Source of the DNA: a virus | Lineage: Duplodnaviria > Heunggongvirae > Uroviricota > Caudoviricetes | DNA length: 64,000 bases | Strand: one strand, 5' to 3' | Virus record (IMG/VR): IMGVR_UViG_3300031993_000018 | Location: 25,614-89,613 of that record | Shown here: one piece after another, positions 1 to 64,000 of the stretch | How positions within the stretch are numbered: position 1 is the stretch's first letter | Layout: every line of letters begins with the position of its first letter | Translations under genes and position numbers: made by a program | The notes under the pieces: generated by a model | Seen by the model: only the letters and a program-made list of their open reading frames with translations | Database searches by the model: none | Told to the model about the DNA's origin: nothing

Positions 1-187
1 AAGTCTCATAATCCTTTACTGAACCCTGGTAGTAACGGATTTTCTTCAAAAGGAAATTTTCCTGGTTATCTGCAACTTCTTTCTTATTTTTCTTTTCCTT
101 ATCCATAACTTAAATATAATATAATGTGATATAAAGTATTTATGGTTATACCATTTTTTGTTATATTTTATAAGTAATTTAGTGGTT

Positions 188-964
188 ATGGGTAAAAGTT
201 ATTATGATGTACTGGGTGTGAAGTCAAATGCAACCCAGGATGAAATAAAAAAGGCATACAGAAACCTCTGTAAGAAGTATCATCCGGATAAAAACAAGGG
301 TGATGATACAAAGATAAAGGAGGTCAATGAGGCATATGCTGTCATTGGTGATGAAACCAAAAGGAAGGAGTATGATGCTCAAAATTCTATGGGTGGATTC
401 GGAAGCGGATTCAGTGGATTCAATTTCAAACAGATGGCAAGAGACATCAATATGAACATAACTATCACTCTTGAAGATGCTTATTATGGATGTAAACACC
501 CCATCAATGTAAATGGTAAGTTATATACTGTTGATGTCCCCAAGGGTATCACAAACGGAAGGATGTTGAGAATAGAAGGTCTTGGTCAGGCAGGTTACAA
601 CATATATGGTCAACCAGCAAAAGGAGATCTCATAGTAAGGGTAAATGTTCAGACATCAGATAAATTCAGTCTGACATCTATGACAAATGGTACAACTGTC
701 CTTGAAATGATGCAGGCCATTGATTGGATAGATGCAATCCTGGGAACAGAGATGACTGTCAAGGTATTTGACAGGAGTGTTAAGGTCAGGGTTCCGAAAT
801 TCACACAGAATGGAGGTTATGTTATGGTAGGAGGACAGGGATTCCATAAGTACAATTCAGATGAATTGGGAAGTTTGAGGGTGAACTTCATAGTCAGGAT
901 GCCAAAGAGTCTCACTGATGAACAGATTAAACAACTACAAAAAATAAAAGAGAGTCTTGAGTGA
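188..964 (+). CDS. dnaJ: DnaJ/CbpA-type co-chaperone (J domain + C-terminal domain, no Zn finger)
   Basis: N-terminal YYDVLGV...[17 protein letters not shown] domain with HPD motif; GDLIVRV C-terminal domain. Start moved to ATG at 188. Confidence 0.9.
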
Positions 965-991
965 CTCTCTTTTTTGATATATTGATTTGAA

Positions 992-1549
992 TTAGAATAC
1001 AAAATCAATGATGTTGTTGATAACACCTGGATCACACAGGAAATCTATGTTCACCTTTGCTTCATACTTATTACCGGATATTTCCCTTGATGAGAGTGAC
1101 TTTTCCCTGTAGTAGTTCTTGAAGGCCTTTACAACAACAGTGATGGTGTCAAGGTCAGTTGCCTTGGTGAGATCTGAATAGTTTGTTCTACCAATGAAAA
1201 GTTTACCAGGTTTCTGGACAATTATGTTGGGAAGGATGTTCTCAACAAGGATTTTCTTCAATGTCTCTGTGTCTGCATCCTTGTTTACAGCATCAATGAT
1301 GAATCCTCCGAATGACTGACCATTGATTGACTCATTCATAAGGTAACCCAGTTTGGTGATACCCTTCAGTTCACCATCAACAGTACCCTGGCAGTCAAAC
1401 CAGAATGGGATTCTTTCTTCGATGAGTTTGCAAAGAACTGTTTCAAAAGTGTTCTTGAAATCATTATAGGTGAGTTTTCTACCCTCCCTTTCATTTCTAT
1501 AATTTGTCAAAGCCCCTTCAGTGAGGAACTGTTTCCAATTTGGCATCAT
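992..1549 (-). CDS. hypothetical protein
   Basis: 185-aa ORF sharing a bidirectional terminator with dnaJ; N-terminus WKQFLTE. Confidence 0.7.
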   Translation of the reverse strand: MMPNWKQFLTEGALTNYRNEREGRKLTYNDFKNTFETVLCKLIEERIPFWFDCQGTVDGELKGITKLGYLMNESINGQSFGGFIIDAVNKDADTETLKKILVENILPNIIVQKPGKLFIGRTNYSDLTKATDLDTITVVVKAFKNYYREKSLSSREISGNKYEAKVNIDFLCDPGVINNIIDFVF

Positions 1550-1607
1550 AATGTTATACTGTTTAAATTTTTACTATATTATATTTATGAAAAGCCATAA
1601 ATAACTT

Positions 1608-2552
1608 ATGAGAAAAATCAGTGAAATATTAAGTGAATCTGTCTGGGGTGGAATACTTGACAGGGGTGCTGGAAATAAGATAAGAAAGGAGGATGACATC
1701 AATAATCTTGATGGTGAGGGATTATATGATTATATAAAATCCCATTATAAACTCTTTAATACTATTGATATGGCATATTTACCAGAATCAAGTAGAATTG
1801 ATGTTCCTATTTTTATGCGTGGAGGTAGTAGAGGACTATCTTTCAATTATGAAAAAAAGGTAGTGTTTACAAATTATTTTATGCCATATAGCATATCTGG
1901 TTTATTTCCAAAATTGACACATAGATTTACAGTGAAGGCAGATTCAGATGAAAACCCATCACTTTATATGATTTATCCAAAAGATGATGTTAGAATTGAA
2001 GTGACAAACAAATTCTTTATTGAAGTCATTGATTTCCTTCTGGAAAATGTTCCTGAAAATGATAGATGCATAGAAAAAATAGTTGAAGAATCAGTCTGGG
2101 GAGGTATCCTTGACAGAGGTGCTGGTGAGACCATAAGGAAAGAGAATGATGTGGATAATATGGATCCAGAAACATTCAAAGAATATTTGAAAAGATTATA
2201 TAAACCTCTGAATTCATATGCCATAATAATCAATTCAAAAGGTATAATAAGTGTTCCAATTATAAAAAAAGATGTAAATTGTAGTATATGCTTCAACACT
2301 AATGTTGAAAAAAATGGTATATCTATTACAGATGATATTATTAATTATGTAAATGGTTTACTCAACAAATTGGAACATATTTATATGGTTGATGAAGTTG
2401 ATATACAAATAAGTAAGGTTTATATAATCTCACCAAAGGATGAAAGTGATGTAACAAATTCATTTTTTATTGAAGTGGTTAATTTCCTTTTGAAGAATAT
2501 ACCTGATTCCTACACCAAATCACTTGAAATCATTGACAAAAATCATAAATAA
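1608..2552 (+). CDS. hypothetical protein with internal tandem duplication
   Basis: ESVWGGILDRGAG..IRKE.D occurs twice; CATAAATA motif at 1596-1603 just upstream. Confidence 0.8.
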   Translation: MRKISEILSESVWGGILDRGAGNKIRKEDDINNLDGEGLYDYIKSHYKLFNTIDMAYLPESSRIDVPIFMRGGSRGLSFNYEKKVVFTNYFMPYSISGLFPKLTHRFTVKADSDENPSLYMIYPKDDVRIEVTNKFFIEVIDFLLENVPENDRCIEKIVEESVWGGILDRGAGETIRKENDVDNMDPETFKEYLKRLYKPLNSYAIIINSKGIISVPIIKKDVNCSICFNTNVEKNGISITDDIINYVNGLLNKLEHIYMVDEVDIQISKVYIISPKDESDVTNSFFIEVVNFLLKNIPDSYTKSLEIIDKNHK

Positions 2553-2571
2553 CATATAAGAAGTTTATAAT

Positions 2572-3720
2572 ATGGAAAATATTAAGAAAAGATTGTCTGA
2601 AATAATTGAGCAGGCAAGCAGTGTATCACCAAAGTGTCAGTATTGCCAGTCATATAAGACCGGCGGTTGCTCATTCGGTTGTGTGAATGAGAGGGTAAGA
2701 ATAACATCTCCCAATTATTCTTGTGAGAATTTCAATGCCAACTATACACTCAATGAGAAGACACTTGACAATTTGAAAGACCTCTTGAAGGCAGCTGAAA
2801 GAGTTGATGATGGTATGAAGAATCTGGATCTCCTCCTTTCAGGTAAGATTACTGAAGATGAGTTTAATGATATTGTAGGATAATATGCAGAAGGATGTAT
2901 TGAAATTTGAGGATTTTGTCAATGAGGAATTGAACTATACAGATTACATTCACCCTGATAATGGTGTCTGCCGTTTGAGTGACAGGTGGTTCTATTATAA
3001 CCTGGATGATGATATCATATATGGTACAGATGAGAAACCGGTCCTGGATGACAATATCCTCTTTGCATTTAATCCTGTTTCCTGCACAATCATAGTGGAT
3101 GGTGAGGAGAAACAGTATGATGTCAATAATCCAATATGTCTCATCCATTATGACACTGTAAACAATGAGGTATTTTTCTTTATAAAAGAAGAAAAAGGTT
3201 ATGATCCCCTGGAATATTTGCAACTTGAGTTTGATTTCAAGGGAGATGACCTCACATCAACTCGTTCAAGACATAGATTGGAATATCTGTTCCAGAAACA
3301 GGATAATGACAAACTCATACTTATCTATGGAGACCAGTTGATTGCATCCAATTTTGATGTGATAGAAGAAAATTAAAGATTATGACTATGTTTGTAAAAT
3401 CTTTCAAAGAATTTATTAATGAAAATATAGAGAAAACAAATCAAATAAACCTTGATGAGATAGATCAGTTGTTTGATTATGAACTGTTTGATAATGGTGA
3501 TACCAATTATTATTTCACTACTGATAAACCTTCTCCAAATAATGATGATACAATGGCACAGTTCCTTGATATGGTTGAAGAAAGTGATGATTCAATAACT
3601 TGGGAGGTTGATGGTTCACAGGCATTTGCTGAAAGACCTGATGGAACAAAGATACAACTTGATGCCGGAGGTGATGGAGACTTCACACATCATTTGGTTA
3701 TGGTTACTGTTATTAAATAA
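2572..3720 (+). other. three co-oriented hypothetical CDS (2572-2883, 2885-3376, 3382-3720)
   Basis: Tightly packed ORFs from the track; the last two start with a KxFxE/DF(V/I)NE motif. Confidence 0.75.
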
Positions 3721-3856
3721 AATACATAACATATGAAAATAGAAAGGGTTGGATTTCTCCAACCCTTTGTTGTTACCTGGGTGTCTAAATTGTTTCTGAG
3801 CACCTCATCTGGTAACAATATGTTGTGTGTTTTGTTATATTTATGATATGGATTTT

Positions 3857-3888
3857 TTTGGATATTTGAAATAAATTCATTATCTTTG
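3857..3888 (+). promoter_or_regulatory. Bacteroidota sigma-A promoter (-33 TTTG, -7 TAnnTTTG)
   Basis: TTTG 3857-3860, 20-nt spacer, TATCTTTG 3881-3888, upstream of ORF 3908. Confidence 0.75.
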
Positions 3889-3907
3889 TAGTGTAAATAG
3901 ATAAAAT

Positions 3908-4321
3908 ATGAGTAAAGTAAAAAGACCGCAATTTTTTGCATTGTACAAGGATTTTCCAAATGGTGAAATAAAACCATATGATGTGCTTGGAGTTATTTTT
4001 GACAGGATTTTCACATCAAAGGGGACAATCAGTACCAATAATTTCTATATCTTTGATGATAAGTGGAACAGGATTCCTGTCAGAACAAAGGAGCAACTCC
4101 AGATGTTCATTGATGATTGGTTCAAATATCATTTCTGGGCAAAGTGTGAATGGGAATTTGTTGTCATAGACTGGCCATATAGGGATACAATAAAGGATTC
4201 ACATCCTGTCAAGATTGATGTGTACAGTCAGCTCAAACCCAATATACCATTCATTACTGATGTGGTATGGAATTACATTGAACCAAAACTTTCAAAACTG
4301 ATAGCAAAGGAGAATGAATAA
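3908..4321 (+). CDS. hypothetical protein
   Basis: 137-aa ORF directly after a promoter. Confidence 0.75.
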   Translation: MSKVKRPQFFALYKDFPNGEIKPYDVLGVIFDRIFTSKGTISTNNFYIFDDKWNRIPVRTKEQLQMFIDDWFKYHFWAKCEWEFVVIDWPYRDTIKDSHPVKIDVYSQLKPNIPFITDVVWNYIEPKLSKLIAKENE

Positions 4322-4814
4322 ACTTTTCATTGATGACCTCATTGATAGGTTTGGATGTGAACTGGAAACCATCTTGTGTGGTGACCAGAATATGGTGAAG
4401 TCAAAACTCATTGAGTTCGGTGATTGTGACAGGTTTCCTATGATCTGTTATGAACACACCAATGACAGTAACTTTGAGGTGGATTTGTCTGAAACCAAGT
4501 TCCTGAATGACCCCATCCATGCCGGTACCTGGATTATGGGTATCAATGATGATGAAATTGTCTTCATCCTCAATCTCAAGAACAGGAACAACATTTCATT
4601 TGAGATTGATGTATTTGAAGTCAGGGATGAATTGAGGGGTTCAGGAATAGGATCCAATCTGATTGCTGTGGTGGAATCTGTTGCAGAGGAATACTACAAA
4701 TGTATTGTGGTGAGTCCTTTTGACACAGATGCACAGAATTTCTGGGAGAAAATGGAATATGAGACAATGCATACCGGTAACCTAATAAAGAGACTTACTT
4801 ATGGAGAAAGTTGA
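4314..4814 (+). CDS. GNAT-family acetyltransferase
   Basis: IDVFEVRDELRGSGIGSNLI acetyl-CoA motif A and AQNFWEKMEY motif B. Confidence 0.75.
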   Translation: MNKLFIDDLIDRFGCELETILCGDQNMVKSKLIEFGDCDRFPMICYEHTNDSNFEVDLSETKFLNDPIHAGTWIMGINDDEIVFILNLKNRNNISFEIDVFEVRDELRGSGIGSNLIAVVESVAEEYYKCIVVSPFDTDAQNFWEKMEYETMHTGNLIKRLTYGES

Positions 4815-7222
4815 TGAAAAATGGCTGAAAAAGCATGGTTGGAAATGCTGGGTTGATGAGGTGACAGAAGACTGGGATTACAATACAAAAATCATCACCC
4901 ATCATACTGTATATGTGAAGAGTGAGGGTACTCCATCTTCCAAGAAGTACAAAAGAGCCAGGTGGGACCATACATACAGGAGAAAGTATCTTGTCAGTAA
5001 GAAGACAGGTAAGGAATATTTTACAGGTACTTCAAATTACTATATGTTCAGTGCCTTCGGTGACATATTCAATGTCGATAACAGGATCTCCCATAGGAAA
5101 TTTGATGCGGAAAAGATTGAGGCCGCTTTAACACTTTGTGGAATTAAATAATCAATGATATGAAGAATTTTTTAGTTTTAGTTATTTCACTGATGTTGCT
5201 TATTGGGTGTGGTCCATCAACATCAAGTTCAAGTCAGAGTTCAAGTACAAAAAATGCAACTGAAATTCGAGAGAGTAACAGGCATAATTTTGTCATAAAG
5301 AATGAGTGGGGTACAACCCAGATACAGAAGGCCAAGGTAATAGGTGTAGATAGATATGACTATCTAATCCAGAGGTTTGACTATGAGGGTAACACATACA
5401 TTCTGTATAAGGAGACAATAATCCAGGTAAACAAGTAATTATGGAAGATAAGAATTTCAACCTTGATTTCAATTTCCTTAAAACAGGATTCTGGCTCACA
5501 ATTTTCCTTGGTGTTATGAAGATCATGAAGGTTGTGGATATATCCAACTTCTGTGTCTTCCTACCTTTTATTGTTGCTGTAGGACTTATGTTCCTTCTGA
5601 TATTCATTATTGGTCTTATTACATTGTATCTGATGAATAATATGGAAAATGAACCCCAAAAGGATGATAAAGAGGGGGATAAGGATGAGTCTGAAGATGG
5701 GGATGAGTCATAAATACTATTATACAATGTAATTTTAATTGTTATGACTATTCGTGAAATTATCAATTCTCTTGAAGCAGAGAAAAATCAACTCAAAGAG
5801 GAACTCAATAACCTCAAAGAGGAAAAGAAACAACTCCAGGAGGCAAATAATACTCTCAAGAAAAAGAATGAGAAACTTGAGGCAGAGAATGAAAGTCTCC
5901 ATGAGGAAATAAAGTCTATGTATGAACCTTCAAAAGATGTTTATACACCTATGGAAGATGAGACTGAAAAACCAAAGAGAAACAGGAAAAAGAAAGTTGA
6001 ACCTATAGAAGAATTGGAAAATGCCTAAAAACTGGAGAGAAAATCTCAAATTCAAAATCAAGAAACTTGAGAAAGGTGACACATTTTATACCTATGATGG
6101 TTATAAGAATCACATCCTGGATTTTGTAAATGATGAGAAGACTGACACCAAACTTGTTGTATATAAGTCTTGGTTGAAGTACAAAGGATATTGGGGTTAT
6201 TACTGCAAAAGTATAGAAGAACTGTTATATGGAATATGTCTTCTGTATGAGGATGTAATTCCCAAAAAAGACAGAGTCAAGTTTTTTGAAATGAATGGTG
6301 CTGATTGTATGGGTTGGGTTAAATAATTAGATTTATGTCAAATGTTTTGAATATTGCTCTCAGAAAGGATGCTTTCGAGAAGCTCATAAATGGGGAAACC
6401 AATGAAATCCCCATAAAGAAAAATGACTGGTGGAAGAAGAGACTGATTGACCAGGAGACAGGTGTATATAAGAAGTTTGATACTGCCAGTGTCACTTGCG
6501 GATCCGCAGAGAAATTCCTTTATACAATTGAAAAGATTGAACTGAAGGGTAACAAGTTCATCATCACTGTTGAACCAGTTAGATGGATAGATAGTAATGG
6601 TGATATTGTTGAACCGGGTGATTCTGATTCAGATTCGGATTTTGATGATTTTTCAGAGGAGTTGAAGGATACAAACAAGAATCCTGAACTTCTTGAACCC
6701 ACCAATGTCAATCCTGTCACAATGAATCCTGATGGCAGTGTAACCCAGACAGTACCCCATATATTGACAGAGGAGGAAAAACAGGCAATAATCCAGAAGT
6801 ATATGAAGAAAGTCCAGGCCCAGCTCACTGATGACATAGAGGAGAATGATGTTGATGTGAAGACCAGGGTATTGAACATTCTTGATTCATTCTGTGAGAA
6901 TAAGGATGTGTTTGTTGTCAATATGCCGAATGTCACAATCAGGTATAATGGTCAGATTGTTGGTTATCATGGAGGACGTAAACTTATCGCAGATCGTGAC
7001 TCTGATGTGAGGATAGACTTCAAGAAGCATGAACTTGTCATGATGCAATATGAAACCAATGATGATGGTTTTATCAAGTACATCAATGATTACCTGGACA
7101 GCATGCTTAAGAACAATTATGTGTTCATCAACCGGAAATCCAGTGGGTTCTATATGGATGCAAATGGTGAATTGGTCTTCAGGATATTTGCGGTGTCAAA
7201 GAAGAAATACCTGTTCAAATAA
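4801..7222 (+). other. run of six hypothetical CDS (4801-5151, 5160-5438 lipoprotein-like, 5441-5713 membrane, 5744-6028 coiled-coil, 6021-6326, 6335-7222)
   Basis: Abutting/overlapping + strand ORFs ending at the terminator near 7228. Confidence 0.75.
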
Positions 7223-7227
7223 AAAGA

Positions 7228-7261
7228 TGAAAAAGAGGGTGAGCAATCATCCTCTTTTTTG
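7228..7261 (+). terminator. intrinsic terminator
   Basis: AAAAAGAGGGTGA-GCAA-TCATCCTCTTTTT hairpin plus T-tract. Confidence 0.8.
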
Positions 7262-7295
7262 TTATATTTAATTGTGTAATTTTAATCTTAAATAT

Positions 7296-7955
7296 ATGAC
7301 AGAATTTGAAAAGTTTTTAAGAGGCAATAATGTGTCTTCTCTGACATTAGGTAAGTATTCATCAAAAATCAATGCCGGTTACATCAACCCCACAATTCTT
7401 GAAGAGAGGAAGATGAATGTGACACAGATGGATGTGTTCTCAAGACTTATGCAGGATAGAATCATCTTCCTTGGTACCGAGATTGATGCAGATGTGGCCA
7501 ATATCATAAATGCCCAGCTTCTGTGGTTGGACAGTATGGGTGAAGAGGAAATAACAATGATGATCAATTCTCCAGGTGGTGTGTGTTATGATGGCCTGGC
7601 CATTATTGACACAATGAACTACATATCATCACCTATCACAACACAATGTGTAGGTATGGCAGCATCAATGGCTGCTGTCATTCTGTCTGCCGGTGAGAAG
7701 GGTCACCGTTTCGCACTTCCTCATTCAAGGGTTATGATTCATCAGCCTATTGGTGGTGCTCATGGTCAGGCAAGTGATATCCTCATTGAGGCAGAACAGA
7801 TCAAGATATTGAAGGATGAACTGTGTGGTATTATTGCAGAGAATTCAGGTAAACCACTTAAGCAGGTTCTGAAGGATGCAGACAGGGATTACTGGATGAT
7901 TGCCTCTGAAGCAAAGGAATATGGTTTGATTGATAATATAATCACAAAGAAATAA
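7296..7955 (+). CDS. clpP: ATP-dependent Clp protease proteolytic subunit
   Basis: MDVFSRLMQDRIIFLG, INSPGG, AASMAAV (Ser), RVMIHQP (His), DRDYWM (Asp); Bacteroidota-type N-terminus ILEERKMNVTQMD. Start moved to 7296. Confidence 0.95.
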   Translation: MTEFEKFLRGNNVSSLTLGKYSSKINAGYINPTILEERKMNVTQMDVFSRLMQDRIIFLGTEIDADVANIINAQLLWLDSMGEEEITMMINSPGGVCYDGLAIIDTMNYISSPITTQCVGMAASMAAVILSAGEKGHRFALPHSRVMIHQPIGGAHGQASDILIEAEQIKILKDELCGIIAENSGKPLKQVLKDADRDYWMIASEAKEYGLIDNIITKK

Positions 7956-7956
7956 T

Positions 7957-8480
7957 ATGAAACAGATTTACAAAAAGAAACCTGAATATCTGGATGTTGT
8001 ATTTGTAGCGGATGACACCCAGAGTATCAAGGATGTATATGAGATGGCAGGTGTTGATAATGCCAATATACACTTTGATTCAAATGGTGAGAGGGTTATT
8101 ACCCTGGATGAGAACACCAACATCACTGTTGGAATGGTTGTGTTCAAGGATAAGAAGACAGGTAAACTTGTGGTTATGCCACAGGAGAAACTCCTTCAGT
8201 TCTATGATGTTTATGATGAAGAGGTAATATCAGATACAAAAGATAAATAATTATGAGTTACAAAGTTAATAAGGAAAATTCCAATGTATCAACCACATGG
8301 AGTATTGAAAAATTATATGAGACAGCATTAACGGTTGAGAATCTTGTTGATACACTCAAAGTAGTGGATGCTTTAAAGAAAAAATATCCTAAAGATGATA
8401 CTATTGCAGCATTTGATGAGGTTGTAAGGGAAGAGTTGTGCAATATGTTCGGTGGAACACTTAATGATGAGGAGAAATAA
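7957..8480 (+). other. two hypothetical CDS (7957-8250, 8253-8480)
   Basis: Packed + strand ORFs. Confidence 0.7.
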
Positions 8481-8481
8481 T

Positions 8482-9033
8482 ATGAAGGTTAATATAGTTA
8501 CAGCACCCGAACACAGGTATTTCCCAAAGGATTCTCTGAAGATTTTTCTTGCCGGTGGTATATGTAATTGCATAGACTGGCAGAAATCTCTCATTGATGA
8601 GTTCACAAAGGAAAATAATCAGTTTTATATTGACAATCCGACATATGATGAGATGTATCTTCTGAACCCCAGGAGAGCAGATTGGATTGAGGAACCAGGT
8701 GCAGCAGAAAGACAGATTGAATGGGAGTTTGACATGATTGAGAGATGTGATGTGTTCTCTATGTATTTTGCAGGAGGAGATTCATTACAACCAGTATGTA
8801 TGTATGAACTCGGAAGGAACATCATAAGGATGCAGAACAAATATCCTAATTCATGGAGATACAGGATAGTCATTACCTGTGATGAAAATTATAAGAGACT
8901 CAATGATGTACTTGTACAGACAAGACTTGCAACAGATGGTCTCATATCTGTAAATGTATCAAAGGGAGAAGAATCTATATTAAGACATGCAGATGCTATC
9001 AAGAAAGCACTAAAATATGTCTATAATGAATAA
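8482..9033 (+). CDS. nucleoside 2-deoxyribosyltransferase-like protein
   Basis: KIFLAGGI..C.DWQ, LNPRR.DW, QIEWE.D.IE..D pattern. Start moved to 8482. Confidence 0.75.
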   Translation: MKVNIVTAPEHRYFPKDSLKIFLAGGICNCIDWQKSLIDEFTKENNQFYIDNPTYDEMYLLNPRRADWIEEPGAAERQIEWEFDMIERCDVFSMYFAGGDSLQPVCMYELGRNIIRMQNKYPNSWRYRIVITCDENYKRLNDVLVQTRLATDGLISVNVSKGEESILRHADAIKKALKYVYNE

Positions 9034-9964
9034 TGGAGTAATTTCAAGAGGTATTTTTATTCCACCCATTAATGTTGGAAACAATATTATAAACAATATT
9101 ACTGATGCTGTACTTGATACAGTGAAAACAGTAAATCAGGATGGAAGTGTCACCTATGACATCAATGATAAAGATGTTATAGGTGTCACTCAATCTATTA
9201 TTTCCGAATCCCTTAACAGATATGTCACTGTTGATGAAATAGCAGCTGACATTGAAAAGAAATTCGGTCCTGATGCAAGTATTGTCCTTATATCTCCCAT
9301 CTATTCCAGGAACAGGTTTTCCATAATACTCAAAGGTATTGCAAGGGCAGCAAAGAAACTCATATTCTGTATGCCTATGGTTGATGAGGTTGGTAACCCT
9401 TGTGGTGTCAATCCTTTCACAGGTGTCAATATTATGGAGTATTATAAGGTTATCTGTGAAATGGAAAACTGTGAATGTGTGATGGATGACAAAGAATGGA
9501 GAAACAGGAAATATCCGGTACTTGATTGCAGACTTCATAATAAGCAGATTCCCAAACCCACAAAAATGATTTATTGGCATATTGATGAGATATGTTCAGA
9601 TGTAAGTTCTGACTGGGGACTTTTGGGATCTGGCAGGGATTCATCAGAAAGAATCAGGTTGTTCCCTGGTGTTGAAACATCAAACAAGATATGTAAAATC
9701 ATCAAGAAAACCATAAGGAAGAGAACAGGAAAAGATGTCATTGTATGTGTATATGGTAATGGATGCCTGAAAGACCCAGTCTATGGTGTATGGCAGTTTG
9801 CAGATCCTGTTACAATGCCTGGTTATACAGACAAGGAACTTCTTGAAACTGTTTCATATGGTTCAACACCAATATTGCACAGGGATTTACTTGCATCACT
9901 TATGAACCTGACTTCAAGAGATGAAACACCTATTGTATTGATTCAAAACTATTTTAAAGACTGA
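9017..9964 (+). CDS. F420-0:gamma-glutamyl ligase (CofE)-like protein
   Basis: SRGI..P.I..G, DKDVIGVTQS, SRNRFSI.LKGIAR.AKK, VYG.G..KDPV..W..ADPV..P.YT resemble the CofE-like family of non-methanogenic bacteria. Confidence 0.55.
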   Translation: MSIMNNGVISRGIFIPPINVGNNIINNITDAVLDTVKTVNQDGSVTYDINDKDVIGVTQSIISESLNRYVTVDEIAADIEKKFGPDASIVLISPIYSRNRFSIILKGIARAAKKLIFCMPMVDEVGNPCGVNPFTGVNIMEYYKVICEMENCECVMDDKEWRNRKYPVLDCRLHNKQIPKPTKMIYWHIDEICSDVSSDWGLLGSGRDSSERIRLFPGVETSNKICKIIKKTIRKRTGKDVIVCVYGNGCLKDPVYGVWQFADPVTMPGYTDKELLETVSYGSTPILHRDLLASLMNLTSRDETPIVLIQNYFKD

Positions 9965-9965
9965 T

Positions 9966-10379
9966 ATGGAAGACAAATTGAATTTGAGAGAAGACAAACC
10001 AATGTTTCTTCTCAGTGACATAGAAACAGAATTTCAGAGGTTGTATGACCATTACAGGAAAATACATCATGAGAATGATTATCTCAGGGAGGAAATTAAA
10101 AAGGTTAAATCTGAAACATACAAGAGTGAAGAAATTACCAGGTTGAAGGAGGAGAATGAGAAGTTGAGTGAAGACTATTACAGGGGATTCCCCATTTCAG
10201 AGGAAGAGGAAAAGAAGATCCATGAATGGATGGACAAACAGATGAAGAAAAATCCAAGTAATGGTGGTGCAATTGGTGGTAGATTCACATATGAATTTAT
10301 TCCAACTAGTATAGGTATCAACGGGACCATCAGGGACAGTTTAACTGGTGACAGTTTCAATTTCCAGGAACTTGGATAA
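9966..10379 (+). CDS. hypothetical coiled-coil protein
   Basis: 137-aa ORF ending at a bidirectional terminator (~10380-10412). Confidence 0.7.
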   Translation: MEDKLNLREDKPMFLLSDIETEFQRLYDHYRKIHHENDYLREEIKKVKSETYKSEEITRLKEENEKLSEDYYRGFPISEEEEKKIHEWMDKQMKKNPSNGGAIGGRFTYEFIPTSIGINGTIRDSLTGDSFNFQELG

Positions 10380-10414
10380 AAGAAAAGAGGAGTTAATCAC
10401 TCCTCTTTTTTTTG

Positions 10415-11209
10415 TTACCATTGAAGGAACTTGGGTGTATATGTGAAACCAAGTGTTATTCCTAATCCGATAGTAGGAACAAACTTTTGGTTGATGGGGT
10501 CATAACTCATACTTGCATTGGGACCAACTGCCACACCGAGACCACAATTCTTTCTCATACTTCTTTCATATGATTTACTCTGTTCTGCCACAATACCCAT
10601 ACCAGAATTGAACTGTACCCCAGGATAATCAGTCCTCAAATGTATGAATGTCTCATCAGTCTTTGTGTTTCTCTCCAACCATCCTTCCACAAATATGTTC
10701 TGGTCAAGAGTGAATGTCGCATTACCTGTGTGAAGTTCATTGTCTGTAACATTATAAGGTATTCCTACAGAGAATGATCTGCTTGATTTACCATAGTTGT
10801 CAGACTTTGCAATCTTAATCGTACCATCTTCAATTTCAGCATTTACCTCAACTTCCTTGATGATGGTTGTTTCAACAGTCACTGTATCTTTGACATGCAT
10901 ATTGGTGTTGATATATGTAAGATACTCCTTGTTTTTCTGCTTGAGAAGACCTATACTGTCCCTCAATTCCTTCTGTGTGAGTTGATATGCATGTTTCTCT
11001 GCATTTGCCCTACCCAGTTCATCCTGGTAATTTGTGATTTGTTCAGTAAGTGTGATTCTGTTGTTCTCCTGTCTGTTGATTTCATTGTTCAGATTACCTA
11101 TCTTACTGTGTTGGCAGGAAATTATGAACCCCAGACCAATTATAATACTGATAAAAATGAGATCCTTGTATTTCTTGAGATACTTCAAGATTTCTAAAAA
11201 CTTTTCCAT
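10415..11209 (-). CDS. membrane-anchored coiled-coil protein (possible spanin-like lysis accessory)
   Basis: N-terminal TM segment, coiled coil, beta-rich C-terminus ending in aromatic W. Confidence 0.5.
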   Translation of the reverse strand: MEKFLEILKYLKKYKDLIFISIIIGLGFIISCQHSKIGNLNNEINRQENNRITLTEQITNYQDELGRANAEKHAYQLTQKELRDSIGLLKQKNKEYLTYINTNMHVKDTVTVETTIIKEVEVNAEIEDGTIKIAKSDNYGKSSRSFSVGIPYNVTDNELHTGNATFTLDQNIFVEGWLERNTKTDETFIHLRTDYPGVQFNSGMGIVAEQSKSYERSMRKNCGLGVAVGPNASMSYDPINQKFVPTIGLGITLGFTYTPKFLQW

Positions 11210-11217
11210 AATATAGT

Positions 11218-11249
11218 TTTGGTTATATCAAAAATAATTGTTATATTTG
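11218..11249 (+). promoter_or_regulatory. Bacteroidota sigma-A promoter
   Basis: TTTG-N20-TATATTTG upstream of the kinase array. Confidence 0.75.
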
Positions 11250-11270
11250 TAATATGATAACAAAATATTT

Positions 11271-11759
11271 ATGGAGGTAATTATACCTATAGGAATATCG
11301 GGGTCTGGAAAGTCAAGACTTTATGAACAGAAATACAAGGATAAAGGATTTAAACTTATATCATCAGACCTTATATGTAAGAAAATAACTGGAGACATAA
11401 ATGACTATTCCAAAGAAGAGGAAGTATTTTATGAATTTTGTAGAATGATTGGTGAATCCATAGAGAAAGGTGAATCAATTTATTATGATAATTGTAATAT
11501 AACTACATATTCAAGAAAGATAGTCTCCTGGTGGTTTAAAGAAACAGGTGCCAAGGTAACATATCTTGTATTTCCTGTGGACTTTGACCTGTGTAAAAAG
11601 AGGATTGAAGAAGACCTCAAAAATGGTATTGAAAGGGGTAATGTTTCAGAACAAGTTTTATTATGGCAGTTTAATTTATACAAACAGTCACTTGATACTA
11701 AATTTGAGGGTGAAAATGTACAAGAGGTAATTTATCTCAAACCTGAAGAGTTGGATTAA
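11271..11759 (+). CDS. AAA_33/Pnk-kinase-like P-loop protein, paralog 1
   Basis: GISGSGKS Walker A; YYDNCN. Confidence 0.85.
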   Translation: MEVIIPIGISGSGKSRLYEQKYKDKGFKLISSDLICKKITGDINDYSKEEEVFYEFCRMIGESIEKGESIYYDNCNITTYSRKIVSWWFKETGAKVTYLVFPVDFDLCKKRIEEDLKNGIERGNVSEQVLLWQFNLYKQSLDTKFEGENVQEVIYLKPEELD

Positions 11760-11760
11760 T

Positions 11761-12243
11761 ATGGAAGTAATAATGCCTATTGGAATTCCTGGTTCTGGGA
11801 AGACCAGACTTTACAAGAAGAAGTATAGTGATTATGCACTTATATCTCTTGATTCTATTTGTAAAGAGGTAATGGGTAATGTAAATGATTGGTCAAAAAC
11901 AGAATATATATTTAAAATTTTTCTACAAAAGATTGATGAATTTATAAGTAAGGGTGAATCAATTTACATTGACAATTGTAATTTGGGTAAAAATGTAAGA
12001 AACATTATTTTAAACAGATTCAAAGGAAAAGACATCAAGGTAATATATCTTGTACTTCCATCAGATGTTGAAATATCAAATAAAAGAATTAAAGAAGCTA
12101 TTAAGAATAATGTTGAGAGATGTCATAATTCAGAAAAAAACTTATCACTTTTTATGAATGTATATAGATATGACATTATGAACAATTTTGCCGGTGAGAA
12201 TGTACAGGAAATAATATATCTTAAAGAGGAAGATTTAGATTAA
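11761..12243 (+). CDS. AAA_33/Pnk-kinase-like P-loop protein, paralog 2
   Basis: GIPGSGKT; YIDNCN. Confidence 0.85.
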   Translation: MEVIMPIGIPGSGKTRLYKKKYSDYALISLDSICKEVMGNVNDWSKTEYIFKIFLQKIDEFISKGESIYIDNCNLGKNVRNIILNRFKGKDIKVIYLVLPSDVEISNKRIKEAIKNNVERCHNSEKNLSLFMNVYRYDIMNNFAGENVQEIIYLKEEDLD

Positions 12244-12245
12244 CA

Positions 12246-12728
12246 ATGGAAGTAATTATACCTATAGGAATATCTGGTTCTGGGAAAAGCAGACTTTACA
12301 AGAAGAAGTACAGTCATTTGACACTTGTGTCAGGAGAACTTATCTGTAAGGAGATGTATGGCAGAATCAATGCATATCATAAACTCAATGAAGTCCGTAA
12401 TGAGATTAATAGAAGAGTTGGTGAACTCATAGAGAAAGGCGAATCATTTTACTATGATGGTTATACTATAGATACTCACAGAAGGAAAAATATTTCTGAT
12501 ATGTTCAGAGGAAAAGACATCAAGGTAATATATCTTTTACTTCCTTCAGATGTTGAGGTGTGTGAAAAAAGAATCAAAGAAGATATAAAGAATAATGTTG
12601 AAAGGGCAAATGTTTCAGGTATAACTCTTAAAATACAACTACATTTTTATAAAGAATCCCTTGAGAATAATTTTGAGGGAGAGAATGTACAGGAGATAAT
12701 TTACCTTAAAGAAGAAGATTTAAAATAA
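12246..12728 (+). CDS. AAA_33/Pnk-kinase-like P-loop protein, paralog 3
   Basis: GISGSGKS; YYDGYT. Confidence 0.85.
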   Translation: MEVIIPIGISGSGKSRLYKKKYSHLTLVSGELICKEMYGRINAYHKLNEVRNEINRRVGELIEKGESFYYDGYTIDTHRRKNISDMFRGKDIKVIYLLLPSDVEVCEKRIKEDIKNNVERANVSGITLKIQLHFYKESLENNFEGENVQEIIYLKEEDLK

Positions 12729-12735
12729 CATAGTT

Positions 12736-13218
12736 ATGGAAATAATAGTACCAATAGGAATTTCAGGGTCTGGAAAGACCAGACTCTACAATATGAGATA
12801 TAAGGATTTGACACTGTTGTCACCTGACCTCATCCGCAAGGAACTGACTGGAAGTATCAGTGACCAGAGGAAGAACAGAGAGGTCTTTGAAGAGGTTGAC
12901 AGGAGAGTCAAGGAGTATGTTGATGAGGGTAGGTCATTCTTCTATGATGCCACCAATGTCAATCCTGAGTTCAGGAAAAAGTTTGTGGAACAGTTCCGGG
13001 GAACAGATGTCAAGATAACATATGTCATTCTTCCTGCTGATATGAATATATCTTATATCAGAATCAAGCAGGATTTGAAGAACAATGTCGAGAGGGCAAA
13101 GGTTCCATTTGAAGTCCTAATCAGGCAAAAGGGATTCTACAACCAGTCTCTCAACTCCAACTTTGAGGGAGAGAATGTACAGGAGGTGATTTATATCAAG
13201 GAAGGAGATTTGGACTGA
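12736..13218 (+). CDS. AAA_33/Pnk-kinase-like P-loop protein, paralog 4 (canonical motifs)
   Basis: GISGSGKT, SPDLIRKEL (DxxR), FYDATN. Confidence 0.88.
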   Translation: MEIIVPIGISGSGKTRLYNMRYKDLTLLSPDLIRKELTGSISDQRKNREVFEEVDRRVKEYVDEGRSFFYDATNVNPEFRKKFVEQFRGTDVKITYVILPADMNISYIRIKQDLKNNVERAKVPFEVLIRQKGFYNQSLNSNFEGENVQEVIYIKEGDLD

Positions 13219-13336
13219 TATGTGAATGGAAACATTATATGTCATATGTTCAAAAATAATGAACACCACTGATATAATGAACAGAAGGATATTAAAAATG
13301 AAGAAGTTTAACACATTAAAATTTTAAGTCCGAAGT

Positions 13337-13930
13337 ATGTACTACACACTGGAAATAAATGATCCGGATAAGTTGTTTTTTTGTAGTGACTCGCATTTTG
13401 GTCATTTTAACATATGCAAATATTGTCACAGACCATTTCAGACGAGGGCAGAGATGGATCAGACACTTGTTGACAACTGGAACTCTGTTGTTCCCCCGGA
13501 TGGTATTGTCATTCATTGTGGTGATTTTATGTTACCACATGACAATGATCCCAAGGAATATATGAAGTACTTGAAGAAACTGAATGGTACAGTATATCTC
13601 ACAAGGGGTAACCATGACAGGATAGACATAGGTACACATCTTCTGGATGGTGTTCCTAAACTCATTGTCAATGACATAATGATGGTTGAGGTTGAGGGAA
13701 TCAAGATTTATGCCCAGCATTGCGGACCTTGCGCCTCACATCTTGGGACATTCCATGTGTATGGCCATATCCATACACTCTTTGATGGTACTTCTTTTGG
13801 TGTCAACCAGGAAGCATTGAAGGCAATGAGGATGTCATCTTATGATGTAGGTGTGGACCAGAATGGATATAAACCCATTTCATATTGGGAATTGTGTGAC
13901 ATTTTAAGAAAAAGATCAAGGGAGAAATAA
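13337..13930 (+). CDS. calcineurin-like metallophosphoesterase
   Basis: SDSHFGH, CGDF, GNHD, GHIH motifs. Confidence 0.92.
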   Translation: MYYTLEINDPDKLFFCSDSHFGHFNICKYCHRPFQTRAEMDQTLVDNWNSVVPPDGIVIHCGDFMLPHDNDPKEYMKYLKKLNGTVYLTRGNHDRIDIGTHLLDGVPKLIVNDIMMVEVEGIKIYAQHCGPCASHLGTFHVYGHIHTLFDGTSFGVNQEALKAMRMSSYDVGVDQNGYKPISYWELCDILRKRSREK

Positions 13931-13933
13931 GTT

Positions 13934-14803
13934 ATGTTTGAGTACAGAATTGTAGAAAAAGTATCTAAAGAAACATATTACACTGTTGAAAGGAGATTTA
14001 AACTCTGGTTCATCAGGGGTAAATGGAGAAGGTGCAAGCTGGAAGTATTTTATGGTTATGGATCTGTAAGATATCCGGCAGTATTTAAAACATATGAAGA
14101 GGCAAAAAAGTATGTAGAACATAAGGGTGCATTGGTAAATGGACTCATTCCCGGTCATCCATTTTATACAGAATAAAAATATGGTTGAAAACAAGTTTTG
14201 GTTGGTAAAGAGTCTGGAAGAAAGGTCAAGATCTTATGAGATGTTCAATGGTGTTCCTCATAGGGTTTTATACAGTGATATAAAATTTTGGACAGCCAGG
14301 CATGGACACTGTTACCTGGGTGAGCAGAGTCTGGGAAAGGTTACAGATATCACAAGTGAAACTGAACCTGTACAGGTAAAGTTGGTACAGACAGACAATG
14401 ACATTCCTGATTTCTATGTACAGAGATATGGGGATTGTCTCTTCATCAATTACAGAACCGAAAAGTATTACAAACCATGTAAGAGGAAACTCATAGGTTG
14501 GAAACATATTGAGGTTGAGAGGGTTCCGCATATATATCAGATTTCAAACAAATTGTTCCCGGAGATTACGGAGGAATCAGGTATTGTAAAATTTAACATA
14601 GAGAGAATATAATGGAAATCAAATTTGAAGACTTGACTGATCAACAGTGTACTGATATCATAGCCCATTTTGTGGAAAGGATAATGACGGGTGAAGTTAA
14701 GGAAATAATCATCCATAATGATAATGATGATATTGTCATCACAAAAAAACCAAGACTGGATGATACTACAGCAAACAATGATTTAATTATTCCGATAGTA
14801 TAA
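13934..14803 (+). other. three hypothetical CDS (13934-14176, ~14181-14612, 14612-14803)
   Basis: Packed + strand ORFs. Confidence 0.7.
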
Positions 14804-15028
14804 TGTACCAGTGAAAAAGGGTTAGTAGTAGCACCTCAAAGTCAGTAACCCTGAGATTATATCAAAATCAGTGGTAGGACACAGATGAGCTGTAGTTGGG
14901 GTATTTTGGTACATTTTGTTATATTTACTTAAATTATCAGAGAACAGAGTTTGTCCATTCTCCAAAAATGGACTGGCGTGGGAAAATAGATTTGAACCTA
15001 TTTAATTAACAATCAAATCCCCAAAATT

Positions 15029-16411
15029 ATGTTTATTTCAAAAAATCAAAATTTCAAAGAGGAGTATTGTGCCTCTGTGGTAAGAATCGGTGAAACTTTC
15101 CCAATTGAGGGTAAGGACAGAATCGTAAAGACTCTTGTCAATGGTCTTTCAATTGTAATCGGAAAGGATGAGTTTAAGACTGGTGATGTTGCTGTCTATT
15201 GTGCAAATGAAACCTGTCTGCATGAACTGTTCCTCCACCTCAACTCAATGTATGAGGATAAGGAGTTGAATGTTGACCAGGAGAAGAAGGGTTATATCAA
15301 CAAGCATGGTCGTATCCGTGTGATCAGACTTGGTGGAATACCTTCCTATGGACTCCTCATTCATGCTGATTCAATTGCCACCTTTATCAATGAACCTGTT
15401 GAGGAAGTTGTAAAGTTCCTTGAAGCACATGTAGGAGAGGACTTTGACGAAATCAATGGTGAAAGGTTCTGCCAGGTTTATGTGCCACCGGTGAAGAATG
15501 TTCCTGAAAAACTCTCAAGACAGGAGAGAATGAAGAAGAAGCTTGACAGGTTCAAGATGCTTATTGAGGGTTCATTCCGTCTGCACTATGAGACCAGTCA
15601 GTTGCAGAAGAATATGAGGGACATCAATCCTGATGATGTAGTGTATATCTCTACCAAGATTCACGGTACCTCCGCTATCTATGCAAACATACTCACCAAT
15701 CTCCCGACCAACTGGTTCAAGAGAATGTGGAGGAAGTATGTAACCCATACCCAGGAATATGACCAGGGATATAACCTTGTATATTCTTCAAGGACTGTCA
15801 TAAAGAATGAGTATATCAACAAGAAGCAGAGACCTGGTGGTTTCTATTCTGATGATATATGGGGTTACTGGGGTAAGAAACTTGAAGGACTTATACCTAA
15901 GGACTACTGCATCTACTGTGAGATTGCAGGTTTCACTCCAAACGGTTCTCCAATTCAGAAGGGTTATGACTATGGTTGTACCCATGTTGCTGAAGAGAAG
16001 TCAAAGTTGATGGTTTACCGTGTGACCAAGGATGGAAAGGATCTTGAAATCCCTGATGTCATAGAAATGGGTAAATATCTCCAGGAACTTCTTGGAGACA
16101 TCATTATGCCATTCCCACTTCTTTATATGGGAACTCTCAAGGATCTCTATCCGGATGTATCAACTACTGAACACTGGCATGAGAATGTCCTTGAACTCCT
16201 GAAGGTGGAGAAGAGGTTTAAGATGGAGGAAGATGAACCTATGTGCAGAACCAAGGTTCCTCGCGAAGGTTTCGTACTCCGTAAGGCAAACGACCCTGTT
16301 GCTGAAGCATGGAAGTTGAAGACTAATGCCTTCAAGATGCGTGAGGCCAAACTGGTTGACGCTGGTGAGGTTGATATGGAAATGGAAGCAGGTTACACAG
16401 AAACCGCTTAA
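15029..16411 (+). CDS. RNA ligase, Rnl2/DRB0094-like family
   Basis: Motif I TKIHGTS, motif III YCEIAG, motif IV REGFVLR, motif V WKLK; N-terminal domain typical of the family. Confidence 0.88.
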   Translation: MFISKNQNFKEEYCASVVRIGETFPIEGKDRIVKTLVNGLSIVIGKDEFKTGDVAVYCANETCLHELFLHLNSMYEDKELNVDQEKKGYINKHGRIRVIRLGGIPSYGLLIHADSIATFINEPVEEVVKFLEAHVGEDFDEINGERFCQVYVPPVKNVPEKLSRQERMKKKLDRFKMLIEGSFRLHYETSQLQKNMRDINPDDVVYISTKIHGTSAIYANILTNLPTNWFKRMWRKYVTHTQEYDQGYNLVYSSRTVIKNEYINKKQRPGGFYSDDIWGYWGKKLEGLIPKDYCIYCEIAGFTPNGSPIQKGYDYGCTHVAEEKSKLMVYRVTKDGKDLEIPDVIEMGKYLQELLGDIIMPFPLLYMGTLKDLYPDVSTTEHWHENVLELLKVEKRFKMEEDEPMCRTKVPREGFVLRKANDPVAEAWKLKTNAFKMREAKLVDAGEVDMEMEAGYTETA

Positions 16412-16489
16412 GGTAGGAGGTGGTATCAACCTTATTTGAAGGTATATGAAAATTGGGGGATGTGAATCTCCCAATTTTTTGTTATTTTA

Positions 16490-16521
16490 TTTGGAAAATC
16501 CAAAAAAATATTGTATCTTTG
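16490..16521 (+). promoter_or_regulatory. Bacteroidota sigma-A promoter (near-identical copy at 18280-18311)
   Basis: TTTG-N20-TATCTTTG; ~37 bp shared with the 18280 copy; follows the terminator at ~16450-16480. Confidence 0.8.
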
Positions 16522-16553
16522 TAGTAAAGTAAAACTAATAATACAAAACTGAT

Positions 16554-17429
16554 ATGGCTGTTATGGATGAAACACCTGATTATAAGGTGGAAAATGGAAA
16601 AATATATAGTTACATAAGCCCAGAATACTATTATGATGTTGATTGGGGTAATTGTGTAAGGGGTGGACATTGGATTGCGGTTGCAGATGATACCCCAGAG
16701 AATAGAAAGATATACGGATTGTAAATATATTCATATGTTAGAAGAAGATAAATTTATTGAGTTGAAGATTGGTGATGTTTTCCGCTTTAACAGGGCAAGA
16801 CATCACTGTAAGGTTGTGAATATGTTTGAATATGAAGGAAAGACATATTTCAACTATATCACAATAGAGGAATATCCTACTATGAAGACAACTACCAAAA
16901 ATTGGTTGTGTGGTGTTTATACCTATTATGGGAATGTTTATGACGGTGTTGTTGAGGTCAACGGATATATCGTGAGGGGAACCGGCGGAAGGGTTCTTAT
17001 CAACCCTAAACCAGTGAAGGAGAAATCCAAGAAACCAAAACCCGAAAAGAAACCTTTGACTGATTTCCAGAAGTTCTGCATATTACAGCGTAGTGGTAAA
17101 ATCAATATGACTGATATTGTGAGAGGTGCATTTCTTACTGAAATGTCAGAATCAAAGTATGAAGACATCCTCTTCCACTATGATGAGTATGAATCAGGTA
17201 AAAGGCAGTGATTATGAACAGAAGGGATTTACTGGTTTTTACAGGTGTCATCATCTTTAGTGTATGTGGTTACTTTGATGTGGCTTCACTTTCAACATCA
17301 GTTGACATCATAAACCATTTTGTGTTTTGGATTGTCCTTATCTGTGTATATCTGGTATTGATGATCATTTTCAGTCTCCTGTTCACCAAATTCGGAAAAT
17401 GGGGAGACAAGGTATTATTCAAGAAATAA
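16554..17429 (+). other. three hypothetical CDS (16554-16724, 56 aa, missed by track; ~16735-17211; 17208-17429 membrane)
   Basis: Translated by hand: MAVMDETPDYKVENGK...RKIYGL*; other ORFs from the track. Confidence 0.65.
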
Positions 17430-17432
17430 GTT

Positions 17433-18272
17433 ATGTTCAAACCTTGTGATATATGTCTTGAAGAGACCTGTAAGGGTGCTCATACCTGTAACTGTGATAC
17501 TTGTAAGGTCAAGGATAAGTGTTACAGGCAACTTGCCGCAACTATAAGGATAACCAACAGGTGTACCCAGGAGTGTTCTCACTGCTGTTTTGAGAGTTCC
17601 CCCAAGTCCAACATTATGATGTCTGTCGAGATGGCCCGGAACATTGCCAAGTTCATCAATGTAAATGGTGTAGAAAGACTGAACCTTATGGGTGGTGAAT
17701 TCTTCTGCAACCCTGACTGGTTTGAGATCTATTCCACACTTATTGACACCAATGTGAATCATGCCAGGTTGGTGACCAATGGTGACTGGGTGAACAGTGA
17801 AAAGACCAAGACACAAATCAAGGAACTGGTTGACAGATTCGGAAAGAAGATTTATTTCTGCATCTCCAAAGATAAGTGGCATACCAACAAGAATGTGGAT
17901 GCTGCCAAGGAATATCTGGACAGTATTGGTACAATTGCACTTGTTGCCACAGAGGAACAAACCAAGAATGAGTCAATTGTCCCTGTGGGAAGGGCACATC
18001 TCCAATATATCAGCGGAATCTATGATATGATGGGATGTTACTGCCAGAATCCGGAGAATATGTATTCCTTCCTCATTGATGAAAAAGGTGAGATATACAA
18101 GTGTGGATTTGGTGTCATCTCATATGCCAATGTTGATGAATATCTGGAAGGTGGTTTCAGAGAGAGGTTCAAGGAGGCAAACTCCAAATTCTACAAACAG
18201 TTTATAGCATCTTGTAGGAGTTGTTACAATTTTGTATTGGTAAAAGCAAGGGATAGGATTGTAGAATATTGA
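17433..18272 (+). CDS. radical SAM protein with Cys-rich N-terminus and C-terminal auxiliary-cluster-like motif
   Basis: ITNRCTQECSHC (CxxxCxxC), GGEF, GEIYKC...CRSC. Confidence 0.9.
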   Translation: MFKPCDICLEETCKGAHTCNCDTCKVKDKCYRQLAATIRITNRCTQECSHCCFESSPKSNIMMSVEMARNIAKFINVNGVERLNLMGGEFFCNPDWFEIYSTLIDTNVNHARLVTNGDWVNSEKTKTQIKELVDRFGKKIYFCISKDKWHTNKNVDAAKEYLDSIGTIALVATEEQTKNESIVPVGRAHLQYISGIYDMMGCYCQNPENMYSFLIDEKGEIYKCGFGVISYANVDEYLEGGFRERFKEANSKFYKQFIASCRSCYNFVLVKARDRIVEY

Positions 18273-18319
18273 TGTTTTATTTGGAAAATCCAAAAAATTA
18301 TTGTATCTTTGTAATAGAT

Positions 18320-19950
18320 ATGGAAATATTCAGAGCAATATATGACAAGAGAGTGTGGGATGATGGCCGCAATTATGATAGTCACATCATACACACTGAA
18401 ATAGGTTTCTACACATCAAGAGAGAAGGCTGAAAGAGAATTGTATCTTTATATGACCCAGAGGATTGTAGGTCTTGACAAGGAGAGAACAAAGAAGTGTA
18501 TATCCCAGACAAGTAAAGACAATAAGATTATTATCAATAAGGATAATTATTACTGGATTGAACCGGTAGAAGTAAATGAATAATTATTAAAAAACTATAA
18601 GCATTATGGATGATAAAATTGTATGTAAGAATTTAGATGACTTTATAGAAAGATGTTGTCGGTACTTTAAGAATAATTATCTGTATGTGGCCGGTCATGA
18701 GTCATTTATCAGAGATTTTAAATCCTTCACAAGTAAGTTGAGTATTACTGGTAAGAAGTGGAGTGATTATGATGAGTGTATGCTTCAGAATATCATAAAG
18801 GATGAAAATTGTCCTCTTGACTCTGACCAAATAGAGTGGATAAAATCTCTAAAGAATATGTTGTCTTGAAACAAGCAATAGAGATATGAAAGAAATACAT
18901 TTCTATACAAACCTCACCAATGAGGAACAGACTTCAGAGAAGGACCTGGATACTATGTTGGTGGATTACTTCACATCCTGGGCAGCAATTGAGAATCCTA
19001 ATGTGGAGGTGGTGAAGACTACCCAGATTGCTTTACTCAGGAATGCCTGGGATTACATCAGAAGAGGTGATGCAGTGTTCATCCACAATGGTAGGAAAGT
19101 CCTTGAGGTGAAGGAACATATGGAAGGTACACAGAAGGATATCAGAGTTGGTCACAACATCCTGAGTATCCTTACAGGAGGTACTTTCGGACCAATTGAA
19201 TAACATTTAAATTATAAAAATATGAGTAGTGATAGCGGTTCATCAAGTGGTATTAGTTTTGGAGGAGCACTTTTTCTTATCTTCCTTATCCTTAAACTTG
19301 TGGGAGTGATTGACTGGAGTTGGTGGTGGGTTTTTTCACCCCTTTTGATTGGTGTGGGTTTCTGGATTTTGCTTATACTTTTTATAACAATTGTAATTAA
19401 AAGGTCATAAATTATGAATAAAGAACAACCCCGTTTTCGTATCCTTAACAAGACCTCCAAGACAGTAACTTTGAGACTTGGAGACAAACCTATGACATTC
19501 CCCTGGGAAGAGTTCAACAAGAAACTTATTGTAGTTGACAAGATTTGGGCAACTTTCAATGAGGAGGAAGCAAAGAAACAAGCAGAGGCAGATGATCTCA
19601 TCAATGATGCAGTTGTTGCTGTTCTCGTTCAGAATGGTGGTGGAGAGCCTGGATTCAAAATGATGCATATGGCTGCCCTTCCGGGTATTATTGACAAACT
19701 GACTGTACTCCTGGAGTGCAACAGGTTGGAGGTAATGAACATCATCCGTAAGAGACTTATGGCTATGAATCCATTTATGTCCAAACCTATGTTCACAGAT
19801 GATGAACTCAAAAGGAATGGTATCCATCATAAGAAGAAACATCTTCCAAAGGATGAAAAACCGGTTCCTGTGTTTGAGGTGGAGAAACCTACATTGGGAG
19901 ATGCTTTCCCGGGTCTTGCTGACCTTAAAGAAAAATTGGAGAATAAGTAA
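18320..19950 (+). other. five hypothetical CDS (18320-18583, 18606-18869, 18886-19203, 19222-19410 membrane, 19414-19950)
   Basis: Packed + strand ORFs after the promoter at 18280-18311. Confidence 0.7.
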
Positions 19951-19952
19951 AA

Positions 19953-21377
19953 ATGAAGAAAGAAGAATTCCTTAAAATAACCGGATATATTGGTGGTATC
20001 ATCAAGGGTACTTCCTTTGAGAATCATGTCTTTGCTGTAGGCGGGTCTGTAAGAGACCTGTGTATGGGTAATGACATCAAGGATATTGACCTTGTAATAG
20101 ATCTTCCTCATGGTGGTGTGGATTTTGCCAACTGGTGTAAGAACCAGGGTTACACAAACACTGTTGTGATTTATGAGACCTATGGAACAGCTATGTTCAA
20201 ATTTAAGGAATTCCCTGGTGAGGAAATTGAGTGTGTGATGACCAGAGGTGAGAAGTATCTTGACAAGGAATCCAGAAACCCTGTGACATCATTTGCCGAC
20301 ATCAATGAGGATGCAATCAGAAGAGACCTCACCATCAATGCCCTTTATTATAATGTAAGTACAGGTGAAATCCTGGATCTGGTTGGTGGTATGAAGGATA
20401 TTGAGGACCATATCATCAGGACCACCAATACTGACCCTGATGTTGTATTTGATGATGACCCCTTGAGAATCCTGCGAGTAATCCGTTTCGCAACAAGATA
20501 TGGTTGGGAGATTGAGGAGAAGACCTTCAAGTCTATGAAGAAATATGTCAGAAGACTTGACATCATCACCAAGGAGAGGATCCAGGCTGAACTCAACAAG
20601 ATTCTTCTTTGTAGGAATGCAGTAATGGGTATAGGTTATATCCATGACATAGGTGCTATGAAATATGTCATCCCGGAGTTTGAGAAATGTTATGGTCTTG
20701 AGCAGAATGCTTTTCATTTCGGTGATGTGGCAGAACACACCCTTGCTGTCCTTCAACACCATTGTGAAACCTTTGAACCCAATCTGACAGAGAGACTGGC
20801 ATGTCTTCTCCATGACATTGGTAAGGTCATCACAATGACAGTAAAGGATGGTAAAGTACATTTCTACAACCATGAATATGCAGGTGTGGGTATGGCTGTA
20901 AATATCCTCAAAGATTTGAAGTATGACAATGACACCATTGATGAGGTATGTTTCCTTATCAAGAACCATATGAGAACCAAGCAGATGGGTGATGGTGCCA
21001 GACTTATGAAGGATAAGTCTCTGAACAAACTCCTTTATGAGTGCAAGACCTATGAGAGATTTGAGTCTCTTATGAGGATAATTGAGTGTGACAACCTGGC
21101 ACACAAGAAGGAGTGCTGCATATATCACCAATACAAGGAACTGACAGAGAAGGTAAAGGGTTCAGACACTTATATGAAGATGTTTGGATACAGACTTCCT
21201 GTAACCGGTAATGACATTATGGAAACCTTGGGTATTGCACCTGGTCCCATTATTGCAGAGATAAACAACAGACTTCTCAAGCAGGCATTCAACAATCCTG
21301 GTATCACGAAGGAGAGTTGTCTTGCTATGCTTCCAAGACTGAATAAAGAGGCAGAACAGGTAATCAAGGAGAAATGA
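19953..21377 (+). CDS. cca: CCA-adding tRNA nucleotidyltransferase with HD domain
   Basis: VGGSVRDL, KDIDL, RRDLTINAL, DDPLRILR..RF, LLHDIGK. Confidence 0.93.
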   Translation: MKKEEFLKITGYIGGIIKGTSFENHVFAVGGSVRDLCMGNDIKDIDLVIDLPHGGVDFANWCKNQGYTNTVVIYETYGTAMFKFKEFPGEEIECVMTRGEKYLDKESRNPVTSFADINEDAIRRDLTINALYYNVSTGEILDLVGGMKDIEDHIIRTTNTDPDVVFDDDPLRILRVIRFATRYGWEIEEKTFKSMKKYVRRLDIITKERIQAELNKILLCRNAVMGIGYIHDIGAMKYVIPEFEKCYGLEQNAFHFGDVAEHTLAVLQHHCETFEPNLTERLACLLHDIGKVITMTVKDGKVHFYNHEYAGVGMAVNILKDLKYDNDTIDEVCFLIKNHMRTKQMGDGARLMKDKSLNKLLYECKTYERFESLMRIIECDNLAHKKECCIYHQYKELTEKVKGSDTYMKMFGYRLPVTGNDIMETLGIAPGPIIAEINNRLLKQAFNNPGITKESCLAMLPRLNKEAEQVIKEK

Positions 21378-23178
21378 AGCAGAACAAATACATAATCCTG
21401 GTTAAGAATGGTAATGTTGAGTTCAGATGTGGATATGTCATCAGACATGCCCATCTTCTTAACAAACCTGATGAGGACCAGTATGTAATAGGTGGAGGAA
21501 AGTTTGCTTTCAGTGATGAGGATAATGCTGTAGTCCTTTATGGTGCCAGTGATGATTATGGTTATCCCAGGAACATTGGGGAGAATCTTAAAAAGTGTTA
21601 TGCTTCGGCAATGGAATCACTTGGAGATGAATATTACTATCACTTCAAAGAGTATGAGGAAATGCCAGATGGTTACAGACTGGTCTATGTTGATCCCTTT
21701 GGTGTGTCCAGGGATGTAAATACAGGTAAGGTAGTACTTCTCAAAACCAGATGTTATGCCTGATTCATTCTATGCCGGAGTAACCGTCTGTGGTGTCTAT
21801 TCTGAAGGTTGGGTAATTCCCCAATACTTTGATAATGGAGAATGGTGGTACTGGATGCCTGGTGTCGGAACAGTTCCAGAACATAATCTTATAAAAAAGT
21901 GAGGATTTTTTCCTCACTTTTTTTGGTTATATCAAATATTATTATTATCTTTGTATCAGAAACAAACAATAACAGATATGACACCTTTAGAACTTATTAA
22001 GAAAGACCTCCAGGAGAGGAAGGATTTGTATGGTCGTCCTATGATTGATTCATATGTCATTCTGAAGAAGGATGACAAGGGATATTACATTGAGTATGCA
22101 TTCAAGGAGGGTGCTCCCCATGACAACCGTTGTCTGTCCTGGTATGACTCTTATCAGGAGAAAGCATATCTTTATAATGGCTGGTGTCAGTCAAATGGGG
22201 TTGATCTCCCAGAAGAGGAAACCAGAAAGATTCTGGATTCTATCAGAAAGAAGAGAGAGGAAAGGGTTGGAAAGATTTTCATACTCCATTCATTTACATG
22301 TGGTTATGAGGAGGATGAAAAGGGTCGCCTTGAAGAGGCAGAAAAGTCCTGGATTGAATTCAAGGAGTATCATTCCGATGAGAATGGTGTAATGAAACCC
22401 TTTGTTCCAGGAGACCACATCTGTAAGGTTGGTTGTCCTGCCAAGGAATGTGACTGGGTTAAGAATAAGAAACACCCCTGGACATATGAAGAACCTGTCA
22501 AGTGTGCCTGTTGGAAACTTGAGGATGGTGTGACTATGGAGGAATTCATCAACAACTATAGAATTTCAATGAAGGCCACAGAGTTGGCCAAGCTTCTCTG
22601 ATATGGATAAACTCATCAATTATATTGAGTTCCGGGCCGCCAAGTATGGTATGATAAAGGGTATTGCCTCCACCAGTTCTATGTACTATCAGATTGGTAT
22701 CAACAAGGTGAGGGTGTCTGATCATATCAAATATGGTGAAGATAGTGTAAAGGAATGTGATTATTACTTCATCATCCAACCAAATGACACATACATTTTC
22801 CTCACCAGTCCCAAATATGTAAAGGGTGGTAAGGGTTATTTGAAGATTGTGTCATATGAAGAGGCAAAAGATTTCATCAAGTCACTTGATGAGTTTGCAA
22901 TGCAGTACACCAAGATGACTGACTGGTATATCCCGGAAGACTGGAACAGACAGCTTGAACCAAGGAGAGTGGATAAAATGCCTTGGGAGGAGTTCTACAA
23001 GAAGTTCCTGGAAGGTAAGTCTGAGCAGTATATAATGGGAGTTATCAGTAGGATTGAATCCCTTGTATATGGCAACCCCAAGAAGGGAAACATTAATGCA
23101 AAGATGGAGATAATTGAATCTTTATATGATGGTCTGACTGCATCCCAGTATGGTGCTCTTATGGCAAAAATGGAGTAA
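21374..23178 (+). other. four hypothetical CDS (21374-21763, 21756-21902 48 aa missed by track, 21978-22601, 22603-23178)
   Basis: ATG-TGA coupling; terminator ~21895-21925 and sigma-A promoter 21922-21953. Confidence 0.65.
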
Positions 23179-23211
23179 TAAAAATTTTCAGATTTTTTGT
23201 TATATTTAGTT

Positions 23212-23228
23212 TGTGTAAGTTTTACACA
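23212..23228. promoter_or_regulatory. palindromic operator resembling an NrtR box
   Basis: TGTGTAA-GTT-TTACACA (GT-N7-AC core) next to TTGTTATATTTA and overlapping CATAAATA, upstream of pncA. Confidence 0.5.
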
Positions 23229-23340
23229 TAAATATAATGTAAGCTGGAAATAAAAATCCACAGAATCCTATCTGGATTCAGAATGTGAGGTAATAAAAAC
23301 AGGTTACGTAAAGTAATACAAATTAAAGTTTATATAACTT

Positions 23341-23883
23341 ATGAAAAAAATTCTCGTTGTCGTCGACATGCAGAACGACTTTCTTACTGGCGCACTCGCC
23401 AATGAATCTGCTGTAAATGTTATCCCCAATATCAAGAGGGAAATCGAAAGTGGTAATTACACCCACATTATCTTTACAAGAGACACCCACACAAGTGATT
23501 ATCTGAAGACTCAGGAAGGTAAGCTCCTCCCTGTACCTCATTGTATCTATCTCACAAAGGGTTGGGAAGTCTGTGAGGAACTTGAGGATGCTGATTTCAA
23601 AGGCATTGAACCAATGTTCCTTGACAAACCGACATTTGGTTACAATGATTGGATTGGTTATTTTGACAATAACTATCTGATAGGTAATGACTCAGAGTTC
23701 ACATTTACCGGTACTTGCACCGACATCTGTGTAGTAAGTAATGCACTTGCAATCAAGGCAGCCTTCCCTGAAGCAAAGGTAAGATGTCTTGCTGACTGCT
23801 GTGCACCTCTCTTTGGTGACCCCAAGAGACAGGAATCAGCACTCACTGTCATGGAATCATGTCAGGTGGAAGTTGTTAGGTAA
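23341..23883 (+). CDS. pncA: nicotinamidase (isochorismatase family)
   Basis: VVDMQNDF, TRDTH, HC..TKGW, DKPTFG, GTCTDICV. Confidence 0.88.
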   Translation: MKKILVVVDMQNDFLTGALANESAVNVIPNIKREIESGNYTHIIFTRDTHTSDYLKTQEGKLLPVPHCIYLTKGWEVCEELEDADFKGIEPMFLDKPTFGYNDWIGYFDNNYLIGNDSEFTFTGTCTDICVVSNALAIKAAFPEAKVRCLADCCAPLFGDPKRQESALTVMESCQVEVVR

Positions 23884-23899
23884 TTGAAAGTGGGTAGTT

Positions 23900-24721
23900 A
23901 TGGAATACGTCGCCGGAAGATCAAATCTCGCTTGTACTATCTTTGTACCCTTTGATTGTGACAATAATTGTCCTTTCTGTACTTCAAAGTGGATGTACAG
24001 GGAATCTGGAATTGAAATGAACATTGACAGAATCCTTGAAATGATAAGGTATGTCAATGAATCACCTGTCATTTCAGAATTTGTCATTACCGGTGGTGAA
24101 CCTACTGCCAATCTCACACTTCTCAAAAAGATTGTTGATGTCTGTCAGAAAAAGGTATTTATCAACACCACCCTCCCCAAGAAAAACATTGATGCTGTTA
24201 TTGAGTATCTGAATAGTGAGGATAAGATTTGTGGTGTCAATGTTTCCCGTCAGTTTGGTAAGCTCAACAATCTTTATAAGTATGTCGCCAGTCCTGAAGA
24301 CATTCTTAAAATCAGGACTTCCATCAGAATCAATGTGATGAGAACCAAGGATTGGATCGAGAACCTGGACCAGTTTATGGAAACCTGGATCAGAAGGTCT
24401 GACATTCTCCTCAATCTACGTGAGGATTACCGTTACATCACAAAGGAAAATCTCAAGCTCAGGAATGATATAGTTGATTACCTCGCAAACCGTTTCGTGT
24501 ATGTTGGAGGTAGTGGTTGTATGGTTTGTAATGGTGAGACATTCGTCAATCCTAATACAGACCAGTTTATCCACTATCACAGAGGTATTGAACACTCTTG
24601 TGTGAGATATGCAGACAGAACCTATGTCAATGATGTCATTATCCGTCCGGATGGAAGGGTATATGATGACTGGGACTGGTCTGTTGAGATGGATGGAGAT
24701 ACAATTAAACATATCAAGTGA
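23900..24721 (+). CDS. radical SAM enzyme, candidate peptide maturase
   Basis: CDNNCPFC motif, TGGEP, extra GCMVC..C near the C-terminus. Confidence 0.85.
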   Translation: MEYVAGRSNLACTIFVPFDCDNNCPFCTSKWMYRESGIEMNIDRILEMIRYVNESPVISEFVITGGEPTANLTLLKKIVDVCQKKVFINTTLPKKNIDAVIEYLNSEDKICGVNVSRQFGKLNNLYKYVASPEDILKIRTSIRINVMRTKDWIENLDQFMETWIRRSDILLNLREDYRYITKENLKLRNDIVDYLANRFVYVGGSGCMVCNGETFVNPNTDQFIHYHRGIEHSCVRYADRTYVNDVIIRPDGRVYDDWDWSVEMDGDTIKHIK

Positions 24722-24763
24722 TTATAACCAAGAAATTTATTGATATAACAAAATAAGAAAACT

Positions 24764-24916
24764 ATGTGTGGATATTCTAATTACAGATACTCCAGTGGCT
24801 GTGGATCATCAGGCTGTGGATCATCAGGTTGCGGAGGTGGAGATTACAGACAATATCGTCCATCATATGGTGGATGTGGTTCATCAGGTTGTGGGGGATC
24901 CTGGGGTTGTGGTTAA
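24764..24916 (+). CDS. 50-aa Cys/Gly/Ser-rich repeat peptide (candidate RiPP precursor)
   Basis: MCGYSNYRYSSGCGSSGCGSSGCGGGDYRQYRPSYGGCGSSGCGGSWGCG*, 42 nt after the rSAM stop, A-rich leader; repeats vary at synonymous positions (ggc tgt/ggt tgc/ggt tgt). Confidence 0.8.
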   Translation: MCGYSNYRYSSGCGSSGCGSSGCGGGDYRQYRPSYGGCGSSGCGGSWGCG

Positions 24917-24971
24917 AAAAATTGGAAAACCCAAAATAAAACATTATATTTGTAACAAGAAAGTAAAAGAT

Positions 24972-25802
24972 ATGATTACAGTAAATCACAGATTAGTAAA
25001 AGTTGGGCATTTCCCTGATGGTACACAGTGTATTGTGTTTCCATCTGATGCCCTCTGGAAAGAGCTGGATAATCCAAATGAGATTTCCTGGTATTATGAT
25101 TCGGATGAAGAGTTATTTACTCTTGCATGCACTGTGGACTGGATTCACAGGACTGATGTAAAGAAGAGCAGACTCATTCTGAATCTCCCCTATGTTCCCA
25201 ATGCCAGAATGGACAGAATCAAGGATGATATTGAGAATTTCTCACTTAAGGTATTTGCAAATTTCATCAACTCAATGGGATTTGATGAAGTCAATGTGTA
25301 CAATGTCCATTCCAATGTAAGTGAGGCACTGATTAACAGTGTACATTCTTCAAAACCTGCTGCTGATATTATTTCAGCAATAGACAAATATCAACCAGAT
25401 GTCATTTTCTTCCCAGATGAAGGTGCATGTAAAAGGTATTATGACCTGGGAGTCATCAAGAATTCCGGTCTCCCTGTTACATTCGGTATCAAGAAAAGAG
25501 ACTGGAAGACAGGAAAAATCCAGGGATTGAATGTCATTTCAGATATTGACCTCACTGGAAAGAAGGTTCTTATCATTGATGACATCTGTTCGGCTGGTGG
25601 AACATTCAAGTTCTCTGCAATAAAACTCAAGGAGATGGGTGCTTCTGATGTTGCTCTTTATGTATCACACTGTGAGGACAATATTCAGAATGGAGACCTC
25701 CTTAAGACTGACCTGGTATCAAAGATTTATACCACAGACTCAATCCTCCACATCACTGATCCCAAGATTGAGATTATACACAAAATGAGAATAACACTAT
25801 GA
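24972..25802 (+). CDS. prs: ribose-phosphate pyrophosphokinase-like protein (Prs/Adps)
   Basis: HFPDG, LPYVPNARMDR, VHS, FFPDEGA, IIDDICSAGGTF, YVSH. Start moved to 24972 after a promoter-like element at 24921-24952. Confidence 0.9.
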   Translation: MITVNHRLVKVGHFPDGTQCIVFPSDALWKELDNPNEISWYYDSDEELFTLACTVDWIHRTDVKKSRLILNLPYVPNARMDRIKDDIENFSLKVFANFINSMGFDEVNVYNVHSNVSEALINSVHSSKPAADIISAIDKYQPDVIFFPDEGACKRYYDLGVIKNSGLPVTFGIKKRDWKTGKIQGLNVISDIDLTGKKVLIIDDICSAGGTFKFSAIKLKEMGASDVALYVSHCEDNIQNGDLLKTDLVSKIYTTDSILHITDPKIEIIHKMRITL

Positions 25803-26710
25803 GTATAATGAATTATAAGATATTTGAATCATCCAATAAGGATGTAAAGAAGTTTGTCTTCACAAAAGACAATGAAGATGGTACCAGGGATATTGCCGTT
25901 GAGGCAGTCCTTTACAGATATGGAAACTATGCAACCAGGACCGTCATCTGTTGTTCAACCCAGTGTGGTTGTCCTGTAGGATGCAGTTTCTGTGGAACAG
26001 GAAAGTTCTTTGTAAGAAACCTCACCTGGGAGGAGATATGTGAACAGGTTATATCAGTTCTTTCAACCATTGACTGTGAGACCTCTGAAATCAAGAAGTT
26101 CCAGATTATGTTTATGAGTATGGGTGAACCCTTCCTCAACTACTACAATCTGGAAACTGCAATCAGAGTACTGCATGAGAAATATCCCAATGCACAGCTT
26201 CTTGTCAGTACATCTGCACCCACATCAATGAAGAATCACTTTGATGAGTTCATTGCTCTTTCAAAGGAGATTGACAAGGTTGGTTTGCAGTTCTCTGTCC
26301 ATGAGTCTCTTGATGAGAACAGAAGGAAACTCATTCCCACCAACACATCAACCCTGAAGGAGATTTCAGAATATGGTGAACTCTGGGCATCCCAGGTAGG
26401 AAGAAAGGTGTTCTACAACTATTGTGTACACCCGGGTAATGATTCGGAGGAGGATGCAGACAGACTTATCAAACTGTTCAACCCCGCTTGTTGGGAAACA
26501 ACCCTTTCAGTCATCTGTGAAAAATCAGAAAGTGTGAAGTCAAGTATTGAAAGACAGCTTGAAATAATCAACACATTTGCAGGTTATCTCACCCAGAAAG
26601 GTGCATCCCTCAGAATATTCAACCCTGCCGGACAGGATGACATAGGTGGTGGTTGTGGTCAGCTCTGGTTTTTCCAGGAATGGCTCAAAAAGAGAAATAA
26701 TAACAAATAA
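25799..26710 (+). CDS. RlmN/Cfr-family radical SAM RNA methyltransferase (N-terminally short)
   Basis: ICCSTQCGCPVGCSFC, FMSMGEP, SVH, DIGGGCGQL with the catalytic Cys. Confidence 0.85.
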   Translation: MSIMNYKIFESSNKDVKKFVFTKDNEDGTRDIAVEAVLYRYGNYATRTVICCSTQCGCPVGCSFCGTGKFFVRNLTWEEICEQVISVLSTIDCETSEIKKFQIMFMSMGEPFLNYYNLETAIRVLHEKYPNAQLLVSTSAPTSMKNHFDEFIALSKEIDKVGLQFSVHESLDENRRKLIPTNTSTLKEISEYGELWASQVGRKVFYNYCVHPGNDSEEDADRLIKLFNPACWETTLSVICEKSESVKSSIERQLEIINTFAGYLTQKGASLRIFNPAGQDDIGGGCGQLWFFQEWLKKRNNNK

Positions 26711-26740
26711 TCATTTATACAATTAAAATCTTATATAGAT

Positions 26741-28237
26741 ATGATTAATAATACTTTAGCAATTCTTTTGTGTGACACTTATAAGACTTGTCACAACCGT
26801 ATGTACCCGAAGAACCTTAAGAAACTTACATCTTATTGGGTACCCCGTAGATCAATGTTTGAGAAACCTGAAAACCAGAAGATGGTCTGGTTTGGTATGC
26901 AGGCCTTTGTCCAGGAGTGGCTCATTGACTACTTCCAGAGAAACTTCTTTGATCTTCCTCTCAACAGAGTAATGAAGGAATACAAGTTCACAATGAATAT
27001 CCAGATTGGTGAGGGTAACTATGATGTTGAACCCATTGAAAATCTTCACACACTTGGTTATCTTCCTTTGGAGATCAATGCTCTTCCTGAGGGTTCACTG
27101 GTGAATATGGGTGTTCCTTGTATTGAGATTACAAATACAGTTGATGGATTTGCATGGTTGGTTCAGTGGATTGAGTGTATCCTCCAGTCTGAACTTTGGA
27201 AGACTTCAAACCATGCCACAATCGGTCATATGTACTACAAGTTGGCAAAGTACTGGTATGACAAGTCTGTTGATGACAACATTGATCCGCGAAATGCATT
27301 CGCAGATTTTGGAATGAGAGGTATGTCTTGTATGAATGAGGCTGTCCGCTGTTCAGCAGCCTGGCTTCTCTCATCAAACAAGACCAGTACCATAGCAGCA
27401 ATTCCTTATCTGGATGAGTATTATGATGCAGACTGTTCATTCAACCATATAGGTGTTGGCGCAGTTTCTACTGAACACTCTGTAATGGGTGCCAACTATG
27501 CCCTTGATGGTGATGAGAGAACCTTTGTAAAGAGACTTCTCACTGAACTATATCCTACATCAAGTTTCTCAATGGTATCTGATACCTATGACTACTGGAA
27601 TATGGTAGAGAACATCATTCCTTCACTCAAGGATGAGATTCTTGCACACAAGGGTAAACTCCTTATCCGCCCTGACTCTGGTGACCAGTATGAGACCACA
27701 GTTGAGACTGTCCAGAAACTCTGGGATTCTTTCGGTGGTACTGTCAACAGTAAGGGTTACAAGGTACTTGACTCACACATTGGTGTAATCCTGGGTGACG
27801 GATGTACTCTTAATGTACTCCGCAAGATCTGGAAGGAACTTGACCGTCGTGGATTTGCCGCCAACAATGCCATCTTTGGTGTGGGTGCTTTCTGCTTCAC
27901 TGCAATATTTGAGGGTGACAAGATGATTGTCAACACCAGAGATACCTATGGTTGTGCTTGTAAGGCTACCTATGGTGTATTTGGTGACCAGGAACTCAAA
28001 ATCTATAAGGATCCCAAGACTGATACATCACATCTCAAGAAGTCTCACAGAGGTCTTGTATTTGTGGAGAAGGTTGATGGTGAATATATCTACAAGGATG
28101 ACATGCTTCAGGCAGAATATGATGAGTATGCAAAGACTCACAAGTCAGCTCTGAGAACAGTCTTCAAGGATGGTAAGATGCACAACCGTGAGACCTTCAC
28201 AACTATCCGTGACCGTCTCGCTAATGAAAAGGATTAA
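26741..28237 (+). CDS. nadV: nicotinamide/nicotinate phosphoribosyltransferase-fold enzyme (Nampt/Namat-like)
   Basis: DTYKTCH..MYP, DFGMRG, TEHSVM, VSDTYD, IRPDSGD, GDG, GVGAF, RDTYG, KDPKTD..KKS.RG. Confidence 0.9.
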   Translation: MINNTLAILLCDTYKTCHNRMYPKNLKKLTSYWVPRRSMFEKPENQKMVWFGMQAFVQEWLIDYFQRNFFDLPLNRVMKEYKFTMNIQIGEGNYDVEPIENLHTLGYLPLEINALPEGSLVNMGVPCIEITNTVDGFAWLVQWIECILQSELWKTSNHATIGHMYYKLAKYWYDKSVDDNIDPRNAFADFGMRGMSCMNEAVRCSAAWLLSSNKTSTIAAIPYLDEYYDADCSFNHIGVGAVSTEHSVMGANYALDGDERTFVKRLLTELYPTSSFSMVSDTYDYWNMVENIIPSLKDEILAHKGKLLIRPDSGDQYETTVETVQKLWDSFGGTVNSKGYKVLDSHIGVILGDGCTLNVLRKIWKELDRRGFAANNAIFGVGAFCFTAIFEGDKMIVNTRDTYGCACKATYGVFGDQELKIYKDPKTDTSHLKKSHRGLVFVEKVDGEYIYKDDMLQAEYDEYAKTHKSALRTVFKDGKMHNRETFTTIRDRLANEKD

Positions 28238-28240
28238 GAT

Positions 28241-28774
28241 ATGGCAACAAACAGACATCTTATAGACATTTATAAGGCAATCTATCTTCTGGATGGTGTT
28301 AGAGAACCGTTTGATTTTTTCGGTCCCAACCATCCGAAGATTGGTGATAAGGTAAGTCCAAGTATTTACTTCTCCTATGACTTCACATATAAGTTAGACA
28401 AGATTCCACATAATTGCAAACTCACCAAGGAAGACATCCTTTCAAATAAATGGGTTTGTACAAAAATCCGTCAGAAAGACTATCACTCATATGTGACTTT
28501 CAGATCAGTTGACAAGATTGATGGAAAGAGAAGGAATATTACATATACTGATGAATATGGTCTGACCTGTGAGATTGTGGATATGCCGGAGAAGGCAAAA
28601 CTTATCATTGACTATAAGAATGGTAAGTACACCAGAATTGAACTGTTCAGGATATTCCAACAGAAGGGTTATACAGCCAGTGTATTCTTCACCTCATTAC
28701 TTGGTAGTCTGGAAATGAATGCTGAGGAATATCTCCAGGTGATTGATGAACTTAATAAGGAGGGTAAGATATGA
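28241..28774 (+). CDS. hypothetical protein inside the NAD operon
   Basis: 177-aa ORF coupled to its neighbours. Confidence 0.7.
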   Translation: MATNRHLIDIYKAIYLLDGVREPFDFFGPNHPKIGDKVSPSIYFSYDFTYKLDKIPHNCKLTKEDILSNKWVCTKIRQKDYHSYVTFRSVDKIDGKRRNITYTDEYGLTCEIVDMPEKAKLIIDYKNGKYTRIELFRIFQQKGYTASVFFTSLLGSLEMNAEEYLQVIDELNKEGKI

Positions 28775-29286
28775 TTAAAGAAGTTGAAGGCAATTTATTA
28801 ACATATCCTGGTCTTGAAGTTATAGGGCACCAGGTTAACTGTTTAGGAATAATGGGTGCAGGAATAGCAAGACAAATCAAGGAGAAGAATCCGGAACTGT
28901 ATAAGGCATATGTCTGGTTGTGTAAGGATGGTGTTGAGACTCCTGACCCCCACAAACTGTTGGGAAGAATCCAGATTGTCAAGACAGATGACGGTAAACA
29001 GTATGTTGCCAATCTCTTTGGTGAGTATTCTTTCTGTGAGAGTGTCGCACCATATGAGGAGGGTGGAAAACCCAGACACACTGATTATGATGCTCTGAAG
29101 GAATGTCTTCACAGACTCCACACCTGGATGGTCCTGAATGACATTGAGAAAGGTGGACTTCCTGATCATATAGGATGTGGTCTTGCTGGTGGTGATTGGA
29201 ATGGTGTTGTCTATCCTATGATTAAGAAAGAGTTTGAGGAGGATGAAGACATCACAATGTACATAGTAAAATACAATAAAAGATAA
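28771..29286 (+). CDS. macrodomain protein (Poa1p/DarG/TARG1-like)
   Basis: GNLL, HQVNCLGIMGAGIA, ANLFG, IGCGLAGGDW. Confidence 0.88.
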   Translation: MIKEVEGNLLTYPGLEVIGHQVNCLGIMGAGIARQIKEKNPELYKAYVWLCKDGVETPDPHKLLGRIQIVKTDDGKQYVANLFGEYSFCESVAPYEEGGKPRHTDYDALKECLHRLHTWMVLNDIEKGGLPDHIGCGLAGGDWNGVVYPMIKKEFEEDEDITMYIVKYNKR

Positions 29287-29291
29287 AGAAT

Positions 29292-30080
29292 ATGGAAAAT
29301 TATAGTTTTAATGTAGAAAAGGTAACCAGGGATTGTATCCAGTGGATTAAGGATTGGTTTGAAAAGAATGGCCCTGGATGTAATGCAATTATAGGAATGT
29401 CAGGTGGAAAGGACTCCACTGTCACAGCAAAACTTTGTGTAGAAGCTCTTGGTGCAGACCGTGTAATTGGTATTTCACTTCCAGATGGAAATCAGGGTAT
29501 CAATGATGCAGACAAGATTTGTGCGCATTTCGGAATGAGATATATGATAGCAAATATTGGTCCTGCATGTGATGGTATCAGAAACCTTTCTATTGTTGAC
29601 AATGGAATGGTCAAGAATGGTATGTGGACTGAACAGGCAGAACAGAACCTTCCTGCAAGAATTAGAATGACAATGCTTTATGCAATTGCACAGACCAACA
29701 ATGGTAGAGTTGCAAACACCTGTAACCTCTCTGAGGACTATGTAGGTTATGCTACCCTGTATGGTGATTCTGCCGGAAGTTTTGCACCCCTGTCACATCT
29801 GACAGTAACAGAGATTTACCAGATTGGTGACTATCTTGGTATCCCTTACCAGTGGGTTCACAAGACTCCTGATGATGGTCTTCCCCATTCTTCATCTGAT
29901 GAAGAGAAGTTTGGTTTCACATATGCTGAACTGGACAAATACATCAGGGAGGACATCATGCCGATAGGTAAGTGCAGTAACTCAAATGAGTTCAAGTTTG
30001 ACAAGATCAAGAGGATGTATGAGAAGAATAAGTTTAAGACTGAAATCATCCAGATCCCTTGCTTTAAACCTGTCTTTTAA
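29292..30080 (+). CDS. nadE: NH3-dependent NAD+ synthetase
   Basis: SGGKDS, N..ARIRM..LY, TCNLSE..VGY.TLYGD, PDDGL..DE; terminator at ~30083-30110. Confidence 0.93.
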   Translation: MENYSFNVEKVTRDCIQWIKDWFEKNGPGCNAIIGMSGGKDSTVTAKLCVEALGADRVIGISLPDGNQGINDADKICAHFGMRYMIANIGPACDGIRNLSIVDNGMVKNGMWTEQAEQNLPARIRMTMLYAIAQTNNGRVANTCNLSEDYVGYATLYGDSAGSFAPLSHLTVTEIYQIGDYLGIPYQWVHKTPDDGLPHSSSDEEKFGFTYAELDKYIREDIMPIGKCSNSNEFKFDKIKRMYEKNKFKTEIIQIPCFKPVF

Positions 30081-30151
30081 ATAGAAAGTGGGAGTAATAT
30101 CCCACTTTTTCCATAAATACCATAAAATTTACATTTATAATCGTTAATGTT

Positions 30152-31349
30152 ATGGAACTTAATGAGTCTATAAATGAGTCCGGATGGTCTGAAGAAGATG
30201 AATCAAATTTCAAGAAATTGGATGATGATTTGTGGACTTTCTTTTCCTGGCATATGAAAGACCCATCAGGTGTAAATGGTGTCCCTGATATTTCAGTTAG
30301 TATCAGTGGTTTAATAAATGACACATTATCAAGGTATTATCCAAAATGTGATACCAGGGAAAATTTGAGAAATGTCATTAATGAACTATATGTAAGGGAA
30401 GTCAGAATAAACATCAGTCCCAGAGAAAAGACTGAATACACCCCATACAGCGAAAAGGAATTGATTGAACTTGTAAGGGGGAAAGTGGTAGGTGGAAAAC
30501 GGTGCGAAATATACGGCGTAACGAAAGATGGAGAAACAATTCACTTAAAATATGAGTGGGTAGTATAAAAAGAGGTTCAAATGAACCTCTTTTTTTATTG
30601 ATTTATTTGGATTTCTGACATAAAATTGTTATCTTTGTATAGGATAAACATGATCAATCTATGACTATAAATGTTAATGAGGTTGTATATAGTCCTGGAG
30701 AAAAGGATTATATTAGAGAAAAAGAATATGAATTGGAGATTCCGGATGGGAAAATCTTTGATAAGATAACCATAGATTCTCCAACCTATTGGTATGCAAC
30801 AATAGATGGAAAACTGTTCAAGTCTGACCAGGGAAATGGTGTAAAGTCTATCCTGTTTTCTTCAAAGGAGACTCTTACTCAACGTCTTGCAGAAGCTCTT
30901 TATTGGAGAAAGGGACTTATCCCCAGGATTGGTCAGGGTGTCGGTTATGACACTGATGATTTCTATGAGAAACTTGTCAAGACATTCAATGTTGAATTCA
31001 AAACAGTACAGTTCTAATGGATAAGTTGACTGAATTTATACATGATCTCCTCAGAAGGGGTATGCATATATCCGGTGTCAGTCTCCGGGGTGGAGTGTTG
31101 GCATATGACCTGGAAGGATTTGCCAAATCCGGACATGGCACACTTTTTGTTGAGGATGATGTGATAAAACTGGAGACCAGATATAATCAGATAGATGAGA
31201 TTCATTCCCTTTCTGACCTGGTTAGAGTTGCTTATGACTGGGATTGTGGATATTGCAGTAAAAACAGCATATACACAGTCTATGGGGTCAGAAATGAGTG
31301 GAGAAAACTTTATGAGGAATTTGGTTACAACACAGATAATCTGAGATAA
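30152..31349 (+). other. three hypothetical CDS (30152-30568, 30661-31017, 31017-31349)
   Basis: ORF track; terminator ~30567-30598 and sigma-A promoter 30606-30637. Confidence 0.7.
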
Positions 31350-31350
31350 T

Positions 31351-33219
31351 ATGGACAACAAGCAGTTATACGACCAGGCAAAAGAGGCCTATTACAATGG
31401 TGAACCTATTATGACTGACCTTGAGTTTGATGAACTTGAGGAGGAACTCGGTTTGGAAAACAAGGGATATGTGGGTACACATCATCAGAAGTCATATACG
31501 GTGAAACATCCTTTCCTTATGGGTAGTCTCTCCAAGATTCAGATCAAGGAGAAGGAAGACCATACAATACCCTGGATGTTTTATGATCATGAAATAATAA
31601 AATACCTCAAAAAGGCAAATGGTTATTTCTCACGGGGTTGGTTCTATGAGGTAACCCCAAAGTATGACGGTTGTTCCTGGGAGGCAGTCATTGATCCCAA
31701 GGGAAACCTGGTATCTGTTTCCACTCGTGGAGATGGTGAATGGGGAAAGGACATCAAGGTCTGGTTTGAGAATGAATGGAAGACCAACTATGAACCTTAT
31801 GTAATGGATTATTACAGGTCAGCACTGGATGAACAGAGTTATTTCTTCCTCAAAGAGTTTGTAGTAAGAGGTGAGTGTCTGGTAAAGAAGTCCACCTTCC
31901 GGAATAAGTATGCAAAGGAGTTCACCCTTCCCCGTAGTTTTGTAGCAGGAGTACTTGGTCAGGACTGGGAAGGAAATGATGACCAGATGGAAATGAGAAA
32001 TGACCTCTCCTGGGTTGCATATGACTTCCGTGAGGTGTATGAGAACGGTACCATCATTGAACTCGGTTACACAAAGTATGATGAACTCTCCAAGTACACT
32101 CTGGGTAACAGACCTGATTTCATCATCACTGATGCAAGTATAGACATTAAAAACCTATATGATATCTTCGAGAAGGTCAGAAGAGACAGTGAGTTTGCAC
32201 TTGATGGTTTTGTGATAAAACCAGGCACCAAGTTCAGACTCCAGGATGGAGAGAGAACAAGACAGGAAGATTGTGTTGCTATCAAGTTCCTTCCTGAAAT
32301 TGTGGATGCAGAACTTATTGATGTTGAATGGAATGTAGGTAAGACTGGTGAGTATTACCCCACAGGTATTCTGAAGGAAATCATCATTGGTGGTAAGAAG
32401 AATGACAGGGTGAGTCTGTCAAACTATGGAAATATCATTAAGAACAATATAGGTATAGGATCCCATTTGAAGATCTCACTGGCAGGTGACATCATACCTT
32501 ACTGCTACAAGGTGGTGACCGGAGGTGAACCTGTGAAACTTCCTGAAGACTCTTATATTGATGGTGTTCACCTGATGAAGACATTGAGTCAGGAACAGAA
32601 GACATTCATCAAGTTCATCAACTCTGTCAATGTACTCAAACCAGATGGCATAGGTGAGAAGGTGGCAGAGAAACTCTTTGATCTCTTCCCGACAGACAAC
32701 ATTGTTGACTTTATGTTGTTCCCGGAAAGATGGGCACCACAGTTGGATGACAGTAAGTCTTCACAGAACATCATCAACTCCATAGAGGAGAGAAAGAAGA
32801 CTCTGACTCTTCCTGACCTTATACAGTCAATGGGATTTGAGAACTGTGGTGAAAAGAATGCACTGTGGTTGGCAAAGAAGTTCTCTGGACTGACTGTTGA
32901 TTCAAAGGGTATTCCCACAGCAATCATTGATTTGAGTGAGGACAGTAAGTACCAGTTCAATGTTTCCTATATGGTGAAAATGTTGGGTATCAAACTCCTG
33001 GAAGAGACAAAGACTGACGGTATTCCTGTCATCCTTACAGGTAGTCCCAAGGAGTGTGGATATAACACCAAACTGGACTTCCTCAAGACTCATCCTGAAT
33101 TCATAGAGACAACAAAGTGGAATGAGTGTAAGATTCTCTTTACTGATGACCTCAATTCCACCAGTTCAAAGATGGAGAAGGCAAAGAAACTTGGAATTGA
33201 AATAAAAAGATATATTTGA
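31351..33219 (+). CDS. ligA: NAD+-dependent DNA ligase
   Basis: Y..AKEAYY..G.P..TD.EFD.L, H..LMGSL.K, PKYDG, RGDG, VRGE, DGFVIK, A.KF, W.VGKTG, BRCT-like C-terminus. Confidence 0.93.
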   Translation: MDNKQLYDQAKEAYYNGEPIMTDLEFDELEEELGLENKGYVGTHHQKSYTVKHPFLMGSLSKIQIKEKEDHTIPWMFYDHEIIKYLKKANGYFSRGWFYEVTPKYDGCSWEAVIDPKGNLVSVSTRGDGEWGKDIKVWFENEWKTNYEPYVMDYYRSALDEQSYFFLKEFVVRGECLVKKSTFRNKYAKEFTLPRSFVAGVLGQDWEGNDDQMEMRNDLSWVAYDFREVYENGTIIELGYTKYDELSKYTLGNRPDFIITDASIDIKNLYDIFEKVRRDSEFALDGFVIKPGTKFRLQDGERTRQEDCVAIKFLPEIVDAELIDVEWNVGKTGEYYPTGILKEIIIGGKKNDRVSLSNYGNIIKNNIGIGSHLKISLAGDIIPYCYKVVTGGEPVKLPEDSYIDGVHLMKTLSQEQKTFIKFINSVNVLKPDGIGEKVAEKLFDLFPTDNIVDFMLFPERWAPQLDDSKSSQNIINSIEERKKTLTLPDLIQSMGFENCGEKNALWLAKKFSGLTVDSKGIPTAIIDLSEDSKYQFNVSYMVKMLGIKLLEETKTDGIPVILTGSPKECGYNTKLDFLKTHPEFIETTKWNECKILFTDDLNSTSSKMEKAKKLGIEIKRYI

Positions 33220-33220
33220 T

Positions 33221-33661
33221 ATGAAGAAAACAACAGCAGCAATAGTTATGATTGACAGAATGGGAAACATTCTGGGTTGTCATGGCACAAGTAAGCCTGA
33301 AAATACAGGATATGATTTTCCCAAGGGTTGTGTTGACGAAGGTGAAACAGACATCGCAGCTGCAATTAGGGAACTCAGAGAGGAGACAGGTCTTGTTGTA
33401 TCTGAATCTGATTTGATTGATGCAGGAACATATCCTCATAACAGGGAAAAGAATATTCACATCTTCATCTGCAAGATGAATGTATTACCTAATACAGCAA
33501 CCCTGAAATGTACATCCTATTTTGAAACGCCAGATGGAAAAAGACTTCCTGAAATGAATGGTTTCAAAATCATCTCCAAAGAGGAGAGAGGTATGTTCAA
33601 CAAGGTGTTGCAGAACAAATTTGATATTATAGACTCATACAATGAGAGAAAAGATTTATAA
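33221..33661 (+). CDS. Nudix hydrolase
   Basis: PKGCVDEGETDIAAAIRELREETG Nudix box. Confidence 0.92.
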   Translation: MKKTTAAIVMIDRMGNILGCHGTSKPENTGYDFPKGCVDEGETDIAAAIRELREETGLVVSESDLIDAGTYPHNREKNIHIFICKMNVLPNTATLKCTSYFETPDGKRLPEMNGFKIISKEERGMFNKVLQNKFDIIDSYNERKDL

Positions 33662-34625
33662 AATAACCCCAGATAATGGTTCAGAACCATACTATATGAT
33701 AGCGGTTAAGAAACACTGGTGGTCACCTTATGAACTACAACCACATTTCTGGAGATATGGAGATGATGGAAAAACATTGTATCTTTGTGAATATGCATCA
33801 GTAAATAGAGTATAAATTATGGAAGATTTTATCAAATCATTAAAGATCTTTGAGAAGTATTGTGATGACTATCACAAGCGGTATCCATTCTGTTGTGATC
33901 ATGACATCATCATATTCAATGGAGCTGGAAAAGATGATGTAAGTAAGGAAGATAAGGAAGAGTTGGAAAAACTTGGGTGGATACCTTTTGATGATTTTGG
34001 ATTTTGTTCACACAGATTTGGAAGTAACTGATATGAAGATTAAGGAGATATATAAGATATTCAGATTTTTGAGAAAGAGCAAATCCTGTCTCATTCTCAA
34101 GGATGATTTTCAACTTGGTTTCTTTGGTGAAACTGATGAGAAAATGATGAAGTTCAATGAAGAGATTTTAAAGATTTCAATCAAGAAATAATGGAACACA
34201 CTATTACAGAATTTAAGGAATGGCCGGAAGGTCTGGAAGTGAGTTACCATGACTGGGTGATAAAGACATCAAAGGAAGAGATTGCCAGGAAACTTGGGTT
34301 CAAACCTGTTTACAAGAGGGGACCAAAATGTACATACACCTGGAAGTGTAACCTTGACAATGGCAGATATTTCTTCACCATTTATGATATGTCATATGGT
34401 AGAAGACTTGGTAAGAATGACGTCACAGAATATCATATTGGATTTGATTGTACTTATGATGATGTACATCAGTTCTGGCCTAACAAGTTGGAGGCCTTGG
34501 ATATGTTGGAGGCCTTGGATGAGATTGGTCTGACACCTTGTCATTCTGACCTATGGACAAAATTACATGCCACAGGGGCACTCAAGAAAATAGAAGAACT
34601 AATCAGAAAGAATTTATGGAAGTAG
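33642..34625 (+). other. four small hypothetical CDS (33642-33815 missed by track, 33819-34031, ~34033-34191, 34191-34625)
   Basis: Packed + strand ORFs. Confidence 0.6.
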
Positions 34626-35122
34626 TACAAAGTTTCACAATTGATCACACAAACCTCAAACCTGGTATCTATATATCCAGGGAAGACCAGTGGTTCACAA
34701 CCTTTGACATAAGGATTACTGAACCCAATAAGGAACCGGCAATGGCACCGGCTGCCATACACAGTCTTGAACATCTGATGGCAACCTGGTTTAGGAACAA
34801 TGTTGACATCAAGGGAGATGTGGTCTATGTAGGACCTATGGGTTGTCTGACGGGAATGTATGTCATTATGTCAGGTGTTCCAGGTTCGTATACTGTTGAG
34901 GATATGAGAGAACTGGTGATTGAGTGTCTCAAATGGATCCTTGAACAGGATGAAGTACCGGCAACAACACCAGAGACCTGTGGAAACTATCTGCTCCATG
35001 ACCTGCCAATGTGCAAGTGGGAGTGTAGAAGGTATCTGTCAAGACTGATGACTGATTTCCACAGTGAGTATAAGAGACTTGATGTTACCCTCCCTGATGG
35101 AAGGAAATTTGCGGATGCATAA
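34616..35122 (+). CDS. luxS: S-ribosylhomocysteine lyase
   Basis: SFTIDH, HSLEH, GPMGCLTG, CGNY..HDL. Start moved to 34616. Confidence 0.93.
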   Translation: MEVVQSFTIDHTNLKPGIYISREDQWFTTFDIRITEPNKEPAMAPAAIHSLEHLMATWFRNNVDIKGDVVYVGPMGCLTGMYVIMSGVPGSYTVEDMRELVIECLKWILEQDEVPATTPETCGNYLLHDLPMCKWECRRYLSRLMTDFHSEYKRLDVTLPDGRKFADA

Positions 35123-35135
35123 AATTTAGAAGACA

Positions 35136-37102
35136 ATGATTAAGATATTACCTCTTGAAGAGAACAATGAAAATGTAAAACCATATTACAGGTTGGTAGT
35201 AACCCTTGGATATGGTGAACATTGTGATGACACTTTCACTCATTCCTGGATGGAAATTGATGATGAAAAGGCAATCAAGTATGACTCCCTTTCTGATGAA
35301 GAGATTGAGGATATGGATTTTATGGAATTACAGGAATTGTCTGATTACATAACCCAATATGAGGCAGAAAGTATTGTCAAGTTTGTCAATTCACTGTGGG
35401 AAAGAAAAAACAAGGATGGTTATAATGTAGATCATATAGTCCTGAATGACGGATGTGATTCATTCTGGTGGAAAGATCGGGCAGGAATGACAAACAAGGA
35501 ATATAAATGGTTTTCTGATATCTATCAGAAATATCAGAGTAATCTTTTCAATCCGGAAATAGAACACAACTGGTATGGTGTTGTTGGTGCCAAGATTGAA
35601 TATATTGACTGTCACAATAAGGTCCATAAATGTGAGGTTGTATAATGGAAAGGATTATCGCGGCCGCATATAAGGTCAAACCTGAATTCATCTGTAATGA
35701 TGGTGGTGTAAGAAAAACAACCATTCCGGAAAGAGATGACATCTACCAGTGCAGGATTGGAAGACACCATGCTGAAATCATCCACATCTGGGGTAAGGAA
35801 ATAGATCATGATACTGATGGTTTTTACACATCATATGGCAGATGGGTGGATAGGAAAGAGGCAGCCAGGATCGCCCTTGAAAGTGGACAGATAAAAAAGT
35901 GTCATTACTTTGGTGGTGAAGAACTTGACAGTAGTGATATCTTTGATTTGGATTATGATGGAAATATGTTATGAAACATATTCCAAAGAAGTATAAATTA
36001 ATTTAAATAATATATGGGTTGTTTTAATCATAAATGTAACTTTTCACAGTTACCTGTTAAGTATGGTGATAGAATAGTTGTAGTCCTTGGGGTAAAACCA
36101 ATTGGACCTGCAGAGCATATGATGGATATTGACAATTTTTCTCCTGGTAATTCATTCACTCCTATATCTGTACCTATCAGAGGTGAATATAATGACTATG
36201 GAGGAATACAGAATGTAGATATGACTCCTGGTATTGAAGTACTTGAGAACTACTTTGATATGGGAATTGAAGAGATTGTTGATATTGCCGAGCGTGTAAC
36301 TTGTGGTTGTAAAAATCAAGAAGAAGATACTTATAAGAAGATAAAAGATATTCTTACTGATAAGAAGTTAAGTTTTTTATATAAAAATGTTGAACTTACT
36401 TACATCATGGAGCATGAGGATATCTTTGATGATATGATAAATAGAAGCAATCTTGCTTATAAGAACAGATATTTCTGGAGAATACCCCATGAATTTCTTA
36501 ATGATATAGGTTATATTGAAAATAATCTTGGTAAGAATAATAACAATTATGATATTATAGAGTGGACTCATCCTACTTTACCGAAGTTAAAGGAAGAGTG
36601 TTACATATATAGGACAGAGGATGTTGGTGATTATAACAAGGTTTGTAATACTATTGAAGAGTTTGCCAAATATATCGGTGCTGAAATTCCTGAAAAGTAT
36701 AACAGATCATATTATGAATGCCGTTTTATTGAAGACATAAAAACAATGTCTGATGAATCTCTTAGCAGAATTGATAAACGCCTTAGAGCTTATGAAAATA
36801 GACACTATTCATTTCTTAAATTTGCTGAATATGGTTTATTTCATCAAGGAGAACATACTGGTATATTTAGTTATCTTCTTTGTTCATTTGGAAATAATGA
36901 TGAACATATGCAGGAAAAATTCATGAAGGAAGTAATTGAGATTGCTTTACTTTATGATGCATTGAGACTGATGGAGATGACTTGGGGAAATACTAGTTAT
37001 TACCGTCAAGACATCAGTTATGAACCTCATATTGAATTCCTCAAGAAATGCTTGGAAGTTGCTGAAAGCAAAAGAAAAGAATATGATTATGTAGAGGAAT
37101 GA
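35136..37102 (+). other. three hypothetical CDS (35136-35645, 35645-35974, 36014-37102)
   Basis: ORF track. Confidence 0.7.
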
Positions 37103-37116
37103 TTTTATAAATTCAA

Positions 37117-37554
37117 ATGATGAAACTGATTGAGTTTGGATCCAGGTACTCATTCTATGATTGGTTCTGGAGAGGTAAAAGGAGTGACAACTACCCATTG
37201 ATTGAACTCAATTACAGACACTGTTGGGAAGAGGACACTCATATCTATCGGGCAACTGAGAATGGAAAGGATGTTGGAATCATCTTCATCTCCTGCTGTA
37301 ATCCAGGAGAGATGTGGATTGATTTGTTTGAGATAAGGGAAGGTTATTGTAACAAAGGTCTTGGTACAGAGATGTTCAAACTCCTTATTGAAAAACATAA
37401 ACCGGAATACATAAAACTCCAGTGTGTTGAGGAAAGGGATGATGAAGCATTGTCATTCTGGAGAAAGATGGGATTCCATAAAAAGAGGAATAGTGGTTAT
37501 TATGATAATCTGATGTATAAGAACATTAGTAAAAAGTATTGGAAAAATGTTTAA
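37117..37554 (+). CDS. GNAT-family acetyltransferase
   Basis: FEIREGYCNKGLGTEMF and ALSFWRKMGF. Confidence 0.8.
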   Translation: MMKLIEFGSRYSFYDWFWRGKRSDNYPLIELNYRHCWEEDTHIYRATENGKDVGIIFISCCNPGEMWIDLFEIREGYCNKGLGTEMFKLLIEKHKPEYIKLQCVEERDDEALSFWRKMGFHKKRNSGYYDNLMYKNISKKYWKNV

Positions 37555-40500
37555 CCCATTGTTGTTTCAAGGTTTATATTATCTTGTAAAGAGTCGTTGT
37601 GAGAGTGAGAAGGAACATGTTCCTGATTGCTGTGAAGACTGTAAACACTTCAGAGGAATGAAAAGGAAGTGTAGGAAGGGTTGGTATCCTGATGAGAAGG
37701 ATTATTTCTGTTGTGACCAGGAGGATGACTTCAACTGTGATGAGGATTTTGATTATGATGATGAAGACATTGACTGGGATAATGAATATGATGATGAATA
37801 TTGATTATGAAACAAGAAGATAAAGAACTTTTATTAAAAGACCTCTGTGCAAGGTTACCTTATGGTTTTGTTATCCATAGGGAATCAGATAACAGTGACA
37901 TAAAAATCAATGACATTGATGAGTTTGCCCATTTCCTTGAGTATTCTGATGGTGAAGAGTTCAAACCCTATCTTCGCCCTATGTCTTCAATGACTGATGA
38001 AGAAAAGAAGGAAATAAATGAATATATACATTCAATAGAGGGACAACTGATAGGATTTGGTGGTAAGATTATCTGGTTGACTGATTACTATCTGTCACAT
38101 CATATAGATTTCAGAGGTATGATAAAGAAAGATATTGCTCTTGAGGCTCTTGAGAATATGTATAAAACTGAATAATTATGACAGAAGAAATAAAAAAGTT
38201 GGTGCTAAAAGACCTTTCTGCAAGGGTGCCTTATGGAGTTAAAGTTTGGTATCCTAATGGTTTTGGAGCCATTTCTACTGTTAGAGGAATAGTAGATGAT
38301 ATTTGTTACTTTAATGAAAATCCAACATATGGTAATTTTTGCCATATTGAGCAGGTTAAACCATATCTCCGCCCTTTGTCATCTATGACAGAGGAAGAGA
38401 AAGAAGACTTGAAGCAAGAGCATATTAAAGATGAAAAGATTTATATTGAAGTTATAATGAAAGCTGCAAATGGAGATTCCTCCATGAGAGGTAAAGCAAT
38501 CCCACATTTTGCAGCAGATTGGTGCAATAAATATCAATTTGACTACAGGGGGTTAATTCCTATGGGTTTGGCTCTTGAAGCAACTGAAGGTATGTATAAC
38601 AAAAAGGAAAAGTAATATGGACGAAATATTTGAAAAGGCACTTGAATGGTATATGTCAGGCAACCTTGAACGAAAAAAGATGGCCTGTGAACTCTTTCCT
38701 GAAATCCAACTCAAGGATAGGATGGAAAAATATGAGGAGGAAAAGAGGATAAAGAGAGAGAAAGAAAGAGAGGAACAACTTCAAAAGAACCTTGAAAGAT
38801 GTAAGGAACTCTTTCCGATAGGAACACCTGTATGGAGTGATGATGGAACAGACAACTGCCCCAATATCATTGTCAGTGAACCATACATTGAAGAAACCAA
38901 ATACCGTGAACCTTATGGTGCCTATGACCTTTTATACAAAGGACCAAAGAAATCAATCTTTGCAAAGACCATAAGAGTTTTACATAATGAACCTCTTGAG
39001 GGACGCTGGAAAAACAGTGTTGTCTGTCTTGAAAAGTGTCTTTATGCAATGGACAGTGAAAGTCCATATTGTCACAGGGAACATATCATTGACTTTGAGG
39101 ACTTCTACAAGAAGCAGAATGAAGAGAGAACAAACAGGATAAAAAGACTCAAAGAGAACATTGAAAGAGTTGAAAAGGATCTCAGTCAATACAAGGATGA
39201 ACTTGAGGATTTTGAGAAATACAATCCACTTGATTTCAATCAGGAATTTATAAACAAAATAGTTAAAGATTATGCTTAAATATTCAGAACATCTTCCGGT
39301 TAATTTATCAAAGGAACTCAAAGAATATGGTTGTACTTTATTTCTTCCAACCTATTCTGAAGTATTCGAGTGGTTTGCATCAGAGAAGGGTATCATAATA
39401 ACACTTGAACCTTTCTTCACAATGGCCTTGGGTGGTCATACAGCATACACCTGGAAAGTATCTTATCCTCATGGGAAACTGCCGGTTATGGTAAGTATCA
39501 CAGAAATGGAAAAGTGGAAAGAGGGATCATTGGGTGGTTCATTCTGCCCCACTGCTGATGCTGCGATTGAATTTGCGATGACCCTGGGTGACAGAAGATT
39601 TAAATATATAGAGGTTGATATAAATACCTTATAAAGAAAACAAAACAACTATGACAAGAGTTGAGATCAACAAGAAGATAAAGGAATATATAATCTCATT
39701 ACACAATATCCTTCATGGAAATGAGAAACCTGTCTATGTGGATATTATGGATTGGCCATACACTGTTCCCATTAATGTAATTGTCGGCAGCGGAAACATG
39801 GAAACCCATTCGGCAAAGATGTTGAAGGTGGTGAACAAGTCAGCAATCTGTGTTGATGATGAGTATGTGGAGATACCTGTAAAGGATCTCACCAAAATTG
39901 AGGCAAAAGACCTTTATATTATGCTCAAACAATGTTATGATGAACTTGGTGGTGAATCTGATTCAATTTAATTTATTATGACAGCAATAGAAGCACTTGA
40001 AGAGCTTGAAGAATATATCAAGAACAAGAGAGATGCAGTGTATTCTGAAATGGGATATGCCAATGAACACAAATTCAAGATGGAATGGCAGGCACTCCAA
40101 TACAAATCAGAGGTATATAATGATATAAACGGTAAAATCCTGGTGATGTTACACAAACTATACAATAAGGAAGAATGAAGACATATATTATAGTATATCA
40201 ACTCAGGGATTATTCCAATGTGGATTATATGCCATTCTATGATGCAATAAAGACCAACTACCCAAACAGGTGGAATCATTTTGTAGAGGATGGTTGGTTT
40301 GTCAAGACAGATGATACTGCTGAACAGATATATGACAAGATAAGACCTTTCATGCAAAAGACCGATTCATTGTTTGTCAGTGAGATTACTGATGATTTCA
40401 AAGGATGGTTGGCAGTAAGTGTCTGGCCCTGGTTAAGAGATAAGGAAGATGGGAAAGAATAAACCAACATTTGACGGGTTTGGCTGGGATGGAAAACCCA

Positions 40501-40929
40501 CAGGACACAAATGTGCGATATGCATACACCAGGATGAAGAATGTCCACATCAGGGATTCTTCGGTGAAGGTGCATTTCTGATTTGTAATTATGATTTAGA
40601 AAAGTGTTTAAAAGATGGAAATAATTAAAGATTTGAGACCAAGTACACACCTGTACAAGTTCATTCACCACAACTGCTGCGAATTTACCGCAACAGGAAA
40701 TGAGTTCAAATGGGTAACAGGTCAGTACAATGAGACAATGGCAGATGTAATATGTCCGCAGTGTGGAAAACAGTTTTATTATAATCCTGAGGAGATAACA
40801 AATGAATCAACTGACTCATTTTCTGGTTGGCCAAATTTCACCAACTGTCCCAGGAACTGTAAGACCTGTTATGCAAAATGTATGTACAGGAAAGAACCTT
40901 ATGTTGAATCTGTAATAGTAAACAAATAA
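37547..40929 (+). other. run of about ten small hypothetical CDS, including the paralog pair 37801-38175 / 38178-38615 and a missed ORF at 40449-40628
   Basis: The pair shares LKDL.AR.PYG...KPYLRP.SSMT.EEK...D.RG.I...ALEA.E.MY. Confidence 0.7.
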
Positions 40930-41696
40930 TGAAAGTTTTAGGAAGATATGTACACGGATCCCAGGATAGCCTGGATGTTGATGTATATTACTGGGTGGAT
41001 GAAATGCCTTCTACAATCCAGGAGTGTAAGGAATGGTGTGAAAAGAAAGAGGGTGAGAATGCCAACCTCTTTACAGTAAAGCAGAACTTTACTATGGAGA
41101 GAGTGGAGTCTTACATTGACAAGGTGTATAAGGGTTCACCTGATGAAGTGAACAATTCATTGATTAGGACATATTATCTTCATCCCCAGGAAAACCCATT
41201 ACCCCAAGGATTAGAGTATGTCAAGAGAGACAACATAATCAAGTATATAAGAGCAGTGAGGATAATTCTCAGTCATTTGTCAAAGTCCCCATACAGGGAA
41301 AACATAAAGCATGCCCTCAACTTTGGAGACTGGGATGAAAGACTCAATACTCTTGAGGATGTTCCGATTGGAGGACTTGACTTTTCAAGACTCAATCCCA
41401 AGATGACTCCAGAGGATATCAAGAAGGTGATGGCTTTCCAGATTGGTCAGTCAATAGGTCTGATGGATGGAAGGGAATACTACACCAAGTCTGAAATAGC
41501 GGAGGCATACCCTGTGTTGAGACAGTTCCTCTACCGCGAACAGGACAGCAACACCTATGAACTCCAGGCAATGGTTACATACTTTATCAAGAGGTTAAGA
41601 GAAGAAGTTAGTGAGAAAATCATATATATGAATGACTTTGATATAACCTTCATAGATGGTAAGTATAATATAAAGGATGAGAAGAGAATTTGGTGA
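40929..41696 (+). CDS. putative pol-beta-fold nucleotidyltransferase
   Basis: N-terminal HGSQDSLDVDV resembles the GS-x-D-x-D signature. Confidence 0.45.
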   Translation: MKVLGRYVHGSQDSLDVDVYYWVDEMPSTIQECKEWCEKKEGENANLFTVKQNFTMERVESYIDKVYKGSPDEVNNSLIRTYYLHPQENPLPQGLEYVKRDNIIKYIRAVRIILSHLSKSPYRENIKHALNFGDWDERLNTLEDVPIGGLDFSRLNPKMTPEDIKKVMAFQIGQSIGLMDGREYYTKSEIAEAYPVLRQFLYREQDSNTYELQAMVTYFIKRLREEVSEKIIYMNDFDITFIDGKYNIKDEKRIW

Positions 41697-41756
41697 TTTT
41701 TTTGTTATATTTAATATTGAAAAATAATTTTCATAAATACTTTACATAAATATAGT

Positions 41757-41898
41757 ATGATGACACTCAATAATAACATATCAGATAGGAGATCCGATTT
41801 AAATAAATGGGATCCATCAGGTGTGTGTTGAAGTGTCAAACTATAAAATCATCCAATATATCTCTCAACCACACCTTTGAAAAAAGATGTGGTTTTTT
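41757..41898 (+). promoter_or_regulatory. leader peptide (41757-41831, MMTLNNNISDRRSDLNKWDPSGVC) with antiterminator/terminator
   Basis: AGGTGTGTGTTGA at the ORF end pairs with TCAACCACACCT, which is also the 5' arm of the terminator at 41867-41898. Confidence 0.65.
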
Positions 41899-41909
41899 AT
41901 TTGAAATAA

Positions 41910-41941
41910 TTTGGATAATTCAAAAAAAGTTGTTATCTTTG
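41910..41941 (+). promoter_or_regulatory. sigma-A promoter of the first tRNA operon
   Basis: TTTG-N20-TATCTTTG. Confidence 0.8.
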
Positions 41942-42082
41942 TAGTGTTGAAAGTTCAATACCAGTTAAGTATCAGTATCGAGGGTTGTAGGCCAATACTT
42001 AACTAGCACCAACTGACAGTGTGTGGAATATGTAGCAATGTGGCTATACTGATACTCTGGTTTTGAATTAATTATTAGGTTA

Positions 42083-42155
42083 GGCTCCGTAGCTCAGTTG
42101 GTAGAGCACGGCACTTTTAATGCCGGGGTCACGGGTTCGAGCCCCGTCGGAGTCA
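42083..42155 (+). tRNA. tRNA-Lys(TTT)
   Basis: Full cloverleaf, loop CTTTTAA. Confidence 0.95.
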
Positions 42156-42313
42156 CAAAAAAGTTCTGGGTGGGACCGGATAACCTTGCAAGGGTTATTG
42201 ATGATTATACTATATGTACTGATGGGTTAGTCCAGACTTAAAATCCACAAAGGCAATTGTACATAGTCCTGAAGTGGTTGAGGAGAGGTGCTTGCAATAC
42301 TCTCACCAAAAGG

Positions 42314-42389
42314 AATATCATAGCTCAGTTGGTTAGAGCACCCACAGACTGTAATTGGGAGGTCAGAGGTTCGAGTCCCCTTGATGTTA
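42314..42389 (+). tRNA. atypical tRNA with 9-nt anticodon loop (AGACTGTAA)
   Basis: Normal acceptor, D and T arms; enlarged loop, identity unclear. Confidence 0.55.
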
Positions 42390-42407
42390 CAAATTAGTTC
42401 TTTGAAA

Positions 42408-42742
42408 TATTTGTCTCAATGATGGTTATTTCTGCTTGTGTTTAGAGTTCCCGTCAGCAAACCTCAAAAGGATTAAATGTGGATTTCCACTATGTCCCGG
42501 TAATAACGCTGATAGCAGAATTAACAATCCCTATCTGGTGAAGACTGAAGATAAGGTGCTAAGCCCTGTAAAGATGAAAAATCACTATCTATGTCAATCC
42601 AGGACACTGTTTGTTTAAGATAGTGTATTGAAATATAGAGGGTAGTCCAAACAGGTTAGGATGCGAAGTTTAAGTAACATTACTATGGACGTAGAACACT
42701 TCTCTATTCTTGCAAGATTTCAATGAGGGATTGAGACAAATA
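42408..42742 (+). ncRNA. unidentified ~335-nt structured RNA
   Basis: Perfect 13-bp terminal helix TATTTGTCTCAAT/ATTGAGACAAATA, directly after a boxA-like motif and before tRNA-Asn. Confidence 0.6.
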
Positions 42743-42746
42743 ACAT

Positions 42747-42820
42747 TGGGATGTAGCTATAATGGTTAGAGCAACTGGCCGTTAACCAGAAGGTTGCAGG
42801 TTCGAGTCCTGTCATCCCAG
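42747..42820 (+). tRNA. tRNA-Asn(GTT), C33 variant
   Basis: Cloverleaf, loop CCGTTAA, G73. Confidence 0.9.
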
Positions 42821-42828
42821 CAAAAGAT

Positions 42829-42913
42829 ACCCCAATGGTGGAATGGTAGGCACGTCAGATTTAAGATCTGATGACCCGTAAGGGTCGTGTGGGTTCGAGT
42901 CCCACTTGGGGTA
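42829..42913 (+). tRNA. tRNA-Leu(TAA)
   Basis: Class II cloverleaf, loop TTTAAGA. Confidence 0.95.
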
Positions 42914-43030
42914 CACACCACGAACACAATGATGCAGCGTGGGTTCGGCATACTAGCTGCCGGGGTGTCTTTGACATCATAGAATTGGTGCGTCATCGGC
43001 CAGGTGACCCGAGTGGAAGACTGGCAAATA

Positions 43031-43104
43031 GGGCCTTTAGCTCAGTTGGTCAGAGCAACTGACTCATAATCAGGAGGTCCCAGGTTCAAGCCCTGGAAGG
43101 CCCA
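43031..43104 (+). tRNA. tRNA-Ile2/Met(CAT)
   Basis: Cloverleaf, loop CTCATAA, GGGCCTT acceptor (Ile2-like). Confidence 0.9.
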
Positions 43105-43195
43105 CAAATATTAAAGAAAGAATTTATGACACAGATGCTTAAACAGAAACAGGTATAGTCTGACCTCATTCAGTTATGAGGTCTCAAATGATTAT

Positions 43196-43267
43196 GGCCT
43201 TGTAGCTGAGTGGTAAAGCACCTGTCCTTTAAACAGGGGATCGTGGGTTCAATCCCCACCTGGGCCA
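43196..43267 (+). tRNA. tRNA-Lys(TTT), C33 variant
   Basis: Loop CCTTTAA; body similar to tRNA-Lys(CTT) at 51264. Confidence 0.8.
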
Positions 43268-43277
43268 CAAAACATAT

Positions 43278-43349
43278 GCCTCCATAGTTCAACGGATAGA
43301 ACGGAAGTTTCCTAAACTTTTGATATGGGTTCGATTCCCGTTGGAGGTA
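43278..43349 (+). tRNA. tRNA-Arg(CCT)
   Basis: Loop TTCCTAA. Confidence 0.9.
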
Positions 43350-43355
43350 CAAAGA

Positions 43356-43539
43356 TAAATAGCACCCATACAAAGATCTATATGGGTAAAGACAACTGGA
43401 CACGCCAAAGACTACGTGCCTTCTGGGATCGACACTCCGGAGTTATGTCACCCACCTGAGCGGCGGAACTGGTCTGGGTAACCAGGGTTTAATCTGAAGG
43501 GAAACCCCAGAGGAAGAGATGTCCGGATTGTGCTATTTA
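43356..43539 (+). ncRNA. unidentified ~184-nt structured RNA
   Basis: Perfect 10-bp terminal helix TAAATAGCAC/GTGCTATTTA, GC-rich interior. Confidence 0.55.
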
Positions 43540-43732
43540 ATAAAACGTTTAGGAATAGAGGTAGTTTTCCAGCGGGAATTAAGGATCACTGCTCGACATT
43601 AAGTTGTGAGTAAGATTGCCACCGGGTAACCAAACCTGGGTCGCCAGTAAGAAAGGTGGGTATGGTCGTCCCACCGAGTATGAACGCGGGCATAAAGACA
43701 GAACACTATAACCCTAAATATGAGACCAATAT

Positions 43733-43805
43733 GGTCTGGTAGCTCAATGGATAGAGCAACAGCCTTCTAAGCTGTGGGTTCTGGGTTCGAGTCCCAGCCG
43801 GATCA
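43733..43805 (+). tRNA. tRNA-Arg(TCT)
   Basis: Loop CTTCTAA. Confidence 0.95.
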
Positions 43806-43968
43806 CTTAAGGGATGATAGTCCACCTCCCTTAACATAGGATGATATGTTAGAAGAAATTACTGTGGACAACAAAACCAAAGCCAGACTGCAAATGGTGA
43901 AGGTTGGCGTTCTGAATATGAACAATTGGATTTTGCAGTGTTCAGTTGGGATTTGAAGGTTCGTAAAA

Positions 43969-44038
43969 TGCTTGTTGGTGTAGTGGTTAGCATTCCCCCA
44001 CCCGGGGGCGACGCTCGGTTCGAATCCGGCACAGGAGA
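43969..44038 (+). ncRNA. tRNA-like RNA with a 4-nt anticodon loop
   Basis: D arm GTG-TAGTGGTTAG-CAT, CCCCC-ACCC-GGGGG hairpin, GGTTCGAATCC T loop. Confidence 0.55.
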
Positions 44039-44059
44039 CTAAGTTATAATAATTAAGGA

Positions 44060-44371
44060 ATGGAACAGAAACCAAGAATTAAGTGGAAGAACTTCAAGAT
44101 CTGGATTAAGGACCAGTTGAAGAGGAAGACCTGGTTCAGGAATTTCTTCATTACAGGAAATGCCTGGGGTGGATTCAGTATCAACTCACACATCAACCAG
44201 CATACAGGTCAACCGAAGATAACCTACAACCATTTTGAATCCGCAAAGAAAGCGGCAGACAAGATGAGTCAGAAACATGGTACACATTTCAGTGTTTACA
44301 AGTGTCTCTATTGTGACGGTTATCACATAGGAAAGAACAGGGAGAATAAGACGGATTATGACAAAAAATAA
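44060..44371 (+). CDS. hypothetical protein
   Basis: C-terminal VYKCLYCDGYHIG (CxxC..H). Confidence 0.75.
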   Translation: MEQKPRIKWKNFKIWIKDQLKRKTWFRNFFITGNAWGGFSINSHINQHTGQPKITYNHFESAKKAADKMSQKHGTHFSVYKCLYCDGYHIGKNRENKTDYDKK

Positions 44372-44376
44372 AAATT

Positions 44377-44838
44377 ATGAGTAAGTTAGAGAACAAGATC
44401 CAGGAGGATATGGTTGAGGCAATGAAGAACAAGAATGAGTTTGTACGTGATACACTCAGGATTGTCAAGAGTGAGATAGGTGTCTTCAAGACCAGTGAGA
44501 AGTTCATCAAGAGAAATACTGAAATCACAGATGATGATATTCAGGGTATCCTTGAAGAGATGGTCAAGAGGAACAGAAAGAACATTGACACAGCGAAGGC
44601 CGCAAACCGTGATGACATAGTAAAGAAGAATGAGGATGAGATTTCAGTCTTTGAGAGTTATCTCCCAAAGAAGATGACTGAATCAGAGATAGAGGAGGTT
44701 GTTGTGAAGACCATCCAGGACCTGGGTGCAACATCAATGAAGGATATGGGAAAGGTAATGGGTTTCATCACCAAGACATATGCCGGAAAGGTGGATGGTT
44801 CAGTTGTTTCAAAAATTGTGAAGTCTAAACTTGGTTAA
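44377..44838 (+). CDS. yqeY: GatB/YqeY domain protein
   Basis: AMKNK...RDTLR.VKSEI, E.I.V.ESYLP..MTE.EI, MKDMGKVMG. Confidence 0.9.
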   Translation: MSKLENKIQEDMVEAMKNKNEFVRDTLRIVKSEIGVFKTSEKFIKRNTEITDDDIQGILEEMVKRNRKNIDTAKAANRDDIVKKNEDEISVFESYLPKKMTESEIEEVVVKTIQDLGATSMKDMGKVMGFITKTYAGKVDGSVVSKIVKSKLG

Positions 44839-44849
44839 TATAAAGAATT

Positions 44850-45080
44850 ATGAAAACTTGGATAATAGTATTGACAATTGCTTTCATCTTCTTGAAGCTT
44901 GTTGCAAGAGGGTTTGCAAACTACATCAGGAATGACAAGGAAGAGAGAGTGAAGTATTACTTTACCAGTGGTGCAACCCCACTTGGTGTGATACACGGAT
45001 TCATTTCTCTCTTTGGTACACTGGTAGGATTTGCTGATATAATCCTGATCATCATAATGGTTGCGAACAGATTGTTATAA
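44850..45080 (+). CDS. small membrane protein
   Basis: Two hydrophobic segments. Confidence 0.65.
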   Translation: MKTWIIVLTIAFIFLKLVARGFANYIRNDKEERVKYYFTSGATPLGVIHGFISLFGTLVGFADIILIIIMVANRLL

Positions 45081-45187
45081 ATCATTACATAAATATTTGG
45101 ATGTTTCAGATATTTTTGTTATATTTGTAACCAGAAAAGAGAAAGTTCTTTGAAATTTTTAAAATTTGTTCAACATAAATATAATAT

Positions 45188-45970
45188 ATGATTGTCGAAC
45201 AAATGGATAAACCCAAGTATCATTATTTCTATAAAATAACAAATAGACTCAATGGACATTATTATTATGGTGTTCATTCAACATATAATCTTGATGATGG
45301 ATATATGGGGTCTGGAAAAAGATTACATATTGCTTATAAGAAATATGGTATAGAATGTTTTGAAAAGGAAATTTTAAAATTTTTCAATACCAGAAAAGAA
45401 TGTGAGGAATATGAAGAATCAGTTGTTAATGAAATATTGATTGGTGATGACAATTGTTATAATTGTGTACCTGGTGGAGGAACTTTAAAAACTCCAGGAA
45501 AAGCATGCTTCATTGATGAAAATGGTAATATTATACAAGTAACCACAGAAGATGCACATAAGAGAGGATTAAGAGGTAATGCAGTGGGTACAACATTAGT
45601 AATTGTTGATGGTGAATATGTTATGGCTGATGTTGATAAACTTAATGATTATGATTCATTTAAGTATCCTATGAGTGGAAAAATAACAGTATATGACAAA
45701 AATAATAACCATTATGTTGTAAGTTGTGATGATAAAAGATATATTTCTGGAGAATTAAGACCATTCTGGTCAGGTAAAAAACTTTCAGAGGAAACAAAAA
45801 CAAAAATTAAAACATCACTATCACTAATACATCATCAACAAGGTGAAAAAAATTCTCAATATGGAACTTGTTGGATTACTAAAAATAATGAAAACAAGAA
45901 AATTAAAAAAGAGAATTTAGAAACATATCTTAATGATGGTTGGGTTAAAGGAAGATTTATAAAACACTAA
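45188..45970 (+). CDS. free-standing GIY-YIG (Seg-like) homing endonuclease
   Basis: YFYKITN..NG.YYYGVH....DDGYMGSG, F.KEIL..F, E; NUMOD-like tail GW.KGR; sigma-A promoter 45096-45127 and CATAAATA 45174-45181. Confidence 0.88.
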   Translation: MIVEQMDKPKYHYFYKITNRLNGHYYYGVHSTYNLDDGYMGSGKRLHIAYKKYGIECFEKEILKFFNTRKECEEYEESVVNEILIGDDNCYNCVPGGGTLKTPGKACFIDENGNIIQVTTEDAHKRGLRGNAVGTTLVIVDGEYVMADVDKLNDYDSFKYPMSGKITVYDKNNNHYVVSCDDKRYISGELRPFWSGKKLSEETKTKIKTSLSLIHHQQGEKNSQYGTCWITKNNENKKIKKENLETYLNDGWVKGRFIKH

Positions 45971-45985
45971 ATGTGTTAATGATAT

Positions 45986-46295
45986 ATAGGTCTTGTTGAT
46001 ACTTTCAGGAAAAACTGTAGGACACGGGTTCGAGTCCCGCTACCTCCACAAATTTATATTTTTTATATGGGGGTATATTGGTTTTGACTGCTTTTAAGTA
46101 TGGGAAGAGGAGAGGTCTATCGCCAATAACTGGCAAAAACAACAATTTCTCTGTAAACTTTGGCCCTGTTGCACAAACAGCTGCTCCAAAGGCTATGATG
46201 GCTGCCGCTTAATCGTGGTTTCCCTGATTAGTAAGTACACTGGCCAGGCTGGTGTCACAGAAGGTTCTATCCATCTTGTCCAAAAAGATGGATCT
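45986..46295 (+). ncRNA. ssrA: circularly permuted (two-piece) tmRNA
   Basis: Acceptor piece ~45986-46048 (T arm, TACCTCC-A) precedes coding piece starting GGGGGTA at 46069 (G3:U70); helix 2 AAGTAT/ATACTT; tag ORF 46132-46212 (A)GKNNNFSVNFGPVAQTAAPKAMMAAA*. 3' end is approximate. Confidence 0.88.
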
Positions 46296-46460
46296 TTTGA
46301 AAGTTCTTTAAAATATTATATGGGTGGATTGTATGCAGTTCTTGATAAGTCTGTATCAGTACTTGCAGATACTGTCTTGAATTAAAGTAAAGAATAGGAT
46401 CCTGATTACAATAAGTTCCCACCCGCCCTTACAGTTATGGTTAATCTGTGAAAACCAAAT

Positions 46461-46653
46461 GGGTCAATAGCTCAATGGTAGAGCAGCGGACTGTATAAGG
46501 AGTGGTTTACCGGAACAAACCAACCTGGTATGGTCGAGTGGTCAAAGACGTAGGTTTAGAAAACCGGAGTAAGTTAAAAACTTGCAGACGTTGGTTCAAA
46601 TCCAACTATCAGGTCTAATCCGCAGGTTGTAGGTTCGAGCCCTACTTGGCCCG
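46461..46653 (+). tRNA. tRNA-Asn(GTT) interrupted by a 121-nt insert (46495-46615) containing a nested class II tRNA-like element (46524-46614)
   Basis: Exons join into a perfect cloverleaf GGGTCAA..GCGGA-CTGT|TAA-TCCGC..TTGGCCC-G. Confidence 0.85.
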
Positions 46654-46657
46654 CAAA

Positions 46658-46745
46658 GTACATAGGAAGTCCTGGTCGTGGTGCACGCTTATGTTAGGTT
46701 CGGGTTTGATCAACCCACAGAGGTTCGAGTCCTCTCTATGTACCA
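46658..46745 (+). ncRNA. tRNA-like RNA with G-1:C73 (His-like) acceptor end and degenerate anticodon arm
   Basis: GTACATAG/CTATGTAC-CA, T arm AGAGG-TTCGAGT-CCTCT, variable hairpin GGGTT..AACCC. Confidence 0.65.
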
Positions 46746-46762
46746 AATAATAAATATAATAT

Positions 46763-46853
46763 GGAGGAGTGGCAGAGTGGTTTATTGCAGAGGTCTTGAA
46801 AACCTCCGGGCGTGTTGAGCGCCCCGTCGGTTCGAATCCGGCCTCCTCCGCCA
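46763..46853 (+). tRNA. tRNA-Ser(TGA)
   Basis: Class II cloverleaf, encoded CCA. Confidence 0.95.
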
Positions 46854-47034
46854 GTATAACAAATTCCAAAAGTTTGTTATATTTATTAAGGTTTTGTTAT
46901 GTGTTTGTTTTAAGTTAAAGGTTCTAACCGCAACAATTACAAAAAAGATGCTGTTCACATTTTCCAAATGAACCTTGTTTTGTTTCAAACACACAACTTC
47001 AAACCAAATAAACATTTAAATTAATTAAAAAAGT

Positions 47035-47676
47035 ATGAAGAAATTTTTGGCGTTTCTTATGAGCCTTGTGCTCATTTTCGGTTTGAGTTCATGTAACTCT
47101 TGCACAAGAAACCAGACTACTCCTACTGAAGAGACCACACCGGCAGTTGCTGAGTTGGTTGTTGAGAATGTAATCTCTACTGACCGTCAGGCAATGTACC
47201 TTGCACATGGTGGTGACTACAGATGGTATGAGACTGGTGTTCAACTCAAGGACTGGCTTGATGAAGAGAATGATGGTACTATCGATATGGTAGTTAATGT
47301 TTTCCAGGTAATTGAGGAGTATGATTCAACAAGTTTTGATACCTATGTTTACAAGTATCAGCATTTTTCAGATGGTACTGTAAATGAAGATGGTGTTCAT
47401 GGTTTCTGGGTTGAGGATTATCCTCTTGAACAGGAAGTAATTAAGGTAACATTCAAGGAAGCTTACCAGAAGATCCAGGAAGTTAATCTCCCAAGACCTC
47501 ATTCACGTCAGGTTGTATTGAGAAAGCCTATCGGTCCTAAGGATTGCAATCCACAGTGGATATTTGGTAATCTCCATGAGCAGATTTGGGTTGATGCAGT
47601 TACAGGTGAAGTTACTAACAGTAACCCTGCATTTGATGGTCTGAATCTCGGTACTCCACTTGGTGAGTGGCCCTAA
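47035..47676 (+). CDS. lipoprotein of unknown function
   Basis: Signal peptide MKKFLAFLMSLVLIFGLSSC. Confidence 0.8.
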   Translation: MKKFLAFLMSLVLIFGLSSCNSCTRNQTTPTEETTPAVAELVVENVISTDRQAMYLAHGGDYRWYETGVQLKDWLDEENDGTIDMVVNVFQVIEEYDSTSFDTYVYKYQHFSDGTVNEDGVHGFWVEDYPLEQEVIKVTFKEAYQKIQEVNLPRPHSRQVVLRKPIGPKDCNPQWIFGNLHEQIWVDAVTGEVTNSNPAFDGLNLGTPLGEWP

Positions 47677-47763
47677 TAGAAACAATATAGGTTGAATGGT
47701 ACAACCTGAAGTTAAATATCCACAGGGAAAGGGTTAGCCCTGGAAGTTAAAGTCACCCAATAC

Positions 47764-47888
47764 TATGATGTGACAAGGAATAGGTATACTTGCGCCACGA
47801 GATAATATCAGATGGAAGAAGAGGAAGGGTATTCTTCATAAAAGTTGGACTAATTTAGTCAATGTGGGTTCGAGTCCCACTATCATAG
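47764..47888 (+). ncRNA. expanded tRNA-like RNA (125 nt)
   Basis: TATGATG/TATCATA-G acceptor, CAAG/CTTG D stem, GTGGG-TTCGAGT-CCCAC T arm, enlarged centre. Confidence 0.65.
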
Positions 47889-47895
47889 CAAATAT

Positions 47896-47969
47896 CGTGG
47901 GGTGCTAGCAGTGGTCAGCTAACTGGGCTCATAACCCAGAGGTCAGGGGTTCGAATCCCTTCCCCGCTA
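47896..47969 (+). tRNA. tRNA-fMet(CAT)
   Basis: C1 mismatch, GGG/CCC anticodon stem, loop CTCATAA. Confidence 0.9.
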
Positions 47970-47977
47970 CTAAACTT

Positions 47978-48115
47978 GCCAGTATAGGACAGTATATTGG
48001 ACATCTGTAACCTCATGGGAGGTCGCAAGAGAGAATGAAGGTAACATCTTCAACGTACCGGGTTAGTTCAAAGTAGAATACTCTTGTTATGTAAGTTCGA
48101 TTCTTACTATTGGCA
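47978..48115 (+). ncRNA. expanded tRNA-like RNA (138 nt)
   Basis: GCCAGTA/TATTGGC-A acceptor, GTAAG-TTCGATT-CTTAC T arm, several internal hairpins. Confidence 0.65.
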
Positions 48116-48144
48116 CAAAAAAAAATAAAAAAGTTTCAAAAATA

Positions 48145-48196
48145 TTTGGTAGTTTCAAATTTTTTTGTTATCTTTGTAGTGTTGAAAGTTCTTTGA
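48145..48196 (+). promoter_or_regulatory. sigma-A promoter plus boxA-like AGTTCTTTGA (near-identical block at 56651-56699)
   Basis: TTTG-N20-TATCTTTG followed by AGTTCTTTGA at 48187-48196. Confidence 0.8.
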
Positions 48197-48205
48197 TAGT
48201 TTTAA

Positions 48206-49285
48206 ATAAAACAAGGGTGGGTTTCTCATCCTTCCCAAGAAGCCTTCGGGTTGAGGGAGAAAGATAACCAGTGAATACATAAGCTGGGAAAGTCAGTAAG
48301 ATATTGCATAGTATCCCTGGCGGAGGGTTCAAATCCTCCCTGTAAGAAAACCAAGATGGTCAGCATATCCTGGAATGGCAGTACACTGTGAAAGGGGTAT
48401 GCGGAGGCTCTTACCAAGTCTCCTTGAGTGGTAACACTGACAAGAACCATTTTGCTTCCGGACAAAAAGATTACCGGTCTGATTGTCTGAATGACCAAAG
48501 TTTATTGATATCCAAGAGACTACACCAAGTCTTCCTAACAGGTGGTGCTGAGATTCCAGAAATGGTTGGATATTAGAATTAGTAGAATGAGTAACACAGA
48601 GGTGTGTGAAAGTAGAAAGGTGATGTATCTAAACCTCTCAAAAGGAGGCATGATAACAAGGGTAACCTCATCTTTCAATCGGTAAATGCTCAATGATTCA
48701 AATTGGATGTTGACCAAAGACAGAATAATTAGATTATTAAGCAAGCAAAAGTGTTACCCACACTGTAGGACAATACAGTTATGCTTCTGTAAGATGAAGC
48801 CTTATGGATCCCGCAAAGTGAAGTAAGAGTATCGCCAGTATGGACAATGCAAGTGGAGGCATCCACTCAACTCGGCAGAGGTCTTTGGCTTGAAAGCAGC
48901 TATGTAATACAGTGTAGTGACTATGGTAGTCTTGGTGGAAACACCATAAATCCACCTGTATCCGCTTCACCAATAGCAATGTTGGTGTGTGTAAATCTCA
49001 GGCGACTGGGACTTGTCCTGAAAAGGAAGAGAGTAGAGGCGGCGATTGGGGTCAACACTCAGCCCAAATCAATGAATTATTCAGAGTCGGTAACCAGTCC
49101 GGTATGGAAGAGCGAGACTTCCCTGGATAACAAAGTGATATTATAGAGGTACAAATTCTCCTGAATATATAGAACCACTCAGGAGGTTAATTCGAGGCCA
49201 GGGATATTACTGAAACAAATTCCCTTTTGGTTCACAGGGAATGGGAAGAGTGAGTTTGTAATCTGCGAGGTCGGGTTAGTTTTAT
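48206..49285 (+). ncRNA. candidate giant structured ncRNA (~1.08 kb; GOLLD/ROOL-like context)
   Basis: No credible ORF, visibly GC-richer than flanks, many hairpins, ends ATAAAAC/GTTTTAT, lies between a promoter/boxA and tRNA-Asp. Confidence 0.55.
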
Positions 49286-49295
49286 CTCTTCAAAT

Positions 49296-49369
49296 GGTGC
49301 GTTGGTGAAGTTGGTTATCATGCCACCCTGTCACGGTGGAGTTCACGGGTTCGAGTCCCGTACGCACCG
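49296..49369 (+). tRNA. tRNA-Asp(GTC)
   Basis: Loop CTGTCAC, G73. Confidence 0.95.
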
Positions 49370-49531
49370 CACATAAATATTATGTAAAGAACCATACCGC
49401 AATTTTAAACAAATTTCATTTTGATTGAAGAAACCATTGGTTCTTGTTTCGTTTCTTTGTTTAGAAAAACAAAGTGGCAGAGACTGGTGGAAACACCCCT
49501 CTTGTGAGTGGTAATCTCACATACAAAAACT

Positions 49532-49614
49532 TGCCGGCTATACCCTGGAGGTAAAGGTGTCACAGGCCTATGCATGGGCTGTTTGCAGTACTGGTTCGAA
49601 TCCAGTCTGGGTAG
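49532..49614 (+). ncRNA. non-canonical tRNA-like RNA
   Basis: T arm ACTGG-TTCGAAT-CCAGT, extended D stem ATACC/GGTGT, long central hairpin. Confidence 0.5.
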
Positions 49615-49667
49615 CAAATAAAAATGAAAATTGAATTTACATAAATAACTTATAAAGATTAAAAATT

Positions 49668-49884
49668 ATGATGACATTGCATACACATATTATGTTTATT
49701 GCGGGCAAGCCAGGTTGTTATCGTTTTTGGGAACAGAAGCAACTCGGACCTAAAGGTGTGTGGGTATGTCACCAGGATAAATAAGGATTAAACCAGGATA
49801 GGAAAGAAGGTACAGGAAATCCAACAAATATCAATAGAGACATCTCACACAAATCCAAAAAAAGATTTATGTGAGATTTTTTTT
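49668..49884 (+). promoter_or_regulatory. second leader peptide (49668-49784, MMTLHTHIMFIAGKPGCYRFWEQKQLGPKGVWVCHQDK) with antiterminator/terminator
   Basis: GTGTGGGTATGTC (49758-49770) pairs with GACATCTCACAC (49839-49850), which overlaps the terminator at 49842-49884; CATAAATA at 49640. Confidence 0.65.
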
Positions 49885-49892
49885 ATTAACAC

Positions 49893-49967
49893 TGGGTAGT
49901 ACGGTAATTGGTTCACCGGCTGCATTTGGGATGCAGACATATGCGAGTTCGAGTCTCGTCTACCCAA
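49893..49967 (+). tRNA. tRNA-Pro(TGG)
   Basis: Loop TTTGGGA. Confidence 0.88.
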
Positions 49968-49992
49968 CAAATATACAAAACAAAATAAGATT

Positions 49993-50238
49993 ATGGAGAC
50001 ACTCAAACAGATTGTGAAGGGAAGTGCAAAGTTGGAATGCATGAGGAGTGGTGGTGTCGCAGAATACATCATCACATCAGAGACAGGAAAAAGATATGTA
50101 TTGGACATAGACCTGTCAGACAAGGTGGACTGTGGAGAGAGTGCTTCATTTATGCCATACTATGAGAGAGCAATAATCCTGATGCGATGGATTCGCAGAG
50201 CAATGGAGAAGGGTGAATTGATAGAGTTAAATTCATAA
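49993..50238 (+). CDS. hypothetical protein
   Basis: 81-aa ORF with A-rich leader. Confidence 0.7.
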   Translation: METLKQIVKGSAKLECMRSGGVAEYIITSETGKRYVLDIDLSDKVDCGESASFMPYYERAIILMRWIRRAMEKGELIELNS

Positions 50239-50397
50239 ACACATCCGAGATGATCATAGGATGTGGGTTGGGAAGATGAGGATATGTCCGAAAAATTGCA
50301 TAAAGTAGGATGTATTTAGGTAGCGAGCCCCTCCCTGGTAGCCAAACAGGTAGTTTAAAGTGCTTAAGAACAGACCAATCATTGAATTATTAGATAT

Positions 50398-50472
50398 GCC
50401 GGGTTCTACTAATTGGAATAGGTACCCTGATTTTCAATCAGTGCAATATGGGTTCGAGTCCCATACCCGGTA
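50398..50472 (+). tRNA. tRNA-Glu(TTC)
   Basis: Loop TTTTCAA. Confidence 0.85.
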
Positions 50473-50477
50473 CAAAT

Positions 50478-50560
50478 GCGGATGTGGTGTAATGGTAGCC
50501 ACACTTGGTTCAGAGCTAAGCGGCCGAAAGGCCATATGGGTTCGAGTCCCTTCATCCGCA
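50478..50560 (+). tRNA. tRNA-Leu(CAG)
   Basis: Class II, loop TTCAGAG. Confidence 0.92.
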
Positions 50561-50565
50561 CACAT

Positions 50566-50639
50566 TGGGGGATCATCTAATAGAGTAAGGATACCACTCT
50601 GATACAGTGGAAATCCGGGTTCAAATCCCGGCCTCCCAA
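50566..50639 (+). tRNA. tRNA(GAT) on a Gln/Glu-like body
   Basis: U1:A72 TGGGGGA acceptor, TCATCTAAT D region, loop CTGATAC. Confidence 0.7.
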
Positions 50640-50673
50640 CAAAAGAAAGTTCTTTGACATATTGTACACATTT

Positions 50674-50749
50674 GGGTCTGTGGCAGAGATGGTCTATGCG
50701 CTGGACTGAAAATCCAGAGAAGGAGGTTCGAGTCCTCCCGGACCCACCA
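50674..50749 (+). tRNA. tRNA-Phe(GAA)
   Basis: Loop CTGAAAA, encoded CCA. Confidence 0.93.
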
Positions 50750-50957
50750 AGATTTGGGAAAAGGTTCTTGCATTGATGAAAGTAAATGACACCAGACACC
50801 TGATCAGTGAGGAAGTGTTGTTGAAATCGTCTAAAGTTGAGATGGGGAAAGTGTCATCAGTACTAGTCAAATGATGGGATGGAACTCAAGGAGACATATA
50901 CTCTGCCTGGCGTGGGAGTCAGGAGGTTCATCAGCAAGTAAAGTGGAATCTTGACCT

Positions 50958-51041
50958 GTGGGAGTGGCGTAACTGGTAGCCGCGTCGGTCTAAGAAGCCG
51001 ATCCCAGAAATGGGGTGAGAGTTCGAGTCTCTCTTTCCACA
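50958..51041 (+). tRNA. tRNA-Leu(AAG)
   Basis: Class II, loop CTAAGAA (A34). Confidence 0.88.
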
Positions 51042-51047
51042 CAATAT

Positions 51048-51130
51048 TGGTCCCGGCATCATAGTAGATGTCATGGAAGCTGCCTGATTCAGCAGGACTG
51101 AACAGTGGGGTTCGATACCCTGGGGACCAT
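51048..51130 (+). ncRNA. non-canonical tRNA-like RNA
   Basis: TGGTCCC/GGGACCA acceptor, 5-bp D stem, 8-nt central loop CTGATTCA. Confidence 0.5.
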
Positions 51131-51135
51131 CAAAT

Positions 51136-51258
51136 GTATATGTGAAGCAGATAGGATGTGCTACTACAAGAATTAGTAATCATTTGGATATTGCATACAT
51201 ATGTTCAGTAGAGATGAAAAGGATGTGGACTATGTGAGTTCGAATCTCATCATATACA
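51136..51258 (+). ncRNA. expanded tRNA-like RNA (123 nt)
   Basis: GTATATG/CATATAC-A acceptor, GTGAG-TTCGAAT-CTCAT T arm. Confidence 0.65.
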
Positions 51259-51263
51259 TAAAT

Positions 51264-51338
51264 GCTCCCGTAGCTGAGTTGGTTCAAAGCACCTGTCTCT
51301 TAAACAGGGGATCCTGGGTTCGAGTCCCAGTGGGAGTA
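51264..51338 (+). tRNA. tRNA-Lys(CTT)
   Basis: Loop CTCTTAA. Confidence 0.95.
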
Positions 51339-51348
51339 CAAAACAACT

Positions 51349-51637
51349 GGGGCACAGAGGAGATAAATCGGCTGGAAGCCAGCATTCTATGAAGTCATGA
51401 ATTCATAAAGTGTACTCTGTGTGAGGGTTTTTACCAGAGATTGCATCATGCAATTGATGAATGGGAGTTTCCCTTTTAAGTTCGAATCCACAGTGCTCCA
51501 CAAATGCCGGCTTATCACAGTATATAGGTGACTGTAGCCGCCCCGTACAGGCGGGTCTGGCCAACCGAAAGTGTACAGCTCGAGACAATGTATATGAGTA
51601 GAAGTCAGATATGGATGGTTCGATTCCTCCGATGGCA
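51349..51637 (+). ncRNA. two degenerate expanded tRNA-like RNAs (51349-51500, 51506-51637)
   Basis: GGGGCAC/GTGCTCC-A and GCC../..GGC-A ends, each preceded by a GTTCGA T-loop motif; T stems imperfect. Confidence 0.5.
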
Positions 51638-51867
51638 CAAAGTTTGTTATATTTTAATAAAGGGTTCTTTATGACAGTTTGAACCTTAGATGTTAATAAC
51701 TGTTAGTAGTCCTTTGCATCTTTATCCTACTATATCTTATGAAGATGTTTTAAGCCCAAAGTACACGGGAACGAAGATGGGATCTGCCTCTTAACAATGC
51801 ATACTGAATCCTCCAAAACGTAGGTTGGCACAGTTAGACCTCTGGGGTTATTCTAAAAGGTCATTAT

Positions 51868-51940
51868 GGACCATGTAGTGTAACGGCGAGCATATCACAT
51901 CTGCACTGTGATGGAGGGGTTCGAATCCCACATGTGTCCA
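51868..51940 (+). tRNA. atypical tRNA, loop TCTGCAC (Ala TGC, or shifted Cys GCA)
   Basis: D, anticodon and T arms present; bulged acceptor stem. Confidence 0.55.
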
Positions 51941-52215
51941 CAAATGAATATTTGAGGTTCCAGAAGGCTTCCGTAATGTGGCATAGTCGGAGGAGACACT
52001 GGAGATGGATAAACATGGAAATTCGGGCTACCGGGTGAGGCAGTGTTAGACGAGGAGGCTTGCTGGAATAAGCAGTCCGGGTAGAATATTCATCACAAAA
52101 CCACAGAGTGTCCAGAGTGTCGAAGCATTGGTTGGTATGATGCTTTAAAAGTTTAAACTCTACTCCGAAAGTGGGCGACATATTCGAGACTATACTCTGT
52201 GTGACAAAACTTTTC

Positions 52216-52291
52216 TATGGTATCTTCTAGTGGTCCAGGAAGTCCGAGGCTAACAGCGGTAGGGACAGAGGTTCGAATCCTCTTACCATAG
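52216..52291 (+). tRNA. Gln-like tRNA with enlarged anticodon region containing CTA
   Basis: U1:A72, G73, TCTTCTAGTGGTCCAGGA D arm; three extra nt in the anticodon arm. Confidence 0.55.
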
Positions 52292-52313
52292 CAAATTAAA
52301 TAATTCATATAAT

Positions 52314-53021
52314 ATGAAATTAGGAAATTTAAAGTATCATTATTTTTATAAGATAACCAACAATATAAATGGTCATTTTTATTATGGTGTTCATAACACA
52401 AATAATTTAGATGATGGTTATATGGGTAGTGGTTTAAAATTACAAGAAGCATATAAAAAATATGGTATTGAAAACTTCACTAAAGAAATATTAAAGTTCT
52501 TTGACACATCTGAAGATGCATTTAAATATGAAAGTGAGATTGTTACAATTGATTTAATAAAGTCAAAGAAATGTTATAATATTCAACTTGGTGGTAAATC
52601 CATTAACACTTCTGGTTTAATTGTTGTTATTGATAAAAATAATATAAAAACATTAATACCAAAAGATGATGACAAAATAATAAAAGGTAATGTGAAAATT
52701 TATTCTCCTTTAAAAAATAAATTGGTTGTAAAATATAAAAATGATAATGATTATTTTTTAATTAATAGTGATGAATATGATTCTAACATTTATGAAACAA
52801 GTTGGACAAATAGACATCACACACAAGAATCAAAAAGTAAAATAAGAAAGACTTTAACACCTCAAAATTCTAATAATTCACACATATGGATTAATAAAAA
52901 TGGGATAGTTAAATATTTAGATAAAAGAAAATTAGATGAATATTTAAATGATGGATGGACATTGGGAAGAAGTGGATATAAACCAAGAAAGGGATGTAGA
53001 GGTAAGAAAATAGAAATATAA
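52314..53021 (+). CDS. free-standing GIY-YIG (Seg-like) homing endonuclease, paralog of 45188
   Basis: YFYKITNNINGHFYYGVH...DDGYMGSG; very AT-rich. Confidence 0.88.
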   Translation: MKLGNLKYHYFYKITNNINGHFYYGVHNTNNLDDGYMGSGLKLQEAYKKYGIENFTKEILKFFDTSEDAFKYESEIVTIDLIKSKKCYNIQLGGKSINTSGLIVVIDKNNIKTLIPKDDDKIIKGNVKIYSPLKNKLVVKYKNDNDYFLINSDEYDSNIYETSWTNRHHTQESKSKIRKTLTPQNSNNSHIWINKNGIVKYLDKRKLDEYLNDGWTLGRSGYKPRKGCRGKKIEI

Positions 53022-53024
53022 TTT

Positions 53025-53111
53025 GGGAAGGTTGAGCAAATGGTTGAGCTCATCGGTCTGTAAAACCGACACTATGAAACACTGTGGGTTCGAGTCCCAC
53101 CCTTCCCACCA
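53025..53111 (+). tRNA. tRNA-Tyr(GTA)
   Basis: Class II, encoded CCA. Confidence 0.93.
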
Positions 53112-53114
53112 AAT

Positions 53115-53185
53115 GCAGGATTAGTTTAATGGTAGAATGTCAGCCCTCCAAGCTGAATGTGGGAGTTCGATTCTCCTATCCTGCT
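53115..53185 (+). tRNA. tRNA-Gly(TCC), C33 variant
   Basis: Loop CCTCCAA, U73. Confidence 0.88.
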
Positions 53186-53191
53186 CTAAAT

Positions 53192-53266
53192 ACCGATGTA
53201 GCTCAGTTGGTCCAGAGCAGTGGACTCATATTCCACAGGTCATTGGTTCGATTCCAATCATCGGTA
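53192..53266 (+). tRNA. tRNA-Met(CAT)
   Basis: Loop CTCATAT. Confidence 0.92.
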
Positions 53267-53281
53267 CAATAAATATTATAT

Positions 53282-53368
53282 AGGTCGGTGGCCGAGTGGT
53301 CGAAGGCAGCGGTCTCCAAAACCGCCAAGATGGTAACATCTTCGAGGGTTCGAATCCTTCCCGGCCTG
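53282..53368 (+). tRNA. tRNA(CCA, Trp anticodon) with a Ser-like class II body
   Basis: Loop CTCCAAA; long variable arm AAGATG-GTAA-CATCTT; G73. Confidence 0.85.
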
Positions 53369-53378
53369 CTTGAGGAAT

Positions 53379-53450
53379 TGGACTATTGTGTAATGGTTAG
53401 CACATCAGATTTTGGATCTGACAGTCTGGGTTCGAATCCCGGTAGTCCAG
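53379..53450 (+). tRNA. tRNA-Gln(TTG)
   Basis: U1:A72, loop TTTTGGA, G73. Confidence 0.95.
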
Positions 53451-53550
53451 CAAAGTAAGAGTGTGGAAATAACTTGTAACTCAAGTAGAGAGTTTCCAGT
53501 AAATGGGTGGTGAGAAGAGTAATGAACTTACAATTTAGCCTTACTGAAAT

Positions 53551-53621
53551 TGGGATATAGTATAAGGGTAGTACGTTTGACTCTGGATCAAAAGGTGTGG
53601 GTTCGAATCCTGCTATCCCAG
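53551..53621 (+). tRNA. tRNA-Gln(CTG)
   Basis: U1:A72, loop CTCTGGA, G73. Confidence 0.93.
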
Positions 53622-53627
53622 CAAAAT

Positions 53628-53698
53628 GTCGGGGTGGCCGAGGGGCTAGGCAGCGGTCTGCAAAACCGCCTACGCAGGTTCGAATCCTGTCTCCGACT
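53628..53698 (+). tRNA. tRNA-Cys(GCA)
   Basis: Loop CTGCAAA, U73. Confidence 0.95.
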
Positions 53699-53770
53699 CT
53701 AAACTCTGGAGCATACCGCCAGTACGGAAGTGGAAAAGAGGTACTGCTCTGTTTCCTACCAGAGTTAAAT

Positions 53771-53842
53771 GTCCCTGTGGTGTAATGGACAGCATACCAG
53801 ACTACGGATCTGTTGGAGAGGGTTCGAGTCCTTCCAGGGATA
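53771..53842 (+). tRNA. tRNA-Arg(ACG)
   Basis: Loop CTACGGA. Confidence 0.92.
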
Positions 53843-53876
53843 CTAAAATTTTGTTATATTTAATGTATAACATCTT

Positions 53877-53948
53877 GCCGGGGTAGCTCAGTGGTAGAGT
53901 ACATCTTTGGTAAGGATGAGGTCAAGAGTTCAAATCTCTTCTTCGGCT
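53877..53948 (+). tRNA. tRNA-Thr(GGT)
   Basis: Loop TTGGTAA. Confidence 0.95.
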
Positions 53949-53953
53949 CAAAT

Positions 53954-54025
53954 GCAGTGTTCGTATAATGGTTATTATATAGCCTTGCCAAGGCTGAGAT
54001 GGGAGTTCGATTCTCCTACACTGCT
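53954..54025 (+). tRNA. tRNA-Gly(GCC)
   Basis: Loop TTGCCAA. Confidence 0.92.
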
Positions 54026-54026
54026 C

Positions 54027-54213
54027 AAAGTATACATAAAACGTTAATCCCGAGAATGATAGGTTACCACAAGGCAGTAGGTGTAAAAGAATAATTACTG
54101 TTTAACAAGTCTGCAACAGGGATCCCGGTAGTAATACTGAGTGTTCAGCGAAATCTGAAATAGAGTGATAACTAAAGGTGAAAGTCCTTACAAACGTCCT
54201 ATCTGTATACTTT
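54027..54213 (+). ncRNA. unidentified ~187-nt structured RNA
   Basis: Perfect 10-bp terminal helix AAAGTATACA/TGTATACTTT between two tRNAs. Confidence 0.55.
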
Positions 54214-54218
54214 TATAT

Positions 54219-54295
54219 GGTGATGGTGGCCGAGTGGTATAGGCGCATGCCTGTGGAGCATGTTTACGTGGGTTCGATCCCCACCCTTCACCCCA
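54219..54295 (+). tRNA. tRNA-His(GTG)
   Basis: G-1:C73, loop CTGTGGA, encoded CCA. Confidence 0.95.
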
Positions 54296-54308
54296 AATTA
54301 CAAAAGTT

Positions 54309-54632
54309 ATGGACAAAGATTTTAAAAAGAAGTTCCTGACAGACACTGATGAGACAGGAAGGTTTATTGTAAAGTCATTGAAGACAGGTAAGACCTACTT
54401 TGTTGAACCGGTGAACCAAGGTGTAAGAACAAACTGGGGAGACCTGGATCCAGTCACAAGAAAGATGACCGGAAGTTATGGAGAGAAATACAAGGGAAGT
54501 GTAACTCCTGATGAGTCTCTCATAACAGAGGAAAATGGATTTGATAAGGTATATACATTAAGTCCTGGTGAATCTCCTCTTTCTTACATTGATATGATTG
54601 ATGATGAGTATTTTAAAAAGATGAATAAATGA
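54309..54632 (+). CDS. hypothetical protein (followed by a 41-aa membrane peptide at 54629-54754)
   Basis: ORF track plus hand translation. Confidence 0.75.
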   Translation: MDKDFKKKFLTDTDETGRFIVKSLKTGKTYFVEPVNQGVRTNWGDLDPVTRKMTGSYGEKYKGSVTPDESLITEENGFDKVYTLSPGESPLSYIDMIDDEYFKKMNK

Positions 54633-54750
54633 AACCGAGAATTTACAGAAGACACAGGGATGACACTAATCTCAGGACTAATATGAACATCATATTGGCA
54701 ATTGGTGGAACTATAATTTTATTGGGTGTATTTTATTTGATGTTCATAAT

Positions 54751-55689
54751 ATGAGTAAAAGGATATTGGTGACCGGTGGTGCTGGATTCATAGGTTCAAA
54801 CCTTTGTAAGAAACTTGTGAATGAAGGTAATGATGTCATATGTCTGGACAACTTCTATACAGGAAGAAAGGACAATATATATGAACTGATAGGTCAGAAG
54901 AATTTTGAACTTGTTAGACATGATGTATGTCAGCCTTACCTGGCGGAAGTTGATGAGATATACAACCTTGCATGTCCCGCTTCTCCGATACATTACCAGA
55001 ATGACCCCATCCAGACAACAAAGACATCTGTCCTGGGTGCATATCATATGCTGGGATTGGCAAGGAGGACAAAGGCAAAAATACTCCAGGCATCTACAAG
55101 TGAGGTCTATGGTGACCCGACTGTCCATCCACAGACAGAAGATTACTGGGGAAATGTGAACTGTCACGGTTTCAGGTCCTGTTATGATGAAGGAAAAAGA
55201 TGTGCCGAATCATTGTTCTTTGACTACAACCGTATGCATGGGATAAGGATAAAGGTGATAAGGATATTCAACACCTATGGTCCCAATATGGCAGTCAATG
55301 ATGGAAGGGTGATTTCAAACTTCATCAACCAGGCACTCAATGATGAGGATATCACGATATATGGTGACGGAAGTCAGACCAGGTCTTTCCAGTACATTGA
55401 TGACCTGATAAATGGTATGACAAAGATGATGAATACTGATGATTCATTCACAGGTCCGGTCAATATAGGAAACCCTCAGGAATATACAGTACTGGAACTG
55501 GCAAACAAGGTGATAGACCTGACAGGTTCAAAGAGCAAGATAGTATTCTGTCCTCTGCCTTTTGATGATCCAAAGAAGAGGAAACCGGATATAACACTGG
55601 CAAAGAAGGAATTAGACTGGTCACCAAAGGTTGATGTTGATGATGGGTTGATTAAGACAATAGAATATTTCAAGTCATTGAGAAAGTAA
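54751..55689 (+). CDS. UDP-glucuronate decarboxylase (UDP-xylose synthase), extended SDR
   Basis: [44 protein letters not shown]. Confidence 0.92.
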
Positions 55690-55695
55690 TATTCT

Positions 55696-55777
55696 GGGAG
55701 TGTCGCATAGTGGCAATTGCAAGGGTCTGTAACACCCTCGCCTTCGGGCTTCGGAGGTTCGAGTCCTCCCGCTCCCA
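55696..55777 (+). tRNA. tRNA-Tyr(GTA)
   Basis: Class II, loop CTGTAAC. Confidence 0.93.
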
Positions 55778-55793
55778 CAAAAACTTTAAGGTT

Positions 55794-56126
55794 ATGAAAA
55801 AGACAGTTAAGTTTTTCAAACAGGATGACAAATGGTATGCAGACATTCCAAACCACACACTGGATGAAAATGAGATGGTGATGGGTTCTGATATTATGTT
55901 GGAGATGTTTGCGAACGGTGCGAAGGAACTCACATTAACATTGTCTGATGATGATATGTCTGATGCATTCATAACATTGAGAAGAAAGGAACATGATGAG
56001 GATGGTGCCTGGTACACAGTGTTCGGGACAGACTTTGAGGATGTTTGGATATGTAATGTGACACATGATGTCTTCGGTGAACACCCTGAATGTATCTACA
56101 TCAGTAAGATAACTCAACATAAATAA
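55794..56126 (+). CDS. hypothetical protein
   Basis: MKKTVKFFKQDDKWYADIP...; start moved because the track ORF overlaps tRNA-Tyr. Confidence 0.75.
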   Translation: MKKTVKFFKQDDKWYADIPNHTLDENEMVMGSDIMLEMFANGAKELTLTLSDDDMSDAFITLRRKEHDEDGAWYTVFGTDFEDVWICNVTHDVFGEHPECIYISKITQHK

Positions 56127-56213
56127 GGGGATGTGCTGAAACTGGCAGCCAGGCCAGACTTAGGATCTGGTGTCCGGAAGGACGTATGGGTTCGAGTCCC
56201 TTCATCCCTACCA
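56127..56213 (+). tRNA. tRNA-Leu(TAG)
   Basis: Class II, encoded CCA. Confidence 0.95.
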
Positions 56214-56290
56214 CAGTCTTTCGGGACTTTAAAGAGTTGTAGAAATACAATCCATCGAGGTCAGTCCAGAACCAGTTAATCTGGACATTT

Positions 56291-56373
56291 GCGGCAGTGG
56301 CGGAATGGTAGACGCGCCACTTTGAGGGGGTGGTCCGGGCAACCGGGTATGGGTTCGAGTCCCATCTGCCGCA
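56291..56373 (+). tRNA. tRNA-Leu(GAG)
   Basis: Class II, loop TTGAGGG. Confidence 0.93.
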
Positions 56374-56474
56374 CAATAAAAAGGGTGGGCCAATCGGAAT
56401 AAGGCAGGGTAAGTCTCCGGTTCTTCTTTGATGAGGGTGCACCAGTAATCAAAGTTTCTTAAATTACCCAACCC

Positions 56475-56548
56475 GGGCAAGTAACTCAGTTGGTTAGAGT
56501 ACCACTCTGATACAGTGGTGGTCGTAGGTTCGAGTCCTACCTTGCCCA
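56475..56548 (+). tRNA. tRNA-Ile(GAT)
   Basis: Loop CTGATAC. Confidence 0.93.
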
Positions 56549-56556
56549 CAACAAAT

Positions 56557-56631
56557 GCCCCTATCATACTAATAGGTTTAGGTGGCCACCCTCTCAAGGT
56601 GGAGATACGGGTTCGAATCCCGTTGGGGGTA
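56557..56631 (+). tRNA. tRNA-Glu(CTC)
   Basis: Loop CTCTCAA. Confidence 0.9.
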
Positions 56632-56890
56632 CAAAAAATATTCAAAAATATTTGGTAGTTTCAAATTTTTTTGTTATCTTTGTACTGTAAGTTCATTGAA
56701 ATATTGATGCACATATAGGAACAACAAGATGGGGTACCTATAAGTCTCACATAAGGATTCTAGATTGAGGGGGTGTGAGAGAAGGGTACAAATAATGTTA
56801 AAGAGGATTCCCGACCCTTAATAGGAGGAGAAAAGCGCTCTCTCCGATCCTCTGACAACAGTGACTACGGAAATCTGTTGTGTTCTTTAT

Positions 56891-56973
56891 GCCCAGGTGG
56901 GGGAATGGTAGACCCAGCTGTCTCAAAAGCAGCCGACCATCCGGTCATGTGAGTTCGAGTCTCACCCTGGGCA
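56891..56973 (+). tRNA. tRNA-Leu(CAA)
   Basis: Class II, loop CTCAAAA. Confidence 0.95.
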
Positions 56974-57587
56974 CTTTGATGAAAATCCTAGGTGGGTGGT
57001 ATCTATAGCAGACTCCTTTAAAATGGGGAAGGAGGAAAGATACCGAATACTGGACAGGTGGTTTCGTCTAGCATCCTGGTGAGGGGGAATGTCCTCACAA
57101 GACCACTTGAGAATGGTGACTACGGAATTCCATTTGTTTTCATTTTTTATGGTGGGGTTATCAAACTTAACCACCCGCATCCTTGAAGAGAATGTGTTGC
57201 CGAGCCGTGTCAAGTTTATCTTGTATCCGGAGGAGTGAAACTTCCAAGTTGACAGGTTATTGCACTCGCCTGTCAATTATTACTGAACCCACCAGTAAGA
57301 CTGTTAAGCAGTATATCAGTATGGTACATGGGAGTTGTGCATGAGCTGGCTGAAGAGTAGTTTCCGGATATGGTGTTGAAACCCGGGGAAAATGAAAAGT
57401 AAGTCAATAGCAATAGGGAACCGGTGGAGTTACTGTGACTTTGTAATTTTGTCCATTACAGAACCGGGGAAATAATGGAACACCAATGTGGCTAAAATGG
57501 TAGGGATTCACAAAAATCAGTGAAGGTGGCCACACACCTGGACAATCACTGATTACGAAAATTATTTTTTATAAATATATAACAGTT

Positions 57588-57659
57588 GGCGCCCTCGTCT
57601 ATCGGTTAGGACACGAGATTTTCATTCTCGGAAGAGGGGTTCGATTCCCCTGGGCGCTA
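57588..57659 (+). tRNA. tRNA-Glu(TTC)
   Basis: Loop TTTTCAT. Confidence 0.93.
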
Positions 57660-57719
57660 CTAATCAACCGGAAGGTTGTTTACTATCCAGTCAATAATTC
57701 ATGAATAAACCTGGGTAGA

Positions 57720-57793
57720 GGTCTGATAGCTCAGATGGTGAGAGTACCACACTGATACTGTGGAGGTCACAAGTTCAAGTCTTGTTCAGACTA
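57720..57793 (+). tRNA. tRNA-Ile(GAT)
   Basis: Loop CTGATAC. Confidence 0.92.
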
Positions 57794-57803
57794 CGAAACA
57801 TAT

Positions 57804-57903
57804 CGCGGGGGAGTGAAACGGATAAGAACATCCCACAAGTTTGTTCAAAGATCATTACAGGCTCATAACCTGTAGATACTGGCTTCGACTGCCAGACCCG
57901 CAA
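57804..57903 (+). tRNA. fMet-like tRNA(CAT) with a ~28-nt hairpin insertion in the D loop
   Basis: CGCGGG/CCCGCA with C1:A72, loop CTCATAA, insert GAACA..TGTTC between GTGA and TCAT. Confidence 0.7.
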
Positions 57904-57907
57904 CAAA

Positions 57908-58065
57908 GACCTTTATGAAGCAAGTGGAATTCGGTATTTCAACCTATGCAAGTTATCAGAGTCAGTGTACAATGAATCTGAAGAACAGTATAAAAGTCAA
58001 TACTGATAAGTCTTCTGTGGAAATTCAAGCCCAGTTGTCCTGGTTCGAGCCCAGGTAAAGGTCCA
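57908..58065 (+). ncRNA. expanded tRNA-like RNA with G-1:C73 (158 nt)
   Basis: GACCTTTA/TAAAGGTC-CA, T arm CCTGG-TTCGAGC-CCAGG. Confidence 0.65.
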
Positions 58066-58087
58066 TATACAACAAAAAACAACAAAC

Positions 58088-58231
58088 ATGGCAACAGTTA
58101 AAAACACATCATTCTCAAGAAGAGAAGTCAAGCATAAGAAACGCCCTGGAATCATTTCCAAGTGTAAGTCTTCAAAGAACAAGACATCAAAACACTATGT
58201 GAAACCATACAGAGGTCAGGGCAGACCATAA
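58088..58231 (+). CDS. 47-aa highly basic peptide
   Basis: MATVKNTSFSRREVKHKKRPGIISKCKSSKNKTSKHYVKPYRGQGRP*; A-rich leader; not in the track. Confidence 0.7.
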   Translation: MATVKNTSFSRREVKHKKRPGIISKCKSSKNKTSKHYVKPYRGQGRP

Positions 58232-58238
58232 AAACCTT

Positions 58239-58320
58239 CGGGGTGTAACCGGTAGTTGGTTTCCGACCAGTTTTGGGAACTGGGCCGCAAGGCGCGCAGG
58301 TTCGAGTCCTGTTACCCCGA
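58239..58320 (+). tRNA. tRNA-Pro(TGG) with a long variable arm
   Basis: C1:G72, loop TTTGGGA, extra hairpin GCC-GCAA-GGC. Confidence 0.85.
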
Positions 58321-58323
58321 CAA

Positions 58324-58505
58324 CACCTGGTGGACAAATGGTAAAGTCGCCCTATTGGGTAGGGAGGTGTGTAATAGAAGTTTTCCGGCAGTGAGGAGTA
58401 ATGGAGTCGCGATCCACCGAAGGCACGGGAACGAGAATAAGCACAGGCCTGGATGTATTCGCGATGCTGAAGGGTGAATGGGGGTTCAATTCCCCTTCGA
58501 GGTGA
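58324..58505 (+). ncRNA. expanded tRNA-like RNA (182 nt) with a ~110-nt variable-region insert
   Basis: CACCTGG/CGAGGTG-A, canonical D arm GAC-AAATGGTAAA-GTC, CCCTA-TTGGG-TAGGG mini anticodon arm, GGGGG-TTCAATT-CCCCT T arm. Confidence 0.7.
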
Positions 58506-58812
58506 CAAAGATTGTTGTGGTGTTGCAGAACTTTAAAAGGAACAACACAGGTGTAGAGGGAAACTTTAATGGGTAATTTTTTTTACCAGCTAACCTTCAG
58601 AGACCTCACCAAGGATGATGCTTCATCATGGAGGGCACTCCAAGATGACAAAAAGATAGTTACAGTGAGAGTCTTATTGAGAACTGTTCGACCCAGGAGG
58701 AGTGATGTTTTAGAGCATGTTTGACTGTACGGGGATAAACGGTGGCGACCGGTGAGTTTTTCTGGGCACTTCTCAGAACAAAAACAAAGAAAATTAACAA
58801 AACAGTCTTTAA

Positions 58813-58887
58813 GGGTGTTTAGCGCAGCTGGTTCAGAGCATCTCGTTTACACCGAGAAGGTCGGGGGTTCGAATCCCTCATCACCCA
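58813..58887 (+). tRNA. tRNA-Val(TAC)
   Basis: Loop TTTACAC. Confidence 0.93.
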
Positions 58888-59025
58888 CAAAGAGATACTT
58901 GAAGAAGCTACGGGTGTAAGATACTAGTAAAGATTACACATAGGGGCCTACCATATTGTAGTTTATGTGTTCTAAAACATCAAGTAACAACATAGAGGAC
59001 TTCGAATTAATCTATGGCTCTTAAT

Positions 59026-59097
59026 GCCGATGTAGCTCAGTGGCAGAGCAGGGGTTTTGTAAACCTCAGGTCGAGATCTCGGTATTCTCCATCGGCT
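59026..59097 (+). tRNA. tRNA-Thr(TGT) with a non-canonical T loop (CTCGGTA)
   Basis: Rest of the cloverleaf is normal; loop TTTGTAA. Confidence 0.75.
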
Positions 59098-59155
59098 CAA
59101 AATTATTGAACTTGAACTTTCATAAATACTTTATAAGGATTATAAAAGTTCAACT

Positions 59156-59749
59156 ATGACAAACTGGGAAGATAGAAAAGATACCCTGGTAGATTTGATA
59201 CAGGTTCAGAAATTACCATATGAACAGATTGGTAGAATGTTCAATTGTTCAGGTAATAACATCAAGAAAGTTGCAAAAAAACTTGGTATTGAATTAGTCC
59301 AGAAAAGAAAGATAAATGAAAGTGAAACTTTCAATAAAGGAAAAGGTAATAAGGGTATCTGTTTAAACTGTGGATGTGAATATAACATTTACAGGTCTTC
59401 AAAAGGAAAGTTCTGCTCAAACAAATGTCAGGGAGAGTATGAATATAAAGAGTTCATTGAAAAATGGAAAAAGGGTGAAGAATCTGGATTGACAGGAGAA
59501 TATGGAATTTCTCGTCACATAAGGAGATACCTTTTTAATAAGTACAAATGTAGTTGTCAAATTTGTGGATGGAGTGAAGTAAATCCATTTACTGGTAATG
59601 TTCCTTTGGAAATTCATCATATAGATGGCAATTACGTAAATAATAAAGAGGAAAATTTACAACTCCTTTGTCCAAATCATCACTCACTGACTGAAACCTT
59701 TAAGAACCATAATAAAAATGGTAGAAAAGGTAGAAGGAAGTACAATTGA
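59156..59749 (+). CDS. free-standing HNH homing endonuclease
   Basis: CLNC..CSNKC Zn motif; CQICG..LEIHHIDGN..NN..NLQLLCPNHH; CATAAATA at 59121. Confidence 0.92.
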   Translation: MTNWEDRKDTLVDLIQVQKLPYEQIGRMFNCSGNNIKKVAKKLGIELVQKRKINESETFNKGKGNKGICLNCGCEYNIYRSSKGKFCSNKCQGEYEYKEFIEKWKKGEESGLTGEYGISRHIRRYLFNKYKCSCQICGWSEVNPFTGNVPLEIHHIDGNYVNNKEENLQLLCPNHHSLTETFKNHNKNGRKGRRKYN

Positions 59750-59755
59750 TAATTT

Positions 59756-59910
59756 GCCCCAGTGGCTCAATGGTAGAGCAACGCACTTGTATAGATGGCG
59801 AAATTCCATTTTAAAAACTATGACTACATCAAAAGGCTCATAGGAGTGAGGGTTCGATTCCCTTATGTAGTCCAATGCGTAGGTTGCTGGTTCGATTCCG
59901 GCCTGGGGCT
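59756..59910 (+). tRNA. tRNA-Thr(TGT) interrupted by an 83-nt insert (59791-59873) containing a nested mini tRNA-like element (59822-59872)
   Basis: Exons join into GCCCCAG..ACGCA-CTTGT|AA-TGCGT..CTGGGGC-T. Confidence 0.85.
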
Positions 59911-59968
59911 CAAGAAAAAGGATTTTGGCCTGTTAGTTAAAATCCATATAAAATAAAAAGTCAAATTT

Positions 59969-60589
59969 ATGTCAAAATTAATGAAACCAGAAGAGAGGGA
60001 TCAGCAGATCAAGGATTTGATGATTACCATTAGAAGGAACACACAGGGTTCCAAATGTATTGAGATCTTTGAAAATCTTTTGAATGAGGTTGAGGACAAA
60101 GAGTTTGTTGATACTGTTATAGCAGACACTCACAAATTCATCTCTGAGTTCTCAAGACTATGTAAGGATGTGGACAATATGAAGAATCTGGATTATATCT
60201 CCAGAATCCTCACACATGAGTTCATACTTCCCCACAAGTATTTCCGTAAGTCACAGAATATGGCGAAGGTATACTTGCTGATGTATGACAGACTTGTGAA
60301 GATATATTCACATCCTGTATATGATGTTGAGAAAGGTATCATCCTTTCCAATGTCAACTTCCTGGGTACAATTCACCACAAGGAAGACCTCACTGCAAAT
60401 GATGTGATTGCAGTGTTCAAGTATTTCGGTGACCTTTCAGGACTTTCCGTTGACCAGGTAAAGGAAAAGAAGGAAGAAGCCAGGATGGTCATCTTACTCT
60501 ACAATTATCTGCCTGCCATAGTGAAGGCACTTATTCAGACCAAGAGGAGAAGCTTGAATCTTGACAAGAACTCCAAGAAGTTTGAATAA
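59969..60589 (+). CDS. hypothetical protein
   Basis: 206-aa ORF. Confidence 0.75.
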   Translation: MSKLMKPEERDQQIKDLMITIRRNTQGSKCIEIFENLLNEVEDKEFVDTVIADTHKFISEFSRLCKDVDNMKNLDYISRILTHEFILPHKYFRKSQNMAKVYLLMYDRLVKIYSHPVYDVEKGIILSNVNFLGTIHHKEDLTANDVIAVFKYFGDLSGLSVDQVKEKKEEARMVILLYNYLPAIVKALIQTKRRSLNLDKNSKKFE

Positions 60590-60617
60590 ATAACAGAACT
60601 AACAGGCTGGAATCTTT

Positions 60618-60694
60618 GGGGGATTAGCTCAGCTGACTAGAGCACCTGATTTGCACTCAGGAGGTCATGGGTTTGAATCCCATATCCTCCACCA
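60618..60694 (+). tRNA. tRNA-Ala(TGC)
   Basis: G3:U70, loop TTTGCAC, encoded CCA. Confidence 0.95.
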
Positions 60695-60744
60695 AAAAAG
60701 GACAATTATTTGCTGGGATACTGTGAGTGTCCCTTTTTTATTCA

Positions 60745-61815
60745 ATGAAAAGAATATTTATATTCATTGTATTTTTATTCCTTGGTATGACATCACTGCA
60801 ATCGCAGAATGTCGTATCATCTACTGTTGAGTTTTTATTCAACACAGATGAGTTTGTACAGAATGAGAAATATGACAATTTCATAAACACAATTGTACCT
60901 TATATCAACAGCAACAAGGATAATATTGAGAGTATCCTGTTGGTGGGATCTGCATCCCCAGAAGGAAACAAGGAATGGAATGACTACCTTGCTGTCACCA
61001 GGGCCGAAAAGGTACACTCATATTTTATGGACAGTATTCCAAGACAGAAGGTCAATGTCATCAATGACTATGACCTATTCCTGGAAAAGACAGGTTATGA
61101 TGAGAAGAACTGGAAAAGGTTGAGGGCAACTTATATTGAAATCCAACTCAAAAAAGCACCTGAAACCATAACCCTGTTTGACACCATATATATAAAGGAG
61201 ATGGATACAATCTACCAGTGCTGTGGCACTGATACTGTATATATCAAACAGGAACCGGAAAGGATACCTCTTCTTGCAGTAAAGACAAATCTCCTTTCTG
61301 ATGTTCTCATCACCCCCAGTATTCAAGCTGAACTCTACACACATCTCTGGGGACTCTCACTTGAATTTGACTACACATTCCCCTGGTATCACAATGATGA
61401 TGTATATTGGTATTACCAGATCCTCAATGGTACTGTTGGAATAAGGAAGTACTTGAACAATGAGTACTATGGTCATTACTTTGGAATATATGGAAACACT
61501 TTCACATATGACATCTGTTTTGATGCAGATAATGGATACCAGGGTGAGGGTAATGGAATCAGTATAGGTTATGGATATGTGTTCAGGAGTAAGAAACATC
61601 CCAAACTGAAGTTTGAACCTTATGTCAGGTTGGGTTATCTGTATTCAAGATTTGACACATATCATGCCTCTAATCCCTGGGATGGAAAGTATTACTACAA
61701 CTGGCATAAGAAGGCCAGTGAATTTACTCCCAGGAGACTTGAACTTAATTATTTCGGACCTACTGCAATAGGTTTCAATATAACATACGACTTGATATGG
61801 TTAAGAAAGTATTAG
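60745..61815 (+). CDS. DUF3575-like outer-membrane protein with OmpA-like N-terminal part
   Basis: Signal peptide; GSASPEG...N..LA..RA; AVKTNLL...W..beta-barrel; YFGPT C-terminus. Confidence 0.78.
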   Translation: MKRIFIFIVFLFLGMTSLQSQNVVSSTVEFLFNTDEFVQNEKYDNFINTIVPYINSNKDNIESILLVGSASPEGNKEWNDYLAVTRAEKVHSYFMDSIPRQKVNVINDYDLFLEKTGYDEKNWKRLRATYIEIQLKKAPETITLFDTIYIKEMDTIYQCCGTDTVYIKQEPERIPLLAVKTNLLSDVLITPSIQAELYTHLWGLSLEFDYTFPWYHNDDVYWYYQILNGTVGIRKYLNNEYYGHYFGIYGNTFTYDICFDADNGYQGEGNGISIGYGYVFRSKKHPKLKFEPYVRLGYLYSRFDTYHASNPWDGKYYYNWHKKASEFTPRRLELNYFGPTAIGFNITYDLIWLRKY

Positions 61816-62861
61816 TTTTTATTGTTTCACTGTTGTTAGTTTTTTCTGCTTGTGATAAGAAACCTCTATATCTTCAGGGTGATGCAGCAGTCACCGTTAA
61901 TGTACAGACTCAGGTATCAATAGAAGCATATTGGAATACAAACATTCAAAGTACATTAAGATATGACTGGGACACCACTTTGTATGGACCAATAGGTTAT
62001 TCAAAGGTGGATAATGTTGACCTTGTGATATTCAACAACAAAAAGATAATAGAAAGGAAGACATTAAACACAGGAAAACGTCAACTGATAGATATTGAAT
62101 TAGGTAATACATATGACTTTTTGATTTTCAATAAAACAGAAAACACCGAGGATTTTTATATAGACAACAAGTTTTTAATAAGTACAACCACTCCTGGTAC
62201 AAAGTCTGTTGTTGAAGATGTATATTATGATTTGACAAACCAACCTGGTGAGATATTTTGTGTTTATCAAAAGAATGTATTTTTGTCAGATGATTTGTCT
62301 CAATATAAAGAGGTATATGATCATGACAAGTTAATATATGTGTATGACATCAATACTGAATTAAAACCGGTATCATACATCTACCTTATACAGTTTATTA
62401 TTGTAAAGGATGACAGTTTGGATATTGATGTGAAAGGTATTCCGGAATACAGAATAACCGGTGTGAGTTCCTCAAAGAATCTTTTCACCAACACTCCTGT
62501 ATATACCGGAAAGAAAGAAATCAGGTCAACTGACATCAAACCCCCACAGGTGGTAGAGGATAGTTTGATTTTTGCGTCAAAATTCACTATATTGAACTTG
62601 GGTAGTGATGATGAACAAAGTTCATGGGAGACTCCTGATAATTATATATACAACTGTTTGATAAATATTGAGACTGAGAAATCAGGAAGTTTTAATGGAA
62701 TTGTCAATATTACAGACCAACTTAAAAAACAACCACAAGGAGGAATAATAACAATAAGGATTAACAGTTCAACATTGAGAAGGAAGGATCAGGACAGTGG
62801 TGGAATTAATGTTGATGTTGAACCCTGGCAAGAGGAAGAGGTTCAAGAAATAGAAATATAA
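61797..62861 (+). CDS. DUF5119/FimB-Mfa2-like lipoprotein
   Basis: Lipoprotein signal LLVFSAC, K.L.L..., C-terminal GG..VDV.PW..E....I strand; position in the operon. Confidence 0.65.
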   Translation: MVKKVLVFIVSLLLVFSACDKKPLYLQGDAAVTVNVQTQVSIEAYWNTNIQSTLRYDWDTTLYGPIGYSKVDNVDLVIFNNKKIIERKTLNTGKRQLIDIELGNTYDFLIFNKTENTEDFYIDNKFLISTTTPGTKSVVEDVYYDLTNQPGEIFCVYQKNVFLSDDLSQYKEVYDHDKLIYVYDINTELKPVSYIYLIQFIIVKDDSLDIDVKGIPEYRITGVSSSKNLFTNTPVYTGKKEIRSTDIKPPQVVEDSLIFASKFTILNLGSDDEQSSWETPDNYIYNCLINIETEKSGSFNGIVNITDQLKKQPQGGIITIRINSSTLRRKDQDSGGINVDVEPWQEEEVQEIEI

Positions 62862-62903
62862 TACATAAATAATACATAAATAATAATAAAAAACTTAATT
62901 GAA

Positions 62904-64000
62904 ATGAAAAAGATTTTATTCACATTATTAACCATATTAATGGTAATCGTATCATGTGCAAAAATAGATATTGTACCTGATACATATAATTCTCGTAATG
63001 AGAATGTGGAGATTGTTTTCGGTGCCCATGCAGGCAAGGGTTTGATGACAAGAGCAGTCATTAATGGTGATACTTTACCAGATGGATCAGAGTTTGGTGT
63101 TTATTCATACTATGCAGCAGGAACCAATCATTTGTTGATTGACAATGGTCACTATGCAGTAAACAAGGATACAGCCAGGGCTACTGGTGGTGAAAAGTAT
63201 TATTGGCCAAAGTCAGATAACAATAATGTCACAAAGGATAGTATTGACTTCTTGGCAATTTATCCATATAGTACAACTGATTATTCTCGTTCAGGAAACA
63301 CTGTTACTATTACACTTAATGCATCAACAACAGATAGTACTTCTACAAAGGATGTTCTTTATGCAATAGCTGATAATCAGTATCATCAGACAGTTGGAAC
63401 TTATAACAATACTACACCAAATAAGTATTATGTTCCATTGACATTTAAGCATGCATTGACATTGGTTGAGTTCCAGGGTAAACATGCTGGAGCAACAAAT
63501 AACATTGATACTATAACTGTTACAGAGATTGCTTTCTTGAATAGTGATGGTACTGCATATGCTATTTACACTGGTGGTTCAATATCATTTGATATATCTA
63601 AAATAACTGCAACCACAAAACCTGATACAACTTTTACAGGTGGTACAACAAACAATACTTTAAACTTTGCTAATAATTGTGGTCTTACATCATCAAAATA
63701 CACAACAATATCAAAGGCAATAATGGTTCCTCAGGCTGTACCTAATAAGGTTCGCATAACTTATAATATAACCATTAAGAATACTAATGGTGAAAAAGTG
63801 GAGTTCACTGGTCGTCAGGTAGTAAAAGAAATTAATACCGGTAGTGATATGACAAATAATACTCCTAGAAATTATGTATCTAACTGGTATTCTGGTAAGC
63901 ATTATGTTTACAGGTATTATATAACTGCTGAAGCTATTGAGTTTACTGTAACAGTTGATGACTGGGATCTTCCTGATGGTTGGCAGATTTGGGATCATGA
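62904..64000 (+). CDS. fimbrillin (Mfa1/FimA-like type V pilin), runs off the window end
   Basis: MKKILFTLLTILMVIVSC, TRA processing-site-like motif, KYYWP, F.A.YP, VPL.FKHALT.V.F, I.F...V.DW; open frame to 64000. Confidence 0.8.
   Translation, partial: MKKILFTLLTILMVIVSCAKIDIVPDTYNSRNENVEIVFGAHAGKGLMTRAVINGDTLPDGSEFGVYSYYAAGTNHLLIDNGHYAVNKDTARATGGEKYYWPKSDNNNVTKDSIDFLAIYPYSTTDYSRSGNTVTITLNASTTDSTSTKDVLYAIADNQYHQTVGTYNNTTPNKYYVPLTFKHALTLVEFQGKHAGATNNIDTITVTEIAFLNSDGTAYAIYTGGSISFDISKITATTKPDTTFTGGTTNNTLNFANNCGLTSSKYTTISKAIMVPQAVPNKVRITYNITIKNTNGEKVEFTGRQVVKEINTGSDMTNNTPRNYVSNWYSGKHYVYRYYITAEAIEFTVTVDDWDLPDGWQIWDH

Follow-up and report, generated by a model that had tools for sequence, protein, structure and literature searches.

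Enigmatic introns have been reported in the tRNA genes of Lak megaphages (Devoto et al. 2019, Nat Microbiol, PMC6784885, Table S6, Fig. 4), with the remark that one of them "may encode a tRNA", and enigmatic tRNA introns were noted again, in jumbo phages, in a 2026 survey (PMC13037316); neither source gives a junction rule, covariation, a mechanism or demonstrated splicing. The 83-nt insert analysed here, in a tRNA-Thr(UGU) gene of a rumen megaphage, is a member of this already published class and not a new one. It is located in the window, i.e. the whole stretch of 64,000 nt that was analysed (positions 25,614 to 89,613 of the IMG/VR record IMGVR_UViG_3300031993_000018, Caudoviricetes). Like it, the Lak introns interrupt the anticodon loop of phage tRNAs, start with N-T-A and continue with a short hairpin, an A/U-rich linker and a tRNA-like unit with a T arm; in our reading of four Table S6 sequences, N73-C74 is then followed by exon 2. 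Presence/absence polymorphism between relatives is shared as well, and the Lak introns, too, include a Thr(TGT) case. The 5′ modules of inserts collected here in L022 and L046 are near-identical to ones of the Lak table, and L008:1129 resembles the Lak Phe intron. The Lak phages form a different clade with 26% GC, versus 38% GC in the clade studied here, which the standard code fits and which is of rumen source, and the Lak Thr intron and the present Thr insert are not alignable in sequence.

To our knowledge, no tRNA splicing besides that of self-splicing group I introns is known from bacteria and phages. The group I introns of bacterial, plastid and phage tRNAs have variable anticodon-loop positions, mobility, a patchy distribution and nearby homing endonuclease genes in common with the present inserts, which differ from them in having no catalytic core, no terminal G, a length of mostly 79–141 nt and no Rfam match. 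Archaeal and eukaryal bulge-helix-bulge (BHB) introns, processed by EndA and by RtcB or Trl1, follow the same logic of endonuclease and ligase acting on a folded pre-tRNA that is proposed below; here, in contrast, there is no BHB and no EndA or RtcB, the positions are others, and 3′-OH/5′-P ends are predicted instead of cyclic phosphate/5′-OH. In mitochondrial tRNA punctuation and in MALAT1-mascRNA, a tRNA-like element does no more than direct the cuts of RNase P and RNase Z, as it might here, and MALAT1 likewise has a hairpin and an A-rich tract just 5′ of the tRNA-like unit; in those systems the flanks are not rejoined, whereas here each flank is one half of another tRNA.

The interrupted gene is located on the plus strand. 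Exon 1 (59756..59790) comprises the acceptor 5′ strand GCCCCAG, the D arm, the anticodon-stem 5′ strand ACGCA and the loop part C32 U33 U34 G35 U36, its D and anticodon arms being identical to those in uninterrupted Thr(TGT) genes. Exon 2 (59874..59910) contributes A37 A38, the anticodon-stem 3′ strand TGCGT, the variable loop, the T arm, the acceptor 3′ strand CTGGGGC and the discriminator T73, and is followed by a genomic CA trailer, like other tRNA genes here. The 83-nt insert (59791..59873) lies inside the anticodon loop and begins with a 5′ module of 31 nt (59791..59821), composed of ATA, a hairpin (59793–59811, AGATGG and CCATTT with a 7-nt loop) and an A/U-rich linker (59812–59821). The remainder (59822..59873) is a nested tRNA-like minihelix, i.e. 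an acceptor stem with a −1:73 pair plus a T arm: G−1 is 59822, the acceptor strands ACTACAT and ATGTAGT are 59823–59829 and 59865–59871, the variable centre (59830–59847) is a small hairpin, and the T arm (GAGGG-TTCGATT-CCCTT) covers 59848–59864. C73 (59872) pairs with G−1, and C74 (59873) is the final base of the insert, directly 5′ of exon 2. The initial annotation had described this layout (ATA start, hairpin, mini tRNA-like unit, final C) and a perfect tRNA-Thr(TGT) upon removal of 59791–59873; the former was confirmed from sequence and fold, the latter by ARAGORN, which found a 72-nt tRNA-Thr(tgt) with perfect cloverleaf in the joined exons and called no tRNA in the insert by itself. When the precursor was folded in full, the minimum-free-energy structure retained every outer tRNA arm as well as the nested unit, with a z of −2.2 that is modest taken alone.

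The junction had been regarded as ambiguous by one nucleotide, to be read as 36/37 or 37/38. That ambiguity, of an A, exists, but its restriction to 1 nt did not hold, as ARAGORN in intron mode shifted the same 83 nt and obtained Gly(tcc). The Gly(UCC) identity was rejected, since insert-free alleles read CTTGTAA. The allele in L176 is identical to the joined exons at 68 of 72 positions (94%), and BLAST alignment against it breaks at window positions 59791 and 59874. Uninterrupted copies with the same anticodon arm (44 viral and 36 metagenome) were all Thr(TGT), and a 45-nt core around the exon junction recurs unchanged in a bacterial Thr(UGU) gene and in phage alleles that have no insert. Insert boundaries and Thr(TGT) identity are thus fixed by the insert-free alleles; body similarity to the other tRNAs of the same phages yielded no isotype for the Thr case, which was settled by these external alleles instead.

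The same polymorphism was found for a sibling in the window, a tRNA-Asn(GUU) gene split at 35/36 (46461..46653, plus strand), whose ortholog L008:4507 has the insert-free allele L006:6074 (score 70, 75-nt product). Its 121-nt insert (46495–46615) consists of ATAAGGAGT, a hairpin with the loop ACCGGAAC and a nested class II tRNA-like unit (46524–46615), which ARAGORN called 'Ser-aga' and which ends in T73-C74; in this case a complete tRNA-like gene makes up the nested unit.

Altogether, 16 instances from at least 11 large-phage contigs were collected and considered along with the four published Lak introns (Devoto 2019), all of which share the layout of 5′ module, minihelix and C. The C74 directly precedes exon 2 in 16/16 instances, nine of them found without C74 as a search criterion (two each in the window, L002 and L008, one in L006, L022:424 and L030:5005), and on visual inspection the four Lak introns agree. 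At the other end, 15/16 inserts start with NTA, the TA at +2,+3 occurring in that register only, and the 5′ module (NUA, hairpin, linker) measures 24–31 nt in 15/16. The nested unit that follows this hairpin-containing module has a 7-bp acceptor and a 5-bp T stem with a 7-nt T loop. Insert length was 79–141 nt in nearly all instances, with one outlier of 167 nt. The 5′ site varies from 34/35 to 36/37, so that exon 1's part of the loop ranges from 3 to 5 nt, and in every case, across six different tRNA types, the loop without the insert is again exactly 7 nt long and carries the cognate anticodon. The 5′ modules are insert-specific, carry conserved loop motifs (ARUAAA or ACCGRAAC types) and come in two layouts, which differ in the side of the hairpin that the linker occupies. 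Hardly any nucleotides are the same in all instances, and what is conserved (acceptor, T arm, C74) are generic tRNA features. Applied to L006:2205, the junction rule changed the ARAGORN call Arg(CCT) to CAT (Ile2), exon 1 matching E. coli tRNA-Ile at 91%, and the Lak 'Tyr(GTA)' becomes Asn(GTT).

The ordinary tRNA genes of the clade end in the same way, with C74 in 107/108 and a Watson–Crick −1:73 pair in 70/108 (65%). The −1:73 pair was accordingly discarded as a special mark of nested units, being clade-wide in these control genes and merely enriched in the inserts. Two further candidate features did not generalise either: a closing helix AUAG/CUAU that juxtaposes both splice sites in the window's Thr insert is missing in L053 and L030, and an extended 5′ hairpin including U36 and AUA is not general among the inserts.

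Orthologs of the Thr insert with homologous 5′ modules were present in two other phages, L053 and L030, and a pattern scan for more found these two alone. RNAalifold on the window sequence together with L053 and L030 gave 45 pairs, seven of them with double compensatory changes: one in the nested acceptor (pair 5:68), one in the nested T stem (pair 51:63) and the other five in outer stems, where exon 1 pairs with exon 2. Among the three sequences, conservation does not extend to the nested unit's centre, and between the L002 paralogs the 5′ hairpin covaries. No close relative of the phage was found in a deposited phage collection. The compensatory changes in nested and outer stems argue that the insert is old, constrained and mobile, and not part of a pseudogene. 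The initial annotation had considered that the insert might turn out a recent, non-conserved disruption; what was found instead are conserved orthologs with compensatory changes, and insert-free alleles. Its proposal of a functional class of tRNA-like-element introns is borne out by the layout and junction rule common to the 16 instances and four Lak introns. Judged from these comparisons, the Thr insert very probably is a Lak-type intervening sequence under functional constraint (probability about 0.9), placed in a functional tRNA-Thr(UGU) gene; we take it to be old, constrained in structure and able to move from one tRNA gene to another. We infer that it is removed at the RNA level, by splicing.

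How removal could proceed was considered in terms of protein-dependent cutting and ligation, a model to which we give even odds; the particular enzymes assigned to it are doubtful. RNase P and RNase Z leave 5′-P and 3′-OH ends, which ATP-dependent Rnl ligases join directly, T4 Rnl1 repairs breaks in anticodon loops, and an acceptor/T-arm minihelix is the minimal recognition unit for RNase P, RNase Z and the CCA-adding enzyme. In the first step, a host-encoded RNase Z-type endonuclease would cut after the unpaired C and leave a 5′-phosphate on exon 2. Such a cut is proposed because the end signature of the minihelix is that of the clade's ordinary pre-tRNAs. The canonical RNase Z cut is after N73, not N74; a shift of the cut based on the −1:73 pair would be consistent but not discriminating, as most ordinary tRNA genes here share this pair. 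A second endonucleolytic cut would fall between N and WUA, for which an RNase E/G-like host enzyme or a phage enzyme is conceivable. RNase P acting at the nested 5′ end cannot make this cut, which lies 24–32 nt upstream of the first nested base, although it might separately trim the nested unit. In the third step, the 3′-OH and 5′-P ends, kept together by the outer tRNA fold, would be sealed by a phage Rnl-type ligase. On reasoning only, further candidates were set aside: MazF/PemK-type cuts between U and AC would leave surplus bases on the first exon, RNase III would need longer hairpins, an exonuclease trimming exon 1 could not stop at a precise site when the loop part of this exon varies from 3 to 5 nt, and the ends of IS200/IS605-type ssDNA transposons would call for a common target word, of which there is none.

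The gene content of the phages was inspected for these activities. For the RNA ligase family PF09414, two genes were found in the genome containing the window, at G000:C1:151433-151921 and 115266-115805, one hit over the cut-off in G001 and one weak hit in G002. A CCA-adding-type nucleotidyltransferase core domain (PF01743, 92.6 bits) is encoded at 20031..20420 on the plus strand (G000:C1:45644-46033) in an open frame of 476 aa, and with homologs in G001 and G002 the enzyme type occurs in all three phages; a CCA-adding enzyme would be needed if tRNA genes end at N73-C74. A gene of RNase Z type was not found in the phages, so an RNase Z of the presumed host has to be assumed. Phage transcription is indicated by matching contigs in four rumen metatranscriptomes; over 42000–61000, these assembled contigs, in which small RNAs are invisible, gave no join or bridge at 59790/59874 or 46494/46616. 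Taken as a whole, the cut-and-ligate model would amount to a third tRNA-splicing route, in bacteria, in which the minihelix recruits end-processing nucleases, the insert module directs the 5′ cut, a phage ligase rejoins the exons, and the mobile element was maybe born from mis-repair of nuclease-cut tRNAs. We put this forward tentatively, at less than even odds.

An insert-specific 5′ module with conserved loop motifs could also be a sign that a dedicated protein acts on it, or that the RNA itself is catalytic. In the latter case the insert would be a new small self-cleaving or self-splicing RNA, in which NUA, the 5′ hairpin loop, the A-rich linker and the T loop form a catalytic fold that cuts one or both boundaries, the ends being healed and sealed by phage Pnk-like kinases, phosphoesterase and ligase. 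The confinement of the 5′ module to inserts and the recurrence of its loop motifs speak for such an RNA, as does the setting of both boundaries by the insert, and not by the outer tRNA, which follows from the floating 5′ site. A search with all Rfam families, however, returned no ribozyme or intron match at E ≤ 1 (hammerhead, twister, pistol, hatchet and HDV-like included), and a catalytic core is hard to reconcile with the scarcity of invariant nucleotides, the reversed linker/hairpin order of the two layouts and an unconstrained centre of the nested unit beside generic tRNA features. We therefore consider a ribozyme unlikely.

Equally unlikely in our estimation is that no removal and rejoining takes place. 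A selfish element would then have inactivated the tRNA, or the gene would serve to produce two halves or a longer tRNA-like RNA, which might act as decoy or sponge towards anticodon nucleases of the host or defence proteins that bind tRNA, or might supply the nested RNA. The metatranscriptome contigs without a spliced product, blind as they are to small RNAs, and the complete tRNA-like gene nested in the Asn case would fit this. It is opposed by the exact restoration of loop and anticodon in all six tRNA types, by outer stems that still covary between exon 1 and exon 2 in three interrupted orthologs, by exons 94% identical to an uninterrupted phage allele with a 45-nt core as in bacterial Thr(UGU), and by the textbook expectation that a tRNA with a nick or extra bases in its anticodon loop is unable to decode.

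An intron of archaeal/eukaryal type, with a BHB cut by the splicing endonuclease and joining by RtcB, would suit the anticodon-loop location and the 37/38 reading of the junction, which is the canonical position, and is nonetheless very improbable: neither single-sequence nor consensus folds contain a 4-bp helix with a 3-nt bulge at either end, the junctions of the sibling and related inserts are free of ambiguity and lie at 34/35 and 35/36, and genes for tRNA_int_endo (EndA, PF01974) and RtcB (PF01139) are absent from G000 and from G001 and G002 (both 94% complete). As far as we know, bacteria are without EndA. Least credible of all are a group I intron that has degenerated and an artefact of assembly or recombination, because, although group I introns are known at various anticodon-loop positions of bacterial and phage tRNAs, often with homing endonucleases, and T36 stands directly 5′ of the 5′ junction, 83 nt is far too short (about 200 nt or more expected), the last base is C and not G, RF00028 and other intron models were unmatched at gathering score or E ≤ 1 here and in related inserts, and the insert family recurs in three independent assemblies from different samples.

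For splicing of a Lak-type insert, the reading preferred here, the locus and its relatives yield concrete, testable rules for introns that have been unexplained since 2019. The 3′ splice site lies one unpaired C past the minihelix, like the CCA-less ends of the clade's tRNA genes; the 5′ site falls between N and UA; 5′ modules have two layouts; and selection acts on the acceptor and T arm alone within the nested unit. Annotation is corrected by these rules from Gly(TCC) to Thr(TGT) and from Arg(CCT) to Ile2(CAT) in ARAGORN calls, and from 'Tyr' to Asn in Lak. If cutting and ligation is true, the RNA-repair ligases of phages would serve not only in counter-defence but also, routinely, in biosynthesis, and interrupted tRNAs would mature only with the phage's own enzymes present.

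As noted in the initial annotation, the interrupted gene directly follows an HNH nuclease gene, the gap being 6 nt. This free-standing endonuclease gene (59156..59749, plus strand, 197 aa) matches Pfam HNH and HNH_3 weakly (E about 5e-4). In comparison with L001 and L002, it forms together with the interrupted Thr gene a segment of ~815 bp that is missing from the relative L001 and is flanked on both sides by Thr-gene 3′ ends (GGCTCAA). Homologs with 46–59% identity occur in L003, L030, L006 and L134; the homolog adjoins the orthologous interrupted Thr gene in L030 and an uninterrupted one in L134, sits among normal tRNAs in L003, and none was found next to the interrupted tRNAs of L053, L002, L008 and L022. 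This distribution makes a weak case for collaborative homing of the HNH gene with an insert that has no endonuclease of its own. Two GIY-YIG genes are also present in the tRNA array. A second Thr(UGU) gene (59026..59097, plus strand) scores 50.3 bits with the Rfam tRNA model and was not called by ARAGORN. That it is the one other Thr(TGT) gene, with an aberrant T loop (CTCGGTA, not TTCRANN), holds within the 153.6-kb contig, which is 64% complete. It is kept in L001, with a compensatory change in the acceptor stem.

The tRNA-Thr(UGU) gene at 59756-59910 is interrupted by 83 nt (59791-59873), which lie between exon 1 (35 nt) and exon 2 (37 nt), and its sequence matched the initial annotation exactly. 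Joined exons were accepted by ARAGORN as a perfect 72-nt tRNA-Thr(tgt), as that annotation had claimed; in the insert alone no tRNA was called. The insert opens with ATA and a hairpin of 6 bp, followed by an A/U-rich linker of 10 nt. Next comes the nested unit, with G(-1), an acceptor stem of 7 bp (ACTACAT/ATGTAGT), a centre of 18 nt and a canonical T arm (GAGGG-TTCGATT-CCCTT). C73 pairs back to G(-1), and a final C abuts exon 2. The interrupted tRNA-Asn(GUU) gene at 46461-46653 follows the same plan with unrelated sequence, again as described, and its nested unit is a full class II tRNA-like structure. All outer arms were retained in the minimum-free-energy fold of the Thr precursor, with the insert as a separate domain; shuffle z-scores were only about -2, and the case therefore rests on comparison rather than on folding energy.

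The junction had been described as ambiguous by one nucleotide (36/37 or 37/38). This ambiguity stays at the DNA level and proved too narrow, since DNA by itself permits several 83-nt excisions, including one read as Gly(tcc) by ARAGORN in intron mode. Gly(tcc) was ruled out by insert-free alleles and by the junction rule described below, all of which give Thr(UGU). An insert-free allele in the tRNA array of another rumen phage (L176:6723-6795) was identical to the joined exons at 68 of 72 positions, the four differences being compensatory acceptor-stem changes, and its BLAST alignment to the genome broke exactly at 59791 and 59874. The same D arm, anticodon arm and variable loop recur without interruption in 44 stretches of viral and 36 of metagenome origin, all with CTTGTAA. 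Thirty-one of the metagenome copies represented a single gene with tRNA-Tyr behind it, on contigs as long as 1.2 Mb, evidently a bacterial chromosomal locus (L174-L209, e.g. L178, the 1.2-Mb contig) and a lead to the host lineage of the phage. This bacterial gene was identical to the phage product at 64 of 72 positions and throughout a 45-nt core, for which reason short reads over a 'spliced' junction are not assignable to the phage. Judged from these alignments, the identity of the split gene as Thr(UGU) can be regarded as settled, and the junction rule favours 36/37 over 37/38.

Further cases were gathered from the tRNA arrays of relatives, from a structural pattern scan of IMG/VR with a strict parser, from a relaxed parser, and from Table S6 of Devoto et al. 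2019 (PMC6784885; four introns of Lak megaphages). The rule was scored on 16 instances in Thr, Asn, Phe, Lys, Leu and Ile2 tRNAs on about a dozen contigs of 99-448 kb. Exon 2 began directly after the nested N73-C74 in 16/16 instances, nine of which had not been selected for C74, and -1:73 was likewise paired in all 16. The insert started with N-T-A in 15, TA falling at +2 and +3 in this register only, and the 5' module preceding the nested unit measured 24-31 nt in 15 of 16 (outlier L079, given as 31 nt). Within the anticodon loop the 5' boundary varied, lying at 34/35 in the Thr of L002 and in Ile2, at 35/36 in Asn and some Phe, and at 36/37 in Thr, Leu and Lys.

The rule proved predictive in three places. 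At L006:2205 it replaced the Arg(CCT) called by ARAGORN, which was rejected, with CAT, upon which the exon matched E. coli tRNA-Ile at 91% from the first base. At L008:1129 it gave Leu(TAA) on a class II body. For Asn, the rule is proven at the DNA level by the unambiguous insert-free allele L006:6074, which scored 70 over the 75-nt product of the interrupted L008:4507. When the rule is applied to the Lak 'Tyr(GTA)' intron-bearing tRNA (class I body, G73), this reads as Asn(GTT).

Orthologous interrupted Thr(UGU) genes with homologous inserts were present on two other phage contigs (L053:5773-5936, minus strand, and L030:3871-4022). RNAalifold on these and the window sequence gave 45 consensus pairs, of which seven had changed on both sides in a compensatory way. 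Five of these lie in outer stems (three in the acceptor, one in the anticodon stem and one in the T stem) and two in the nested unit (acceptor C:G to U:A, T stem G:C to A:U). In the middle of the nested unit (15-28 nt), sequence and length differed wholly among the three. Selection therefore acts on the whole of the outer tRNA, pairs linking exon 1 with exon 2 included, and on the acceptor/T-arm minihelix of the insert, the part of a tRNA recognised by RNase P, RNase Z and the CCA-adding enzyme. The functional class of tRNA-like-element introns initially proposed from two cases thus gains layout and junction rule in 16 instances and covariation in three Thr orthologs.

Distribution of the inserts was patchy. 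The phage contig holding the window (G000) carries Thr and Asn, its relative G001 Ile2 only, and its relative G002 two Thr (a different insert family, 34/35), Leu and Asn; a Ser gene of G002 bears an unrelated insert of 186 nt. Since related 5' modules occur in different tRNA types (loop ACCGRAAC in Asn, Thr and Ile2; loop AGTAAA in Phe, Leu and Thr), the element moves among genes and among tRNA species. The Ser gene (L008:4802-5073), ortholog of the window tRNA-Ser(UGA) at 46763-46853, is interrupted after U34; its insert is without a nested T arm, ends in G, matched no Rfam intron or ribozyme model and is a different kind of insert from the minihelix type. Type-b inserts (46495-46503, L008:4544-4552, L002:3825-3834, L002:4827-4835, L006:2240-2248) have a 9-nt spacer, NTA-MRGAKT, after the 5' junction. 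Its sequence is similar to that at the 3' end of the 5' strand of the anticodon stem, and by eye it could replace that stem by pairing with exon 2 positions 37-42 (4-5 of 6 pairs in each case); it may be a conformational switch or an insertion scar.

Ordinary tRNA genes of the phage clade ended in N73-C74 in 107 of 108 cases, followed by A-rich spacers, few encoding CCA (C75-A76); -1 was complementary to 73 in 70/108 (Watson-Crick, 65%). A CCA-adding-type nucleotidyltransferase is encoded in G000, G001 and G002. This unusual clade-wide precursor design may bear on where RNase P or RNase Z cuts and on how far the tRNAs depend on the phage CCA-adding enzyme. Because the nested units bear the same end signature, coincident with the exon 2 boundary in every case, the 3' splice site would be made by the endonuclease that matures ordinary tRNA 3' ends, cutting behind the first unpaired base that follows the acceptor stem, itself extended by the -1:73 pair. 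This enzyme would be of RNase Z type and is assigned to the host, since no such gene was found in the phages. The 5' site is marked solely by N|WUA and the insert-specific 5' module, which was never found upstream of ordinary tRNA genes. RNase P was rejected here, the site lying 24-32 nt upstream of the first base of the nested unit; most simply, the cut would come from a second endonuclease, either phage-encoded or a host enzyme of RNase E/G type. Such hydrolytic cleavage yields 3'-OH and 5'-P ends, direct substrates for Rnl-type ligases, and the exons could thus be joined by a phage Rnl-type ligase (two genes in G000; one hit each in G001, strong, and G002, weak).

Alternatively, the insert may be a small ribozyme or may have a non-spliced role; with all inserts, no Rfam family but tRNA was matched at E<=1. 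A bulge-helix-bulge intron was rejected, no such motif appearing in the folds of the single precursor or the three-sequence consensus, and neither EndA nor RtcB was encoded by the G000 fragment or by G001 and G002 (both 94% complete). A group I intron was dismissed, the insert being too short, ending in C and matching no Rfam model at E<=1. We infer a cut-and-ligate model that is coherent, if unproven, with the identity of the 5' nuclease as its weakest step.

The HNH gene (197 aa) ends 6 nt before exon 1, directly adjacent as initially noted. Set against L001, a stretch from a relative, the window holds ~815 bp more, made up of the HNH gene and the interrupted Thr and flanked by the 3' ends of two Thr genes. 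A link between nuclease and insert is favoured by L030, where the orthologous interrupted Thr is followed 74 nt downstream by a homolog of 57% identity and, further on, by an interrupted Lys. Against it, no HNH gene stands near the interrupted Thr genes of L053 and L002, the L003 homolog lies among normal tRNAs, that of L134 ~250 nt upstream of an uninterrupted Thr, and the array also holds two GIY-YIG (Seg-like) endonuclease genes (45188-45970 and 52314-53021; weak Pfam matches). The HNH family clearly resides in arrays of tRNA genes, with Thr genes as possible targets, and it may have the insert as a specific partner. The GIY-YIG gene at 45188-45970 lies upstream of the tmRNA and the interrupted Asn gene.

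The phenomenon itself is already published, without explanation. Lak phage tRNAs carry 'enigmatic introns', present in some variants, absent from others and without an Rfam match, of which one, in a Thr(TGT) gene, 'may encode a tRNA' (PMC6784885), and in a 2026 jumbo-phage survey such introns, which 'could encode another tRNA', were common in alternative-code phages (PMC13037316). No paper giving a mechanism for them was found. Lak introns and the window insert share the sub-type with a 5' module and N73-C end. To this known kind the Thr insert adds a Lak-like case in a standard-code rumen phage.

G000 is a 153.6-kb fragment of an uncultured bovine rumen phage (64% complete by CheckV, 38% GC), to which the standard code fits with stop-to-stop frames over 84% of the contig; its closest relatives are the IMG/VR contigs G001 (412 kb) and G002 (345 kb). 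The window holds a 19-kb array with >40 tRNA genes, a permuted tmRNA and several homing-endonuclease genes. The Thr(UGU) gene at 59026-59097 has the aberrant T loop previously reported (CTCGGTA, C54/G58 replacing U54/A58) and a 4-bp T stem. Since L001 (~3893-3965) keeps this gene, with a compensatory change in the acceptor stem (A:T to G:C), it is probably functional, a variant rather than a decayed copy. At 42314-42390, an Rfam tRNA call (46 bits) was accepted by ARAGORN only as Tyr(gta) with a 4-nt 'intron', i.e. an over-long anticodon loop. In G003, L009:1000-6300 holds a row of tRNA-like elements whose acceptor and T arms are good and whose middles are irregular; they share the word CTTACAAT and are unrelated to the minihelix inserts. 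A GOLLD-like RNA at 48615-49065 (Rfam RF02032, 77 bits, E 7e-19, under the gathering score of 150) has homologs at L008:6718-7167 and L006:7890-8347 and sits in a wider expressed block (~48340-49072), which at a contig depth of about 100-1900 was by far the top in all four rumen metatranscriptomes.
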